A stretch of DNA of 53,564 bases from a virus (lineage: Duplodnaviria; Caudoviricetes): positions 1 through 53,564 of IMG/VR virus record IMGVR_UViG_3300030393_000016, one strand, 5' to 3'. The notes under the pieces were generated by a model. The model was not told where the DNA came from. It did not search any database and was given only the letters and a program-made list of their open reading frames with translations. This document shows, piece by piece, positions 1-53,564 of this stretch. A program made the translations under genes and the position numbers. How positions within the stretch are numbered: position 1 is the stretch's first letter; every line of letters begins with the position of its first letter.

Positions 1-2109
1 ATGAAGTATATCCATTTTTTATTACTTATTACTTTAATAAGCTGTAAGGGTCAAAACACAAAATCGTTAGATGATAAACATACTAATGATCTTATACATG
101 AAACTAGCCCTTACTTATTACAACATGCTCATAATCCTGTAAACTGGAATGCTTGGAATGATGAAGTTTTGGCTAAGGCTAAAACTGAAAACAAACTTAT
201 ACTTATTAGTGTTGGTTATTCTGCTTGTCATTGGTGTCATGTTATGGAACATGAGAGCTTCGAAGATATATCGGTCGCGAAGGTTATGAATGATAACTTT
301 ATTAATATAAAGGTAGATCGAGAGGAACGCCCAGATGTAGACAAGGTATACATGAATGCGGTACAACTTATGACTGGTAGTGGTGGTTGGCCTATGAATG
401 TTATAGCTTTACCTGACGGGAGACCTATTTGGGGTGGTACTTATTTTAGAAAAAAGGAATGGGTTAGTGCTTTAAATCAGATATCGAAAGTATATACTGA
501 AGATCCTGATACATTATATGAGTATGCTGATAAATTAGAGCAAGGTATTAAATCGTTAGATATTGTTCAACTAAATACTAATGAACCCGTTTTTAATAAA
601 GGCTTTATAAAGAGTACTGTTAAAAAATGGTCTAGACATTTTGACCCTAATAATGGTGGTACTAATAGAGCTCCTAAGTTTATGATGCCTAATAATCTTC
701 ATTTTTTATTGCGATATGCTTACCAGACTAATGACGTTAAATTGCAAAATTATGTAAACTTAACACTTACAAAAATTGCTTATGGTGGTGTTTTTGACCA
801 AATTGGCGGCGGATTTTCTAGATATTCTGTTGATAATAAGTGGCATGTACCACATTTTGAGAAAATGTTGTACGATAATGGTCAGTTAGTGAGTTTATAT
901 GCCGACGCTTATCTTATTACAAAAAACAAACTATATAAAGATGTTGTTATTGAGACTTTAAAATATGCTAAACGAAACATGACTACCGATAATGGGGCTT
1001 TTTATTCATCATTAGATGCTGATAGCAATAACACTGATGGTAATCTTGAAGAAGGGGCTTTTTATGTTTGGAATAAAGTTCAATTAAAGCATATTTTAGG
1101 CGAAGAAGATTTTAAAATTTTTAAAGATTACTATAACATTAATAATTACGGACATTGGGAACATGGTAAATATGTACTTATCAGGAAGGATGACGATGCT
1201 TCGATTATTAAGAAGCACAATATAACAAGTGTTGTTTTAGCTGAAAAGAAAGCAAAATGGAAAAACACCTTATTAAAGGAGCGTAATAAACGAGATCACC
1301 CTCGACTGGACGATAAAACCTTAACTTCTTGGAATGCTTTAATGCTTAAAGGCTATATTGATGCATATAGAGTTTTGGGTGATAAAGATTATTTAGCTGC
1401 CGCTAAAAAGAATGCTGACTTTATTATTAATAATCAATTACGAAAAAATGGTGGCTTAAACCATAGTTATAAAAATGGTAAAAGCACTGTTAATGGCTAT
1501 CTAGAAGATTATGCTACTACCATAGATGCTTTTATAGCGTTATATGAAAATACTCTCGATGAAAAATGGCTTACTACAGCTAGAGATTTAGCTACTTATA
1601 CCTTTAATCATTTTTATGATGAGAACAATAAGATGTTTTACTTTACTTCTAGCCAAGATAAATCTTTAATATCTAGAAATATGGAGTACAGAGATAATGT
1701 TATTCCTGCTAGTAATTCTATAATGGCTAAAAATTTATTTAAGCTATCTCATTATTTTGATGACAAACACTTCTCTGAAACGGCCATGACCATGCTTAAT
1801 AATGTAAAGCCCGAAATACAAAAGTATCCTTCAGGCTATTCTAACTGGTTAGACTTGATGCTAAATTACACAAACCCTTATTATGAAGTAGCTATTGTAG
1901 GGAATAATGCACAGCAAAAACTGGCAGCTTTAAACAGAACATATATACCTAATAAGTTAATTGTAGGTAGTACCATTGCTAACGACAAACTGCCATTATT
2001 ACAAAACAGGTATGACCCTAACAAAACACTTATATATGTATGTGTAAATAAAGCTTGCAAAATACCTGTTGAAGATGTAAACAAAGCTATTTTACTTTTA
2101 AATGAATAA
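1..2109 (+). CDS. yyaL: Thioredoxin-domain / glycosidase-like barrel protein (YyaL, SPATA20 family), probably a lipoprotein; host gene
   Basis: 702-aa ORF with [39 protein letters not shown] and [10 protein letters not shown] motifs; N-terminal LISC lipobox. Confidence 0.9.
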
Positions 2110-2143
2110 CCTCAGCGCTAACAACACCTATATATTATAATAC

Positions 2144-2170
2144 AAAAAGCCTGCATTGCTGCAGGCTTTT
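2144..2170. terminator. Bidirectional intrinsic terminator downstream of yyaL
   Basis: AAAAAGCCTGCA-TTGC-TGCAGGCTTTT. Confidence 0.8.
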
Positions 2171-2213
2171 CCATCCAACTAAAAAATTATTAGAAATAAC
2201 TCCCGTTATTCCT
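2144..2213 (-). ncRNA. Putative small RNA, copy 1 (promoter, ~70 nt, intrinsic terminator)
   Basis: Minus-strand TAATTTAG (-7-like) at 2218-2225; conserved core TAATTTTTTAGTTGGATG; hairpin AAAAGCCTGC..GCAGGCTTTT at 2145-2170; no ORF; paralogous to copy 2. Confidence 0.55.
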
Positions 2214-2255
2214 ATTGCTAAATTACATTTTAATACTACCCTGCCCCTTGTATAT

Positions 2256-2307
2256 CGAGTAACGGAATACTAGTGCAGTTAGATGGTATTAAAGTATCGA
2301 CGAATGG
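2256..2307 (-). promoter_or_regulatory. Three 21-bp-periodic direct repeats (LytTR-type boxes) upstream of sRNA copy 1
   Basis: CGAGTAACGG at 2256, AGTTAGATGG at 2277, CGACGAATGG at 2298. Confidence 0.5.
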
Positions 2308-2380
2308 TTTTATAAAACACATTGTAAAATTCACATCGATGTTATTATCTCTTTACTGCTATGTACTACTATATAAATAG

Positions 2381-2452
2381 AAAAAGCCTGTATTACTACA
2401 GGCTTTTTACATCCAACTAAAAAATTACTAGAAATAGTTTTACTTTATCTCT
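2381..2452 (-). ncRNA. Putative small RNA, copy 2
   Basis: Minus-strand TAATTTAG at 2457-2464; core AGTAATTTTTTAGTTGGATG at 2410-2429; terminator AAAAAGCCTGTA-TTAC-TACAGGCTTTTT at 2381-2408. Confidence 0.55.
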
Positions 2453-2494
2453 GTTGCTAAATTACATTTTAACAACATTTTCTATGTACAATAT

Positions 2495-2547
2495 CAGGCA
2501 ACGGGAATGTTGCTGCCGATAAACGGTATAAAAGTATCGATGAACGG
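2495..2547 (-). promoter_or_regulatory. LytTR-type direct repeats upstream of sRNA copy 2
   Basis: CAGGCAACGG at 2495, CGATAAACGG at 2517, CGATGAACGG at 2538; 21-22-bp period. Confidence 0.55.
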
Positions 2548-2615
2548 TAATCTACTAAGTATACAATTTAGATATTTTTAATACCTTGGCAAACCAATTC
2601 ATTAAATCCAACTAA

Positions 2616-3359
2616 ATGAAAAACAACATATCAAACTATCATAAAATAGATTATAAACCAGCAATAATAATTACTATTATTATCATTATAACTTGTTTTA
2701 TATGGGGTACATTGGTCCTATTACCTCCGATAATTCCTTATTATGATTTCACAAATACTGGTCAACTAGGTGATACCATAGGAGGACTTACCTCTCCGAT
2801 AATTGGTATTGGTGGGGCATTTCTAGTATATGTATCTTTTCAGGCACAATTAAAGGCTAACAAAATGCAATGGGAAGCTTTTAATAAAGAAATTCATAAC
2901 CAAAATGCAGATAGATTTTACAATAAAAACTATGAATCAATAAAAGAATTTAAATCAAATTTAAATAACATAGAATTCTCTTGTCCAACTCCTGATAATA
3001 AAACTAACATAGTTTCAAATCAATACATCAATTATAAAGGATTTGATTCTATATCAATAGTTTCAGCTATAATTAGTGATCAAAATAAAAGCCAAACTGA
3101 AAACATATCCATTAGTACGTACCTTTCAAAACTAAGCTTAATCTTTTTAGATTTAGACCTAACAATTATGTCTATTAATAAAAATAAAGACTTATATACA
3201 GATGAATGTAAAGAATTAAAAGAAATTATAGCCTATATTAAAAGGTATCATTTAAACCTTTATTTTCATAATCTACTTGAGGAGCTTGAAGATGATAACT
3301 CATTTAAAGAATACATTTCCAAAATCTATAGTAGTATTGAAAATTGGGTAGCTAATTAA
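2616..3359 (+). CDS. Two-TM membrane protein with the N-terminal signature of putative phage abortive-infection-type proteins
   Basis: TM, then GQLGDTIGGLTSPIIG, TM, FQAQLKANKMQ coiled stretch. Confidence 0.55.
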   Translation: MKNNISNYHKIDYKPAIIITIIIIITCFIWGTLVLLPPIIPYYDFTNTGQLGDTIGGLTSPIIGIGGAFLVYVSFQAQLKANKMQWEAFNKEIHNQNADRFYNKNYESIKEFKSNLNNIEFSCPTPDNKTNIVSNQYINYKGFDSISIVSAIISDQNKSQTENISISTYLSKLSLIFLDLDLTIMSINKNKDLYTDECKELKEIIAYIKRYHLNLYFHNLLEELEDDNSFKEYISKIYSSIENWVAN

Positions 3360-3373
3360 ACACTCTAAAAAAC

Positions 3374-3403
3374 AAAAAAGCCCTACGAAAAAATCGTAGG
3401 GCT
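3374..3403. terminator. Intrinsic terminator downstream of the tRNA-His locus (minus strand)
   Basis: AAAAAAGCCCTACGA-AAAAA-TCGTAGGGCT. Confidence 0.75.
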
Positions 3404-3404
3404 G

Positions 3405-3450
3405 AAAGGGTGAAAGAGGGGTCTCGAACCCCCGACCTTCGGTACCACAA
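3405..3450 (-). repeat. att core copy 1: 3' half of tRNA-His(GTG)
   Basis: Reverse complement reads TTGTGGTACCGAAGGTCGGGGGTTCGAGACCCCTCTTTCACCC (anticodon loop, T-arm, acceptor 3' strand); identical to 6893-6938; 5' half absent. Confidence 0.9.
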
Positions 3451-3545
3451 CATAGGCACCTTATTCCCACTACCCTATCAGTCCCTGAAAAACAGAATAT
3501 TACACAATTAATATTATTAATATATTATCTATTTACAATACATTC

Positions 3546-3567
3546 CGTACTGGTTAACGTACTAGTT
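3546..3567. repeat. Putative integrase arm-type sites, left
   Basis: CGTACTGGTT-AA-CGTACTAGTT; 21/22 identical to 6792-6813. Confidence 0.65.
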
Positions 3568-3612
3568 AATTAATAGTAAGTACAGATAACAAATTAAACG
3601 TTTATATTGTAA

Positions 3613-3644
3613 TAATAAAATAGCAAATATTTGCTATTTTATTA
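3613..3644. promoter_or_regulatory. Perfect 32-bp palindrome, candidate operator
   Basis: TAATAAAATAGCAAAT/ATTTGCTATTTTATTA with no loop. Confidence 0.5.
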
Positions 3645-3860
3645 AGTCATTAATTTCAATTTTAATAACTTAGAGAAACTAATTCATTAGATCCAACTAA
3701 ATGAAAAATTATTATCTATCTCCAATGATGGTGCCTTCTTGTACCCGTCTATGTGTTTTAAAGTACTTTAAAATTTATACTACAATGTCTTCTAATTTAT
3801 CCATTAGTATAAATATTATACAATATCCTACTCTATTTTACTAAAATAAAATCACAGAAC

Positions 3861-5438
3861 ATGGAACACACCATCTCAAAAGAACAAAATGACTGGGCAA
3901 ATAAAATTAATGGTGATCCCATTCATATCGAAAATGCAGAAAGTGGCTTAAAAGGTTATTTCTGTATGGGATGTAATAAAGAAATGCAAGCAGTAAAACC
4001 TCGCGAAAAACAATCATATTTCAGACATCATGCTTTTAATGTTGATAAAAGTAATATTGAATGTGTTTATAGTAGTAGAAAGTATCGAGAAAAACTAGCT
4101 GAAGATATTTTACATCGACTAAAAGAACTAAATGTACCTTCTGTTTACAAATACCCTCCTCCTGGAGTGCAGGGAACTCCAAACTTATTAATGAAAAAAA
4201 GTTTAATACAGGCTTCAAAAGTAAAATCTCAACTAACTTTCTATGAAGATAGAAATGGAAATATCCAATATGGTAAAAATCCTGAGATAGAAGACCGTTA
4301 TCTCTTAATACGACCTGATATAACTTTTTTTGATAATGAAAATAATCCTACCCTATTTATTGAATTTGTTATCACTCATAAATTAAACGACGAGAAAAAA
4401 ATTAAATTAAAACGGTTAGGAATTAATACTATCCAAGTTATAATCCCTAAAGTTCCAGAAGAAGAACTAGAAAAAAAAATCAAAGCAACTCTTAACATTA
4501 AATGGGTATATAATGAACTCGAAGCAAACACCAAGTATATATCAACTTCCGAAAGAAAAACAGAGGGAATATCACCAGTTGATGAAGAGCAAAGAAAGCT
4601 TTTTACAGAATCTGTCGATTGCAGATCAGCGCAAATTAAAAATCTTATACGATCAATTAACGGACTCTTGGAATCTCAATCATACAGAAAAGCTGAACAA
4701 CACTTTGAACGAGAAATATCAAGAATTGAGGAGGCTACAGCAAACGAAAAATCAGAATTGGAACAAATGGAAAGGCAACTTGAGAGAGAAGTGCTTTCAG
4801 AATTTGAAGGAGAAGAACTCAACATTATCCAAAGAAGAAGAAACCTTGAAAAAGAAGAGGACTGGCTTCAACAATACTCTTCAAGAATGGGCAGAAGATA
4901 TAGTAGAAAAAAAGAAGAAATTAGAGGGGAAGAAAAATCACTATCTAAAAATATCAAAACAGCCCTCAAGTCTGAATCAACTGAAGCAGGAATTAGAACA
5001 AAATTTGAATCTGAAAAAGAAAGAATTAGAAGAAGTCTCGAAGAAGAAAGAGAGCGTATTAAGCTCATTAGCGATTATGAAACAGAAAAAATCGAGTTCC
5101 TTAGCCAACTTAAGAGAAACGCTCAAAATGACTTTGAACAACGAAGAAAAGAGCTTGAAAGAGCTAAAGAACAAATTGAATATAAAATCCGAAATTTTGG
5201 AGAAATTCAAAAAGAAGAAGAAAGAAAAATTATCATTGGAGAGGAAGAGTATAGAAAAGAATTTGCTAGACAAATTAATAATAGAGACGCTTCAGGAAAT
5301 CCCGAATTGTCCGAAAGAATTAACCCAATACTTAAAGCTACAAGATTTTTACGCAATTACAATGAAAGAAAAAACACTTTCGAGAGATATCGATCACACC
5401 TTGATATTGTTAGAAAAGGAACTTGGAAGTCATGGTAA
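3861..5438 (+). CDS. CoiA-like Zn-ribbon + PD-(D/E)xK nuclease + long coiled coil
   Basis: YFCMGC..YFRH Zn motif; IRPDITFFD..LFIEFVITH nuclease core; E/K/R-rich C-terminal half. Confidence 0.65.
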   Translation: MEHTISKEQNDWANKINGDPIHIENAESGLKGYFCMGCNKEMQAVKPREKQSYFRHHAFNVDKSNIECVYSSRKYREKLAEDILHRLKELNVPSVYKYPPPGVQGTPNLLMKKSLIQASKVKSQLTFYEDRNGNIQYGKNPEIEDRYLLIRPDITFFDNENNPTLFIEFVITHKLNDEKKIKLKRLGINTIQVIIPKVPEEELEKKIKATLNIKWVYNELEANTKYISTSERKTEGISPVDEEQRKLFTESVDCRSAQIKNLIRSINGLLESQSYRKAEQHFEREISRIEEATANEKSELEQMERQLEREVLSEFEGEELNIIQRRRNLEKEEDWLQQYSSRMGRRYSRKKEEIRGEEKSLSKNIKTALKSESTEAGIRTKFESEKERIRRSLEEERERIKLISDYETEKIEFLSQLKRNAQNDFEQRRKELERAKEQIEYKIRNFGEIQKEEERKIIIGEEEYRKEFARQINNRDASGNPELSERINPILKATRFLRNYNERKNTFERYRSHLDIVRKGTWKSW

Positions 5439-5478
5439 AGATTACAAATGGTTCTGTGAAAATATAGAATCTAATTAA
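4513..5478 (+). CDS. Overlapping +1-frame coiled-coil ORF, probably real (frame open from 4471)
   Basis: 321 stop-free codons in AT-rich DNA; helical K/E/L composition; main-frame codon choice avoids creating stops in this frame. Confidence 0.5.
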   Translation: MNSKQTPSIYQLPKEKQREYHQLMKSKESFLQNLSIADQRKLKILYDQLTDSWNLNHTEKLNNTLNEKYQELRRLQQTKNQNWNKWKGNLREKCFQNLKEKNSTLSKEEETLKKKRTGFNNTLQEWAEDIVEKKKKLEGKKNHYLKISKQPSSLNQLKQELEQNLNLKKKELEEVSKKKESVLSSLAIMKQKKSSSLANLRETLKMTLNNEEKSLKELKNKLNIKSEILEKFKKKKKEKLSLERKSIEKNLLDKLIIETLQEIPNCPKELTQYLKLQDFYAITMKEKTLSRDIDHTLILLEKELGSHGKDYKWFCENIESN

Positions 5479-5489
5479 TAATATACCCT

Positions 5490-5545
5490 CTACATATATA
5501 AAATAGTAAAAGTTGCCAAGTAGCAACTTTTATTATTTTATGTAG
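5490..5545. terminator. Long hairpin, bidirectional terminator between convergent genes
   Basis: TAAAATAGTAAAAGTTGC-CAAGTA-GCAACTTTTATTATTTTA. Confidence 0.7.
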
Positions 5546-5548
5546 GAC

Positions 5549-6292
5549 CTATTCAAAACTATAATTAGCTTCATCTGCAGAGATCCCACCATCAGACAAT
5601 CCTGGTCCATTTTTTGACCTTCTCGGGTAACCATGCGCTCTAGGTGTTCTAGATACCTCATCACTCCTATCTGAATAAAGAGGGTTGCCTTTTAAACTTT
5701 GATTGGCTACAAATTTTAAGGTATTAACATTAGATCTAGTTAAATTAAGAAGTTCTTCTAATAGCTCTCTATCTGGTCTTTCTATAGATTCTGTTTTTTC
5801 TGTATTATTACTTTCTTTAATAATTTTTTCAATACTATCTTTTAATTCTGGAAAAGATCTTTCAAATGTCTTATTAAAAATTTCATCCGAAATACGTGCT
5901 TCTCCCAATTGAATATTAACTGTTCTTAAAAGTATTTTAAAATCTTCTTTATCAAAATCAGTAAGTTGAAACATACTAGTAGGTCCTTTTACTTGTGCTT
6001 TACTTACATTAAACAACAATGGACATACTCTTGCTTGATCCAACCTATTAGATAATGCACCTGCTTCAAAATGAAGCCAGGGACTATCTAAATTTTCGGG
6101 TGTTAAACAAATAATACCTATGGTACTCTCTTCTAGTTTTTTTGAAATATCACTTTGCCACTTATTACCCTTCTCAATATCATCTGGTGTAAAATATGGT
6201 TTTACTGCTTGTAAAACACTTGGTAGCCACCCCTTTAAAACCTTTGCTATTTCTTTACTAGTATTACCTGACCAACTTATAAATATCTTCAT
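5549..6292 (-). CDS. TIR-domain protein
   Basis: MKIFISWSG..DIEKGNKW..GIICLTPENLDSPWLHFEAGAL; catalytic Glu retained. Confidence 0.85.
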   Translation of the reverse strand: MKIFISWSGNTSKEIAKVLKGWLPSVLQAVKPYFTPDDIEKGNKWQSDISKKLEESTIGIICLTPENLDSPWLHFEAGALSNRLDQARVCPLLFNVSKAQVKGPTSMFQLTDFDKEDFKILLRTVNIQLGEARISDEIFNKTFERSFPELKDSIEKIIKESNNTEKTESIERPDRELLEELLNLTRSNVNTLKFVANQSLKGNPLYSDRSDEVSRTPRAHGYPRRSKNGPGLSDGGISADEANYSFE

Positions 6293-6791
6293 TTTTTATT
6301 TCCTATTTTAGACTTAATCAAAGATATTTTTAGACGAATCATTAGTTCCCAATATATTATTCCACTTGACTATGTAATTTAAATGTTCTGTATTCATAAT
6401 TACTTAATAATTAAATTTAGTTGTGTACAATTTAACACTTTAGATTAAACCTTAAAAGCTAATCTTAATAATAATTGTACAACATACTTTAATACTAATT
6501 ATGATAGTTACTTTGCCATCTATAGTTTGAATGAAGACTTAAACATTCTTTCTTAACGGCATTCGGGTTACCTATCCAAGAGTCGTTTACAATTAAAAAA
6601 CGTAAAAACTTATTAATCAAATATATACGCTTTAAATAAATACTGAAAATTAACTAAAAATCTATCTCTAATTTCCTAGGCTGTAAAATGGTTACAGAGT
6701 TCTGTATATTTCTTTATCTTTTGAAAAACAAATGATTACAAAAAAACATTGATTAATACTTCTTTTATTTTATTTAAAATAGACCTTTCAA

Positions 6792-6813
6792 CGTACTGGT
6801 TAACGTACTGGTT
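6792..6813. repeat. Putative integrase arm-type sites, right
   Basis: CGTACTGGTT-AA-CGTACTGGTT, 80 bp from att core 2. Confidence 0.65.
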
Positions 6814-6844
6814 TTAAAAGGTACATACTTAACCATTGAGCATA

Positions 6845-6882
6845 AAAAAAAGCTAAAGCCCAGTAAACACTGAGCTTTAGCT
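6845..6882 (-). terminator. Hairpin/terminator supplied by the islet just downstream of the tRNA 3' end
   Basis: AAAAAAAGCTAAAGC-CCAGTAAACACTGA-GCTTTAGCT. Confidence 0.6.
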
Positions 6883-6892
6883 AACATTTTTA

Positions 6893-6938
6893 AAAGGGTG
6901 AAAGAGGGGTCTCGAACCCCCGACCTTCGGTACCACAA
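6893..6938 (-). repeat. att core copy 2: 3' half of tRNA-His(GTG); left boundary of the prophage
   Basis: Identical to 3405-3450. Confidence 0.9.
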
Positions 6939-6976
6939 AATAGATGCCCTACTCTCACTATTGTAAAGTTTTTGAT

Positions 6977-7101
6977 TATCAAGTAATTACATTTAAGCCA
7001 AATTTGAAATTTATACTGTTTTTTTATATTACATTACCTTTTACATTGTCGTTTTTGAGTGTATATTTTAGTATGATATTTCGCAGATAATCAAGTATTT
7101 A
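6977..7101. promoter_or_regulatory. Two IHF-consensus-like sites in the prophage att arm
   Basis: TATCAAGTAATTA at 6977-6989 and AATCAAGTATTTA at 7089-7101 match WATCAANNNNTTR. Confidence 0.4.
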
Positions 7102-7130
7102 AATTAAAACTAATAGCAACTAAAACATTG

Positions 7131-7466
7131 CTAGTCTTCACTCAAATACTTCAAAACCGCATTACGAGTAGCTTCGTCTTTTTTAAGGTGTTTGGCTAGT
7201 TGTAAGCTAAAGTCGTCTAGCCCTGTGGCAGCTTCATTATTAATTTCCATAACACCACGACCGTGCAGTAGCCAGTTGGCATTAAGCTCAGGGTAAGCAG
7301 TGGTAACACTCATTACGAGTTTCATGCCTAGTGAACGTGTACCACTTGTAACAGGTATAAGGGTATGGTAGTTTATACCATGTATTTCGGCAAACTCATT
7401 TAATTTATACCCTTTATGGCGTATAAAATACTCCAGCCTCTCTCCTGCTTTATTCAACACCTTCAA
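7131..7466 (-). CDS. XRE-family HTH repressor-like protein
   Basis: ERLEYFIRHKGYKLNEFAE..PELNANWLLHGRGVM, a CI N-terminal pattern. Confidence 0.75.
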   Translation of the reverse strand: MKVLNKAGERLEYFIRHKGYKLNEFAEIHGINYHTLIPVTSGTRSLGMKLVMSVTTAYPELNANWLLHGRGVMEINNEAATGLDDFSLQLAKHLKKDEATRNAVLKYLSED

Positions 7467-8130
7467 ATTTTTTATTGATTACATAATCAATATTAATATT
7501 TGATGTTTTGAGAACCTTTATTCTCATGCCTTTAAAACCAATGATATTACTTTCAGATAAATCATACTGTAAGTCTTGTGTAAAAGCAGCTCTAGCCATA
7601 TCATTTACATACTCTCTATAAGTAAATTTTATAGTATTTCCAGAACGTCCGTTGTACATAAACTGTTGCTTAAAATATTCTTTATTTCTATCTAAGTACT
7701 CAGATTCTATATATTCAATAGGAGTCTTTGTTTTATATAATTTTACACCAAAATCATTACTAATAAAAGCTGAAGTTTCACTCCCATCTTTTTTTATAGC
7801 AACTCCATAAGTATACATTGGTTTGTCTTCATCTATAGAATGATATAATGAATAACCCTTTATATCACTCATATGTACAAACATCTGTTTCTTATTTATT
7901 TTATTCTTTGCATGGTATGTTATACTTGCGTCTTCTGATGTTATTACTATCGCATCAAAAAACCTTCCTTCCTCATATTCTACCATGTCCTCTCCAACTT
8001 CCGCCGAGTATTCAACTCCAATTTTATTACCTATATCTTCAATTCTATTTGATGAAATATAGGTTTGTTTTACTCCACATGAAAAAAATAAAAAAAGTGG
8101 TAAAAGAAGTAGCAATTTTAAAAGTTTCAT
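7450..8130 (-). CDS. Lipoprotein in the immunity operon; superinfection-exclusion candidate
   Basis: MKLLKLLLLLPLFLFFSC signal peptide II; beta-rich body. Confidence 0.65.
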   Translation of the reverse strand: MKLLKLLLLLPLFLFFSCGVKQTYISSNRIEDIGNKIGVEYSAEVGEDMVEYEEGRFFDAIVITSEDASITYHAKNKINKKQMFVHMSDIKGYSLYHSIDEDKPMYTYGVAIKKDGSETSAFISNDFGVKLYKTKTPIEYIESEYLDRNKEYFKQQFMYNGRSGNTIKFTYREYVNDMARAAFTQDLQYDLSESNIIGFKGMRIKVLKTSNINIDYVINKKFEGVE

Positions 8131-8157
8131 TAGTTAGTTGGATTGTTTAATTAGTAA

Positions 8158-8505
8158 TTATTTAGTTTTTTTAGTTATTAGTTCTAGTATGCGTTCCTGT
8201 ATATCTTCATCTTCTAAATATCTCATCAACATTTCCTTCCCAGGGTCTGATGTTGATTCTTGTATCACATTAGTATTTTCATTTATGTATAACTTTTTAG
8301 AAGTATCTCCAAAAAGAAGCCAATCCACATCTAAATCAGGGATGCTTTCTTTAAGCTGACGAAGAATATTCATCCCTAAAGCTCTTTCTCCATTAATTAT
8401 ATTGGACATTCCACTATAATTAAGATTATTTTTTTCACAAAACTTCCTTAAGGTAACACCCTGACTACCAATAACTTCCCTTAATCTACTTCCTGTATTA
8501 TCCAT
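8158..8505 (-). CDS. XRE-family HTH prophage repressor (CI-like, no S24 domain)
   Basis: RLREVIGSQGVTLRKFCEKNNLNYSGMSNIING..DVDWLLFG; divergent from the early operon. Confidence 0.8.
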   Translation of the reverse strand: MDNTGSRLREVIGSQGVTLRKFCEKNNLNYSGMSNIINGERALGMNILRQLKESIPDLDVDWLLFGDTSKKLYINENTNVIQESTSDPGKEMLMRYLEDEDIQERILELITKKTK

Positions 8506-8587
8506 ATTTGAATAAAATAATTATTCATATATGTGAATTATATCCATATATGTATTACATTTGTCATGTACAACTTATACAAATATA
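8503..8587. promoter_or_regulatory. Lysis-lysogeny switch region
   Basis: CATATWTG boxes at 8503, 8526 and 8545; rightward TACATTTG at 8556-8563; leftward TATATTTG at 8580-8587. Confidence 0.6.
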
Positions 8588-8661
8588 ATACAATTAGTCT
8601 TTACACAAATAGCAATTAAATGCTATGAGAAGTATCTGCTAAAAATAGAACACAAAATTGT

Positions 8662-8928
8662 ATGATAACACCTGCAATACGAGAGCGCATTAAAACACAT
8701 TTGGGTAGCCATTATATTGACAATGTAATGGAAATATTGAATGAAAAAGGTATCACAAATCGTTTTGGAAACTCTCATAGTGTATCTACTATATCACAGG
8801 TAATGAATCAGCAAAGAAGAAATGCAGATATAGAAAAAGTATTACTTAGTATATATGAAGAAAGTGAAAATGAAATAAAAAAACCCGAGGTGGCCGCCTC
8901 AGGTTTTACACATAAAACTAATCCCTAA
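8662..8928 (+). CDS. Cro-like small DNA-binding protein
   Basis: First early gene; HSVSTISQVMN helix. Confidence 0.55.
   Translation: MITPAIRERIKTHLGSHYIDNVMEILNEKGITNRFGNSHSVSTISQVMNQQRRNADIEKVLLSIYEESENEIKKPEVAASGFTHKTNP
8877..8908 (+). terminator. tR1-like terminator overlapping the 3' end of the Cro-like gene
   Basis: AAAACCCGAGG-TGGCCG-CCTCAGGTTTT. Confidence 0.5.
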
Positions 8929-8939
8929 CGATTAAAATC

Positions 8940-9533
8940 ATGCACAGCAAATCTACAAAAGATAATCAATTTAAGCAAGCTTTTAGTTTGATACCTGGAT
9001 TATTACCTGGCGATCATTCAACCGAATTATTTGGTGATCGAGAAACAAGAAAAGTATATGGAGTAAGCGATGGTAAAACAATTCCATTCTATAACATACC
9101 TCCCACTTTAAAAGCTCAAATTTTTGAGAAAATGCTTAGCGATAAAATCGCCATGCAAGACCTAGAACACCTTCAACATGATGAGGCACTCGAAGAATAT
9201 GCTTTTTGTATTTATGGTGATGCTGATGGTGTGGCTGATTTCACAGAAAATGGCACTAATAATTCATCAGAAAATTTTACCTGCGGAGAAAACTGTAAGT
9301 GTTTAAAATGGAACTCTAAACAAATCTCCATTAATGGTAATAATCTAACTCCAAGAGAGGTACAGGTTACTAAACAATTAGCTAGCGATAAACCTGATAA
9401 GGCTATAGCCGATGAGTTAAAAATCAGCACACACACGCTAACACAGCACAAGCGAAGCTTGTATGAAAAAGCAGGAGTACAAAGTCGTTCAGGACTATTA
9501 GAGAAAGGATACCAACAACGTGTAATACATTAG
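8940..9533 (+). CDS. LuxR-type C-terminal HTH regulator with a Cys cluster
   Basis: LTPREVQVTKQLASDKPDKAIADELKISTHTLTQHKRSLYEK; CGENCKC. Confidence 0.85.
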   Translation: MHSKSTKDNQFKQAFSLIPGLLPGDHSTELFGDRETRKVYGVSDGKTIPFYNIPPTLKAQIFEKMLSDKIAMQDLEHLQHDEALEEYAFCIYGDADGVADFTENGTNNSSENFTCGENCKCLKWNSKQISINGNNLTPREVQVTKQLASDKPDKAIADELKISTHTLTQHKRSLYEKAGVQSRSGLLEKGYQQRVIH

Positions 9534-9535
9534 TT

Positions 9536-9736
9536 ATGGATACATTTTTAATGATACTACACTACGCTGCTACAATTATTTGGATCATAATGATACCCTA
9601 CACGGGCAAATATATACGACTAAGAATAAAAACTAATAGCATTCGCGATGCCTATAGATTAGAAAAACTAATACTGCTATGCTTTGGCCTTTTTGCTATC
9701 TCTTTTATAACCTACATATCAACTTCAACTTTATAA
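9536..9736 (+). CDS. Small two-TM membrane protein
   Basis: Two hydrophobic segments; operonic spacing. Confidence 0.6.
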   Translation: MDTFLMILHYAATIIWIIMIPYTGKYIRLRIKTNSIRDAYRLEKLILLCFGLFAISFITYISTSTL

Positions 9737-9740
9737 TGAT

Positions 9741-10238
9741 ATGAAAGATTTTAGAAAGCAAGAAGAGGAAGCATGGAAAGCTGTTAAAGAACACTATCCC
9801 AACGATTGGCAAAAAATGGTTGCTAATGCTAGAGGAGAAATAAAAAGAACCATTAGGATTAAAAAATATGATGAAACTCCAGAACACACACGTAAAGCCG
9901 TCAGAGAGATTACTCATAACGAAAGCATACTGAATATAAAACCATTAGCATTACTAGCTGCAGCTCATGTAGTAAACTTAGAAAAAGATTTACAGCAACG
10001 CGGTCAAGAATATAATGATAGGGTTTTTAGAATTAATAGAGAATTAAATAAACTAGAAACTATTGACTGGGATGAAAGTCTTAAAATCATTTTAAGAGCT
10101 TTCTATAAAGGTAGGATAGAAAAGATAAATAGATATAGTGAAACTATACTAAATGAAATATTAGAAATAAGACTTCCATTATGTGAAGTTGTAAAAAATA
10201 AATCGAAACCATATATCAATAGGTCATTTAAAGCCTAA
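9741..10238 (+). CDS. Hypothetical phage early protein
   Basis: 165-aa ORF, operonic. Confidence 0.65.
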   Translation: MKDFRKQEEEAWKAVKEHYPNDWQKMVANARGEIKRTIRIKKYDETPEHTRKAVREITHNESILNIKPLALLAAAHVVNLEKDLQQRGQEYNDRVFRINRELNKLETIDWDESLKIILRAFYKGRIEKINRYSETILNEILEIRLPLCEVVKNKSKPYINRSFKA

Positions 10239-10249
10239 TGAATAACAAT

Positions 10250-10335
10250 AGTTTAGTTGAGTAATTTTTTAGTTGGATGAGGCTACAGCAATGTAGTCGC
10301 CCTTACTCTCCCTGTAGCCCATACAGGGAGGGGAT
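10250..10335 (+). ncRNA. Putative structured RNA carrying the host sRNA seed
   Basis: AGTAATTTTTTAGTTGGATG at 10260-10279, followed by hairpins GGCTAC/GTAGTC and CTCCCTGTA/TACAGGGAG. Confidence 0.45.
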
Positions 10336-10363
10336 ATAGGGTTAATCATTAAGTACATTAATT

Positions 10364-10597
10364 ATGAGCAAAGCACAAAGAATAACCCATTTTAAAGAAA
10401 TACTAGCTACTGCAAAAAACTTGCAAGAGGTAGCCAGACAGCAATTAAAATCTGCTACACGTCTCGAAAGTGAAGCAATTTCTGCCCTCGAGGAGCTTGG
10501 GAGTTCCTCTGGGCAGGGTCGCAAGACCGAAGCTCTTACTCCTGAAGAAAAATTAAAATTAATGGCTGGGCTTACAGGAGGTAAAAGCCTAGCATAA
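10364..10597 (+). CDS. Small helical phage protein
   Basis: 77-aa ORF. Confidence 0.6.
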   Translation: MSKAQRITHFKEILATAKNLQEVARQQLKSATRLESEAISALEELGSSSGQGRKTEALTPEEKLKLMAGLTGGKSLA

Positions 10598-10610
10598 CAA
10601 CCACACCACA

Positions 10611-10662
10611 GGCAGGATGCAAATGTATACAGGAGCTACAGGGTTCGAATCCCTTCCTGCCC
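10611..10662 (+). ncRNA. tRNA-like mini-element (acceptor stem + T-arm, no anticodon arm)
   Basis: GGCAGGA...AGGG-TTCGAAT-CCCT-TCCTGCC. Confidence 0.6.
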
Positions 10663-10763
10663 CTAAAACAACACCGGAGGCAAGTAGTACTTGCAATTTA
10701 CCCTAATGCTTGAGGCAGCTTGATAACTGCCTCCGCTGCAGGGAGAAACAACTATTGTTATTT

Positions 10764-12500
10764 ATGAACACACAACGAACCAGTCAAACTACAACAGCTT
10801 TTAACACGGCACAAAATCTTTTCGGGCATGTGTCGCCTAAAGCAGTTGCTAAAGAACCTAAAAAAGATCCTGACTGTTTTAAAGCAGTTTACCCTATGTT
10901 TAATGCTGAGGCATTTAAACTAACGATGGATAATTATAGGCAAAAGGTGAGTGAATATAACACCTCTGTAGAGTGGTTTAATGTAGACGTGTGTAACCAT
11001 AATCAAAACGTTGCTCTTTATTTAAAAAGGAAAGCAACCGACCTGCAAAAAAAGTATGCTGAATATTTCCCTAAGCTCAACAAAGAGCTTTCAATTAAAG
11101 CATACAACGCTGCTGCAGATAAAGCTAATAAAGAGAATGGACCAATAATTCTAAAGAAAGAGTTACAAACAGTAAAACCAAATACTGAACTCTTCTTTCA
11201 GAATTTCATTCATGTCTATAACGGACAACTCGAAAAACACAACAAAGAGTACATCCGCTTTGGTATTAAAACCCCTCGCCCACTACCTCCCATTAAGATC
11301 AATCCGTATTTTATTACGCAATTACAGCGCGCTGAAGGTGTTTTTAGCCTAAAGGTGTGCGCTAGAACTGTACGCAATCATAGAAAGCGATTAGAGGAGG
11401 CTGGAGTACTTGTAAATAGTAATTTTAGAGGACAAAACAGAGCTGTAGAAGTAGAAATTTCCCCCGAAATTTTATTCGTTTATGACGACTTCACACAACA
11501 AATAACATCTCCTGAAAATCAATCGCTTAACTCTTCTGAACGGAAAGAGTTTCCTTATAATAATGATACTACTAGATCATATAAAGAAGAATATAAAGAA
11601 GAGAACGATGCTGTGCAGTCGTTTGTTGATAAGGAGTCGCAAGCGACAACCTCTTCACATTACAAGAACAATTTTTACAAGAGCACCAGAAGCAAGCTAC
11701 AAAATTCACCAGAGGGCGCGCCGAGCGAAAATTTAAAAAAGCCAAAAACATTAAGTGATAATCTACGGGAACAGATACTACATCCGCAGGAACTAGCTGA
11801 ACAACTCACAAATAATGAGTATGATAACCATATCCCTATCGATATAAGGATATTATCAAAAGAAGCTATGTATGGCACAATGCCTAATGAAGAATACAGA
11901 CAGCTGGTGATTCAAGACTTATTCAAGCAATCAGCTAAAATGTGGAGAAACAGTACTCCCTACGTTGGTAGCTGGAAAAATGCAATAAACCACTGGTTAG
12001 AGCTTCGTTTCATGAGCAACATCACGAATAGCGAAAAAGTACCTTGGCATAAAAGCACAATACTCGAGAAGGTAACAGAGTACCGTTGGAGATTAGAGAA
12101 TGCTCGTAGATGGTTCCTGAAATCAAATGTAAAAGTAAAGCCACTCTACCCGTCTGATTATTTCGATACACAACGTAAAACTTCTCGAGAAGTAGGTTTT
12201 GAGTTTACAGAGAAGAACTGGAAAGACCATCTAAAATATACAGCCAAGTTACCTGAGAATAAGCGTAATAAGAAACTTGCAGCTGAAGAAAGAAAGCAAC
12301 GATTAAATGATTCTAAAAAACTTGAGCGAGTAATTAATCGTTTCATAAAAGAGAAAATAACTCTCGATCAACTCATCGAGTATGTACAGCATAATTTGCC
12401 AGAGCAATACTATGATGAACTCCCGAAAACATTACAACAAAAAATGGCCACTGGTGCATTGCCTCCAGGAATAAATATAGTAATCCCTAACAATTATTAA
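10764..12500 (+). CDS. Phage replication initiator-like protein with HTH
   Basis: VCARTVRNHRKRLEEAGVL wHTH, low-complexity linker, early-operon position; ATG at 10764 preferred over TTG at 10710. Confidence 0.6.
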   Translation: MNTQRTSQTTTAFNTAQNLFGHVSPKAVAKEPKKDPDCFKAVYPMFNAEAFKLTMDNYRQKVSEYNTSVEWFNVDVCNHNQNVALYLKRKATDLQKKYAEYFPKLNKELSIKAYNAAADKANKENGPIILKKELQTVKPNTELFFQNFIHVYNGQLEKHNKEYIRFGIKTPRPLPPIKINPYFITQLQRAEGVFSLKVCARTVRNHRKRLEEAGVLVNSNFRGQNRAVEVEISPEILFVYDDFTQQITSPENQSLNSSERKEFPYNNDTTRSYKEEYKEENDAVQSFVDKESQATTSSHYKNNFYKSTRSKLQNSPEGAPSENLKKPKTLSDNLREQILHPQELAEQLTNNEYDNHIPIDIRILSKEAMYGTMPNEEYRQLVIQDLFKQSAKMWRNSTPYVGSWKNAINHWLELRFMSNITNSEKVPWHKSTILEKVTEYRWRLENARRWFLKSNVKVKPLYPSDYFDTQRKTSREVGFEFTEKNWKDHLKYTAKLPENKRNKKLAAEERKQRLNDSKKLERVINRFIKEKITLDQLIEYVQHNLPEQYYDELPKTLQQKMATGALPPGINIVIPNNY

Positions 12501-12502
12501 TC

Positions 12503-12625
12503 ATGTTAAATCTATTCAATGCTCAAATTGAGTGTATTTCAATTCATCAAATCGGGAATAAATCTCGGAATGAAAAAGTTTTTTTATCAGCTGTACCATA
12601 CAGCTTAAGAAAAAAAGTAGAATGA
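12503..12625 (+). pseudogene. 40-aa ORF resembling the N-terminus of the flavobacterial nucleoid-associated protein (YejK/NdpA-like)
   Basis: Hand translation MLNLFNAQIECISIHQIGNKSRNEKVFLSAVPYSLRKKVE; ATGA overlap with the next gene. Confidence 0.55.
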
Positions 12626-13005
12626 TGAATGAAGTAATACGAACAATTCAAACTAATACTGACGGTTGGTTTAAGCACTACATTGAGTTACTTTCAACTC
12701 ACCCAATGCCTGATGTGTTAGAGTACTTATACTCTCCAGATAAGATAGAAATTTACTTAGAAGAAAAAAGAAAGCAATTAACTTTTGAGATACTTGAGTG
12801 GCTAAAACACTCAAAAAAATACATCTATACTGAAACTGGAGAAAAGCTAATTGTAGATGATATTTTTATAGAAAGTAACTTCGAACTACAACTAAATAGA
12901 AGGCAATTTAAGTCTAAACTACTACAAGGTAAATTTTCTATTGAAAGGTTAATATTTTTCAATAAGACTCTTAATGATGAAAACATTTTTAGAAAAATAG
13001 ACTGA
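12622..13005 (+). CDS. Hypothetical phage protein
   Basis: Operonic ORF. Confidence 0.6.
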   Translation: MMNEVIRTIQTNTDGWFKHYIELLSTHPMPDVLEYLYSPDKIEIYLEEKRKQLTFEILEWLKHSKKYIYTETGEKLIVDDIFIESNFELQLNRRQFKSKLLQGKFSIERLIFFNKTLNDENIFRKID

Positions 13006-13006
13006 T

Positions 13007-13252
13007 ATGCCTAAAGTAACCAAAATATTAAATTTAGATATTACCTCTGAGATATTCTTAAACGAATGCTCAGATACAGAAATCTATGAACTATTCATAT
13101 TACTTCAAAGTGATAGATTTCAAGATATCATTCTAAAAGCTCAAGCAGGAGAAGAAGCAATTAATCACCTTAAAAAAGATTTTAATGCCCGCAATAAATT
13201 CAGAGAAGTCGGATGTGAAAATGGTGATACTAACATCACCAGGACAAGCTAA
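13007..13252 (+). CDS. Hypothetical phage protein
   Basis: Operonic ORF. Confidence 0.55.
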   Translation: MPKVTKILNLDITSEIFLNECSDTEIYELFILLQSDRFQDIILKAQAGEEAINHLKKDFNARNKFREVGCENGDTNITRTS

Positions 13253-13415
13253 TAAAACTTGGTATAGCTATGTAAAACATAACGGGCATCCCAAAAATAA
13301 AATTATAGAAGGAATGCTCCGACGATTTAAAGCAAATCCAATATCTAAAATCGCCCAGGTAGTACAGTTCTACGACAATCACACAGGTAATTTAATCCAA
13401 AAATACACATATTAA
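13185..13415 (+). CDS. Hypothetical phage protein (start uncertain)
   Basis: KTWYSY..VVQFYDN; overlaps the previous ORF. Confidence 0.55.
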   Translation: MPAINSEKSDVKMVILTSPGQANKTWYSYVKHNGHPKNKIIEGMLRRFKANPISKIAQVVQFYDNHTGNLIQKYTY

Positions 13416-13417
13416 TA

Positions 13418-13732
13418 ATGGCAACACATTACTTTATACATAACGATCATAATTTACGTACTACTAATAAACTCCAAAAAGCAGTTTCAGAGTACATCAG
13501 ATCATTAAACGGTAAACTAATACTATCGCATGATTTAGAGCATGTAAAGGAATCTATAATTCAAAAAATACTAGAGCTTAATATACAATATAATAGATGT
13601 AAGCCAATAGATCCTCAATTTCATGAAATGCATTCTGGTGAGATATCATTATATGGATTAGATTTTAGTTGTTTACGGATTAGACCAGCTGAATTAAAAT
13701 ACAAACATCATTTCAGAAATCAAGGAGAATGA
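13418..13732 (+). CDS. Hypothetical phage protein
   Basis: Operonic ORF. Confidence 0.6.
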   Translation: MATHYFIHNDHNLRTTNKLQKAVSEYIRSLNGKLILSHDLEHVKESIIQKILELNIQYNRCKPIDPQFHEMHSGEISLYGLDFSCLRIRPAELKYKHHFRNQGE

Positions 13733-14085
13733 AAAAAATAAAACTAGAAAAAGTATCACATTCAGAGGTTGTAGCGTTACAAAGTATATGTCAAGACTAC
13801 AATAGAAGCTTAACAATTAGACTGAAGCCACAACTCAGTGTATTATATTTTGAAACTATACTTTATGTTGATGTTCTCGTAAAATTGGTTTTATTTTTCA
13901 GAACAAAAATAGAAAACAATAGAGATACTCATAACTTCTCTGTTACAATTTCTCAAGCAGTAATTTTACTATACAGCTGTCAACAGACTATTAACTTATA
14001 CTGTGTTGACCCTAGAAATGAATATCTATATCACATAGCTGAGAAGTATAAGAATCTACTGGACCAAAAATTAAAATCAATCTAA
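13729..14085 (+). CDS. Hypothetical phage protein
   Basis: ATGA overlap with the upstream ORF. Confidence 0.6.
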   Translation: MKKIKLEKVSHSEVVALQSICQDYNRSLTIRLKPQLSVLYFETILYVDVLVKLVLFFRTKIENNRDTHNFSVTISQAVILLYSCQQTINLYCVDPRNEYLYHIAEKYKNLLDQKLKSI

Positions 14086-14108
14086 AATAATCCCTAACGA
14101 ATTAAATT

Positions 14109-14657
14109 ATGAGTAAAGAAGAAGTACAGAGTAACAACTTTACCATTACAAAAAGTGAAGTTCAATGTTACAAGTTAAGGAGTAATAACAGTGGTTTATG
14201 GGCAAATATTACAGTAGATAGCACAGGAGCAATACAAATAACATCTGACTACGGTGACTGGCAATACATTTGGAGATCTCCTGGAGAGCCTTTCAAATCA
14301 TTTCTTATTAGTCTTAATATAGAATATTTAGCACTTAATTTTAACTGTAACAACGAGTTTAAACCTGATCTAACGCTGATTGATATGCAAATAGAAATAT
14401 TGCGCGCTAGAAAATGTAATAGAATCACTAATTCACAAGCGAGATTTTGCTTTGATAGAGTAAAGGAAATAAAAAGGAAAAATATAACAGATCTTGATTT
14501 CTTTATTGGTAATTTTTACAATCATACATGGTTTGATATTTTCTCGTTTCCTCCTATTGTAAAAGGTATAGAAAATAGATTTCAGGCTTTTTTTGATTCT
14601 ATATGGACTGCTTTTATTAATGAATTAAAAATTGAACTAGAAAACGATAAATCATGA
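14109..14657 (+). CDS. Hypothetical phage protein
   Basis: ITSDYGDWQYIW motif typical of phage accessory proteins. Confidence 0.6.
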   Translation: MSKEEVQSNNFTITKSEVQCYKLRSNNSGLWANITVDSTGAIQITSDYGDWQYIWRSPGEPFKSFLISLNIEYLALNFNCNNEFKPDLTLIDMQIEILRARKCNRITNSQARFCFDRVKEIKRKNITDLDFFIGNFYNHTWFDIFSFPPIVKGIENRFQAFFDSIWTAFINELKIELENDKS

Positions 14658-15385
14658 AAACACATATATTAGAAACAAACGATTATTCAATTTTCAGTTC
14701 AATAACTGGAAATAGAAATATATCAGTATTAAAAATCAATAAATTGGTAAAGGATATAAACTCTGGTTTTAATATGCTTCCCTATTGCCCTATAATAGTT
14801 TCAAAAACTACTGATGATAAATTCAGTATAATAGATGGCCAGCATAGGTTTGAAGCTAGTAAAGAAACAGGAAATCCAATTTACTATGTAATATGTGATA
14901 CTTTGAGTTTAAATAAGATTGCATTACTAAACAGTAGAGGAGATAAATGGAAACCTTCTGATTTTCTAAACTGTTATATCAAAATTGGTATTCCAGACTA
15001 CATTAAATTAAAATCAATTACAGATAAATATAAAGTTTCTATAAAAGTAGCTGTAGATCTGCTAATGTTTAACAAAGCCAATACAGGTAAACCTTCAGAT
15101 GCTTTCCAGTCTGGAGAATTTAAATGTAAATACCTAGAGGAAACTGAACATCTATTAGATCTTTCTATATCGCTTTTTGGTCGATATGTATTTACTATGG
15201 ATAGACATTTACTTGCTGCTATCCAAAAATTAATAGCATCAGGCAAATGTGACTTCGATATTCTTTCTAAAAAGATTGGCTTAAAACCAGTAAACATGAA
15301 TAAAAATGCAGATACAAAGTCATACCTAAGAAATATTGAAGATATCTACAATTACAAAAACTCAAAAAGACAAGTTCTATACTAA
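14654..15385 (+). CDS. ParB/Srx-like (DGQHR) N-terminal domain protein
   Basis: GNRNI..PIIV..IIDGQHRFEA. Confidence 0.75.
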   Translation: MKTHILETNDYSIFSSITGNRNISVLKINKLVKDINSGFNMLPYCPIIVSKTTDDKFSIIDGQHRFEASKETGNPIYYVICDTLSLNKIALLNSRGDKWKPSDFLNCYIKIGIPDYIKLKSITDKYKVSIKVAVDLLMFNKANTGKPSDAFQSGEFKCKYLEETEHLLDLSISLFGRYVFTMDRHLLAAIQKLIASGKCDFDILSKKIGLKPVNMNKNADTKSYLRNIEDIYNYKNSKRQVLY

Positions 15386-15410
15386 TATCAATAATTGATA
15401 ACAGAAAAAA

Positions 15411-15794
15411 ATGAAACTAATATCTCTAATAATCTTTAAAGTTGCTATATACAACTACCGATCAAAAATAGCACGCAAGACTTACCATAAATATAGAAAA
15501 GAGTTAAAATTATATTTACCTAAAAGCTATTTTCCTTTCAGTAGATTAAACCGTTTAACAGATGAGAACCTGCACAAGCTCCATGAGGCTACATCCATTG
15601 ATAAAGAAAAATTAATTCAACTTCAAAATATCTTAAGAGTTACCTATCAAGATATGTGTTCGTTTTACCTAGCAATAGGGTTTCTGCCTACAAAAGATAT
15701 TGCCATAGGTATAAAACATTTTGGAATCGATCTAGTATTAGAGGCACATAAAAACATTCAAACATCAGCAAATATATCTTATCAGAATGACTAA
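15411..15794 (+). CDS. Hypothetical phage protein
   Basis: ORF. Confidence 0.5.
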   Translation: MKLISLIIFKVAIYNYRSKIARKTYHKYRKELKLYLPKSYFPFSRLNRLTDENLHKLHEATSIDKEKLIQLQNILRVTYQDMCSFYLAIGFLPTKDIAIGIKHFGIDLVLEAHKNIQTSANISYQND

Positions 15795-16215
15795 ATATCT
15801 AGTAGAACTATTATTATTTAAGAACGTTGATGTAGCGGATCAAAAATCCCTCAATATTTTATTACAAAATATTGAGGGAAATGATCTTATAATCCTACTG
15901 GATTTCAGTAAATATGAAACTGATAAAGTAGCTAACCTTAAAGACTATAAAGGACTAATGAATGAAGAATTAGGTGTAAAGCTCAACACTACTATTTTGA
16001 GTGTTAGTTTAGAAATTTATGACGAGGATTTTGATAATACAATTTCAAAAGAAATTAAAGACTACACTATCAAAGCCCTAAAAGAAAGATCTGCCTTTTT
16101 CGAGAAAGAAATAACTACCCAAAAAAAAGGGGGTATACAAACCGTATTATTTATCGATTTATATAACCCCTACCCTAAACATTTTGATCTACAAAAATTT
16201 GTAGATAGTCTGTAA
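15787..16215 (+). CDS. Hypothetical phage protein
   Basis: ORF. Confidence 0.55.
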   Translation: MTKYLVELLLFKNVDVADQKSLNILLQNIEGNDLIILLDFSKYETDKVANLKDYKGLMNEELGVKLNTTILSVSLEIYDEDFDNTISKEIKDYTIKALKERSAFFEKEITTQKKGGIQTVLFIDLYNPYPKHFDLQKFVDSL

Positions 16216-16218
16216 TTT

Positions 16219-16659
16219 CTAGCTCTTTTTAAAAAGAGCTAGAAATCTTTTTCGTTCAGATGCTCTTAATTGCATCCAAACAAATGGATAGCCGAAAGGT
16301 AAAATAAAAACTAAAGCTCCTACTCCACCCCAAAAACTAAACCCACTGATATGATGCCCTGAAAAATCAAGGATCATAAAATTGATAGTTAATGTTACAA
16401 CTGTAGCAATAATACCACTCATCATATCACTTACTTCCATTACACCATTTTTAGTTTTTCCCTGCCAAATCTCGAGGCAAACAACAACTAAAGAAGTAAA
16501 TAGAGCTGCTGTAACTGCAGAAAAATGTGCATTTACACCTACTGTACAAAAACTTTTAAATGTACCCACAAAAAGGAGTACAGCACCAATAGCATGGTCG
16601 ATCCAATCAAAACCCGTAAAGCGCATGATATTTAGCACTTTTAAAAATAAATTTTTCAT
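16219..16659 (-). CDS. Four-TM VanZ-like membrane protein (moron)
   Basis: DH..TM..LEIWQ..EVSDMMSGIIA; own TATTTTTG promoter at 16677-16684 on the minus strand. Confidence 0.55.
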   Translation of the reverse strand: MKNLFLKVLNIMRFTGFDWIDHAIGAVLLFVGTFKSFCTVGVNAHFSAVTAALFTSLVVVCLEIWQGKTKNGVMEVSDMMSGIIATVVTLTINFMILDFSGHHISGFSFWGGVGALVFILPFGYPFVWMQLRASERKRFLALFKKS

Positions 16660-16734
16660 ATAGTTATGTTTTTTGACAAAAATAAAACAAGAAGTTAACT
16701 TTTTTGCTAATTTAGCGTTAGAAAATAATCATTT

Positions 16735-17241
16735 ATGAGTACCTCTCTTGATAAAGTAAAAGCATTACCAAACATCTGTGGTATAGAGATTTCCACTACT
16801 GGTACTATGCTACCTGCTACAATAGAAGGTTACGAACCATTCTATAATACTATACCTTCAGGAGCAGACTTCAAAAAAACATATACAGGCAAAGCAGCTG
16901 TAGCTTTTAGAGAAGAATCTACAGAGAGTAATGCAGGTATCTCTTACAAGCAAAAACTAACAATACAATTTCCTGTATCAGATAAAGCTCGAGCAAAACG
17001 ATTAGCCTATATGCAGCAGGTAAAGTATATCAAAATTGTACTTTCTACAGGTAAAAATTTATTGTTAGGCCGTAATGATTTCGAACAAAATATAAGACCA
17101 CAAGTAACTATAAAAACAGACGAACGTTTAGGCCAGGTAACATTCAATACTGTATCTATATTCCCTACTGGATATACTCCATCATTAGATACAGGACTAC
17201 CTGCAATGTTCCCTATAAGTTTCATTCCTGATAACGATTAA
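16735..17241 (+). CDS. Hypothetical virion-associated protein
   Basis: Beta-rich ORF heading the fibre-like operon. Confidence 0.55.
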   Translation: MSTSLDKVKALPNICGIEISTTGTMLPATIEGYEPFYNTIPSGADFKKTYTGKAAVAFREESTESNAGISYKQKLTIQFPVSDKARAKRLAYMQQVKYIKIVLSTGKNLLLGRNDFEQNIRPQVTIKTDERLGQVTFNTVSIFPTGYTPSLDTGLPAMFPISFIPDND

Positions 17242-17242
17242 T

Positions 17243-17803
17243 ATGCCAGAAGAAAATATACTACCATTAGAAATAGAAGATAAAGTGAACCATCCCGAAT
17301 TAGAAGCTATGATGGAAGCCTTTGGTTCTCAATTTTTTCTATCTGCAGAAGAATTTAATCGCTTCAAAGAAGGAGTAAATCAGTTATATACAGTATTTCA
17401 AAACAATGCAGGTGTTGTCAATGATGCCACTCCAGAAATAAAAGGGATTCTGCAACTTACAAACGACCTTGGAGGAACAGCTACTAATCCTACTGTACCG
17501 ACTAAAATAAGTAAACCTATAGAGCTTCCTCCAGCTGGAGAAATATTAGTTATTGCCATTGACGAGAATGGAAATACTGTACCTATACCGACTAAAGAAG
17601 TTTTTCATGTCGATCAAATTGATACACCTTATAATACTATAAATGATCTTGTTAATACAGGTGAATATAGTACTGCAAATGGTTATACTAAAGGAACACA
17701 AATAATCTGCCCTGGAGTAATTCCTCCAAGGGTATATCTAAAAACAGGAGATAATGATACTGATTGGTTAGTAATTAACGGTGCAACTTTACCTTTAGAA
17801 TAA
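17243..17803 (+). CDS. Short protein with a tail-fibre repeat
   Basis: NDATPEIKGILQLTNDLGGTATNPTVP. Confidence 0.55.
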   Translation: MPEENILPLEIEDKVNHPELEAMMEAFGSQFFLSAEEFNRFKEGVNQLYTVFQNNAGVVNDATPEIKGILQLTNDLGGTATNPTVPTKISKPIELPPAGEILVIAIDENGNTVPIPTKEVFHVDQIDTPYNTINDLVNTGEYSTANGYTKGTQIICPGVIPPRVYLKTGDNDTDWLVINGATLPLE

Positions 17804-19425
17804 TGAGAATAGCTACTACACAGGCTCAGGTTTTTACTATAGGTGGCTTTGCTCCTATCATCTCTCCTGATGGAGAAATTATCCTTAAACTAACAACACG
17901 CGGTACGTGCTTTCCTGCGCGTGCTGATGGCTACTCAACACGTTCGTGTTTTTTTCAAGTACGCTCATTTAATAATATAGCGAATAGTGTGCTTATTGAT
18001 TATAGCGATGGTACAGGGTGGCACGAATATAATCTAGTGCAGAATGGTAGCCGTACCGAAAGAATATTTCGCGTAAACGATTCTGATGATCCTACTACTA
18101 TCACCCCTAGTTCTTCAGATATTTATGTAAGTCCTAATGATGGTTTGGGAGGTGGAGAATTTGGAATCCATTTCTACCAAGACTTACAAGACCCTGCAAA
18201 AATTGATACCGTAGATCACTATTATAACCAGGAGAGAGAAATCTTCATAAAGTTCCAAACTCCTAGTAAAATACAAGCTATATCTTTTCAGAATGTAGTG
18301 CTGTTGGGTACATTCCCCTCGCTGGCACGCTTGAGAAATTTAGTTATACTAGAGCTTGAGTACTTACCGTTGCTTTCAGCTTTCGAGAACGAAGCTGTAA
18401 ACACTTTTTTAAAAATAGTTTCATTGTCGTTTATAGGTTCTACTGCGACAAGCGTACCAATATGGATCAAGAACTCGCCTATTACTTATTTAAACTTATC
18501 GAGCTATATAACATTATCAGATGCTAATCATCTTGAGAATGAAATTATAACACCATTTAAAACAACATTAAATATACTATCGCTCAATAAATGTAACCTT
18601 AATTATCAATTACCAGAAAGTTTTGGTGAGATAGTAAACCTAAATACATTCTCATGTAGGTCTATGCCTGCAAGCGAAAATTTCAAGTTCCCTACTGATC
18701 TTTCGAATTTGACAGACTTTAAGTCGCTAAATATTAGTGACTCTAATAATTTTCCATTTTCAGAAGTAAAAAGGTACATACAAGATGTTCCCTCAACAGG
18801 AAAATACCTAAATATTAGAAATTTCGGATCAACCGTAACACAGGTAGATTTTGCTCTTGATACCGACGATTACAGCGTTGAAAGTTTCGATGCCTCTTAT
18901 GGGAGATGGAACAACGGAACACCTCCTACTTGTATAGGGCAAATGAAAGCATTGGAAACACTCGTTATGTACGGGAGCTATAACTATTCAGTATATAGTG
19001 GACGTTTTAATTTACTTAACTGGGGCGACTTCTCAAGCGCAACAGCATTAAGAGAGATCAATTTTAGGTGGCAGCAAAAAATGGATCTTACCTTCCCAAC
19101 ATGGTTAGTAAACCTTACTAACCTTAAAATTTTTGATTGTCATGCGAGTTTTGAAACACAAGAAAAAATGGATCAGTTTGTGGATAGTGTTTATGATTTT
19201 ATCACAACAAATGCATCCATTACAGAAGGTAATAGCCCTTTTCGAATAATGCACATAAAAACATACCGATCTGCTTCTCCCCTTAATTCTTTTCATCCTA
19301 CAGGGATATATCAAGAACCTACTGAATATGTACAAGGTAGTGCTAACGGAACACCAACAACCCCACTAGAGAAAGTGTGGGTATTGACACATCAATACCA
19401 ACATACGTGGGTTTTAAAACCATAA
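17803..19425 (+). CDS. Leucine-rich-repeat protein, putative receptor-binding or appendage protein
   Basis: Repeated LxxLxxLxL and xLPxxFxxLxNL units; IDYSDG N-terminal domain. Confidence 0.7.
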   Translation: MRIATTQAQVFTIGGFAPIISPDGEIILKLTTRGTCFPARADGYSTRSCFFQVRSFNNIANSVLIDYSDGTGWHEYNLVQNGSRTERIFRVNDSDDPTTITPSSSDIYVSPNDGLGGGEFGIHFYQDLQDPAKIDTVDHYYNQEREIFIKFQTPSKIQAISFQNVVLLGTFPSLARLRNLVILELEYLPLLSAFENEAVNTFLKIVSLSFIGSTATSVPIWIKNSPITYLNLSSYITLSDANHLENEIITPFKTTLNILSLNKCNLNYQLPESFGEIVNLNTFSCRSMPASENFKFPTDLSNLTDFKSLNISDSNNFPFSEVKRYIQDVPSTGKYLNIRNFGSTVTQVDFALDTDDYSVESFDASYGRWNNGTPPTCIGQMKALETLVMYGSYNYSVYSGRFNLLNWGDFSSATALREINFRWQQKMDLTFPTWLVNLTNLKIFDCHASFETQEKMDQFVDSVYDFITTNASITEGNSPFRIMHIKTYRSASPLNSFHPTGIYQEPTEYVQGSANGTPTTPLEKVWVLTHQYQHTWVLKP

Positions 19426-19429
19426 CAAT

Positions 19430-19642
19430 ATGGATCAGTACTTAATCTGCTTTTATGAAAAAACAATCATCTCAGTTACTGAAATTGAAGATGAGGGCTG
19501 TATGCTAGGTAAACACAACGACCATGAGATTTTACCCCTTACTGAAGCTATTGTGAAATTCAATAATGATGGGTTTGATGTTAGCCTTTTAGTTAAAGTG
19601 TTTGAAAAACCAGAAGAGGAAGAAGAAACAACTTATATATAA
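19430..19642 (+). CDS. Small acidic protein, possible fibre chaperone
   Basis: 70-aa ORF after the LRR gene. Confidence 0.5.
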   Translation: MDQYLICFYEKTIISVTEIEDEGCMLGKHNDHEILPLTEAIVKFNNDGFDVSLLVKVFEKPEEEEETTYI

Positions 19643-19647
19643 ACTCT

Positions 19648-20196
19648 ATGAGCATAGTTCCTGTACACATACGGCCACACTTAATCCCCTTCTTTTTCAA
19701 AGAATTTGAAGGAGAGCAGGCTACTTATCTCAATAAAGAAGTAACAGCAATAAAGATATCTACCCGATCATCATTAGGTAAAATGATCAGGATGTTTATG
19801 ATTAAGGCTGAAACTCCTGTAAAGTCTGAATTTTACCAACTATACTTATCGGTGGCCGATACTCCATCAGGAAAGGCTTTCGAGGGAACTGCTTATTCTT
19901 TTGAGTCAGGTTCTAAAAGTTTCCTAGAACTCCCTCCAGATGTCAACAAAGTAATCAATGATTTACTGGAGGATATCTTCAGAATAACATTTGTATTCTT
20001 TGTACAAGGCTATATGCATCATGGCAAACCTAACATTACAAAGGCAATCAATGAATTTATTGATATGTACGATCTTCTCGAGGTAGGCTTTTGTAATGAG
20101 AAACTAAGACAGCTCTATTATCGCGAAAAAAGGAAGAACAAAAAAGTATCTCGCCTGCAATTCCGTATCGCTAATAGAGTTACAAACTACAGCTAA
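19648..20196 (+). CDS. Conserved phage protein, late-activator candidate
   Basis: Basic helical C-terminus; lies immediately before the first CATATCACAA promoter. Confidence 0.5.
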   Translation: MSIVPVHIRPHLIPFFFKEFEGEQATYLNKEVTAIKISTRSSLGKMIRMFMIKAETPVKSEFYQLYLSVADTPSGKAFEGTAYSFESGSKSFLELPPDVNKVINDLLEDIFRITFVFFVQGYMHHGKPNITKAINEFIDMYDLLEVGFCNEKLRQLYYREKRKNKKVSRLQFRIANRVTNYS

Positions 20197-20200
20197 AAAA

Positions 20201-20238
20201 CATATCACAAGAGTTTATCTCTTCTACCATTAAGTTTG
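20201..20238 (+). promoter_or_regulatory. Late promoter 1
   Basis: CATATCACAA-N20-TAAGTTTG. Confidence 0.7.
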
Positions 20239-20262
20239 GAGCAAAATTTAACCTCCTGACTA

Positions 20263-20598
20263 ATGAAACCTACTACTTTATCTATAATACAAATCCTAAA
20301 AGATTTCGGCTTTGATGTCATACTATTTATAGCAGGACTAGCAGGTGGTATTGTTGTTTTAAATAGAAGCAATAAACTTACTCGTATTCAAAAATTTTCA
20401 ACAGTACTCTCTGGAGGGCTTACAGCTAACTACCTAACACCTTTAGTAGCAGAATGGTTAAATCTTTCAGATAAAACGCTCTACGGGCTTGCATTTATTT
20501 TAGGATATGGTGGTTTAAAATTTGTAGAAATTTTCTACATCTCCTTTCACAACAAATTTTCAACATCAAAAATAACTAAATCAGAAACTGATGAGTAG
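20263..20598 (+). CDS. Holin
   Basis: Three TM segments; directly upstream of the amidase. Confidence 0.75.
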   Translation: MKPTTLSIIQILKDFGFDVILFIAGLAGGIVVLNRSNKLTRIQKFSTVLSGGLTANYLTPLVAEWLNLSDKTLYGLAFILGYGGLKFVEIFYISFHNKFSTSKITKSETDE

Positions 20599-21106
20599 AG
20601 CTAAAAAAATAAAGTACATCACAGTGCACTGTTCTGCAGGTTTTTCAGGTATTAAAGCCATAAAAGCCTTTTGGAAAAGATTAGGATGGCGATCTCCTGG
20701 TTACCATATTCTTATAAATCGTAACGGTAAAGTACACCAATTGCACGATTTCAATAGAATTAGTAACGGTGTAAGAGGATATAATACACAATGTATCAAT
20801 ATCTGTTATATAGGAGGTGTCGAAAAAACAGCAGCAGGAAAATACATTGGTAAAGATACCAGGACTCCTGAACAAAAGGAAGCATTAGAAAATGAGATTA
20901 TTAAAGCTATCGAGTGGGTTAAAAACAATGGAGGTAATATCGAAGAGCTTTCTATTCTAGGCCATCGCGATTTCTCTCCAGATGTAAATGGTAACAATGT
21001 AATTGAGTCATTCGAAAGAATAAAAGAGTGCCCGAGCTTCAATGCTATACAAGAATATAAGCATCTACTCGATCATAAAAAAATAATATTACCCTCAAAC
21101 AGATAG
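20591..21106 (+). CDS. Endolysin, N-acetylmuramoyl-L-alanine amidase (T7-lysozyme-like)
   Basis: ITVHCSA, GYH, ICYIGG, GHRDF, KECPSF. Confidence 0.92.
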   Translation: MSRAKKIKYITVHCSAGFSGIKAIKAFWKRLGWRSPGYHILINRNGKVHQLHDFNRISNGVRGYNTQCINICYIGGVEKTAAGKYIGKDTRTPEQKEALENEIIKAIEWVKNNGGNIEELSILGHRDFSPDVNGNNVIESFERIKECPSFNAIQEYKHLLDHKKIILPSNR

Positions 21107-21108
21107 CT

Positions 21109-21654
21109 ATGAAAAAAGTAGTAATTATAATATCATCCCTCCTGGTAATAGCTTGCGGAACTCGTAAAGTTCAAGTCAGGAAAAACAAAATACAGTATTC
21201 TTTTAATACTGAGGTCGATACAACTAATACTACTCAAGCTACTGAGGCAATTGTAAAAGAACAACAAACAACTGCAGTATCATTTTTAGATAATTTAAAC
21301 ATCGAATATCAAGGACTCAAAAAAGGTGATTCAATCACTTTATACAAACTTGAGAAAGATGGAAAAATACACTCTGGAGCTGTATTAAAAGGTACAGGTA
21401 AAATAGTTATTTCCTCAAAAAAAGAAACTGCTACAGCTAATACCGTTGTAAAAGAAAATAGTAGCAGAGAAAACTCTAAAACTACTGCAGGAACTACAAA
21501 AATGCAAAAAGAGGTTCGATCTGATAATAAAGAAAAAGAATCGGAATCAAGCTCTTACTGGTGGTTACTACTAATCGCAGTGATATTAATCATTAGGTTT
21601 TTTTGGAAAAGATACAATCGATTAAAAAACATATCACAACAAAAGTTTTTGTAA
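21109..21654 (+). CDS. Spanin-like lipoprotein with unimolecular architecture
   Basis: LVIAC lipobox plus C-terminal TM WWLLLIAVILII. Confidence 0.65.
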   Translation: MKKVVIIISSLLVIACGTRKVQVRKNKIQYSFNTEVDTTNTTQATEAIVKEQQTTAVSFLDNLNIEYQGLKKGDSITLYKLEKDGKIHSGAVLKGTGKIVISSKKETATANTVVKENSSRENSKTTAGTTKMQKEVRSDNKEKESESSSYWWLLLIAVILIIRFFWKRYNRLKNISQQKFL

Positions 21655-21667
21655 AACAGCAATTTCG
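21630..21667 (+). promoter_or_regulatory. Late promoter 2
   Basis: CATATCACAA-N20-CAATTTCG. Confidence 0.65.
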
Positions 21668-21682
21668 TAAAAAATAATAAGG

Positions 21683-22555
21683 ATGAAAGTAAATCCAATG
21701 TTAATGGAACTGGCTCGTGGTGAATGGTTGATGGATGTTAATACATTATCAACATGGAGTCCTATAGCTTATAAAATTCTCTCTGGAGAAGATTTCTCAA
21801 TTGACTCTTCTACGGCTTCTATAATGACTGTTGTAGATAGCAAAGGTGTAATGCATCATCCTGACAAAGATGGTCACATAGAAACTCCTAAAGGTTCAGT
21901 AGCCATCATTAATATGATCGGCCCCATTTTAAAATATGGAGATTGGTGTGCCTATGGCGCCGATGATATTGTAAATGCATTAAAAGCAGCAGACAATAAC
22001 CCGAACATAAAAGGTACAGTGTTTATAGTCGATGGACCAGGAGGTGCAGTATCAGCTATAGGACCTTTTATTGAGTTTGCAAAAACTAAAACCAAGCCAG
22101 TAATTGGTTTGGCCGATGAAGCATTTTCACTCCATTATTGGGCACTATGTGCCGTATCAGATTATAAAATGGCAGATAATAACGTTTCTGCAGGTTTTGG
22201 ATCTGTAGGTGTAGTTGCATCTTACCTAGATAACAGAGAGCATTTAGAAAAGTTAGGATTCAAGTTTCATGATATTTACCCAGACGAGAGTAAACATAAA
22301 AACGAAGCTGTGAAGCTAGCCCTGGAGGGTAAGTATGATCTAATCAAAAAAGAACATCTCTCTCCTGTTGCTATTAAGTTTCAAGATGCAGTACGAGCTG
22401 CATGCCCTTCTTTAAAAGAAGCTACAGGAGTACTTACAGGGAAAACATTCTCTGCAGATAAAGCACTCGAGTATGGTATGATCGATGGTATTGGTAGTCT
22501 TGATAAAGCCATCGAAAAAATACATGTACTCTCAGAAATTAACGCGTTACAATAA
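21683..22555 (+). CDS. S49 (SppA/ClpP-like) prohead protease
   Basis: DGPGG, AFSLHYW, GSVGV, ALEYGMIDGIG. Confidence 0.85.
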   Translation: MKVNPMLMELARGEWLMDVNTLSTWSPIAYKILSGEDFSIDSSTASIMTVVDSKGVMHHPDKDGHIETPKGSVAIINMIGPILKYGDWCAYGADDIVNALKAADNNPNIKGTVFIVDGPGGAVSAIGPFIEFAKTKTKPVIGLADEAFSLHYWALCAVSDYKMADNNVSAGFGSVGVVASYLDNREHLEKLGFKFHDIYPDESKHKNEAVKLALEGKYDLIKKEHLSPVAIKFQDAVRAACPSLKEATGVLTGKTFSADKALEYGMIDGIGSLDKAIEKIHVLSEINALQ

Positions 22556-22585
22556 TCAATAAATCAATTTTAAATCACAAAAAGT

Positions 22586-24751
22586 ATGAAATGGAAAGCA
22601 TTAGCTAAAACTGCAGCAGCAATAAAAAAGATGTTTAACATCGAGGAGATCCCTATAAATGCTGAGGGAACAGAAACAGATTTCACCCCCGAACAGAAAG
22701 AAAAATTAGAGGCTGCAATAGGGGTTGAAAATGCAGCTAAAATGATTAAAGGTTTCTCTCAAGAATTGAGAAACATGACCCAAAATGATCAGAGTCTAAA
22801 AGCTGTAAAAGACGAGATCGATGCTCTAGTGTTAGAAGCTAACCTAACGGAAGAGCAAATGCAAAATTTTGAAGGTAAAAATGGTAATGAAGAGCTTAGT
22901 GCAAAAATACAAGCTATTAAAGACAAACAGAAAGAACAAGGACAACTCATTAATAAACTATTACAAGATCCTGAAGGAGATGTGCCTACAGCAATTATTC
23001 AAGGATTAGGAAATAAAACTATGAAACATTCAGACAGTCACTTATTTGCAACAGGCAAAAGTTATGATGCTTTTGAAAAACGTCCTTGGAATGCTCGATT
23101 TAGAGATGGTAATGTAAAAGCTACTGACTTTAATAATGAAAGTAACATACCTACACTCCAGGATGATCTTAAACATTTTGTTACAGAAAACCCATCAGTA
23201 ATTAACTCGTTATTTAGCGATTTTGAAGGACTACCCGAAGAATGGAGCCGTAGAACAGGTGTGCTAGATCGTGTCGAGGATGGTTTTGTAATTGCAGGTG
23301 AAGTAGTACAGGGTAGAAAAAAAGGATGGTCACCTAAAGGTCGATTCAAGTTCTCTACAGAACAAGGTAGAGTATATAGAAAGAAAATTGATATCACATT
23401 TGATGGCTACGAGCTTCAAGAGATTGAGAATACGTGGTTACGTATTAAAAACTCTGATGGTTCACACCCTTGGAAAATGTCATTTATCGGATTCCTGCTT
23501 TCAGAGCTAGTAAAAAGACAAAAAGTAGATGACAGAAATGCTCAGATTAATGGAATTTTCGTAGAAACTCCAGAAGGTCATGATATGCCTGGTGCAGCAG
23601 TCAATTCACAAAACGGATTGCTTTACCTATGGTGGTTCTATAGAGATGTTGCAAAAAAATACCGCCCATTTACATCAGGAGAATTATTAGGAGGACTTCC
23701 TACTAACTCTAATATTGTAGACTATATCGAGGAAATGATTAATAATATTCCTGAAGATTATAGAAAAATGAAAGGTTTAGAAATTCAACTATCTGACAAA
23801 TGGATGCGTATCTATAGAAAGAGAGCTGGAGAAATCTACAATCTACAATATAATACAGATCAGGGAAAAAAAGAATATGATTTACCACACCCTATAGATA
23901 GACCTAACTTTAAATTTCAGGTGCTAAAGGATATGACAAATACTGATTTCATTGGTATTACATTTTCTGAAAACGTGCAAATTTTAGATTTTGATGCTAG
24001 CGAAAAAGGGAAATTTACCATTACTCATGAAAAAAGAGATACACATATATTCGCTGACTATAGGCAAGGTATTCGTTTCATTTATGTGGGTAATAAACTT
24101 GCAACAGGAGAACCAGAGCATTTTGAAGTACAATACCTGTGGTCTAATAATGCGCCTATATTTAATAAAGAGATTACTGTTCCAGCTTTTGATGATAGAA
24201 CAGCTCTGCTTAAAATGAGTTATCCTTCAATTGAGATTGACGAAAAATGGGTAACTGATATCGTTGATATTGAAGGAAACCTTGTTCCTGGGCAAATCGT
24301 TCGTATTAAAGGGAATGCTGCAATGGCAGGGGTTAAGAACCTTAAAAATAATGCAAAATTTGATCTCGCATCAGATTACCCACTTAATACCGATGGTACA
24401 ATTACCCTGTATGTAAAAGAGGATAAAACGCTAAAGGAAATTAGCCGAACAAACGAAGCTCCTACAGCAGCTGATACAGCTATTAAATTTGATACTACAT
24501 CAATAGATGCTAATGAGGGTATTGAGTTTAAATATACAGGAACTACAGCTACTGTAGAAGATATACTAAACGGTATCGAAGGTAAAACGATTAGTATATA
24601 CGGATCAGATACTGCAAATGTAACACTTACCCTTACAACAGCAGGTAATATAAATATGGCATCAGATGCTGCTTTAGCATCATCTAATGATTACGTACAG
24701 TTAACATTGATAGATGGTAGCTGGATAGAAACAAAACGTGTAATAGCTTAA
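22586..24751 (+). CDS. Major capsid protein with N-terminal scaffold and C-terminal beta domains
   Basis: Follows the protease; coiled N-terminus; strong terminator after the next gene. Confidence 0.65.
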   Translation: MKWKALAKTAAAIKKMFNIEEIPINAEGTETDFTPEQKEKLEAAIGVENAAKMIKGFSQELRNMTQNDQSLKAVKDEIDALVLEANLTEEQMQNFEGKNGNEELSAKIQAIKDKQKEQGQLINKLLQDPEGDVPTAIIQGLGNKTMKHSDSHLFATGKSYDAFEKRPWNARFRDGNVKATDFNNESNIPTLQDDLKHFVTENPSVINSLFSDFEGLPEEWSRRTGVLDRVEDGFVIAGEVVQGRKKGWSPKGRFKFSTEQGRVYRKKIDITFDGYELQEIENTWLRIKNSDGSHPWKMSFIGFLLSELVKRQKVDDRNAQINGIFVETPEGHDMPGAAVNSQNGLLYLWWFYRDVAKKYRPFTSGELLGGLPTNSNIVDYIEEMINNIPEDYRKMKGLEIQLSDKWMRIYRKRAGEIYNLQYNTDQGKKEYDLPHPIDRPNFKFQVLKDMTNTDFIGITFSENVQILDFDASEKGKFTITHEKRDTHIFADYRQGIRFIYVGNKLATGEPEHFEVQYLWSNNAPIFNKEITVPAFDDRTALLKMSYPSIEIDEKWVTDIVDIEGNLVPGQIVRIKGNAAMAGVKNLKNNAKFDLASDYPLNTDGTITLYVKEDKTLKEISRTNEAPTAADTAIKFDTTSIDANEGIEFKYTGTTATVEDILNGIEGKTISIYGSDTANVTLTLTTAGNINMASDAALASSNDYVQLTLIDGSWIETKRVIA

Positions 24752-24762
24752 TAACAACAACA

Positions 24763-25584
24763 ATGTATATACCAAGAAGCATAGTAAAGCCCTCAGGAGT
24801 ATCTCCTGGGGCTGGGGCTCCAAAAGAGCCCAATGTAACAATTGTGATTGTCGATGATATCCTAGTATTTCCCATGCGTGATGGCGGAGGGGTGAAAATA
24901 TTAGGTAACATCGTCATGAAGCCTGGTGCAAAAATGTACCAATTTTATCAAACAGCCTCAAAATTCAAAGCAGGCTTCGAATCTGAAGGGGATGAAGATA
25001 CGATTACTTACAAGCAAAAAGTAGAAGCAGAACACCCTGGTGATGGACTTGATATTAATGAGTTTATTACCAACTGGACTGGTAAAAACGTAATTGTAAT
25101 ATTCGGTAGTTGTTCTGATAATTTCCAAAAAGTATACGGTACTAAATGTGCACCATTACAATTAAAGGCGACAAGTCAGGATGATAATGATGCTCGTAAA
25201 AAAATGCTTGTTTTTGAGCAATATGCTAAGTCAGCTTACTTACCAGGGCACTATACAGGAAGTCTAGCGCTTTCTGAACCGTTTGCAGCTGCAGCTGCAG
25301 CACTAGATGTAAATGCTGCAAATGGTACACAGTATAGTTTACCATCTTTAGATGCTACAGCTGCAGTATCATTTACAACAATGGAATTAGAACCTGGTCA
25401 AATAGTAACTCTAATAGGTACAGGGGGAGATGATCCTGCTACACTAGCACAAGGTACAGCTGGATCAGTAGAAGTATTACTTACAACTGGGTCTACATGG
25501 GTTGCATTACAAAATGCAACTATAAATCTACAGGTATTTAATACTGGTGCGACTACTCACCTTATAGAAGTGTCTAGGTCTTAA
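24763..25584 (+). CDS. Structural protein, probable major tail tube with C-terminal decoration domain
   Basis: Beta-rich; co-transcribed with the capsid gene. Confidence 0.5.
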   Translation: MYIPRSIVKPSGVSPGAGAPKEPNVTIVIVDDILVFPMRDGGGVKILGNIVMKPGAKMYQFYQTASKFKAGFESEGDEDTITYKQKVEAEHPGDGLDINEFITNWTGKNVIVIFGSCSDNFQKVYGTKCAPLQLKATSQDDNDARKKMLVFEQYAKSAYLPGHYTGSLALSEPFAAAAAALDVNAANGTQYSLPSLDATAAVSFTTMELEPGQIVTLIGTGGDDPATLAQGTAGSVEVLLTTGSTWVALQNATINLQVFNTGATTHLIEVSRS

Positions 25585-25607
25585 TAATTAGAAAAAGATA
25601 ATTACAC

Positions 25608-25637
25608 AAAAGGCGCACTATTTAGTGCGCCTTTTTT
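25608..25637 (+). terminator. Intrinsic terminator
   Basis: AAAAGGCGCACTA-TT-TAGTGCGCCTTTTTT. Confidence 0.85.
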
Positions 25638-25675
25638 CATATCACAACATTTTACAATAGAGCTTACCATCTTTG
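25638..25675 (+). promoter_or_regulatory. Late promoter 3
   Basis: CATATCACAA-N20-CATCTTTG. Confidence 0.7.
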
Positions 25676-25703
25676 ATAAAAGTTTTAATTAAATACAAAA
25701 GTC

Positions 25704-26513
25704 ATGAATAGAAATGAAGTAATTGAATTTTTCCAGAACCTACCAAAAAGCGAAATAGATCAATTTAATAAAGCACTTGAGCTTTACCGTAAAAACCCAA
25801 AACACAACCAAGGGTTAATGCGTAGATATAATGCTTCAGGGTATACTAAAAGTGCATTACAAAATCTACTTTATGATTTAAAACAACTATACGCTATTAA
25901 AGATGTAGAAATCCGATCGAAAAAAACAGTTAACGTTCCTACTTCTACTCCATCGGCAACAACTGCAACCGATATAAATGATATAGATGTTGTACACGAT
26001 GATGTAACTGATGATAAACAGGAGGTAAAATTCAGAGATCAATATTCGTTCTTACAAGAAGAGGACTGCCCTAACGAGCTTAAAGTTTTAGCTGCAGATA
26101 AAATTACAGCTTACAATAACTATAAACTAGCACATGAAGAGCTGCAAAAAGCTGAGTCTGGAACGATTGAAATTTCTGAAGAAGAGAAAGCTGTACTCGC
26201 AAAAAATGTTACTACTTATTTTGAAGAAAATGAAGAAATCAAAGCTGAATTAGTCTATTACCAGGAGAACAAAAAAATATTAGGTAAGCACTCAATTTTC
26301 GCAAAACTTAAATTTGAAAGGATAGTAGAAAATATGTCAGCTGATGATTGTTTTAAATTTGTTAAAAATACACCTTCTTATATTTCTAAAAAGAAAACAA
26401 AGATAAAAGATGCTGTTTCAGAAGATAAGAAAAAGCAATTTCAGAACGATATTGACAATCGAAATTTGATGTTATCAATAGTCAATAAAAAGTTAGGATT
26501 AGGTGGCAAATAG
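25704..26513 (+). CDS. Hypothetical phage protein (packaging module)
   Basis: Helical 269-aa ORF. Confidence 0.65.
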   Translation: MNRNEVIEFFQNLPKSEIDQFNKALELYRKNPKHNQGLMRRYNASGYTKSALQNLLYDLKQLYAIKDVEIRSKKTVNVPTSTPSATTATDINDIDVVHDDVTDDKQEVKFRDQYSFLQEEDCPNELKVLAADKITAYNNYKLAHEELQKAESGTIEISEEEKAVLAKNVTTYFEENEEIKAELVYYQENKKILGKHSIFAKLKFERIVENMSADDCFKFVKNTPSYISKKKTKIKDAVSEDKKKQFQNDIDNRNLMLSIVNKKLGLGGK

Positions 26514-27105
26514 GTTCTTCGACTATAAAGAACATTTAGAGCAAGAAGAAGATCCTAATGATGAAACATTACCTAAAAAGTGGGAATCTAAATATTTAAA
26601 TTTTCATTTTGAAAAAATAACCAATCTTCAAGAAGATCTTACAAGGTTGCCTACTCCTGGAGAGAGTTTCTTTCTCCAGACAGAAGGTGCTTTTAATGCA
26701 TTTACATTTATTCCGCTTATAGCACGAAGTACTCCTATAAAAGAATTGTTTGCTAGTACTTACAGTATTAACAAACGAGTTACAGAGGCCATAATCGAAA
26801 TGCACGATAAAGGAATGATCGAGCAGGTTACATTATTAATATCAGATAGCATGATAAAGCGTAACCCTGTAACTATAGATAACCTTATGGCAATGGCAAA
26901 AACACGACCTAATGTGAAAGTGCTATATGCATGGGTACATGCTAAAGTATGTTTACTAAAAACACATGACTTCCATTTTATAATTGAAGGTTCTGGAAAC
27001 TGGAGCGAAAATGCCCAGTACGAACAATACCTATTCGCAAACGATAAAGGATTGTATGATTTCAGGATGCAATTATTTACAACGTCTAAACTTAAAAAGT
27101 ATTAA
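26503..27105 (+). CDS. PLD-superfamily nuclease-like protein
   Basis: WVHAKVCLL...IIEGSGNWSEN. Confidence 0.75.
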   Translation: MANRFFDYKEHLEQEEDPNDETLPKKWESKYLNFHFEKITNLQEDLTRLPTPGESFFLQTEGAFNAFTFIPLIARSTPIKELFASTYSINKRVTEAIIEMHDKGMIEQVTLLISDSMIKRNPVTIDNLMAMAKTRPNVKVLYAWVHAKVCLLKTHDFHFIIEGSGNWSENAQYEQYLFANDKGLYDFRMQLFTTSKLKKY

Positions 27106-27106
27106 C

Positions 27107-27334
27107 ATGGATTTCATTTTATTAATCTTAGCAGTATTAGCATTTATTGTAATACAATCAATTATTTCCGATGTATTTAAATCGCTTAAAATAAATCATA
27201 AAAAAAATAGGTTTAAGTATCTAGTATTAAATTTTTTAGGTACAACTGTATTGTTAGCATTATCCTTTTTAATATCAATTCTAATATTACTATTATCGAT
27301 TTCGCCTATAATTATTATATGGAAAATTTGCTAA
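27107..27334 (+). CDS. Small membrane protein
   Basis: MDFILLILAVLAFIVI..; ATG 1 nt after the PLD stop codon. Confidence 0.55.
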   Translation: MDFILLILAVLAFIVIQSIISDVFKSLKINHKKNRFKYLVLNFLGTTVLLALSFLISILILLLSISPIIIIWKIC

Positions 27335-27344
27335 ACTTTCAATT

Positions 27345-27665
27345 ATGGCTTTACTACCCCTACCTGCTTTAACAGACGATCAGATTAAAACAATAGAAGA
27401 TCTAGCAGCTGCAAGTTACTCTCCAGAGAAAATTGCTTTATACCTAGATCTTGATAAAAAACAATTTCTTGAAAGTTGGTATGATAAACTAAGTGAAGCT
27501 CGTACCGCTTATGACAAAGGGCAACTCGAAGCTGAGTTTTTGATTAATCAAAAACAGCTTGAGCTTGCAAAAGCAGGAAATATAACAGCTGCACAAATAG
27601 CGTTAAAGGAAATTGAAAAAGTAAAAACAGACAATATTTTAAACCAGGTACTTTTTGGAGCATGA
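27345..27665 (+). CDS. HTH protein, terminase small subunit candidate
   Basis: YSPEKIALYLDL..AKAGNITAAQI. Confidence 0.5.
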   Translation: MALLPLPALTDDQIKTIEDLAAASYSPEKIALYLDLDKKQFLESWYDKLSEARTAYDKGQLEAEFLINQKQLELAKAGNITAAQIALKEIEKVKTDNILNQVLFGA

Positions 27666-28300
27666 AGAAAGAAAAGTTAGAAGATATAGATATACACGAC
27701 CTCTATGAGTTTATGGAGCATGGCAGTATGCAAAATGCTCCAGATAAAATAAGAGAATATGTAGAGCTGTTAGATAAAGTAAGAGGGATGTACTTGCGAA
27801 TAGATCGATATGGCAGTCCTGATGCTATAATAAAACATCTTATAACTATTGAGGGGTTGTCAAGACTAAAAGCAAAAAAAATCTACGAAGAAACCCTGGA
27901 GTATTTTTATTGTGATAGCCACGTTTCTAAAGCAGCTTATAGAAACATATATGCCGATAAAATCGACAAGATGATAAACTTCTCTATGCTTACGGTAAAA
28001 GATCCTTCTGATGCTGCAAAGGTGGTTAAAATGGTTGTAGATGCTGCTAATGTACGTGCATTAGACGAGCCTGATAAAGAAGAGCTGCCAGAAGAACTAT
28101 TCAATCAACCTATCAAAGTATATACAGCTGATGCTGCATCTTTAGGTTTACCAGTTGCTAATAGATCAAAACTAAAAGAACTTATCGAGTCATTGCCTGA
28201 GCTTACCGAAAAAGAAAGACAACGAATGATGCAAGAGGCTGATATAGATAAAACCTTTAAAATGTTCCCTAATGACGAAGAGGATCCGCGTAAACATTAA
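27662..28300 (+). CDS. Terminase-associated hypothetical protein
   Basis: Overlaps both flanking genes. Confidence 0.55.
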   Translation: MKKEKLEDIDIHDLYEFMEHGSMQNAPDKIREYVELLDKVRGMYLRIDRYGSPDAIIKHLITIEGLSRLKAKKIYEETLEYFYCDSHVSKAAYRNIYADKIDKMINFSMLTVKDPSDAAKVVKMVVDAANVRALDEPDKEELPEELFNQPIKVYTADAASLGLPVANRSKLKELIESLPELTEKERQRMMQEADIDKTFKMFPNDEEDPRKH

Positions 28301-29969
28301 TGATGATGATGTAGAAGGACGATATGCATCAAAAGTAAAAATAGCTGTAGATCTTATCGCTCCTAAAAATCTTGCCTTGATCGGTGGTCGTGCAACAGCC
28401 AAAACATCGGACTACATGGCCGAGCGTTCTATGGATATCATTTATGATATGCCTGGGAGCTACCAGGTACTTGTTTCTGATACCTACGTTAACGCTTTGA
28501 AGAATGTTGTACCTGCATTGTTTGAGGGATGGCGACGTAAGGGTTGGCGAGAAGGAATCCATTATATTACCGATAAACGCCCTCCCTCCCATTTTAAGCT
28601 ACCCTACAAGCCCCCATTAGCTTTTAAACATACCATATCATTATTTAATGGCTGCTTTTTTAACATAGGGAGTCTCGATCAGCCAAGTGGCCTTGCAGGT
28701 GGTTCATACCAACATATGTATGGTGATGAAGCACGTTTATTAAAATTCGAAAAACTAAAAAGATTAACCCCTGCCATAAGGGGTGAGTACGAGCGGTTCT
28801 CTCATTCGGTATACTACAGAGGTCGTACATTTTTTACTGATATGCCTAATATTCTTTCGGGGGATGAAGATTGGATATGGAATATGCAGAAAGAAATGGA
28901 TAAAGAACAAGCGCAGCTTGCCTTACAGATAGGTTTAGAGCTTAATAAAATTAAGTGTGAGCTTATTAACTATAGTAAAGCTGGAGATCATAAAAAAATT
29001 AAGAATCTGAAAAGACAAGTACTCAAGTGGAAAGAGTACTGGATTAGAGCGCGTAAAGAACTTACATTTTTTTATGTAGTATCATCCTTTGTTAATGCAG
29101 ATGTGTTGTCCGAAGGTTTTTTCTTTGACAACCTCAAAGCTCTAGGACTTGAGGAATTTAAAAGTGCTATACTTTCATTTCAAGTAGATATCAAAAAAGG
29201 AGAGAAATTTTACGGTCACCTGGGCGAACATCATTTTATGAATGATGGTATTAATTCTGCTTACTATGATAAATACAAACTAGGAGAAGAAATACAAGAA
29301 AGTAGCCTTGCACTAAAATATATCGATCATAACAGGCCATTAGATATTGGTGTCGATTTTGGAGGTATGTGCAGCATGGTGTCTGGCCAACATAGAGGAG
29401 AGTATTTATATCTCTTAAAAGAATTTTTCACCTTAGCGCCTGAAAGCTCCCTTCAGCTAGCAAATAAATTCACCGAGTTTTATAAAGATCATAAGCATAA
29501 AGTAGTAAACATGTATTACGATCGATCAGGAAATCAATACCAAAGTATTAATCGTGACTGGGCATCAGAGCTAAAAGGCTTTATAGAGTATAAAGATGGA
29601 GTGAGTACAGGTTGGGTTGTAAATTTAATAAGTAGAAATCAATCAACCATTTACCAAGCTGAAGAGTATAATTTTGCCAAGCAATTAATGGGAGAAACGC
29701 ATATAGGTCTACCAAAATTAAAGATTGATAAGTTTGGTTGTAAAAACCTTAAAAGTAGCTTAGAGCTTACCAAAATACTTACTAAGACTGATAAAAAAGG
29801 CTCTAAAACAATTCATAAAGACAAATCTTCTGAAAAATTGGCATTACATTTATTACCAATGTATTCTACCAATTTTTCAGATGCGTTTAAATATTTCATC
29901 TTCAGACCAGAATTTTTAAAGTACACTAAAAAATCAAATACAACTATTAGTGGTATTAGTGTGCATTAA
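28272..29969 (+). CDS. terL: Terminase large subunit
   Basis: GGRATAKT Walker A, YGDEAR Walker B, IGVDFG nuclease, SDAFKY. Confidence 0.85.
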   Translation: MTKRIRVNINDDDVEGRYASKVKIAVDLIAPKNLALIGGRATAKTSDYMAERSMDIIYDMPGSYQVLVSDTYVNALKNVVPALFEGWRRKGWREGIHYITDKRPPSHFKLPYKPPLAFKHTISLFNGCFFNIGSLDQPSGLAGGSYQHMYGDEARLLKFEKLKRLTPAIRGEYERFSHSVYYRGRTFFTDMPNILSGDEDWIWNMQKEMDKEQAQLALQIGLELNKIKCELINYSKAGDHKKIKNLKRQVLKWKEYWIRARKELTFFYVVSSFVNADVLSEGFFFDNLKALGLEEFKSAILSFQVDIKKGEKFYGHLGEHHFMNDGINSAYYDKYKLGEEIQESSLALKYIDHNRPLDIGVDFGGMCSMVSGQHRGEYLYLLKEFFTLAPESSLQLANKFTEFYKDHKHKVVNMYYDRSGNQYQSINRDWASELKGFIEYKDGVSTGWVVNLISRNQSTIYQAEEYNFAKQLMGETHIGLPKLKIDKFGCKNLKSSLELTKILTKTDKKGSKTIHKDKSSEKLALHLLPMYSTNFSDAFKYFIFRPEFLKYTKKSNTTISGISVH

Positions 29970-30015
29970 AAATTCTGGTTGTTCCGTTAGCCGAGCGCGG
30001 AGCGCGAGAAATTTT

Positions 30016-30037
30016 AATAAAGCCCCTGTTAAGGGGC
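30016..30037 (-). terminator. Terminator of the anti-restriction cassette
   Basis: GCCCCT-GTTA-AGGGGC with an A/T tail. Confidence 0.5.
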
Positions 30038-30043
30038 ATAATT

Positions 30044-30274
30044 TTATTTTAAATGTGTAAGTATATACTGTTTAAACTCTTCTTCACTCATTTCTTCAAA
30101 AAAAGAAACACTCTCTTTGTGTATATTAATACTGCCAGTTTTTAAAAACATGGCTTTATCAAAATTTAGTCTAATTTTTTGAGGTAATAAATTCCATCTT
30201 CTAAAACCTAAAGACATACTTTTGTTTTTATAAATTTCTGAATTTATTATATTATTATAGATTGAAATATTCAT
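30044..30274 (-). CDS. Hypothetical protein (anti-restriction cassette)
   Basis: Operonic 76-aa ORF. Confidence 0.55.
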   Translation of the reverse strand: MNISIYNNIINSEIYKNKSMSLGFRRWNLLPQKIRLNFDKAMFLKTGSINIHKESVSFFEEMSEEEFKQYILTHLK

Positions 30275-30278
30275 GTTA

Positions 30279-30935
30279 TTAGTTATTTGATGAGTAATAA
30301 AATATACTATTGATTTTGCTATCTATATAGTTATAGTTAACCGCTAAAGAAAAACGAGGGGCACTGTAAGCAATTACATCTCTACAATGTATCTCACCTC
30401 TAATATTGTGAAAGCATAAATTTATAGCGGTCATTTTACAGCAAATCGGGTCTATATCTTCACATACATAATAATTACCGCTTACAACTTTATCGGCTGC
30501 GAGTATGTTTCTACCACTACCCGAGCAAGGTTCATAAATTTTTAAGTTTTTTTTGCTTTTATCAATGGTTAAACTTGCCATAAGATCACAAAGCCCTTTA
30601 GGAGTGAAAAACTGCCCGAACCCCGATTTTTTGTGTTTGCTTGCTAATGCTTCGTAATACTCGCCTAACGGATCGCACCACTCTTCAAACGTTAAGTTTT
30701 TAGCATAGATTTTAACTAATTCAACAAACATCTTACTAAATGTATCAAGTTGAGTTCTACTGTATTTTTTAATAGTACTCAAATATAAACCCTCCTTTGT
30801 TCCTTTCGCCATACAACAAACAACTATAGTTAAAAAATCATCAAACAAAATCGAAATATCAAACTCATATTTAAATGTATTAAATAGGTTGTTTAAGGGT
30901 CTTAATTCTTCCTTTATATCTGTATTCTTTACCAT
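30279..30935 (-). CDS. N6-MTase (HsdM-like) SAM-binding domain protein lacking motif IV
   Basis: GQFFTP, YEPCSGSG, EDID; no NPPF/Y. Confidence 0.8.
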   Translation of the reverse strand: MVKNTDIKEELRPLNNLFNTFKYEFDISILFDDFLTIVVCCMAKGTKEGLYLSTIKKYSRTQLDTFSKMFVELVKIYAKNLTFEEWCDPLGEYYEALASKHKKSGFGQFFTPKGLCDLMASLTIDKSKKNLKIYEPCSGSGRNILAADKVVSGNYYVCEDIDPICCKMTAINLCFHNIRGEIHCRDVIAYSAPRFSLAVNYNYIDSKINSIFYYSSNN

Positions 30936-30938
30936 TAT

Positions 30939-31346
30939 TTAATTTATAGTGCAAATGTTGTTTTCGTAGTTAATAATCGCATTATTTAACGTGTTAATGG
31001 TGGCTAACAAGTTATCATCTGTAAGCTCACAATCTTGATTTAATAGCATTGTAGTATCAGTAAGGGAGCTTTTACAGGCTTCAAATAAAATTTTTGTTTT
31101 TTCTATTTCTTGGTTTTTTCGAAACTCATCAAGATCAATAAATCGTACATAGTCAATTAGTGGATTTATTTCACCATCATTAAAAGCCTCTTGAAAGTCC
31201 ATAAGGTCAAACTCTCTTCCATCTTCCGATTTTCTACATAGTTTAATAAAGTCTTTATCTGTATGATAATTTTTAATATGCTCTTTCTCTTGTTCTGTAC
31301 AGCTACTAATAACAAAAGCGATAATATTTTTGCTCTCTACGCTCAT
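30939..31346 (-). CDS. Acidic hypothetical protein
   Basis: Operonic ORF. Confidence 0.6.
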   Translation of the reverse strand: MSVESKNIIAFVISSCTEQEKEHIKNYHTDKDFIKLCRKSEDGREFDLMDFQEAFNDGEINPLIDYVRFIDLDEFRKNQEIEKTKILFEACKSSLTDTTMLLNQDCELTDDNLLATINTLNNAIINYENNICTIN

Positions 31347-31357
31347 AATATTTTAAT

Positions 31358-31921
31358 TTATAGTGAATAACTTTCTTTATTTTCAATAATGTGTGCTATA
31401 ATTTCCTCTTTATCTATACGAGTTTCGATTAAATCTTCAGAAATGCTTTCCAAATTTCCATAACCGTTAAACTCGATATAATCATCGCTCCAATTTATTT
31501 TCCCAAAACTTGCAGCCATTGCTGCATTCGTAGGGTTATCAAAAAAATGAGTATCAAAAAAATCATCTGTAAATTCGTAGATATAATTATCAACACCTGT
31601 GTTATTACAATACTCATTATTTAGATATACCCAGTTGACATCTTCTAAATCATCTATAAGCTCTACATATTCATAAATGCGCTTTAACTCGCTAAGGCTA
31701 GCGGATTCACTGTATAAAAAGTCTGGTAAATATTCTTGATCTTGAAACATAAATTCTGGCTGTTCTTCATCACAGTGTAATTCTTTGCAAGCCTCTAAAA
31801 ATTCCTCTGCATCTGAATAGTCTGTTAATGTTAACCAATCCCCCGAAATTGAGCAATTGTTATACTTTTCATACGTTCCTACATATAAACTTGGCTGAGT
31901 TGAAAAATCAAAGTTTGACAT
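31358..31921 (-). CDS. ardA: ArdA anti-restriction DNA-mimic protein
   Basis: YVGTYEKYNNCSISGDWLTL..EEQPEFMFQD; very acidic. Confidence 0.88.
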   Translation of the reverse strand: MSNFDFSTQPSLYVGTYEKYNNCSISGDWLTLTDYSDAEEFLEACKELHCDEEQPEFMFQDQEYLPDFLYSESASLSELKRIYEYVELIDDLEDVNWVYLNNEYCNNTGVDNYIYEFTDDFFDTHFFDNPTNAAMAASFGKINWSDDYIEFNGYGNLESISEDLIETRIDKEEIIAHIIENKESYSL

Positions 31922-31979
31922 CTTTTTTATATTTAATTTTAATTGTTAATTATCTCTCTTTCAATACTTAAAGATAATC

Positions 31980-32004
31980 AAATGTAGCGTTATACGCAAC
32001 ATTT
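31980..32004. promoter_or_regulatory. Palindromic operator in the ardA promoter
   Basis: AAATGTAGCGTTATACGCAACATTT; 19/25 identical to 36645-36669. Confidence 0.6.
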
Positions 32005-32325
32005 TGAAGCAAAAAGGAGCTTTAAAAATGTTAAAATAAACTATAAAGAACCTATCTAAATAGGCGGAAACTACATTTAAAAAACATCAAAAAACAGGTT
32101 TAAAATAAATACTAAAAATCGTAAACATCAGAAAATCAACAAACAAACCCTTTTCGGGTTGTTTTGTTGGTTTTTGTCTGTTTGTGAACCCCAGCCCGCT
32201 AAGTTTTCGAAAATCAGTTGCCAGTTGCCTTTTTTTTGGGATATATGAGAGGGCGCACCACCCACGCGGTGAGGCACTCACCACCTTATAAACTCGCAAA
32301 GCCCTTGTTTTACTGGGGTTTGCTT

Positions 32326-32363
32326 CATATCACAACATAAGGTAATTGCCTTGCTTATCATTG
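32326..32363 (+). promoter_or_regulatory. Late promoter 4
   Basis: CATATCACAA-N20-TATCATTG. Confidence 0.7.
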
Positions 32364-32380
32364 CAATAAATGGCAATTGC

Positions 32381-32668
32381 ATGGATAACAAGACAAGCAC
32401 CACCTACCAAGCTATAAAGCGAATGCGAGAGCATACCGAATTGGGTATTCCTTTTAGTATTGAGTTTGTAGCATACAACTCAACTAAGGATGAGTATGGC
32501 GGATTAAGAAAGGTAGATAAGGTACTATTAAGAAAAGGGCTAAGAAACGACCAGAGCGACAAGGCTAATACTCTTATAGCTTATACCGATCATAGCGGAA
32601 CGGGTGCGCCCCGTTTCTTTCATTTATCGCTATTAATGAAGTTTAACGAATACACCATTAAACCATAA
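32381..32668 (+). CDS. Conserved small phage protein preceding the portal
   Basis: ATG at 32381; PFSIEFVAYN..LMKFN. Confidence 0.65.
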   Translation: MDNKTSTTYQAIKRMREHTELGIPFSIEFVAYNSTKDEYGGLRKVDKVLLRKGLRNDQSDKANTLIAYTDHSGTGAPRFFHLSLLMKFNEYTIKP

Positions 32669-32670
32669 TT

Positions 32671-34038
32671 ATGAATGTAATAGAACGTGTAGGTAGTAGT
32701 GCTATTGTACAATCAGGTACTGTTGCATACACCTATGAAGCATCGGAAAGTCCTAGAGATTTTGATAGATACAAGACTGTTAGTAATGACAACCTGAACT
32801 GGAGCAGTCAGCACAACTTTATAGGCGATTATGTAGTATATCCGTATGGTAGTAACAATGATTTACCAGAACAGATAAAGGAGGTTGTACAAAACAATAA
32901 CCTTGCTCCTGGTATCTTGACTAAGAAAACGCAATTGTTGTGGGGTTCTGGTCCTGCATTGTACAGAGATACTACTGTTGATGGTAAACGACAACGTGTG
33001 TGGGAGGAGGATGAAGCTATACTGAACTGGCTAGAGAGTTGGGATTTTGAAGATTACTTATTGCGCTTATGTGTAGACTATCAGCATATGCAGGGTGTGT
33101 ATAGCCGTATCATTCAATCTCGAGGCACTAGAGTGGGTAATAACTTCATTGCTAGGTTAGAACACATACCTACTGATAAAGCGCGTTTAGCGAGCTTAAA
33201 AGCAGCGCAAAGCAAAGCAGCTACTCATATTGTAACTACAGACTGGAGCTTTGCTACTCCTGATGCTTTAAGTGAATACAGGGCTTATAATATTTTTGAT
33301 TTTACGCGCCCTTTTAAACATAAAAATGCAATACTGTATTCGAACATGTATAGCTTTTGTACGGACTATTATACAGTGCCAGACCTTTATGGTTCTATGG
33401 AGTGGTTGCGACGATCTACAGCTGTACCATTGATATTTAAAGCTCTATCTAAAAATGGCATCAACTTGAAATATCACATTGTGTCGCCACAACAATATTG
33501 GGATGATAAAGCAGAGGCTTTAAGATCAGAGTGCGTAAAAAAAGGGCAAGAGTATAAAGAATCGATGCTTGAAGAGTACAAAGATGGAGTGCTTAAAACA
33601 ATATCGAAAGTATTATCTGGAGAAGAAAATACAGGTAAGTTTCTACATACCTCAAAAACTATAAAAATTGAAGGGGCTACCCTATCAGAGCATGGTTGGG
33701 AGGTAAAAGTAGTAGATCAGAAAATTAAAGACTATGTGGAATCTCAGATAAAAATTGCTGATAGAGCTGATGTGGCCGTAACATCAGGTATTGGTTTGCA
33801 CGGATCGCTTGGTAACATTGCTGTGAATGGTAAGGCAGATAGCGGATCAGAGCAGCTATATGCACTTAAAAACTTTATGGCTACAGGTATTGATATTCCT
33901 GAAATGATTATCACTAAAGCTATTAACTATGCGATAAAAGCCAACTTCCCTACTACTCGATTAAAGATTGGTTTTTATCACATGGTGCCCGAAAAAGAGC
34001 AAGATGTTAACCCAAAAGATAGAATGAAAAACAACTAG
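32671..34038 (+). CDS. Portal protein (probable)
   Basis: YPYGSNNDLP, YYTVPD, SGSEQ; size and position. Confidence 0.7.
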   Translation: MNVIERVGSSAIVQSGTVAYTYEASESPRDFDRYKTVSNDNLNWSSQHNFIGDYVVYPYGSNNDLPEQIKEVVQNNNLAPGILTKKTQLLWGSGPALYRDTTVDGKRQRVWEEDEAILNWLESWDFEDYLLRLCVDYQHMQGVYSRIIQSRGTRVGNNFIARLEHIPTDKARLASLKAAQSKAATHIVTTDWSFATPDALSEYRAYNIFDFTRPFKHKNAILYSNMYSFCTDYYTVPDLYGSMEWLRRSTAVPLIFKALSKNGINLKYHIVSPQQYWDDKAEALRSECVKKGQEYKESMLEEYKDGVLKTISKVLSGEENTGKFLHTSKTIKIEGATLSEHGWEVKVVDQKIKDYVESQIKIADRADVAVTSGIGLHGSLGNIAVNGKADSGSEQLYALKNFMATGIDIPEMIITKAINYAIKANFPTTRLKIGFYHMVPEKEQDVNPKDRMKNN

Positions 34039-34040
34039 CT

Positions 34041-34997
34041 ATGAAACTATTATTTGAAAAAGAGGGTGTTAATGGTAGTACTGAACTAAAGGAACTCTTA
34101 GGGTTTATAGATGCTGATATCAAATTTAGTAGTATAAAGCCTGATGTTATTACAGCTACTCACGAAATGATACGGGTAATAGGAAACCCCGTTTATAATA
34201 TGGTTCATAGTGGCTATATCGCTGGAGCTGAAGATCAGGAAGAGTTACTATACATGATGCGCTATCCTATAGCTATTCGATCGTACAGCTTACTTGCTCC
34301 TAATAAAGATATATCGCATACTAACAATGGCCGAAAGATGCGCCAAGCCGATCATGAGAAGCAGGCTTTTGAGTGGATGATTGACAGAGATAATGCTGCG
34401 TTAGAGCGTAGGTTCTATAGGTCAATGGATGATTTTCTGCATTACCTTGACAATCATAGTGCGGAATGGAAAGCATCTGAGGCCTATGTTAAATCGCATC
34501 GTTTATTTTTGAGAACCACCGATGATTTTAATACTTACTTTCCTATTCATTCGCGTTATGTTCTCATAAAATTAGAACCTGGTATAAGACAATGTGAACA
34601 AGACGAGATACTGCCTCGAATAGGTAAAGATCGTTTTGATGTGTTAAAGCAGAAATTACAGACTGATACCGCTGTTACTGATGAGGAACTACAGCTGCTA
34701 TCGTTAATACAAGAAGCGTGCGTGTATCATGCGCTAGCATGGGCAATGATACGCTTATCTGTACATATATTTCCTGAAGGAGTTTTGCAATCTTATACTT
34801 CAGATAGACAAACTACTCAAGCCAAGCAGGCATCTCAAAAACTAGAAGCGCAAGCTGCACGACAAGCCTTTATGGCCGATGCAGCAACGGTATTAAAAAA
34901 AATAGAAACATTACTTACCCCTACTCCTATTGCTTCAGATAGTACTGATAGTACTATTGCAGGTGCAACGGAAGGATCAAACTATTTAGGATTATAA
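34041..34997 (+). CDS. Head-completion / connector-like protein
   Basis: Follows the portal; two-fold internal helical repeat. Confidence 0.5.
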   Translation: MKLLFEKEGVNGSTELKELLGFIDADIKFSSIKPDVITATHEMIRVIGNPVYNMVHSGYIAGAEDQEELLYMMRYPIAIRSYSLLAPNKDISHTNNGRKMRQADHEKQAFEWMIDRDNAALERRFYRSMDDFLHYLDNHSAEWKASEAYVKSHRLFLRTTDDFNTYFPIHSRYVLIKLEPGIRQCEQDEILPRIGKDRFDVLKQKLQTDTAVTDEELQLLSLIQEACVYHALAWAMIRLSVHIFPEGVLQSYTSDRQTTQAKQASQKLEAQAARQAFMADAATVLKKIETLLTPTPIASDSTDSTIAGATEGSNYLGL

Positions 34998-35302
34998 TGA
35001 TGAAAAAATTAAAAGATTTATTCTACAGAATTTGGTATTTCAGAACAATTAAACGTTTTAATGGTTATAATAATAAACTAGCTAAAGCTATTAAAGATAG
35101 AGAGGTAGACCAGCTGATACTAAAACACTCTATAGTCACTTATATGCGCCGTTATATGGGTATAGATGTACAATCTGCTTTCATTCCGAAAAGCTATAAG
35201 AGCATCGAGAAAAGCAAACAGCAGGTTTTAGGTCGCTTTGGCGATGAGATGGAAAAATTAGGAATAACAATTAACGATAAGCTCGAGCTATGCACTCAAT
35301 AG
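34997..35302 (+). CDS. Hypothetical phage protein
   Basis: Operonic ORF. Confidence 0.6.
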   Translation: MMKKLKDLFYRIWYFRTIKRFNGYNNKLAKAIKDREVDQLILKHSIVTYMRRYMGIDVQSAFIPKSYKSIEKSKQQVLGRFGDEMEKLGITINDKLELCTQ

Positions 35303-36210
35303 AAATTCCAGAAGCAGCATTAAAATTATTCATACCTGAAAATTTGGCTGAATGCGAGCGCGATCAGTACTTGGATATGTGCGCGTTATTGTATCAAGTA
35401 GCTACAGGATCTATTTCTTTTGAGCAAATGAAAGTACAGGCTGTGTATCGATTGTTGAATATAGTACCTGGTCGAAAACATGATGATACTTTTGATGATA
35501 TGGACGAACATCAAAAATGGGATAATGTAACTCAGCTTTCAATACTTGTAGACTCATTTTTTACTGATGATAATGGGCAAAAAGTAATAAGGCAAGACTA
35601 TACGCATAACCCTGTGCCTAAAATAAGACCATTGCTCAAAAATTATTTTGGACCAGCTGATAGCTTTACGAATGTAACCTTTGGAGAGTACAACGATGGC
35701 CTGCGCTTATTTTTAGAATATAGCACTACTGGAGAGTATGAAAAGTTGTACTTGCTTGCTGCTATATTTTATCGTCCTAAAAAGAAATGGTTATGGTTAG
35801 AGCGTAAGAAGGTAGACTATAATGGAGATGTAAGGGAGCAATATAACGCGAACAGTATAGCAAGTAGAGCTGCTAAGATAAAACAATATCATCCTGGCTT
35901 TGCTTATGGGTTTTATCTGCTATTTGCAAGTTTTCAGAAGTGCTTGACTCAAGCAGTGATCCCTTGGGGAAATAGAGAGCTAGATTTGTCGATACTATTT
36001 GATGCTGATGCTGCAGGAGAAAGTGATGATGAAGCGGTGCCTGGTATAGGGATGGATAGCTTGGCTTATGCAATTGCTGAGAGTGGCGAGTTTGGAACTA
36101 TAGAGGATGTACGGAACACTAACCTTTGGGAGGTACTAATACGACTGTATGACCTCAAGAAAAAAGATCTCGATTACAAACAAAACGAAAAAGATAATGC
36201 TATTAATTAG
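35290..36210 (+). CDS. Hypothetical phage protein, possible tail assembly chaperone
   Basis: TFGEY..LAAIFYRP..FGTIEDVRNTNLWEVL. Confidence 0.55.
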   Translation: MHSIEIPEAALKLFIPENLAECERDQYLDMCALLYQVATGSISFEQMKVQAVYRLLNIVPGRKHDDTFDDMDEHQKWDNVTQLSILVDSFFTDDNGQKVIRQDYTHNPVPKIRPLLKNYFGPADSFTNVTFGEYNDGLRLFLEYSTTGEYEKLYLLAAIFYRPKKKWLWLERKKVDYNGDVREQYNANSIASRAAKIKQYHPGFAYGFYLLFASFQKCLTQAVIPWGNRELDLSILFDADAAGESDDEAVPGIGMDSLAYAIAESGEFGTIEDVRNTNLWEVLIRLYDLKKKDLDYKQNEKDNAIN

Positions 36211-36646
36211 TGAGCTTAAAAATTATACTGAAGAAGTAGTACAAGCAATTGCATCTGTAAAAAAGGGGAAAGTTGTGGTTACTGTAGATGATCTATTTAA
36301 ATTCATGAAAGAACATACTGCAGAAGATAATATCCTGATGATCGCTTTAGTGCCTGAACATGGAGTAAATGGCAGTGAAGATGCTGTGCAGTGGGAAAAC
36401 ATGACAGGGTTTTACTTTATGGATAAAACCGATTATTCAGCACACGACTATGATAGTTACCTCGCTATATTTGAGCGTACACAAGCTGCTGCTTGTGAAT
36501 TTGTAGAGAAGTTACTCACAGATAAAAGCGAAGGATGTAACCTCTTCAGATTACTAGAACAAGACAGTATTAGTATTAGTCCTGTTAAGAATTTAGAGAG
36601 TTGTAACGGATATTTTGTACAACTTTCTATGGGATCTAAGTTTTAA
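36197..36646 (+). CDS. Tail-terminator-like hypothetical protein
   Basis: Acidic ~150-aa ORF; ATG at 36197. Confidence 0.5.
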   Translation: MLLISELKNYTEEVVQAIASVKKGKVVVTVDDLFKFMKEHTAEDNILMIALVPEHGVNGSEDAVQWENMTGFYFMDKTDYSAHDYDSYLAIFERTQAAACEFVEKLLTDKSEGCNLFRLLEQDSISISPVKNLESCNGYFVQLSMGSKF

Positions 36647-36669
36647 ATGTTGTAAATTACGCAACATTT
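36645..36669. promoter_or_regulatory. Palindromic operator upstream of the small HTH gene
   Basis: AAATGTTGTAAATTACGCAACATTT. Confidence 0.6.
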
Positions 36670-36678
36670 AAAACTAAA

Positions 36679-36885
36679 ATGATGAACGAAGAAGATATAA
36701 AACAAGCATTTGACAAAGCAATATCAGTAAGAGGTATAAGTAAGCAATTAGATATCAGCCGTAGCAGAGTTTCTCATTGGAGAAACGATGAGAAGGTACC
36801 GTTTAGCACTATGCTCGAGGTGCTTTATAAACTCGACAAGATAAAGATATTACCAAATGACGAAGCAGGAACAGCAGCTGGATGA
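36679..36885 (+). CDS. Small HTH repressor
   Basis: RGISKQLDISRSRVSHWR. Confidence 0.75.
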   Translation: MMNEEDIKQAFDKAISVRGISKQLDISRSRVSHWRNDEKVPFSTMLEVLYKLDKIKILPNDEAGTAAG

Positions 36886-37216
36886 TGTGCTAAAAGGACG
36901 TTTTGTAAAACGAGTGCTTAGTACTCAAGCTACAGCTATAAACCTTGCCCAGGTTAAATACATGGCGAGTAACAACTTTACTAGTTCTGACTGGATTAAT
37001 GATCGAGGTTTTACAACTACAGAAACTGCTTTGGAATATAGCCAAAAACTCAAGCATCGTTTTGTGGATATGAAAACGAGAAAAAATAGTAAAGGCAATA
37101 AAAAAAGAAAGGTGCAGCACCCTATTCATAATAAAATAATCTGGGGTCATTATAATAATATTGTGCGCGAGCTTGCTCATGGTTATACTGAAGCTGTGAA
37201 AGAAGAATTGAGCTAA
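36857..37216 (+). CDS. Neck / tail-completion-like basic protein
   Basis: RFVDMK..HNKIIWG. Confidence 0.5.
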   Translation: MTKQEQQLDDVLKGRFVKRVLSTQATAINLAQVKYMASNNFTSSDWINDRGFTTTETALEYSQKLKHRFVDMKTRKNSKGNKKRKVQHPIHNKIIWGHYNNIVRELAHGYTEAVKEELS

Positions 37217-37300
37217 ATGGAATAATGTTAAAATAAATTTTATTAATCCTTTGTTTTCTTTTATTTTAGCTTATTTAATACTTGATTTTATAAAATTCAA

Positions 37301-38362
37301 ATGAAATTAAAAGCAATAGATTTGTTCAGCGGAGCAGGAGGCATGAGTGTAGGTGCTTCAATGGTTGGGATAGAAGTTGTTGTAGCTGTTGAATCTGACT
37401 CACATGCTGCTGAATCATTCAAGGCTAATCATGCAAATGCTGAAATAATTCAAAATGATATAAGAGAAATCTCTTTAGATCCAAAATACAAAGATCTTTT
37501 TATACTATTTGGAGGCCCACCTTGTCAAGGTTTTTCTATTTCTAACACAAAAACCCGAAATTCCGAAAATAAAAACAACTCATTGTTTCATGAGTTTATT
37601 AGACAAGTTGACGAGATGAACCCAAAATGGTTTGTTTTTGAAAATGTAGAGGGTATTACAACTTTTGAAAAAGGAACTATCGTTGCCAAGTTGGAAAAAA
37701 AATTCGAAAAATTAGGATATAAAACTAGTTGGAAAGTTCTCACTGCATCAGATTACGGTGTTCCGCAAAATAGAAATCGATTTTTTATGGTAGGTAACAG
37801 ATTAGGAATTGATTTTTCATTTCCTGATAAAGAAGAGGAAGTAATTACTGTAAAGGAAGCTATTAAAGATTTACCTAAACTAGAAAATGGAGCTAATCAT
37901 GATCTTCTAAATTACAAAAAAGTAAAGATTACTCCTTATATTAAACTCATGAGAGGCAATTCAAAAAAACCTTCTCAAAATTATGTTTCCAAAAATCAAC
38001 CATATGTTATCGAAAGGTATAAACATATAAAACCAGGGCAAAATTGGAAAGCTATACCAGTAGAATTAATGACTAATTACAAAAATACATCTAATTGTCA
38101 CAGTGGTATATACAAACGTCTCGATCCTAAAAAACCATCGGTGGTAATTGCAAATTACAGAAAAAACATGCTCATTCACCCCTATGAGCATAGAGGACTT
38201 TCTGTTAGAGAAGCAGCACGAATTCAAAGTTTCCCCGATAATTTCATGTTTAAAGGAAATCTATCTTTTCAACAGCAACAAATAGGTAATGCGGTTCCGC
38301 CTTTATTGGCTAAAGCAATTTTTAAACAAATTATTGAATCATATAAAACATCAAAAAAATAA
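37301..38362 (+). CDS. dcm: DNA (cytosine-5)-methyltransferase
   Basis: DLFSGAGG, GGPPCQGFS, ENV, PQNRNR, REAARIQSFP, QIGNAVPP. Confidence 0.95.
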   Translation: MKLKAIDLFSGAGGMSVGASMVGIEVVVAVESDSHAAESFKANHANAEIIQNDIREISLDPKYKDLFILFGGPPCQGFSISNTKTRNSENKNNSLFHEFIRQVDEMNPKWFVFENVEGITTFEKGTIVAKLEKKFEKLGYKTSWKVLTASDYGVPQNRNRFFMVGNRLGIDFSFPDKEEEVITVKEAIKDLPKLENGANHDLLNYKKVKITPYIKLMRGNSKKPSQNYVSKNQPYVIERYKHIKPGQNWKAIPVELMTNYKNTSNCHSGIYKRLDPKKPSVVIANYRKNMLIHPYEHRGLSVREAARIQSFPDNFMFKGNLSFQQQQIGNAVPPLLAKAIFKQIIESYKTSKK

Positions 38363-38379
38363 CCTGTTACTAAAACTTT

Positions 38380-40500
38380 ATGGCTAAAAAAGAAACAAAT
38401 TTTTTGAAATTCAATTTTGACGTAAGTGCATATAGACTTTTAGGACGTGAATTGATTACAGATCGAATCACAGCATTATTTGAATTGGTTAAAAATTCTT
38501 ATGATTCTAACGCAAATGAAGTTAATATCCAGTTTATCAATGTTAACCCTATCTCTTTAGATTCCAAAATCATTATTTCAGATGATGGTTTTGGAATGGA
38601 TTATGGTGATATTAAAAATAGATGGATGGTAATTGGAACTAGTAGTAAAAGGAGAGAAAGAAGAACTCCTCCCCCATATAATCGTTTAGTTTCTGGTAAA
38701 AAAGGAGTAGGACGTTTCGCTGTAGATAAACTTGGAGCAAAGTTAGTCCTAAAAACAAAGAAAAAAGGCACTAATAAACTTTTCTGTTTAGAAACAGATT
38801 GGATAAATTATTCTAAAATTGAAGAACAACAGTTATCCATTAATTTTGAAAAAGAAAAAGATTTTTTTACTGATATTAAAAATCGATATTGGTTAGAAGA
38901 TGCAGATATAGATCAACATGGTACTTCTCTAGAAATATCTAGGATTAATCAAGAATGGACCGAAAAAGATATAAATAGAGCTATTAAAGAATTATCTAAA
39001 CTAATTTCACCTAATAATGAGCATAAACAGTTTCCATTTCGTATTAGATTAAAAACAGATTATGAAAATTTTAAAGATACTGATGTTAAGGTACAGTTAG
39101 TAGATTTTGCGACTTTAAAATTTGAACTAGGGTATAATTCAGAATCTAAAACACAAGAAATTTTACAATTTAAAAAAGATAATTTAGAAGTAATAAATAT
39201 ACCGTATAGAGATTTTGGTCCTTTTAAAGCTACAATTTATTATTTCGATCAAACTGCAAAAGCTAAATATAGAAAACATTTTAATTCAGAAATTGATGGT
39301 ATAAAAATATATAGAGATGGTCTTATAACTACTCCATTTGCTGAATACGTAGATACTCAAAATGAACAAAAAGATATTTTAGGAATAGATAAAAGGAGAT
39401 GGTCTGGTTTTTTTGATAAGCTCGGATCTAGAGATCTTTTAGGGTTTATTGAAATTACTGATGAGTTAAACCCATTGATCGTTGAATCTACAAACAGACA
39501 GGGTTTTGTTGACAACAATGAGTTTGATCAATTAAAAAAAATTGTAATTGAACAGATTCAACAAATTGAAAAATACCTTCAAAGTCAAAAAATAAAATCT
39601 CGTGAAAAAACAAAATCAGGACTTAGTGCTGCTAGGGGGACAATAAAAGATTTAAAAGGTGATATTTCTAGAATTAAAGATAATGCCACCCCTGAAGTAA
39701 AAGGAGTTTTAGAAGAAATCGAAACAAATTTATCTAAATTACAAGGGACTGTAAATAAAAGCATTACAGATTACAATAAATTAGAAGAAGAATCAAAGCA
39801 AAAAGAAGACCTTTTTAAAAGTTTAGTCTCTTTACAAACTTTTGCAGCAATGTTTTCACATATGGCAAGACATACCATTGGTCATATATTAACTAGTGCT
39901 GAATATTTCAATAATAATTTCCCTAATCCAAATTTAGAGCATCGTTTTAAAAAAATTTCTAAAAAAATTTTCAATGAAATGATTAAACTAAAAACTGGAG
40001 TTGACTTTATGCTTAAATATGCACAGTCTAATAGCGATATGGAAGAAATTAGTATGAAAGCAGTTATAGAAAACTTGTTCTATATTATTTATGATGAAAT
40101 ACTTAGCAAAGAAAAGATTAAAACAGAAGTGATTTTAGATAAAGATTTAATAGTAACTTATAATAGAAAATCAATTGAAGATATAATCGATAATTTGATT
40201 TCAAATTCAATTAAAGCTCTTAAAAACACCAAAGACAAAAAAATAAAATGCAGTGGTATTTTGAATGATAAAAATTTTACTCTGTATTTTTCTGACAATG
40301 GTATGGGAGTAGATGAGCAAGATAAATATAGGATTTTTGATGTGTTTTTTACAACTACTCCGCATGAAGGTGGTGCTGGATTGGGCTTATATATGGTCAA
40401 AACTAGAATTGAATCAATGGGGGGAGAAATAGAGCTGATAGAAAATGAATTTAAACCAACTGGAGCTACATTTAAAATTACTATACCATTTAAAAAATAG
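38380..40500 (+). CDS. GHKL (MORC/MutL-like) ATPase + S5 fold + coiled coil + histidine kinase fusion
   Basis: ELVKNSYD, DDGFGM, GKKGVGR, HGT; then FSHMARH, NLISNSIKA, DNGMGV, FFTT, GAGLGL. Confidence 0.88.
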   Translation: MAKKETNFLKFNFDVSAYRLLGRELITDRITALFELVKNSYDSNANEVNIQFINVNPISLDSKIIISDDGFGMDYGDIKNRWMVIGTSSKRRERRTPPPYNRLVSGKKGVGRFAVDKLGAKLVLKTKKKGTNKLFCLETDWINYSKIEEQQLSINFEKEKDFFTDIKNRYWLEDADIDQHGTSLEISRINQEWTEKDINRAIKELSKLISPNNEHKQFPFRIRLKTDYENFKDTDVKVQLVDFATLKFELGYNSESKTQEILQFKKDNLEVINIPYRDFGPFKATIYYFDQTAKAKYRKHFNSEIDGIKIYRDGLITTPFAEYVDTQNEQKDILGIDKRRWSGFFDKLGSRDLLGFIEITDELNPLIVESTNRQGFVDNNEFDQLKKIVIEQIQQIEKYLQSQKIKSREKTKSGLSAARGTIKDLKGDISRIKDNATPEVKGVLEEIETNLSKLQGTVNKSITDYNKLEEESKQKEDLFKSLVSLQTFAAMFSHMARHTIGHILTSAEYFNNNFPNPNLEHRFKKISKKIFNEMIKLKTGVDFMLKYAQSNSDMEEISMKAVIENLFYIIYDEILSKEKIKTEVILDKDLIVTYNRKSIEDIIDNLISNSIKALKNTKDKKIKCSGILNDKNFTLYFSDNGMGVDEQDKYRIFDVFFTTTPHEGGAGLGLYMVKTRIESMGGEIELIENEFKPTGATFKITIPFKK

Positions 40501-40504
40501 ACTT

Positions 40505-41107
40505 ATGGAATTAACAATTGTAATAATTGACGATAGTCCTGCAATAGAAGAACATGCACTATTATATACCTTAGAAGATAATTATCGAAATGTAAAATTC
40601 TTTTTAAAACCGGAAGAAGGGTTAGATTATATTTTAAATCATCTTCATTTAAATATTATTGTCTTATTAGATATAGAATTTTCACCAACAGATAAAGAAG
40701 ATGGTCATTCCATTTTAAAAAAAATAAAAAGTAAGTCAAGCCTTGTTCCTGTTATTTTATGGAGTGCCATCAATGAAAATGAAGAGTCATTTAGTGACTT
40801 TATTAATAATCATGCATTCGGTTTTATTCATAAAGATGAAACTATAGAAAAATCAATGGTTATTATTAATAAAGCCGTTACATTCCTAGAAACAAGTCTT
40901 GATAATATCATCGAAGATTGGATTATCAGTAAAAATGAAGATAAAGACAAACCTATTTATTTAACTTCTGATGGTCAATCTTTCTCCTTAAACGATATAC
41001 TATTTGAAGTAAGAAATCAAACTGAAGTAGGGAAAGATTTTTCTAGAAAATTAAATTCTTTAACAATAGATTTATTATTAAGAAAAAAAGAGACCATCAA
41101 TGATTGA
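40505..41107 (+). CDS. Response-regulator receiver protein with a short unknown C-terminal domain
   Basis: IVIIDD, LLDIEF, ILWS, FIHK; ATG at 40505. Confidence 0.85.
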   Translation: MELTIVIIDDSPAIEEHALLYTLEDNYRNVKFFLKPEEGLDYILNHLHLNIIVLLDIEFSPTDKEDGHSILKKIKSKSSLVPVILWSAINENEESFSDFINNHAFGFIHKDETIEKSMVIINKAVTFLETSLDNIIEDWIISKNEDKDKPIYLTSDGQSFSLNDILFEVRNQTEVGKDFSRKLNSLTIDLLLRKKETIND

Positions 41108-41705
41108 TACAGTTTTAGTAATAGATGAATCTGATAATACTTTAGGTAGTTTTTTTCAATCATGTCAAAATGATTTATATGCTTTTTTTAATCTGACAGG
41201 TGTTAACCCTACCCTAATAAATAGTAATCGTTTAAATGACTTGTCAATAAAAGTCACAACCGAACCTCTTGAAAAATTTATTTTTGGAGCATATTCACAT
41301 GGAGATAAAAATTGTCTCGTAAAAGCACAATTACCTTATATATCAACAGCATTAAACAATTCTTTTTTTAAAAATTCTTTTTTTTATACTTTCTCGTGTA
41401 GCTCTGGATATGAGTTAGGAAGCAACTTAATTGAAAATGGTTGTCTCACTTTTATTGGATATAATCAGGTCATCTCAATTTGGAGCACATATATTAAGCC
41501 TTTCGTAGAATGCGCAAATTATGGATTAATTCGTTTTTACGATGGAGAAGATACTTATTCAATTGTTGAACAAATGAAGGTTAAATATACCAATGAAATA
41601 GACTCTATTTATTCGAGTGATTTTTTAATTGCTTCTATACTTAGGGAGAATAGAGATGCCTTAGTTATACATGGGGAAAATATTAATATTAATAACATAA
41701 AGTAA
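41100..41705 (+). CDS. Caspase/gingipain-fold (CHAT/C25-like) cysteine protease candidate
   Basis: FIFGAYSHG and FFYTFSCSSG His-Cys dyad, followed by TFIGY. Confidence 0.6.
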   Translation: MIDTVLVIDESDNTLGSFFQSCQNDLYAFFNLTGVNPTLINSNRLNDLSIKVTTEPLEKFIFGAYSHGDKNCLVKAQLPYISTALNNSFFKNSFFYTFSCSSGYELGSNLIENGCLTFIGYNQVISIWSTYIKPFVECANYGLIRFYDGEDTYSIVEQMKVKYTNEIDSIYSSDFLIASILRENRDALVIHGENININNIK

Positions 41706-41732
41706 TTAGTATAAAACACTAAAAAACATTAC

Positions 41733-41758
41733 TAAACCTGCATAAGCAGGTTTTTTTA
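41733..41758 (+). terminator. Intrinsic terminator closing the MTase-HK operon
   Basis: AAACCTGC-ATAA-GCAGGTTTTTTT. Confidence 0.8.
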
Positions 41759-41797
41759 TATCCGCAAATAAAAACAATATTTGCCGTGACCAAATTA

Positions 41798-41989
41798 CTA
41801 ATCTTCTAGGGTTCTCAATGTAATCGTTATTGTGTTTTTATCCCAGTCCTCTATTATTTCAGAGATTTTCCAATATAACGTATGCCATATTATTACTCTA
41901 CCTATAGGTGGAATATTAATATTTTTTTTCTCTTCTTGAAACAATAAATTAGCATTCTCATCAAAGTATTTCACTCTAGTTTTTCCCAT
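41798..41989 (-). CDS. Small hypothetical protein
   Basis: 63 aa; PPIGRVI..WKISEIIEDW. Confidence 0.55.
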   Translation of the reverse strand: MGKTRVKYFDENANLLFQEEKKNINIPPIGRVIIWHTLYWKISEIIEDWDKNTITITLRTLED

Positions 41990-42088
41990 AATTAATATAT
42001 TTTTAAGCTAATTTATTACACCAAAGCGATATTGCCTTACGGTTTACCGTAAAGACAAAGATTATATTGCATATTCTATTATCATCCC

Positions 42089-42275
42089 TATATTTGCCAT
42101 GTCCAAATTACTAGAGGTGAAAACCTTTAGACTTTTATTTTTTTACAATAATACGGCAAGCCCAATTACTATGGTGATGGAGAAGGAAACGACTCCTAAA
42201 TCTTACCTTTGGTAATTTGGACACACCTACGGTGTTGGGTGAGCTGTGTCTAAATTTTTTCGATATGTCCAAAGA
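42089..42275 (+). ncRNA. Structured leader / antisense RNA switch (P4 CI / P1 c4-like logic)
   Basis: TATATTTG promoter; segment 42205-42225 is complementary to 42100-42118, 42245-42256 and the start-codon region at 42265. Confidence 0.6.
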
Positions 42276-42351
42276 AAAAGTTACCATTCGCGATTGCATA
42301 ACGTTTCATTATCAAATCGTTAACTTCAAAAACACATCTGTTTTTCTGTAA
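42265..42351 (+). CDS. 28-aa leader peptide controlled by the RNA switch
   Basis: Hand translation MSKEKVTIRDCITFHYQIVNFKNTSVFL. Confidence 0.4.
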   Translation: MSKEKVTIRDCITFHYQIVNFKNTSVFL

Positions 42352-42362
42352 ATTAGCAGACT

Positions 42363-42770
42363 ATGGATGTGTGTACTACTGTTATTGTACGGTTCCTAGA
42401 TGGAACGGTACAAGAGCATCTTAATGTTAGCATTAAAGATGTAGCCAGGATGTATAGTACTAAACGCTATACATTGGGTAAAGAGCCTTTACTAATCAGT
42501 TGCCCTAATATCAATCAGCAACTGTATTATGATGCAGAACAATTAAAACAGTATATCCAAAACGACATTGACTTTACAGCGTTATATGATGCGCTATGGT
42601 GTGATGGATTATACAGGAATGTAATTACACTTAAGGCAGAGCAAAAAAATGAAGTAGAACCAAACTGCCTATGGTTACACCAAAAAGAAATATTATTACT
42701 GGTAGACGATGATCGCCACATAACAACCAGTTTTAATAATTCACAAGATTTTTTCACTAAAATAGCATGA
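42363..42770 (+). CDS. Hypothetical protein downstream of the RNA switch
   Basis: 135-aa ORF followed by a terminator. Confidence 0.65.
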   Translation: MDVCTTVIVRFLDGTVQEHLNVSIKDVARMYSTKRYTLGKEPLLISCPNINQQLYYDAEQLKQYIQNDIDFTALYDALWCDGLYRNVITLKAEQKNEVEPNCLWLHQKEILLLVDDDRHITTSFNNSQDFFTKIA

Positions 42771-42774
42771 TAAC

Positions 42775-42808
42775 GAAAAAGCCACTCCTTATAGAGAGTG
42801 GCTTTTTC
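42775..42808. terminator. Bidirectional terminator
   Basis: GAAAAAGCCACTC-CTTATAGA-GAGTGGCTTTTTC. Confidence 0.85.
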
Positions 42809-42831
42809 TAAATATAATAAATCCCAATTTA

Positions 42832-43470
42832 TTAGCATTCTTTTCCGCAAACTCTAGTTTTAGATAATCCTACTGAAATATGAATATCTAAACAATCTCC
42901 TACACTACTTAAACTTGTAGATAAATAAGATTGTAAAGCTCCTCCAATACAGTTTTCTGGATTATTAAAATTACTACAGCTAGCTAGTTGTTCATATCCG
43001 CTTGGGCATCTTGCTCCGTTTATTGCTGCTGACATAAACTGAAGTGATGGTGCACTATGTGGTTTATAGCTATCAGTAGCTGCATCATAATAAAACCCTT
43101 CGACTAGCTCTTGTTTGTTTTCGTCATAAAATAAAAACTCATTCACATACGCTTTTCCTCCAGATATTTTTACATTAGTTAGCATCTGTGTAGCATCTGT
43201 TCTTTCTCCTAAATCCTCCTTAGAGTCAACAATAAGATCAGCGACTGCTGCATCAACTAATTGTTGAGCTTCAGATACATTGGTATAAGAAAACAATATA
43301 ATCTGACTTCCAATATTCAGTTTTTTAAGACTTACAGGAATTTCTTTTAACGAAACCTCTTGTGTTTGCTCTCCAGAACCTGTATCTGCTTGCCCTGAAT
43401 CATTAGAACAAGAATAAAGCATTCCTGCTGCTAATAACAGTAATAGTTTAAGTTTGAAAGTAGCTTTCAT
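42832..43470 (-). CDS. Lipoprotein moron with a Cys-rich C-terminal domain
   Basis: LLLLLAAGMLYSC lipobox; six Cys in the last 60 aa; own TAAGTTTG promoter at 43506-43513. Confidence 0.7.
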   Translation of the reverse strand: MKATFKLKLLLLLAAGMLYSCSNDSGQADTGSGEQTQEVSLKEIPVSLKKLNIGSQIILFSYTNVSEAQQLVDAAVADLIVDSKEDLGERTDATQMLTNVKISGGKAYVNEFLFYDENKQELVEGFYYDAATDSYKPHSAPSLQFMSAAINGARCPSGYEQLASCSNFNNPENCIGGALQSYLSTSLSSVGDCLDIHISVGLSKTRVCGKEC

Positions 43471-43596
43471 AAAGTAATATTTAATTAATAAATTTTTAGT
43501 TAGTACAAACTTACTATTATTTCCACTCTAACCTATGTTATTATCGATAAAGTGTTCATTATTAAGGATAAAACACACATTTCCTTCTCTTTTTTT

Positions 43597-43634
43597 CATG
43601 TTACAACTTAGGTAAATGGCAATTGCCACTTTTG
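43597..43634 (+). promoter_or_regulatory. Late promoter 5 (variant)
   Basis: CATGTTACAA-N20-CACTTTTG. Confidence 0.6.
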
Positions 43635-43650
43635 GAGAAATTCCGAAAGT

Positions 43651-46600
43651 ATGGCAAAGAAAATCTCCGATGAGAAATTAAAATTAACCATTATTATTAA
43701 TGGTAATGAGGCGCAAAAAGAGCTTTTCGACCTAGAAAAATCAATGCGCGATCTTAATGGCCAACAAAAAGAACTTCGAAAAGAAAAGCAATTACTCGAG
43801 AAACAGAATAAAAAATCAACTAATAGGTATAAGGCTGTTAATAAAGCTATAAGGGAAAACAATGCTACTTTAAGAGTAAACAAGACCCGAATGAAAGAAC
43901 TGCAAGATCAAATTGGTCTTACAGGTTTAACTTTTAGTCAACTACGAAATAAAGCTAATCTATTAAGATTAAAGCTACAACACGTAATACCAGGTTCTAC
44001 AGACTATAAGCGTTATGATGCGGAATTGAAACAGATTACTGCTCGAATGGATCAGCTTAAAGGCAAGAGCCGTGCTGCTGCCTGGAGCATTGGAGGACTT
44101 GCAGATAAATTTAATCGTTTTGCTGCATTAGGTGCTACCCTAGTCGCCATGACTACTGGTGTCATACTCTCCTTGCAAAAAATGATTGACTATAATGGTA
44201 AGTTAGCAGGCGCACAGTCTAATGTACGTAAGACAGTAGGCTTGACTAAAAAGGAAGTTGATGAGCTTACAAAATCTTTCGGTATGTTACGATCACGTAC
44301 CGCCCGTATTGACTTACTTAAAATAGCAGAGGAAGGTGGTCGTATTGGTATAGTAAAAGACGAGATACAGGAATTTGTAGGGGTTATGGATAAAGCCAAT
44401 GTTGCTCTTGGTGATAGTTTTAAAGGTGGCCCTGAAGAAGTTGCCGAAAAACTAGGTAAGATTAAATTCTTATTTAAGGAAACTAAGGAAATGGGGGTTC
44501 AAGAATCATATATGGCTATTGGTAGTGCTATTAATGAGTTAGGAGCGAATGGACTGGCAAGCGAACGTAATATTGCCAACTTCACGAATAGGATAGGATC
44601 ACTTACCGATGTGTTGAAACCATCAGTATCTGAAACACTTGCATTAGGAGCTGCCTTTGAAGAATCGGGTATTGAAGCAGAGGTATCTTCCAGAGCTTAT
44701 AATATTTTCATGAAACAAGCAGCCAACCACGCTGGTAAGTTTGGTAAAGTCATGGGTAAATCACGTGAAGAAATAGAAGCATTAATAAATGCTAATCCAT
44801 TAGAGTTTATGCTACAATTTTCTGAAGGTTTACGAGGTATGAACGCTACTAATGTTGCCAAGACATTAAAATATCTAGGGCTTAATGCTGATGGTGCCAA
44901 TAAAGCCATTGGAGCAATGGGGAATAATACTGATCGATTTAGAGAGCTACTTATACTATCTAATGAAGCGTTTGAAGAAGGAACTTCATTAATCGATGAG
45001 TACAACATTAAAAACAATGACCTGGAGGCAACACTCTCTAAAATTAAAAAGACAGTTACTGGTTGGTTCTCTAGCGAGGGATTAGTGGCATGGCTTGCAG
45101 CTGCTGCAGAATGGTTTGCAAAGTTTATAGGAGCTACAGATGATGCTGATGGATCGGGTAAAAAATGGCGCGATACATTAGCATTTACAGCTAAGGCACT
45201 TGCCGTAGTTATTGCTGCAATGGTTACAAGTACTGCTTGGATGAAACTAATGTTATTATGGCAAACACGTAATACACAAGCAGGTTTGCTTTATAATCTC
45301 GGATTAAAAACAAAAGCTGCTTTAGAGGCTATAGCCGTTGTTAGAACAAGAGCAATGGTGTTAGCGCAAAACCTACTTAATTTAAATATTAGAGGATCTA
45401 TACAGGCTTTTAAGGCACTTAGCGCTGCTATGATGACTACTCCTTTTGGTTTAATTCTAGGTATAATAGCAGCTGTTACTACAGCTTATATCGCTTTCAG
45501 GGATAGTGCAAATGAAGCTGCAGCTGCAGTAAAAACAATTAGTGCTACTGCAGATGTTCAAAATGAGCACATGAAAGCACTTAGTAAAACCACTACAGAG
45601 CTAAAAAGCAAGATAGAGCCATTGATAAAAATACTGAAAGATGAAAGTGCCTCACTTGCAATACGAAAAATAGCCTATGAAAATTTAATAAAAATAAGCC
45701 CTGATTTTATTGATACCGTTGATAAGGAGTTTAAGGCGACGAATAAACTTACCGAAGCCTATGATGCCTTGATAAAAAAACTAGACCAAGCTGCACTGGC
45801 TAAAGCTAGAGAGAAAGTAAGGAAGGACAGATCTAATGCTGTAGCGGATGCTGAAGCTGCTGAATTTGATGCGAAATTAAAAGCAGATGCTGAAGCTGCT
45901 GAAAATGAAAGAAAGAGAAAGTCTAATGAAAAAGAAGCTGCTAAGGCATTAGAACGAATGCGTACAAGCACGAGTGAATATGCAGGGTATCATGCTCGAC
46001 AAGAAAACTACAGTTATGAAGCTCAGGAAGCCTATGAAAAGGCTAAAAAAGAGCATGCTGAAGCACGTAAAGCTCTGCAGAATTTCTCCGATTATCAATC
46101 TGAAACGATAGCCAAACTACAGGAGGAGCTTAAAAAACATAAAGAAGGGTCTAAAGAAGCATTACGCATACAAGCAGAAATTGATGCATTACTAGGTAAC
46201 ATAGGAAGCTCTACAACTCCTAATGGAAACTCAGGATATACAGTTGTAGAGGAAGGTGCTGAAAAAGCAACTCAAAAATCACATGATAAACGAATGAAAG
46301 CTCTTGAAAAATTTCAGGCTGAAATTTTAGGTTTATCTCGAAAAAGTATAGATGCGCGCCTTGCTTTAATGGAGGAAGGTATTGATAAAGAAGAAGCTAT
46401 CGAAATAGAAAGCCATCGTCGTAAGGTAGAAGGTCTTAAAAAGCAATTAATTGCTCAAGATGATATTCGTAATGCAGATAAAAAAATAAGCGATCCTAAA
46501 TCATCAGAACAAGATGTTGCCTACTGGACGAAACAGAAAGAGGTTTGGTTAGAAAAAAATAAACATATTTATGAGCTTCTTGAGCTGCAGTTATATACTC

Positions 46601-48000
46601 ATCGTTTACGAATGGCTAAAATAACAGAGCAAGGCGAGAATAATAAAATAGATAAACTTCAAGAACAATTTGAAGCTGAAAGAATAGTAAGAAAAACAGC
46701 TCATAATTACGAACTAACCGCTTTAGGGGCTAATGAAATAGCTAAGGAAGAACTACAGCGAGAATTTGATAGTAAGGAACTACAAAGGCAAGAAGCGCAT
46801 CTAAAAGAACTTTTAGATACTAAGGTAGCGATACTACAAGATCGAAATAAGAACATTGATTTTAGTTTGTTAACTCCTGAACAGCGAACAGCAATGGAGC
46901 AGGAAATAGCAGATCTAAAACTAAAGATATCTGAAATTGTAAAAGCTAAAGGAGATCTTTCTAGGAAAGGAGGAACAGACAATGTAGCTGATGCTTTCGG
47001 GCAGGCATTCGGCAGTGCTGATGTACTTGGGTATACTGCCGATCAGTGGGGTGCTACCTTTAGTAGTCTTGATACATTATCAGAAAAACTAGAAGCTACA
47101 AAAATGGTCATTGGCTCATTGCAGAATGTCTGGGGAACATACAATGAGTTTGTTAATTCTAATGAAAATGCACAGGTAAGAAGTTTTGCGAGCAATACTG
47201 ATTATAAAAAGAAGAGGTTAAAATGGCAATTAGATAATGGTTTCATTAACCAGGTACAATATACTCGAGAAGTTGAGCGACTTGATACAGAACTGGATCA
47301 TAAAAAGGCTGATGTTGAGTATAAGCAGGCTAAACGACAAAAAGCAATGGCAGCGATAAATATTCTTTTGAATACCTCTCAGGCTATTATGGGTATATGG
47401 GCACAAGTACCGAAATTCGATTTTGGTGTATCAGCTGGATTACTTACTAAAGTAGTCGCTGCTCTAGGAGCTGTGCAATTAGGTATGGTTTTAAAACAAC
47501 CGTTACCAGCTCGAGGGTATGAAAAGGGGCTTTATCCTGAATACGTAAAAAGAGAGCAAGATGGAAAACTATTCCGATCAACTTATGGAGGTACAACCCG
47601 ATCAGGATTAGTTACAAAACCTACACACTTTTTAACGGGAGAGAATGGTCCTGAAATGATAATTGACAGTAAGGCTTACAGGCAAATGTCACCCGAAACT
47701 AAAAATGCATTAGTGCGAGAGCTTCGCGGTATTAAAGGTTTTGAACAAGGGTATTATAGCGACAAACTAAAAGAATCACGTTATGAAGTACCTGGAGCTG
47801 CTACTGCACCACAAAACACTACAGAAAATACAATATCTACAGAATATCTATTAAGTGTTATTAGTCGTAATAGTGATATTATGGAGCGCGCTATAGAGGA
47901 AGGCTTTACAGGCTACTTCTCAAGAGATCCTCGCGACCTTAATAAACTGAAGAAAGAAATGGATCGTATTGAAAAATCAAAAGAAAAAGCAAGGAACTAA
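43651..48000 (+). CDS. Tail tape measure protein
   Basis: 1449-aa Ala/Lys/Glu-rich helical protein with hydrophobic segments; GENGPEMII near the C-terminus. Confidence 0.92.
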   Translation: MAKKISDEKLKLTIIINGNEAQKELFDLEKSMRDLNGQQKELRKEKQLLEKQNKKSTNRYKAVNKAIRENNATLRVNKTRMKELQDQIGLTGLTFSQLRNKANLLRLKLQHVIPGSTDYKRYDAELKQITARMDQLKGKSRAAAWSIGGLADKFNRFAALGATLVAMTTGVILSLQKMIDYNGKLAGAQSNVRKTVGLTKKEVDELTKSFGMLRSRTARIDLLKIAEEGGRIGIVKDEIQEFVGVMDKANVALGDSFKGGPEEVAEKLGKIKFLFKETKEMGVQESYMAIGSAINELGANGLASERNIANFTNRIGSLTDVLKPSVSETLALGAAFEESGIEAEVSSRAYNIFMKQAANHAGKFGKVMGKSREEIEALINANPLEFMLQFSEGLRGMNATNVAKTLKYLGLNADGANKAIGAMGNNTDRFRELLILSNEAFEEGTSLIDEYNIKNNDLEATLSKIKKTVTGWFSSEGLVAWLAAAAEWFAKFIGATDDADGSGKKWRDTLAFTAKALAVVIAAMVTSTAWMKLMLLWQTRNTQAGLLYNLGLKTKAALEAIAVVRTRAMVLAQNLLNLNIRGSIQAFKALSAAMMTTPFGLILGIIAAVTTAYIAFRDSANEAAAAVKTISATADVQNEHMKALSKTTTELKSKIEPLIKILKDESASLAIRKIAYENLIKISPDFIDTVDKEFKATNKLTEAYDALIKKLDQAALAKAREKVRKDRSNAVADAEAAEFDAKLKADAEAAENERKRKSNEKEAAKALERMRTSTSEYAGYHARQENYSYEAQEAYEKAKKEHAEARKALQNFSDYQSETIAKLQEELKKHKEGSKEALRIQAEIDALLGNIGSSTTPNGNSGYTVVEEGAEKATQKSHDKRMKALEKFQAEILGLSRKSIDARLALMEEGIDKEEAIEIESHRRKVEGLKKQLIAQDDIRNADKKISDPKSSEQDVAYWTKQKEVWLEKNKHIYELLELQLYTHRLRMAKITEQGENNKIDKLQEQFEAERIVRKTAHNYELTALGANEIAKEELQREFDSKELQRQEAHLKELLDTKVAILQDRNKNIDFSLLTPEQRTAMEQEIADLKLKISEIVKAKGDLSRKGGTDNVADAFGQAFGSADVLGYTADQWGATFSSLDTLSEKLEATKMVIGSLQNVWGTYNEFVNSNENAQVRSFASNTDYKKKRLKWQLDNGFINQVQYTREVERLDTELDHKKADVEYKQAKRQKAMAAINILLNTSQAIMGIWAQVPKFDFGVSAGLLTKVVAALGAVQLGMVLKQPLPARGYEKGLYPEYVKREQDGKLFRSTYGGTTRSGLVTKPTHFLTGENGPEMIIDSKAYRQMSPETKNALVRELRGIKGFEQGYYSDKLKESRYEVPGAATAPQNTTENTISTEYLLSVISRNSDIMERAIEEGFTGYFSRDPRDLNKLKKEMDRIEKSKEKARN

Positions 48001-48395
48001 TGAACTTCTCAATAAACAAAACCTTTAAAGATAGTAGCGTTAATGCGCTATTAGATAATTTGTATTATCAACTTGAAAAACATTTTCCCGAAGTTGATAC
48101 AAGTAAAAATTTTGTACTTACAGGCAGGGCTGCTGCTATACTACAAGGTAGTGAAGCAAATGACCTCGATAACATTGTATTTATCACCAGTGATAAAGAT
48201 GTATTTTCTTTTGTACAGCAAAAGTTAAATCAATACCTCAAGACTAAAGGTGCAGTACTGTTTAAAGAAAGAGTATTGTTTTATTTTGACGGCTTGCATC
48301 TTGAGATATGGACTACTGATGATGCTTTAAATGTGGTGAATAAGAACCAAATTTTTATACAACATATTGACGATATAAACCCAGTACTATTATGA
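48000..48395 (+). CDS. Nucleotidyltransferase-fold-like small protein
   Basis: FVLTGRAAAILQG..DLDNIVF. Confidence 0.45.
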   Translation: MNFSINKTFKDSSVNALLDNLYYQLEKHFPEVDTSKNFVLTGRAAAILQGSEANDLDNIVFITSDKDVFSFVQQKLNQYLKTKGAVLFKERVLFYFDGLHLEIWTTDDALNVVNKNQIFIQHIDDINPVLL

Positions 48396-50518
48396 GTTTA
48401 CTTACCTTAAATCCTGTACAACAAAACATACAAGTATTTAGTACTGCGTTTGTACAGGACTGGGATTTTAATCCTGATGAAATAATTATAGATTATTACC
48501 AGGGCACACCCATGCCTAACCCTATTGTGGGAACTACTAAAATAAAAGATATACTAGGCACTCCTGCAGTAAATGGAATGACTGATATTCGATATCGTAC
48601 TTATGTACAGGTAAGTGGGTTTCCAGAGTGTGTAGTAATGAGTGGTGATCTCTATACAGGTAGTACCGCTACTAACCCTATTACAGCAAGTGGTATTCAG
48701 GGAACAATGACATATACTTTCCAAAATTTAAACTTACTACCTGTAAGTAGTGGTAACGGTTATGTGTTCAATATGAAACACGTAATTTATGGCACAAGTG
48801 AAAGTACTGGAGGTACAATTACACTAGCTTCAAAAACTTTTCCTATTAGAATAAATGTATATCCTGACACCGCCCCTATCATCTCCCCTGCTGCACCTCA
48901 TTTTGTTTGGCAAATAGGCAATCAGGAAGCAATGACAGTACCGCTTACAATCAATGCTCCGCATTGGGATATTCGAATACCTGCTATATTATTCCCTGGA
49001 GGTTCAGGATTTGATATTGCAACCTTACCTGAAGGAGGAAATATAGTATCAGGTACAGGAGAAACAACAATTGACCTGCTATTGTTTTCTACTATCGAAA
49101 CCTACGATACGTCAAGTAATCCCTTTACTATCGAATTAATTGTAAATGGGGGATTAATGACTATCCCGGTGCAGATAATGATTCTCCAAAACTCGGGAAT
49201 GTTTTTAGAAAAAACAGCATTGTATTTTGAAGCCTATAAAGGTATTACTACTCCTGAAACACAACATATACAAACCTACTACCCTGGGCAATATAATTTC
49301 ATTGTTCCACCTTGGTTAACAGTAGTGCCTGCCCCTGCTAGTTATAGTAATAACCTTGGTTTCTCGGTACTCAATGCTGACTCAATGGAACCAGGTATAT
49401 ACGAGGCTGATGTTATCGTAATTAATTCTGAAAATAGTCAGGAACTAGCTACTATTCAAGTAGTGTATAATGTTATCGGTAATATACATCTGCCCTATCC
49501 AAAAGGTGGCAATGCTTTTACACTCGATAATAATATTGTTACCTTCTCTTCTCAGCAAGAAAACACTTATTATGATGTAGTGCTCAAAGCACGTGTATTT
49601 GCTTTTTATACCAACGAACCAAAAGACTACAGTTTTACATTTAAAGTGCCATTGTTTAATAAAAAGCAAGAGATCAATATTGGTAAAAAAGTAGATCGAT
49701 TAATGAGCACTATGCCTGATTTTACTACTCACGATACAACTCCATATTTACCTGCTCAAATAGGGCTTGATATTACAGAAAAGAGTTTTTCTGATCCTGA
49801 TTACACACAGGAATATCAAATTGAGAATATCAATTTCATAGCAGGCCTCTCTCCAGAACTATACAATGGTAGTGGTTTTTTAGAGGTAAATACATTACCC
49901 TCAAGACAAACTCCCAATAGTTATGCGTACTTAAATGTACTTGTGGCCAACTATCCTTATTTGAAGATCTTTAAAAATGGAGAGCTTCTTACTACTATAG
50001 GACTATTACAGGGAATTGTTAGTTTAAAAGTGAATTTTGAAACGTATCAAGCTAAACAAGGTGATATTTTTGAATACCAAATAGAAACCTCACAAGGCAA
50101 CTTTTCTAAACAGTATAAAATTTTCCCTCCAGGATATGATTCTAATACGATTGTTTGGGAAAATGAATACAAATTAAAAAGCGCACTAGAGTTTACAGGA
50201 AAATACACCTTAAAGGCTACTCTGGAGAACCGTGGCCAGTCGCTACAGAAAAACTTAGTCGCAGCACTTGTAAAGCTGGAGAATAACAAAACCTATAAAT
50301 TAACGATCAATACAGGTTATATCTTAAAATCAGATGTGCCAAGTATAGAGAGTCTTTGTAGGGCCAAGAGAGCTGCATTGGTATTACCAAATCAAACAAT
50401 AAACTTAGTACCTATACAAAAAACAATTACAGCTATAGATAGTGATGCTGCATTAATTGCCTATGATATAGAGTTTGAAATAAACAGAACATACGATGAG
50501 GAAGTTTATACATTCTAG
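48392..50518 (+). CDS. Tail protein with Ig/BACON-like domains
   Basis: Beta-rich; VPPWLTV..PGIYEADV; C-terminal IVWENEY..FTG..INTG. Confidence 0.6.
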   Translation: MSLLTLNPVQQNIQVFSTAFVQDWDFNPDEIIIDYYQGTPMPNPIVGTTKIKDILGTPAVNGMTDIRYRTYVQVSGFPECVVMSGDLYTGSTATNPITASGIQGTMTYTFQNLNLLPVSSGNGYVFNMKHVIYGTSESTGGTITLASKTFPIRINVYPDTAPIISPAAPHFVWQIGNQEAMTVPLTINAPHWDIRIPAILFPGGSGFDIATLPEGGNIVSGTGETTIDLLLFSTIETYDTSSNPFTIELIVNGGLMTIPVQIMILQNSGMFLEKTALYFEAYKGITTPETQHIQTYYPGQYNFIVPPWLTVVPAPASYSNNLGFSVLNADSMEPGIYEADVIVINSENSQELATIQVVYNVIGNIHLPYPKGGNAFTLDNNIVTFSSQQENTYYDVVLKARVFAFYTNEPKDYSFTFKVPLFNKKQEINIGKKVDRLMSTMPDFTTHDTTPYLPAQIGLDITEKSFSDPDYTQEYQIENINFIAGLSPELYNGSGFLEVNTLPSRQTPNSYAYLNVLVANYPYLKIFKNGELLTTIGLLQGIVSLKVNFETYQAKQGDIFEYQIETSQGNFSKQYKIFPPGYDSNTIVWENEYKLKSALEFTGKYTLKATLENRGQSLQKNLVAALVKLENNKTYKLTINTGYILKSDVPSIESLCRAKRAALVLPNQTINLVPIQKTITAIDSDAALIAYDIEFEINRTYDEEVYTF

Positions 50519-52316
50519 TTTTGAGATAGATCTATCAGTATATGAAATTACTGATACGGCCGAGAACCCTTGGTTTACAGAAAACTATTTCGCGAAATAT
50601 AGCTATCCTTTCGAAATACCCCTAACCGACAAGTATAACAACGCTATGGGGTTTATTGATACTATTAATTCAAAATCGAACGAAACGTTATTTGAGGGGG
50701 TCTATGTACATGATAACGTTATGGAGAAGGCAATACTCGAGATAGAAGAGTATGAACAGGCACTATCGGTTACACTTCGGTATGGACTCGAGGATTTTCC
50801 GAATTTTAAAAAGAAATTATCTGAATTACAACTCATACGTATGCCTGTAGATAATATCTACGAGCATGCTGCAGGGGTGATTGCTCAAACGTGGCCTGCA
50901 GTTAACTATAACTTTCCGCAAATTCATACGGATAAGATTGAGCCTGAAGATAATGATACATGGTTTGCCTTTGAAAAAATCATCAACAACTATAAGAATG
51001 GAGCTTTCCTGATTAATGAAGTTGATACAGTAGAAGAAATAACCTATAATAGAAATATTATTCAACCTGTTCCTTACCTACTCTACTTATTACAGGCAGG
51101 TGTGGCCGATGCTGGATATACATTGCATGGCGATATACTGCAAGATGAAACCTTGCAAAAAACATTAGTCTATTCTGACAATGAATACTACTCGAATATC
51201 TCTCAAGAAAGTACCGCTTTCCAGATGTTGGCTAAAGATTATGATACCATGTCCTCTCTCGAACCACCCTATATTTACATGGATCGGAATTTTCCAATTC
51301 CGCAACCAGGTAGATATCGCATTACAGGAACTGTAAGGCTTCGTCGTGTTATTGTAGGTGCACCCACTCGGTTTAAAGTCTATTACAGAGAAACATTAGT
51401 ATATGAAACCTCCTTTAGTTTTTGGCAGGATTTTATCACATTCATTGATTTTGATTTAGATATAACAATTGATACTATAGCCGATGGTAATCCTGATTAC
51501 CTTCAATTTTCTTTTGATACAGGCTACAATGAGGATGATGTACTGCTAGCGGTAGATATTAATCCTGTATTTTTATATAACGATACCGGAGCAGCTGTAC
51601 CTTCAATTCTAAACCCGAATAATATCGAATTGAATAGAGCTGTTCCTGATATGCTTTTTGGTGATTTATTTAAAACGATACTTACATTAAAAAGAATGTC
51701 TATCGATATAAAAGATAAGCAAGTATGGGTAAACTTTATTAGTAATGAAATGGCAACTAAGCCAATCATCGATCTATCTGCATTCGAAATAAAGTTTCCT
51801 AAAAGAACATTTAGCCGTGGGAGTTCCTTTCTACTCAAGTATGAAGATCCTGGTTCTGAAGATTACCTGTATGCCGAGGTGTTTCAAGATACAGCTGGAG
51901 CTGTTACTACAGGGTTTACTAAAGATGATAAAACAACCGAAACGGTGCTAAAAGCATTACCATTGCCGTTACTTCATCGTAATAACGTACAAACAGCTTA
52001 TGCCTTTAGTAGTGATAACGCTAAACCTTTATTCGTTTTATATGATGGGGTCACTGCAGGAGTTAATAGTAGTAAAGATCCTGCACCGTTGTTACTACCA
52101 TCATTACACCAACAACATCATTACAGCTGGTATGCAGCACGAATAAAAGGACAAGCGGTGTCATGGCAGTTCCTAGCCCACACAGAACAGCTGCAAGGCT
52201 TAACCGCTAAAAGCAGAATACATGCTTACAGCACAATTCATTTGGTTAAGTCTTTACAGAAAACACAAGTAAGTCCTGATTTATTTGAGGTTGAAATTGA
52301 AACGGAAATCATTTAA
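50496..52316 (+). CDS. Tail tip / baseplate hub-like protein
   Basis: ENPWF..YSYPFEIP N-terminus; last late gene. Confidence 0.6.
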   Translation: MRKFIHSSFEIDLSVYEITDTAENPWFTENYFAKYSYPFEIPLTDKYNNAMGFIDTINSKSNETLFEGVYVHDNVMEKAILEIEEYEQALSVTLRYGLEDFPNFKKKLSELQLIRMPVDNIYEHAAGVIAQTWPAVNYNFPQIHTDKIEPEDNDTWFAFEKIINNYKNGAFLINEVDTVEEITYNRNIIQPVPYLLYLLQAGVADAGYTLHGDILQDETLQKTLVYSDNEYYSNISQESTAFQMLAKDYDTMSSLEPPYIYMDRNFPIPQPGRYRITGTVRLRRVIVGAPTRFKVYYRETLVYETSFSFWQDFITFIDFDLDITIDTIADGNPDYLQFSFDTGYNEDDVLLAVDINPVFLYNDTGAAVPSILNPNNIELNRAVPDMLFGDLFKTILTLKRMSIDIKDKQVWVNFISNEMATKPIIDLSAFEIKFPKRTFSRGSSFLLKYEDPGSEDYLYAEVFQDTAGAVTTGFTKDDKTTETVLKALPLPLLHRNNVQTAYAFSSDNAKPLFVLYDGVTAGVNSSKDPAPLLLPSLHQQHHYSWYAARIKGQAVSWQFLAHTEQLQGLTAKSRIHAYSTIHLVKSLQKTQVSPDLFEVEIETEII

Positions 52317-53564
52317 TGGTAAGCAATTACCTGTTACTTTACTCTCATTAGTAGTAGGGGCAAATGTATTGGTCATAGAGCGAACACTATTCATTTCTCT
52401 ATTCGAATAACCTACATCGTAATGTTTTTTAATCATTGCAGTTGATGTATGCCCTGCTGCTTTTGCAGCATCCTTGGCCGATCTACGTTCGGCAATCTCT
52501 GTAAGGTTACTATGTTTTAAGCTGTAAATATCTGCTGTAATGTTCAGTTTCTTTTTTACATGCTCTCTCCATCTACGAGTAACCTGATCGCGCCTGATGC
52601 GTTGCTCTCCAGGAACAAGACCTACCGAAAATATATAATCTCCTTTTTTAGCCCCTAACAACGCTTTTTCCCAATAGGGTACAGCTATTTTTTTTATAGG
52701 CAATATTTTTATTTTAGGCTTCCCTCCTTTCAATACTTCTACTTTTAGCTCGAGGTTGATTAAATCAACATCTTCATATTTTACCTTCAGTAATTCTACC
52801 TCTCTACATCCTGAATGAAAGAATACATTACAAAATAACATAAAGTTAGGATAGTTTACACTAAGATGGTTCTGTATCAGCTTACGCTGTGTTGCTGTTA
52901 AAGTTTCTCGAGGTTGTATGATCGTCTTTTTTTTCTCATAACCTTCCATTGGATTAATTTTTATAATCCCTTTATGTTTAAGTATTGAAAAAAGACGATG
53001 CAGATATCCCTGATATTTATTGTATCTCTTATCAGAGAGCTTCCTTACATTTCTCACAAGGTTATCCATTATTAAATCAATATGCACTCCTATAATAGTA
53101 TTTACAGGGGCATAATCGTACTTTAATTGTACAGCTGATTCAATAAAGTATTTTAAGACAGAACGAAAATCTTTTTTAGTATCTCCTTCATAGCGTGCTA
53201 ACTCAATTCCTAGTGCTAAAGCATCTTTTAAAGGCATAGTACCATCTAGTTTTGCTTTACTACCATTAATCTTAGTAGGCATAAAAATTTTAGTAATAGG
53301 ATTGAATCCCTCTTTCTCTAGTAGTATAGGTATCTGATCTAATAGAAGTCTTATAGCTTCTTTTCTTCCCTCAAGAGTTTTAATTTTATTAAGCTTTTTT
53401 CTAAAAGGAAAACCATTGGGATACTTTTCTTTAAAAGCAGGGTCATAGAAATTACACTGAATATACCAATTATCATTTAAAGCCGACTTAGCTTTAACTG
53501 TTTTCCAGTTTTTAGGTGATACCCATATATCCGAAAATGAGCATCCATTAAAAGTTTTTGTCAT
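52281..53564 (-). CDS. int: Tyrosine integrase
   Basis: SGCREVEL, LKGG, YSLKHS, AGHTS..KHY; located at the prophage end. Confidence 0.92.
   Translation of the reverse strand: MTKTFNGCSFSDIWVSPKNWKTVKAKSALNDNWYIQCNFYDPAFKEKYPNGFPFRKKLNKIKTLEGRKEAIRLLLDQIPILLEKEGFNPITKIFMPTKINGSKAKLDGTMPLKDALALGIELARYEGDTKKDFRSVLKYFIESAVQLKYDYAPVNTIIGVHIDLIMDNLVRNVRKLSDKRYNKYQGYLHRLFSILKHKGIIKINPMEGYEKKKTIIQPRETLTATQRKLIQNHLSVNYPNFMLFCNVFFHSGCREVELLKVKYEDVDLINLELKVEVLKGGKPKIKILPIKKIAVPYWEKALLGAKKGDYIFSVGLVPGEQRIRRDQVTRRWREHVKKKLNITADIYSLKHSNLTEIAERRSAKDAAKAAGHTSTAMIKKHYDVGYSNREMNSVRSMTNTFAPTTNESKVTGNCLPLNDFRFNFNLK

What the first reader, a model, noticed from the sequence alone, without database searches (positions are those of the whole stretch)
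10250..10335. Prophage carries an exact 20-nt copy of the host sRNA core, antisense to start regions of accessory genes
Seen: AGTAATTTTTTAGTTGGATG (10260-10279, in the early transcript, followed by hairpins) equals the reverse complement of 2410-2429 and shares 18 nt with 2172-2189. Its complement ATCCAACTAA lies directly before ATG 2616 (Abi-like gene) and ATG 3701, and 3 nt before the start of the immunity-operon lipoprotein (8134-8143, minus strand). Inference: a UUAGUUGGAU-seed regulon, in which the phage expresses a mimic of a host sRNA on induction to silence its own exclusion lipoprotein and neighbouring defence genes. It could instead be a decoy for an RNA-binding protein.
Basis: partly seen in the sequence, partly recalled or inferred. 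Interest (0 to 1): 0.78.

Follow-up and report, generated by a model that had tools for sequence, protein, structure and literature searches.

The report
Prophage copy of a host sRNA
A prophage in a flavobacterial genome carries, inside its early operon, the invariant pairing segment of a small-RNA family that the host also encodes, and the matching target sequence sits just before the start codons of about ten envelope-protein genes, one of them the phage's own, so a phage-made mimic of a host regulator is a testable idea.

Summary
The 20-mer at 10260-10279 equals the reverse complement of 2410-2429, and no shuffle gave three matches.

The host element is a real, undescribed sRNA family:
- It has a covarying 5' hairpin, a linker, the invariant core UAAUUUUUUAGUUGGAUG and an intrinsic terminator.
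- It has no Rfam match.
- It occurs in a small set of Flavobacterium-type genomes, usually just downstream of one orthologous ~670-aa secreted-protein gene.

The prophage (tRNA-His, 6961 to about 53690) keeps linker, core and a first hairpin in the first intergenic gap of its early operon. It lacks the 5' hairpin and the U-tract.

The complement ATCCAACTAA lies 0-32 nt before ATG-ORFs at 11 of 15 non-sRNA sites. It ranks 5th of 30,253 upstream 10-mers.

Best reading (about 0.45): an operon-embedded seed copy that represses these mRNAs in trans.

Weak points: no expression data, lower predicted seed accessibility, no second phage example, and no enrichment by exact search in five other genomes. 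The 'Abi-like' and 'exclusion' labels are unsupported.

The parts
10240..10279 (+). Phage-borne copy of the sRNA linker and invariant core. The core TAATTTTTTAGTTGGATG is at 10262-10279; the 20-nt exact identity to 2410-2429 is at 10260-10279. It is preceded by a second TTTAGTTGAG motif. It starts 2 nt after the stop codon of ORF 9741-10238.
   Evidence: 40 nt, 78% to 2172-2211; 31.3 bits with model R1
10281..10298 (+). Hairpin 1 of the phage element: 7-bp stem and GCAA loop, resembling the terminator hairpin of host copy 1. No U-tract follows it.
   Evidence: (downstream similarity to host copy 1 reached by 4 of 300 shuffles)
10306..10332 (+). Hairpin 2 of the phage element: 11-bp stem and 5-nt loop, with no U-tract. 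An alternative pairing of 10281-10288 with 10313-10320 is possible.
2144..2215 (-). Host sRNA copy 1: 5' hairpin, core at 2172-2189, terminator hairpin at 2149-2166 plus a U-run.
   Evidence: 29.7 bits
2381..2453 (-). Host sRNA copy 2: 5' hairpin, core at 2410-2427, terminator at 2381-2408. The unit is colinear with copy 1 over about 170 nt, including a conserved promoter-like TTAAAATGTAATTTAGCAA.
   Evidence: (36.6 bits)
2606..2615 (+). Seed complement ATCCAACTAA directly before ATG 2616 (247-aa membrane-type ORF, transcribed divergently from sRNA copy 2).
3691..3700 (+). Seed complement directly before ATG 3701 (47-aa ORF followed by the 525-aa ORF 3861-5438). The upstream 50 nt are 82% identical to those of 2616, so this is not an independent site.
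   Evidence: (D6)
8134..8143 (-). Seed complement 3 nt before the ATG of the prophage lipoprotein gene, in the 27-nt gap after the repressor-like gene.
7450..8130 (-). Prophage lipoprotein gene (226 aa, lipobox LFFSCG, phrog_1353 of unknown function), lying between two HTH genes of the leftward lysogeny module (7131-7466 and 8158-8505).
8662..10597 (+). Rightward early operon: ORFs 8662-8928, 8940-9533 (LuxR/GerE HTH), 9536-9736 and 9741-10238, then a 125-nt gap holding the element, then ORF 10364-10597. No terminator-like site is called on the + strand.
6893..6960 (-). 3' fragment of tRNA-His, taken as attL of the prophage. A second copy lies at 3405-3472. The intact tRNA-His lies just past the window end (contig C12:53939-54013), next to the integrase gene 52281-53564.
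   Evidence: (D3)

Best explanation
The prophage carries a stripped-down paralogue of a host trans-acting sRNA. It keeps the linker, the invariant single-stranded core (UAAUUUUUUAGUUGGAUG) and one hairpin, and it sits as a moron-like insert in the first intergenic gap of the early (rightward) operon. Proposed mechanism: when that operon is transcribed, the seed UUAGUUGGAU pairs with AUCCAACUAA, either from the long mRNA or from a processed fragment stabilised by the two downstream hairpins. This target lies 0-32 nt upstream of the start codon in about ten mRNAs, mostly for lipoproteins and other envelope proteins. Among them is the phage's own lysogeny-module lipoprotein. Pairing would occlude ribosome binding, so the phage would impose the host sRNA's regulon on its own schedule. 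Shown here: the sequence identity, the family status of the host RNAs, the position and strand of the phage copy, and the start-codon bias of the complement. Inferred: transcription, processing, pairing in vivo, the direction of regulation and the benefit to the phage.
For: (1) Exact 20-nt identity; 0 of 100 shuffles gave three matches.

(2) The host element is a structured RNA family. All 41 non-phage sequences folded show a 5' hairpin, an unpaired core and a terminator. With model R1, 96.6% of cells pair against 84.2% in shuffles (0 of 500 reach the observed value), and 7 of 7 pairs show changes on both sides.

(3) The phage copy scores 31.3 bits with R1. That lies between the two window host copies (36.6 and 29.7) and above core-only chance matches in coding DNA (about 22).

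(4) The flanks have diverged while the core is perfect. Upstream similarity is not significant (88 of 300 shuffles reach it); the downstream hairpin is marginal (4 of 300). This argues for retention of the core rather than very recent copying.

(5) The copy has the same sense as the sRNA and lies on the strand of the early genes. The ORFs from 8662 to 10238 are contiguous, and no terminator-like site is called on the + strand.

(6) Targets. ATCCAACTAA occurs 20 times in the genome, and 5 of these are the sRNA genes read antisense. Of the other 15, 11 lie 0-32 nt before an ATG-ORF. Counting sites within 30 nt of an ORF of at least 80 aa gives 10 of 20, against 292 of 3621 (8%) for 300 permuted 10-mers; none of the 300 reached 10 (maximum 5). 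The reverse-complement orientation gave 1 of 20.

(7) An unbiased ranking places the motif 5th of 30,253 10-mers with at least 3 G/C in -40..+3 of 2,235 predicted starts. Three of the four ranked above it (AACTACAACA is the exception) and most of those next to it are variants of the TAnnTTTG promoter box.

(8) The products are mostly envelope proteins. Six have lipoboxes. Others carry Amidase_3, SH3_3 or LRR domains.

(9) One target family was traced in other genomes. Orthologues of the 337-aa lipoprotein carry AUCCAAUUAA (the single change keeps a G.U pair) in the sRNA-bearing G402 and CCAAUUAA in the sRNA-bearing G451. No such element was seen in 28 genomes without the sRNA.

(10) A homologue of the downstream 77-aa gene in a second prophage of the same genome has no such intergenic insert.
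Against: - No expression data are available.
- The phage copy lacks the family's 5' hairpin (only a 4-bp stem), the U-tract and a recognisable TAnnTTTG promoter.
- The predicted probability that the 10-nt seed is unpaired is 0.22-0.33 in phage contexts, against 0.48-0.78 in the four host copies.
- The duplex-energy scan of 2,235 start regions with the 25-nt conserved region is only weakly enriched: 13 windows at or below -17 kcal/mol against a mean of 5.7, reached by 2 of 33 shuffles; at -18 or below, 7 against 2.9, reached by 4 of 33.
- In five other sRNA-bearing genomes, exact searches show no excess of the motif before ATG(AA): 2 matches against 3 controls, and 0-2 non-sRNA sites per genome. 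The overall motif counts are mixed.
- The sRNA-bearing G405 orthologue lacks the site.
- Several of the 11 sites are paralogous duplicates (2616/3701; the contig C16 genes), so independent sites number about 8-9.
- The genomes compared in point 9 are related, so co-occurrence may reflect shared ancestry.
- No second phage carries the element, so its conservation in phages cannot be tested.
Confidence: 0.45

Rival explanations
1. The element is a captured remnant. A host sRNA gene, or its 3' part, was picked up by illegitimate recombination. It now serves at most as a structural or stabilising intergenic element, and the core has no trans-acting role in the phage.
For: It lacks the 5' hairpin, the U-tract and a promoter. 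Predicted seed accessibility is low. It is unique to this prophage: no copy was found in 50,697 GenBank phage records, the one IMG/VR hit lies in coding DNA, and none of the 89 genome loci or 104 metagenome loci with the core lies near homologues of this prophage. Host copies lie only 8 kb away and could act as donors.
Against: The flanks are diverged while 20-24 nt are perfect. At the 22% divergence of the 40-nt match, twenty unchanged positions in a row would be unlikely without selection (my estimate, not a formal test). The phage linker and core fit the family consensus rather than only the neighbouring copies. The phage's own lipoprotein leader carries the complement.
Confidence: 0.2
2. 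The invariant U-rich core (UUUUAG-UAA-UUUUUUAG-UUGGAUG) is mainly a binding site for a host RNA-binding protein or nuclease. The phage copy would then act in cis, to stabilise or process the early transcript, or as a decoy that titrates that factor.
For: The core is invariant over 18-25 nt across species, yet no conserved target set was found by exact search in five other genomes. The UUUAG repeats are kept in the phage copy. Multi-copy tandem arrays are also typical of protein-sequestering RNAs; that comparison is recalled, not tested.
Against: A protein-site model does not predict that the exact complement ranks 5th of 30,253 upstream 10-mers. Nor does it predict the G.U-compatible change in an orthologous leader. 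No candidate protein was identified.
Confidence: 0.2
3. The repeat is an integration or recombination scar: an att-site remnant, or the product of an inversion between the 20-nt inverted repeats.
For: The element lies in a hot spot with tandem integrations, and phages often carry 3' ends of small RNA genes in attP (general knowledge).
Against: The prophage's att repeats are tRNA-His fragments, with the integrase beside the intact tRNA. The sRNA copies are inverted rather than direct, and the phage copy lies 3.3 kb inside the element. Host copy 2 is colinear with host copy 1 on both sides of the core, so no inversion breakpoint lies at the core.
Confidence: 0.03

Closest known systems
DicF of the E. 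coli Qin prophage (described in the review PMC12197685; passages read)
   Same: A trans-acting regulatory RNA that is an untranslated part of a prophage operon. It is released from a longer transcript and represses host mRNAs by pairing at the translation start region.
   Different: DicF has no host-encoded sibling with the same seed. It works with Hfq in enterobacteria and ends in a terminator-like structure. Here the phage RNA shares its seed with a host family, has no U-tract, and the host phylum has no characterised Hfq-type partner for it (this last point is from my own knowledge).
Prophage anti-sRNAs AgvB and AsxR of enterohaemorrhagic E. coli (Tree et al. 2014, PMC4104026, search listing and abstract only; summarised in PMC12197685)
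   Same: A phage RNA taps into a host sRNA network through a short stretch of sequence mimicry.
   Different: AgvB mimics the mRNA target and sponges the host sRNA GcvB. The element here has the sense of the sRNA itself, so it would add to the host sRNA rather than antagonise it.
Sibling or multicopy sRNAs with an invariant seed, and 3'UTR-derived sRNAs
   Same: Several tandem or dispersed copies share an invariant single-stranded stretch while the stems vary. Some copies start inside the 3' end of a coding gene.
   Different: This family is from Bacteroidota, is unrelated in sequence, and has no known chaperone. Its regulon is only inferred.
Described Bacteroidota sRNAs: GibS of Bacteroides thetaiotaomicron (PMC7366714, search listing and abstract only) and Rfp18 and other Rfp RNAs of Flavobacterium psychrophilum (PMC9723704, passages read)
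   Same: Short intergenic RNAs with a hairpin and a terminator, predicted to pair with mRNAs for secreted or surface proteins.
   Different: No sequence relation could be shown. Rfam has no match. The main text of PMC9723704 gives no sequences and its supplements were closed. F. psychrophilum was not among the genomes holding the exact core.
Type I toxin-antitoxin antitoxin RNAs encoded divergently from their target (IstR-1/tisB, OrzO/zorO; recalled)
   Same: Host copy 2 is transcribed divergently from ORF 2616, whose leader holds an 11-nt complement ending at the AUG.
   Different: ORF 2616 is a 247-aa protein, not a small toxic peptide, and the same seed matches about ten unlinked genes. The only Rfam match to OrzO-P in this region (2335-2409) scored 19.0 bits against a gathering score of 60.

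Membership tests
The sRNA family defined here (5' hairpin, linker, UAAUUUUUUAGUUGGAUG core, terminator), asked of the phage copy | Invariant core TAATTTTTTAGTTGGATG preceded by a (G)TTT(T)AG linker | tested here: met
   The core is exact. The linker reads GTTTAG plus an extra TTGAG.
The sRNA family defined here, asked of the phage copy | Stable 5' hairpin (8-12 bp) directly upstream of the linker | tested here: not met
   Only a 4-bp stem is predicted, whereas all 41 other sequences have the hairpin.
The sRNA family defined here, asked of the phage copy | Intrinsic terminator (GC-rich hairpin plus U-run) within a few nt of the core | tested here: not met
   A hairpin with a GCAA loop is present, but neither hairpin is followed by a U-run, and the scan calls no terminator there.
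The sRNA family defined here, asked of the phage copy | Covariance-model score in the range of accepted members | tested here: inconclusive
   31.3 bits. Canonical copies score 46-68, the atypical window host copies 29.7 and 36.6, and core-only chance matches about 22.
The sRNA family defined here, asked of the phage copy | Synteny with the orthologous ~670-aa secreted-protein gene (C-terminal ...VVSKKIMxx*) | tested here: not met
   The orthologue is present in 27 of 89 genome loci and 27 of 104 metagenome loci, and at the genome's own contig C20 locus. It is absent at the phage copy and at the two window host copies.
The sRNA family defined here, asked of the host elements at 2144-2215 and 2381-2453 | Hairpin, unpaired core and terminator | tested here: met
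   The hairpin sequence is atypical and the scores are lower.
Any curated Rfam family | Score at or above the family's gathering threshold | tested here: not met
   0 matches over the whole window. In 2050-3750 all 33 matches with E up to 10 lie far below their gathering scores.
Trans-acting base-pairing sRNA with a start-region regulon | Complement of the seed enriched at translation start regions | tested here: met
   This genome. It is not seen by exact search in five other genomes.
Trans-acting base-pairing sRNA with a start-region regulon | The RNA is made and changes target expression through pairing | not testable with these tools
   No RNA run was listed. This needs wet-lab work.
Phage anti-sRNA or sponge (AgvB type) | Sequence complementary to the host sRNA seed (a target mimic) | tested here: not met
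   The phage copy has the same sense as the sRNA on the transcribed strand.
Prophage att site | Direct repeats flanking the element, next to the integrase | tested here: not met
   The att repeats are tRNA-His fragments. The sRNA copies are inverted, and the phage copy is internal to the prophage.

The most novel reading that the evidence does not exclude
The sRNA and its AUCCAACUAA leader form a mobile regulatory pair that travels with phages and islands. Three of the genome's five copies and three of its eleven target leaders sit within 8 kb at one tRNA-His integration hot spot. The family is phylogenetically patchy: 0 of 150 other genera sampled, 4 of 101 genomes in one Flavobacterium-type genus, and stray Bacteroidota MAGs. 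On this reading, the phage- and island-borne copies act as cross-element silencers. They would be antitoxin-like or counter-defence RNAs that shut off membrane and lipoprotein genes of neighbouring elements and of the host surface. This would be the first phage-encoded sRNA mimic in Bacteroidota and a route by which phages spread an sRNA regulon.
Probability: 0.2. Interest if true: 0.85.

Novelty: new variant of a known kind. Interest (0 to 1): 0.66.

Why it matters
Riboregulation in Bacteroidota is poorly mapped, and the 2025 review of phage-derived sRNAs that I read does not mention the phylum at all (0 occurrences of 'bacteroid').

This locus offers three things at once:
- an undescribed sRNA family with an unusually long invariant stretch, genetically tied to one secreted-protein gene;
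- a candidate regulon of lipoprotein and envelope genes marked by the most enriched non-promoter 10-mer upstream of genes in this genome;
- a prophage that carries the seed in its early operon and the target in its lysogeny operon.

If the pairing is real, it shows a phage copying the seed of a host sRNA rather than sponging the sRNA. It also gives a compact system for compensatory-mutation tests in a phylum that does not use Shine-Dalgarno-led initiation (this last point is from my own knowledge).

Tried and rejected
- Rfam: no match at gathering scores over the window, and only far sub-threshold matches in 2050-3750.
- tRNA scan of the window: no tRNA gene.
- RNA evidence: no RNA holder was listed for window 2000-11000.
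- Earlier findings of this scan: nothing for this genome or sequence. One unrelated tandem-sRNA note came up by words.
- Relatives of the phage region:
  - A DNA search of 401 family genomes gave only chance-level matches outside this genome.
  - ORFs 9741-10238, 10710-12500 and 7450-8130 found no relatives in IMG/VR.
  - ORF 9741-10238 found none in the metagenome contigs.
- The element in phages: GenBank phage records gave only chance matches with E of 1 or more. The single IMG/VR exact hit lies inside a coding region.
- Window ORFs against the 89 genome loci: no hits. Against the 104 metagenome loci: only weak hits to ORF 38380-40500.
- RNAalifold on the raw MAFFT alignment gave no structure because the stems were out of register. 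This was solved with a seed model and realignment.
- A first duplex scan timed out. Thresholds of -9 to -13 kcal/mol showed no enrichment, and the tail is only weakly enriched.
- Sister species G173: no canonical copy and no homologue of the flanking DUF255 gene, so synteny across the insertion site could not be read.
- Pairing of the sRNA with the leader of its linked secreted-protein gene could not be assessed, because the tblastn starts lie inside coding sequence.
- Orthologues of two further targets (364 aa and 274 aa) were not found in the five genomes searched.
- The second motif CTCAACTAA, complementary to the phage-specific TTTAGTTGAG, shows no start-codon association: 14 sites, most of them in coding-like contexts.
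- The att-remnant, inversion and chance explanations were rejected.
- Literature: the core and its complement appear in no relevant paper. No paper on prophage-encoded sRNAs in Bacteroidetes was found. The supplements of PMC9723704, which list the Rfp RNA sequences, were closed and might hold a relative.

Full report
**Observation.** The 20-mer AGTAATTTTTTAGTTGGATG stands at 10260-10279 on the + strand. It recurs on the minus strand exactly at 2410-2429 and with one mismatch at 2172-2191. The three matches compare with a mean of 0.02 in 100 dinucleotide shuffles, and none of the 100 gave three. Two hairpins follow it (10281-10298 and 10306-10332). The 131-nt intergenic stretch folds at -40.2 kcal/mol, z = -3.58. 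ATCCAACTAA abuts ATG 2616 and ATG 3701, and lies 3 nt before the ATG of the minus-strand ORF 7450-8130.

**What the host element is.** On the minus strand, both host sites read the same way: hairpin, a short linker, TAATTTTTTAGTTGGATG, then a GC-rich hairpin with a U-run. The two units are colinear over about 170 nt, including a fully conserved promoter-like TTAAAATGTAATTTAGCAA. The genome (2.5 Mb, 33% G+C, 22 contigs) has two more copies on contig C20.

An exact scan for the 18-mer in one genome per species found 88 stretches.
- 44 core occurrences in them passed a hairpin-plus-T-run filter.
- Nearly all of these come from Flavobacterium-named genomes, plus a few Bacteroidota MAGs, often as 2-3 tandem copies.
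- The remaining stretches lie mostly in coding DNA of unrelated taxa.

All 41 non-phage sequences that I folded show a 5' hairpin of about 8-12 bp, an unpaired core and a terminator.

A covariance model built from 15 sequences realigned 82 matches. On that alignment the hairpin pairs in 96.6% of cells, against 84.2% in shuffles (0 of 500 reach the observed value). All 7 pairs show changes on both sides, and sliding the partner by 1-3 columns drops pairing to 30-65%. The alignment is fitted to the model, which favours the structure.

Rfam has no match. The core and its complement occur in no relevant paper in the searchable library.

**Distribution and linkage.** The family is narrow and patchy.
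- 0 of 150 other genera of the same family matched at E <= 0.001 (strict filters, 40 candidates scored per genome).
- 4 of 101 genomes matched in the genus of one carrier, counting that carrier.
- The sister species has no canonical copy.

In 27 of 89 genome loci and 27 of 104 metagenome loci, the sRNA lies next to an orthologue (39-66% identity) of one ~670-aa ORF. That ORF ends in ...VVSKKIMxx*. I read this ending from memory as a type-IX-secretion sorting domain; Pfam gave no hit. In several loci the 5' hairpin starts in the last codons of that gene. The genome's own contig C20 locus is of this kind. The two window copies are not, and they score lower with the model: 36.6 and 29.7 bits, against 50.4 and 47.1 for the C20 copies.

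**The phage copy.** The prophage is real.
- It has a tape-measure protein, a methyltransferase and a ParB-like protein.
- Its portal-type protein is 55.7% identical to that of Flavobacterium phage vB_FspS_laban6-1 and 43% to the 6H group.
- An integrase gene lies at 52281-53564, beside an intact tRNA-His just past the window end.
- tRNA-His 3' fragments lie at 6893-6960 and 3405-3472.

The leftward module holds a repressor-like HTH gene, the lipoprotein gene and a second HTH gene. The rightward ORFs from 8662 to 10238 are contiguous. The element fills the first sizeable gap (10239-10363), and no terminator-like site is called on the + strand.

The copy keeps the linker (GTTTAG plus an extra TTGAG), the exact core, and a first hairpin with the same GCAA loop as host copy 1. 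It lacks the 5' hairpin and any U-run. Beyond the core, upstream similarity to the host copies is not significant (88 of 300 shuffles reach it). The downstream similarity to host copy 1 is marginal (4 of 300). The copy scores 31.3 bits, about 9 bits above core-only chance matches.

A homologue of the downstream 77-aa gene in a second prophage of this genome has no such insert. No other phage or prophage was found with the element.

**Targets in this genome.** ATCCAACTAA occurs 20 times. Five occurrences are the sRNA genes read antisense. Of the other 15, 11 lie 0-32 nt upstream of an ATG-ORF. I dropped a twelfth, a low-complexity 74-aa ORF on contig C19, as spurious.

With a fixed rule (an ORF of at least 80 aa within 30 nt), the count is 10 of 20. 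The opposite orientation gives 1 of 20. The 300 permuted 10-mers give 292 of 3621, and none of them reaches 10; the maximum is 5.

Among the 30,253 with at least 3 G/C, ATCCAACTAA is 5th, found at 9 genes. Three of the four ranked above it (AACTACAACA is the exception) and most of those next to it are variants of the TAnnTTTG promoter box.

Products:
- six lipoproteins, judged by their lipobox;
- a secreted SH3_3 protein;
- an Amidase_3 protein, which also matches endolysin PHROGs;
- an LRR lipoprotein;
- a membrane-type 247-aa ORF;
- two small ORFs.

Some sites are duplicates. The leaders of 2616 and 3701 are 82% identical over 50 nt, and the contig C16 genes are paralogues. Independent sites therefore number about 8-9. 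A thermodynamic scan with the whole 25-nt region gives only weak enrichment, because A/U-rich pairings dominate.

**Other genomes.** In five other carriers, exact searches show no excess.
- For ATCCAACTAA N0-20 ATG, most matches are the sRNA genes themselves, leaving 0-2 other sites per genome.
- For TCCAACTAA N0-25 ATGAA, there are 2 matches against 3 controls.
- Total motif counts are mixed. After removing sRNA genes, the counts against controls in G401 to G405 are 4 vs 4, 8 vs 0, 7 vs 3, 1 vs 5 and 0 vs 1.

The non-sRNA sites lie before unrelated genes. Exact searches miss G.U pairs, however. Orthologues of the 337-aa contig C16 lipoprotein were found in 31 genomes: 30 and G405. The leader reads AUCCAAUUAA in carrier G402, where the one change keeps a G.U pair. 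It reads CCAAUUAA in carrier G451. There is nothing comparable in carrier G405 or in the 28 genomes without a match to the sRNA model. These genomes are related, so this is a hint and not a test.

**Mechanism and rivals.** The best reading is a phage-borne seed copy, embedded in the early operon, that pairs with AUCCAACUAA leaders and blocks initiation. Its targets would include the phage's own lysogeny-module lipoprotein (confidence 0.45).

Against this reading:
- the missing family features;
- the predicted seed accessibility of 0.22-0.33, against 0.48-0.78 in the host copies;
- the lack of RNA data;
- the absence of a second phage example.

Rivals:
- A captured remnant with no trans role (0.2).
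- A protein-binding or decoy role for the U-rich core (0.2). This would fit the long invariance without a conserved regulon, but it does not predict the enrichment of the complement.
- An att or inversion scar (0.03), contradicted by the att mapping and by the colinearity of the two host units.
- Chance, excluded.

ORF 2616 has no Abi, Pfam or PADLOC match. The lipoprotein's function is unknown. The only clear defence gene is the TIR-TM gene at 5549-6292 (8.9e-77), which carries no motif.

**Comparison and novelty.** The arrangement works like DicF, an operon-embedded prophage sRNA. It is the mirror image of the EHEC anti-sRNAs, which mimic targets (PMC12197685, passages read; PMC4104026, search listing and abstract only). 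The host RNAs resemble sibling and 3'UTR-derived sRNA families; that comparison is recalled, not checked. I found no report of a phage-encoded sRNA in Bacteroidota. The supplements of PMC9723704 were closed and might list a related RNA. I rate the finding a new variant of a known kind. The sRNA family itself appears to be new.

Noticed in passing
window 3405-3472, 6893-6960; contig C12:53939-54013: There are tandem integrations at tRNA-His. Two 68-nt tRNA 3' fragments (90% alike) bound a 3.4-kb island (3473-6892), and the prophage follows. Each fragment is followed on the minus strand by its own terminator-like hairpin (3403-3379 and 6882-6851).
   Followed up: partly
window 5549-6292 (-): This gene matches the PADLOC model TIR-TM strongly (8.9e-77) and also matches phrog_13899. 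It is a candidate anti-phage gene inside the small island and has no integrase of its own nearby.
   Followed up: partly
contig C20:5362-7377 and 27 genome loci (e.g. L062, L042, L071, L008): The sRNA family is syntenic with one orthologous ~670-700-aa ORF that has no Pfam hit and ends in ...VVSKKIMxx*. In several genomes the sRNA's 5' hairpin begins in the last codons, which suggests an origin in that gene's 3' UTR.
   Followed up: partly
contig C20:77517-77560 (-), L091: A 19-20-nt stretch identical to the sRNA core lies antisense in the leader of an 86-aa ORF (ATG at C20:77543). It scores 32.7 bits with the sRNA model but has no terminator. It may be a degenerate antisense copy or an unusually long target site (duplex -25.2 kcal/mol).
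   Followed up: partly
L069:1397-1450, L072:6139-6192, L021:22-75, L067:2321-2374, L028:3154-3208, L073:681-735, L015:4891-4942, L044:7811-7859: The covariance model finds sibling copies with altered cores next to canonical ones (for example ...TTTAG-TGGATAC, ...TTGGATAA, ...TTAGATAG). UUUAG(U)UGGAU is the best-kept part.
   Followed up: no
contig C16:721-3034 and 8803-9399 (L119): Three lipoprotein genes with the leader motif also share GCTAGCTA about 10-25 nt further upstream. This may be a common regulator site.
   Followed up: no
contig C12:190-234 kb and contig C5:4-6 kb: Further prophage-like regions share terminase-type and integrase homologues (47-85% identity) with the window prophage. 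Neither matched the sRNA model in the search of the whole genome.
   Followed up: partly
window 8880-8907: A GC-rich hairpin flanked by an A-run and a T-run lies inside the 3' end of the first rightward ORF (8662-8928). The scan calls it only on the minus strand. It could attenuate early transcription upstream of the element.
   Followed up: no
whole genome, -40..+3 of predicted starts: The most frequent G/C-containing upstream 10-mers are variants of TAnnTTTG followed by C(A), such as TATCTTTGCA and TACTTTTGCA. This fits the Bacteroidota promoter -7 box described in PMC9723704.
   Followed up: no
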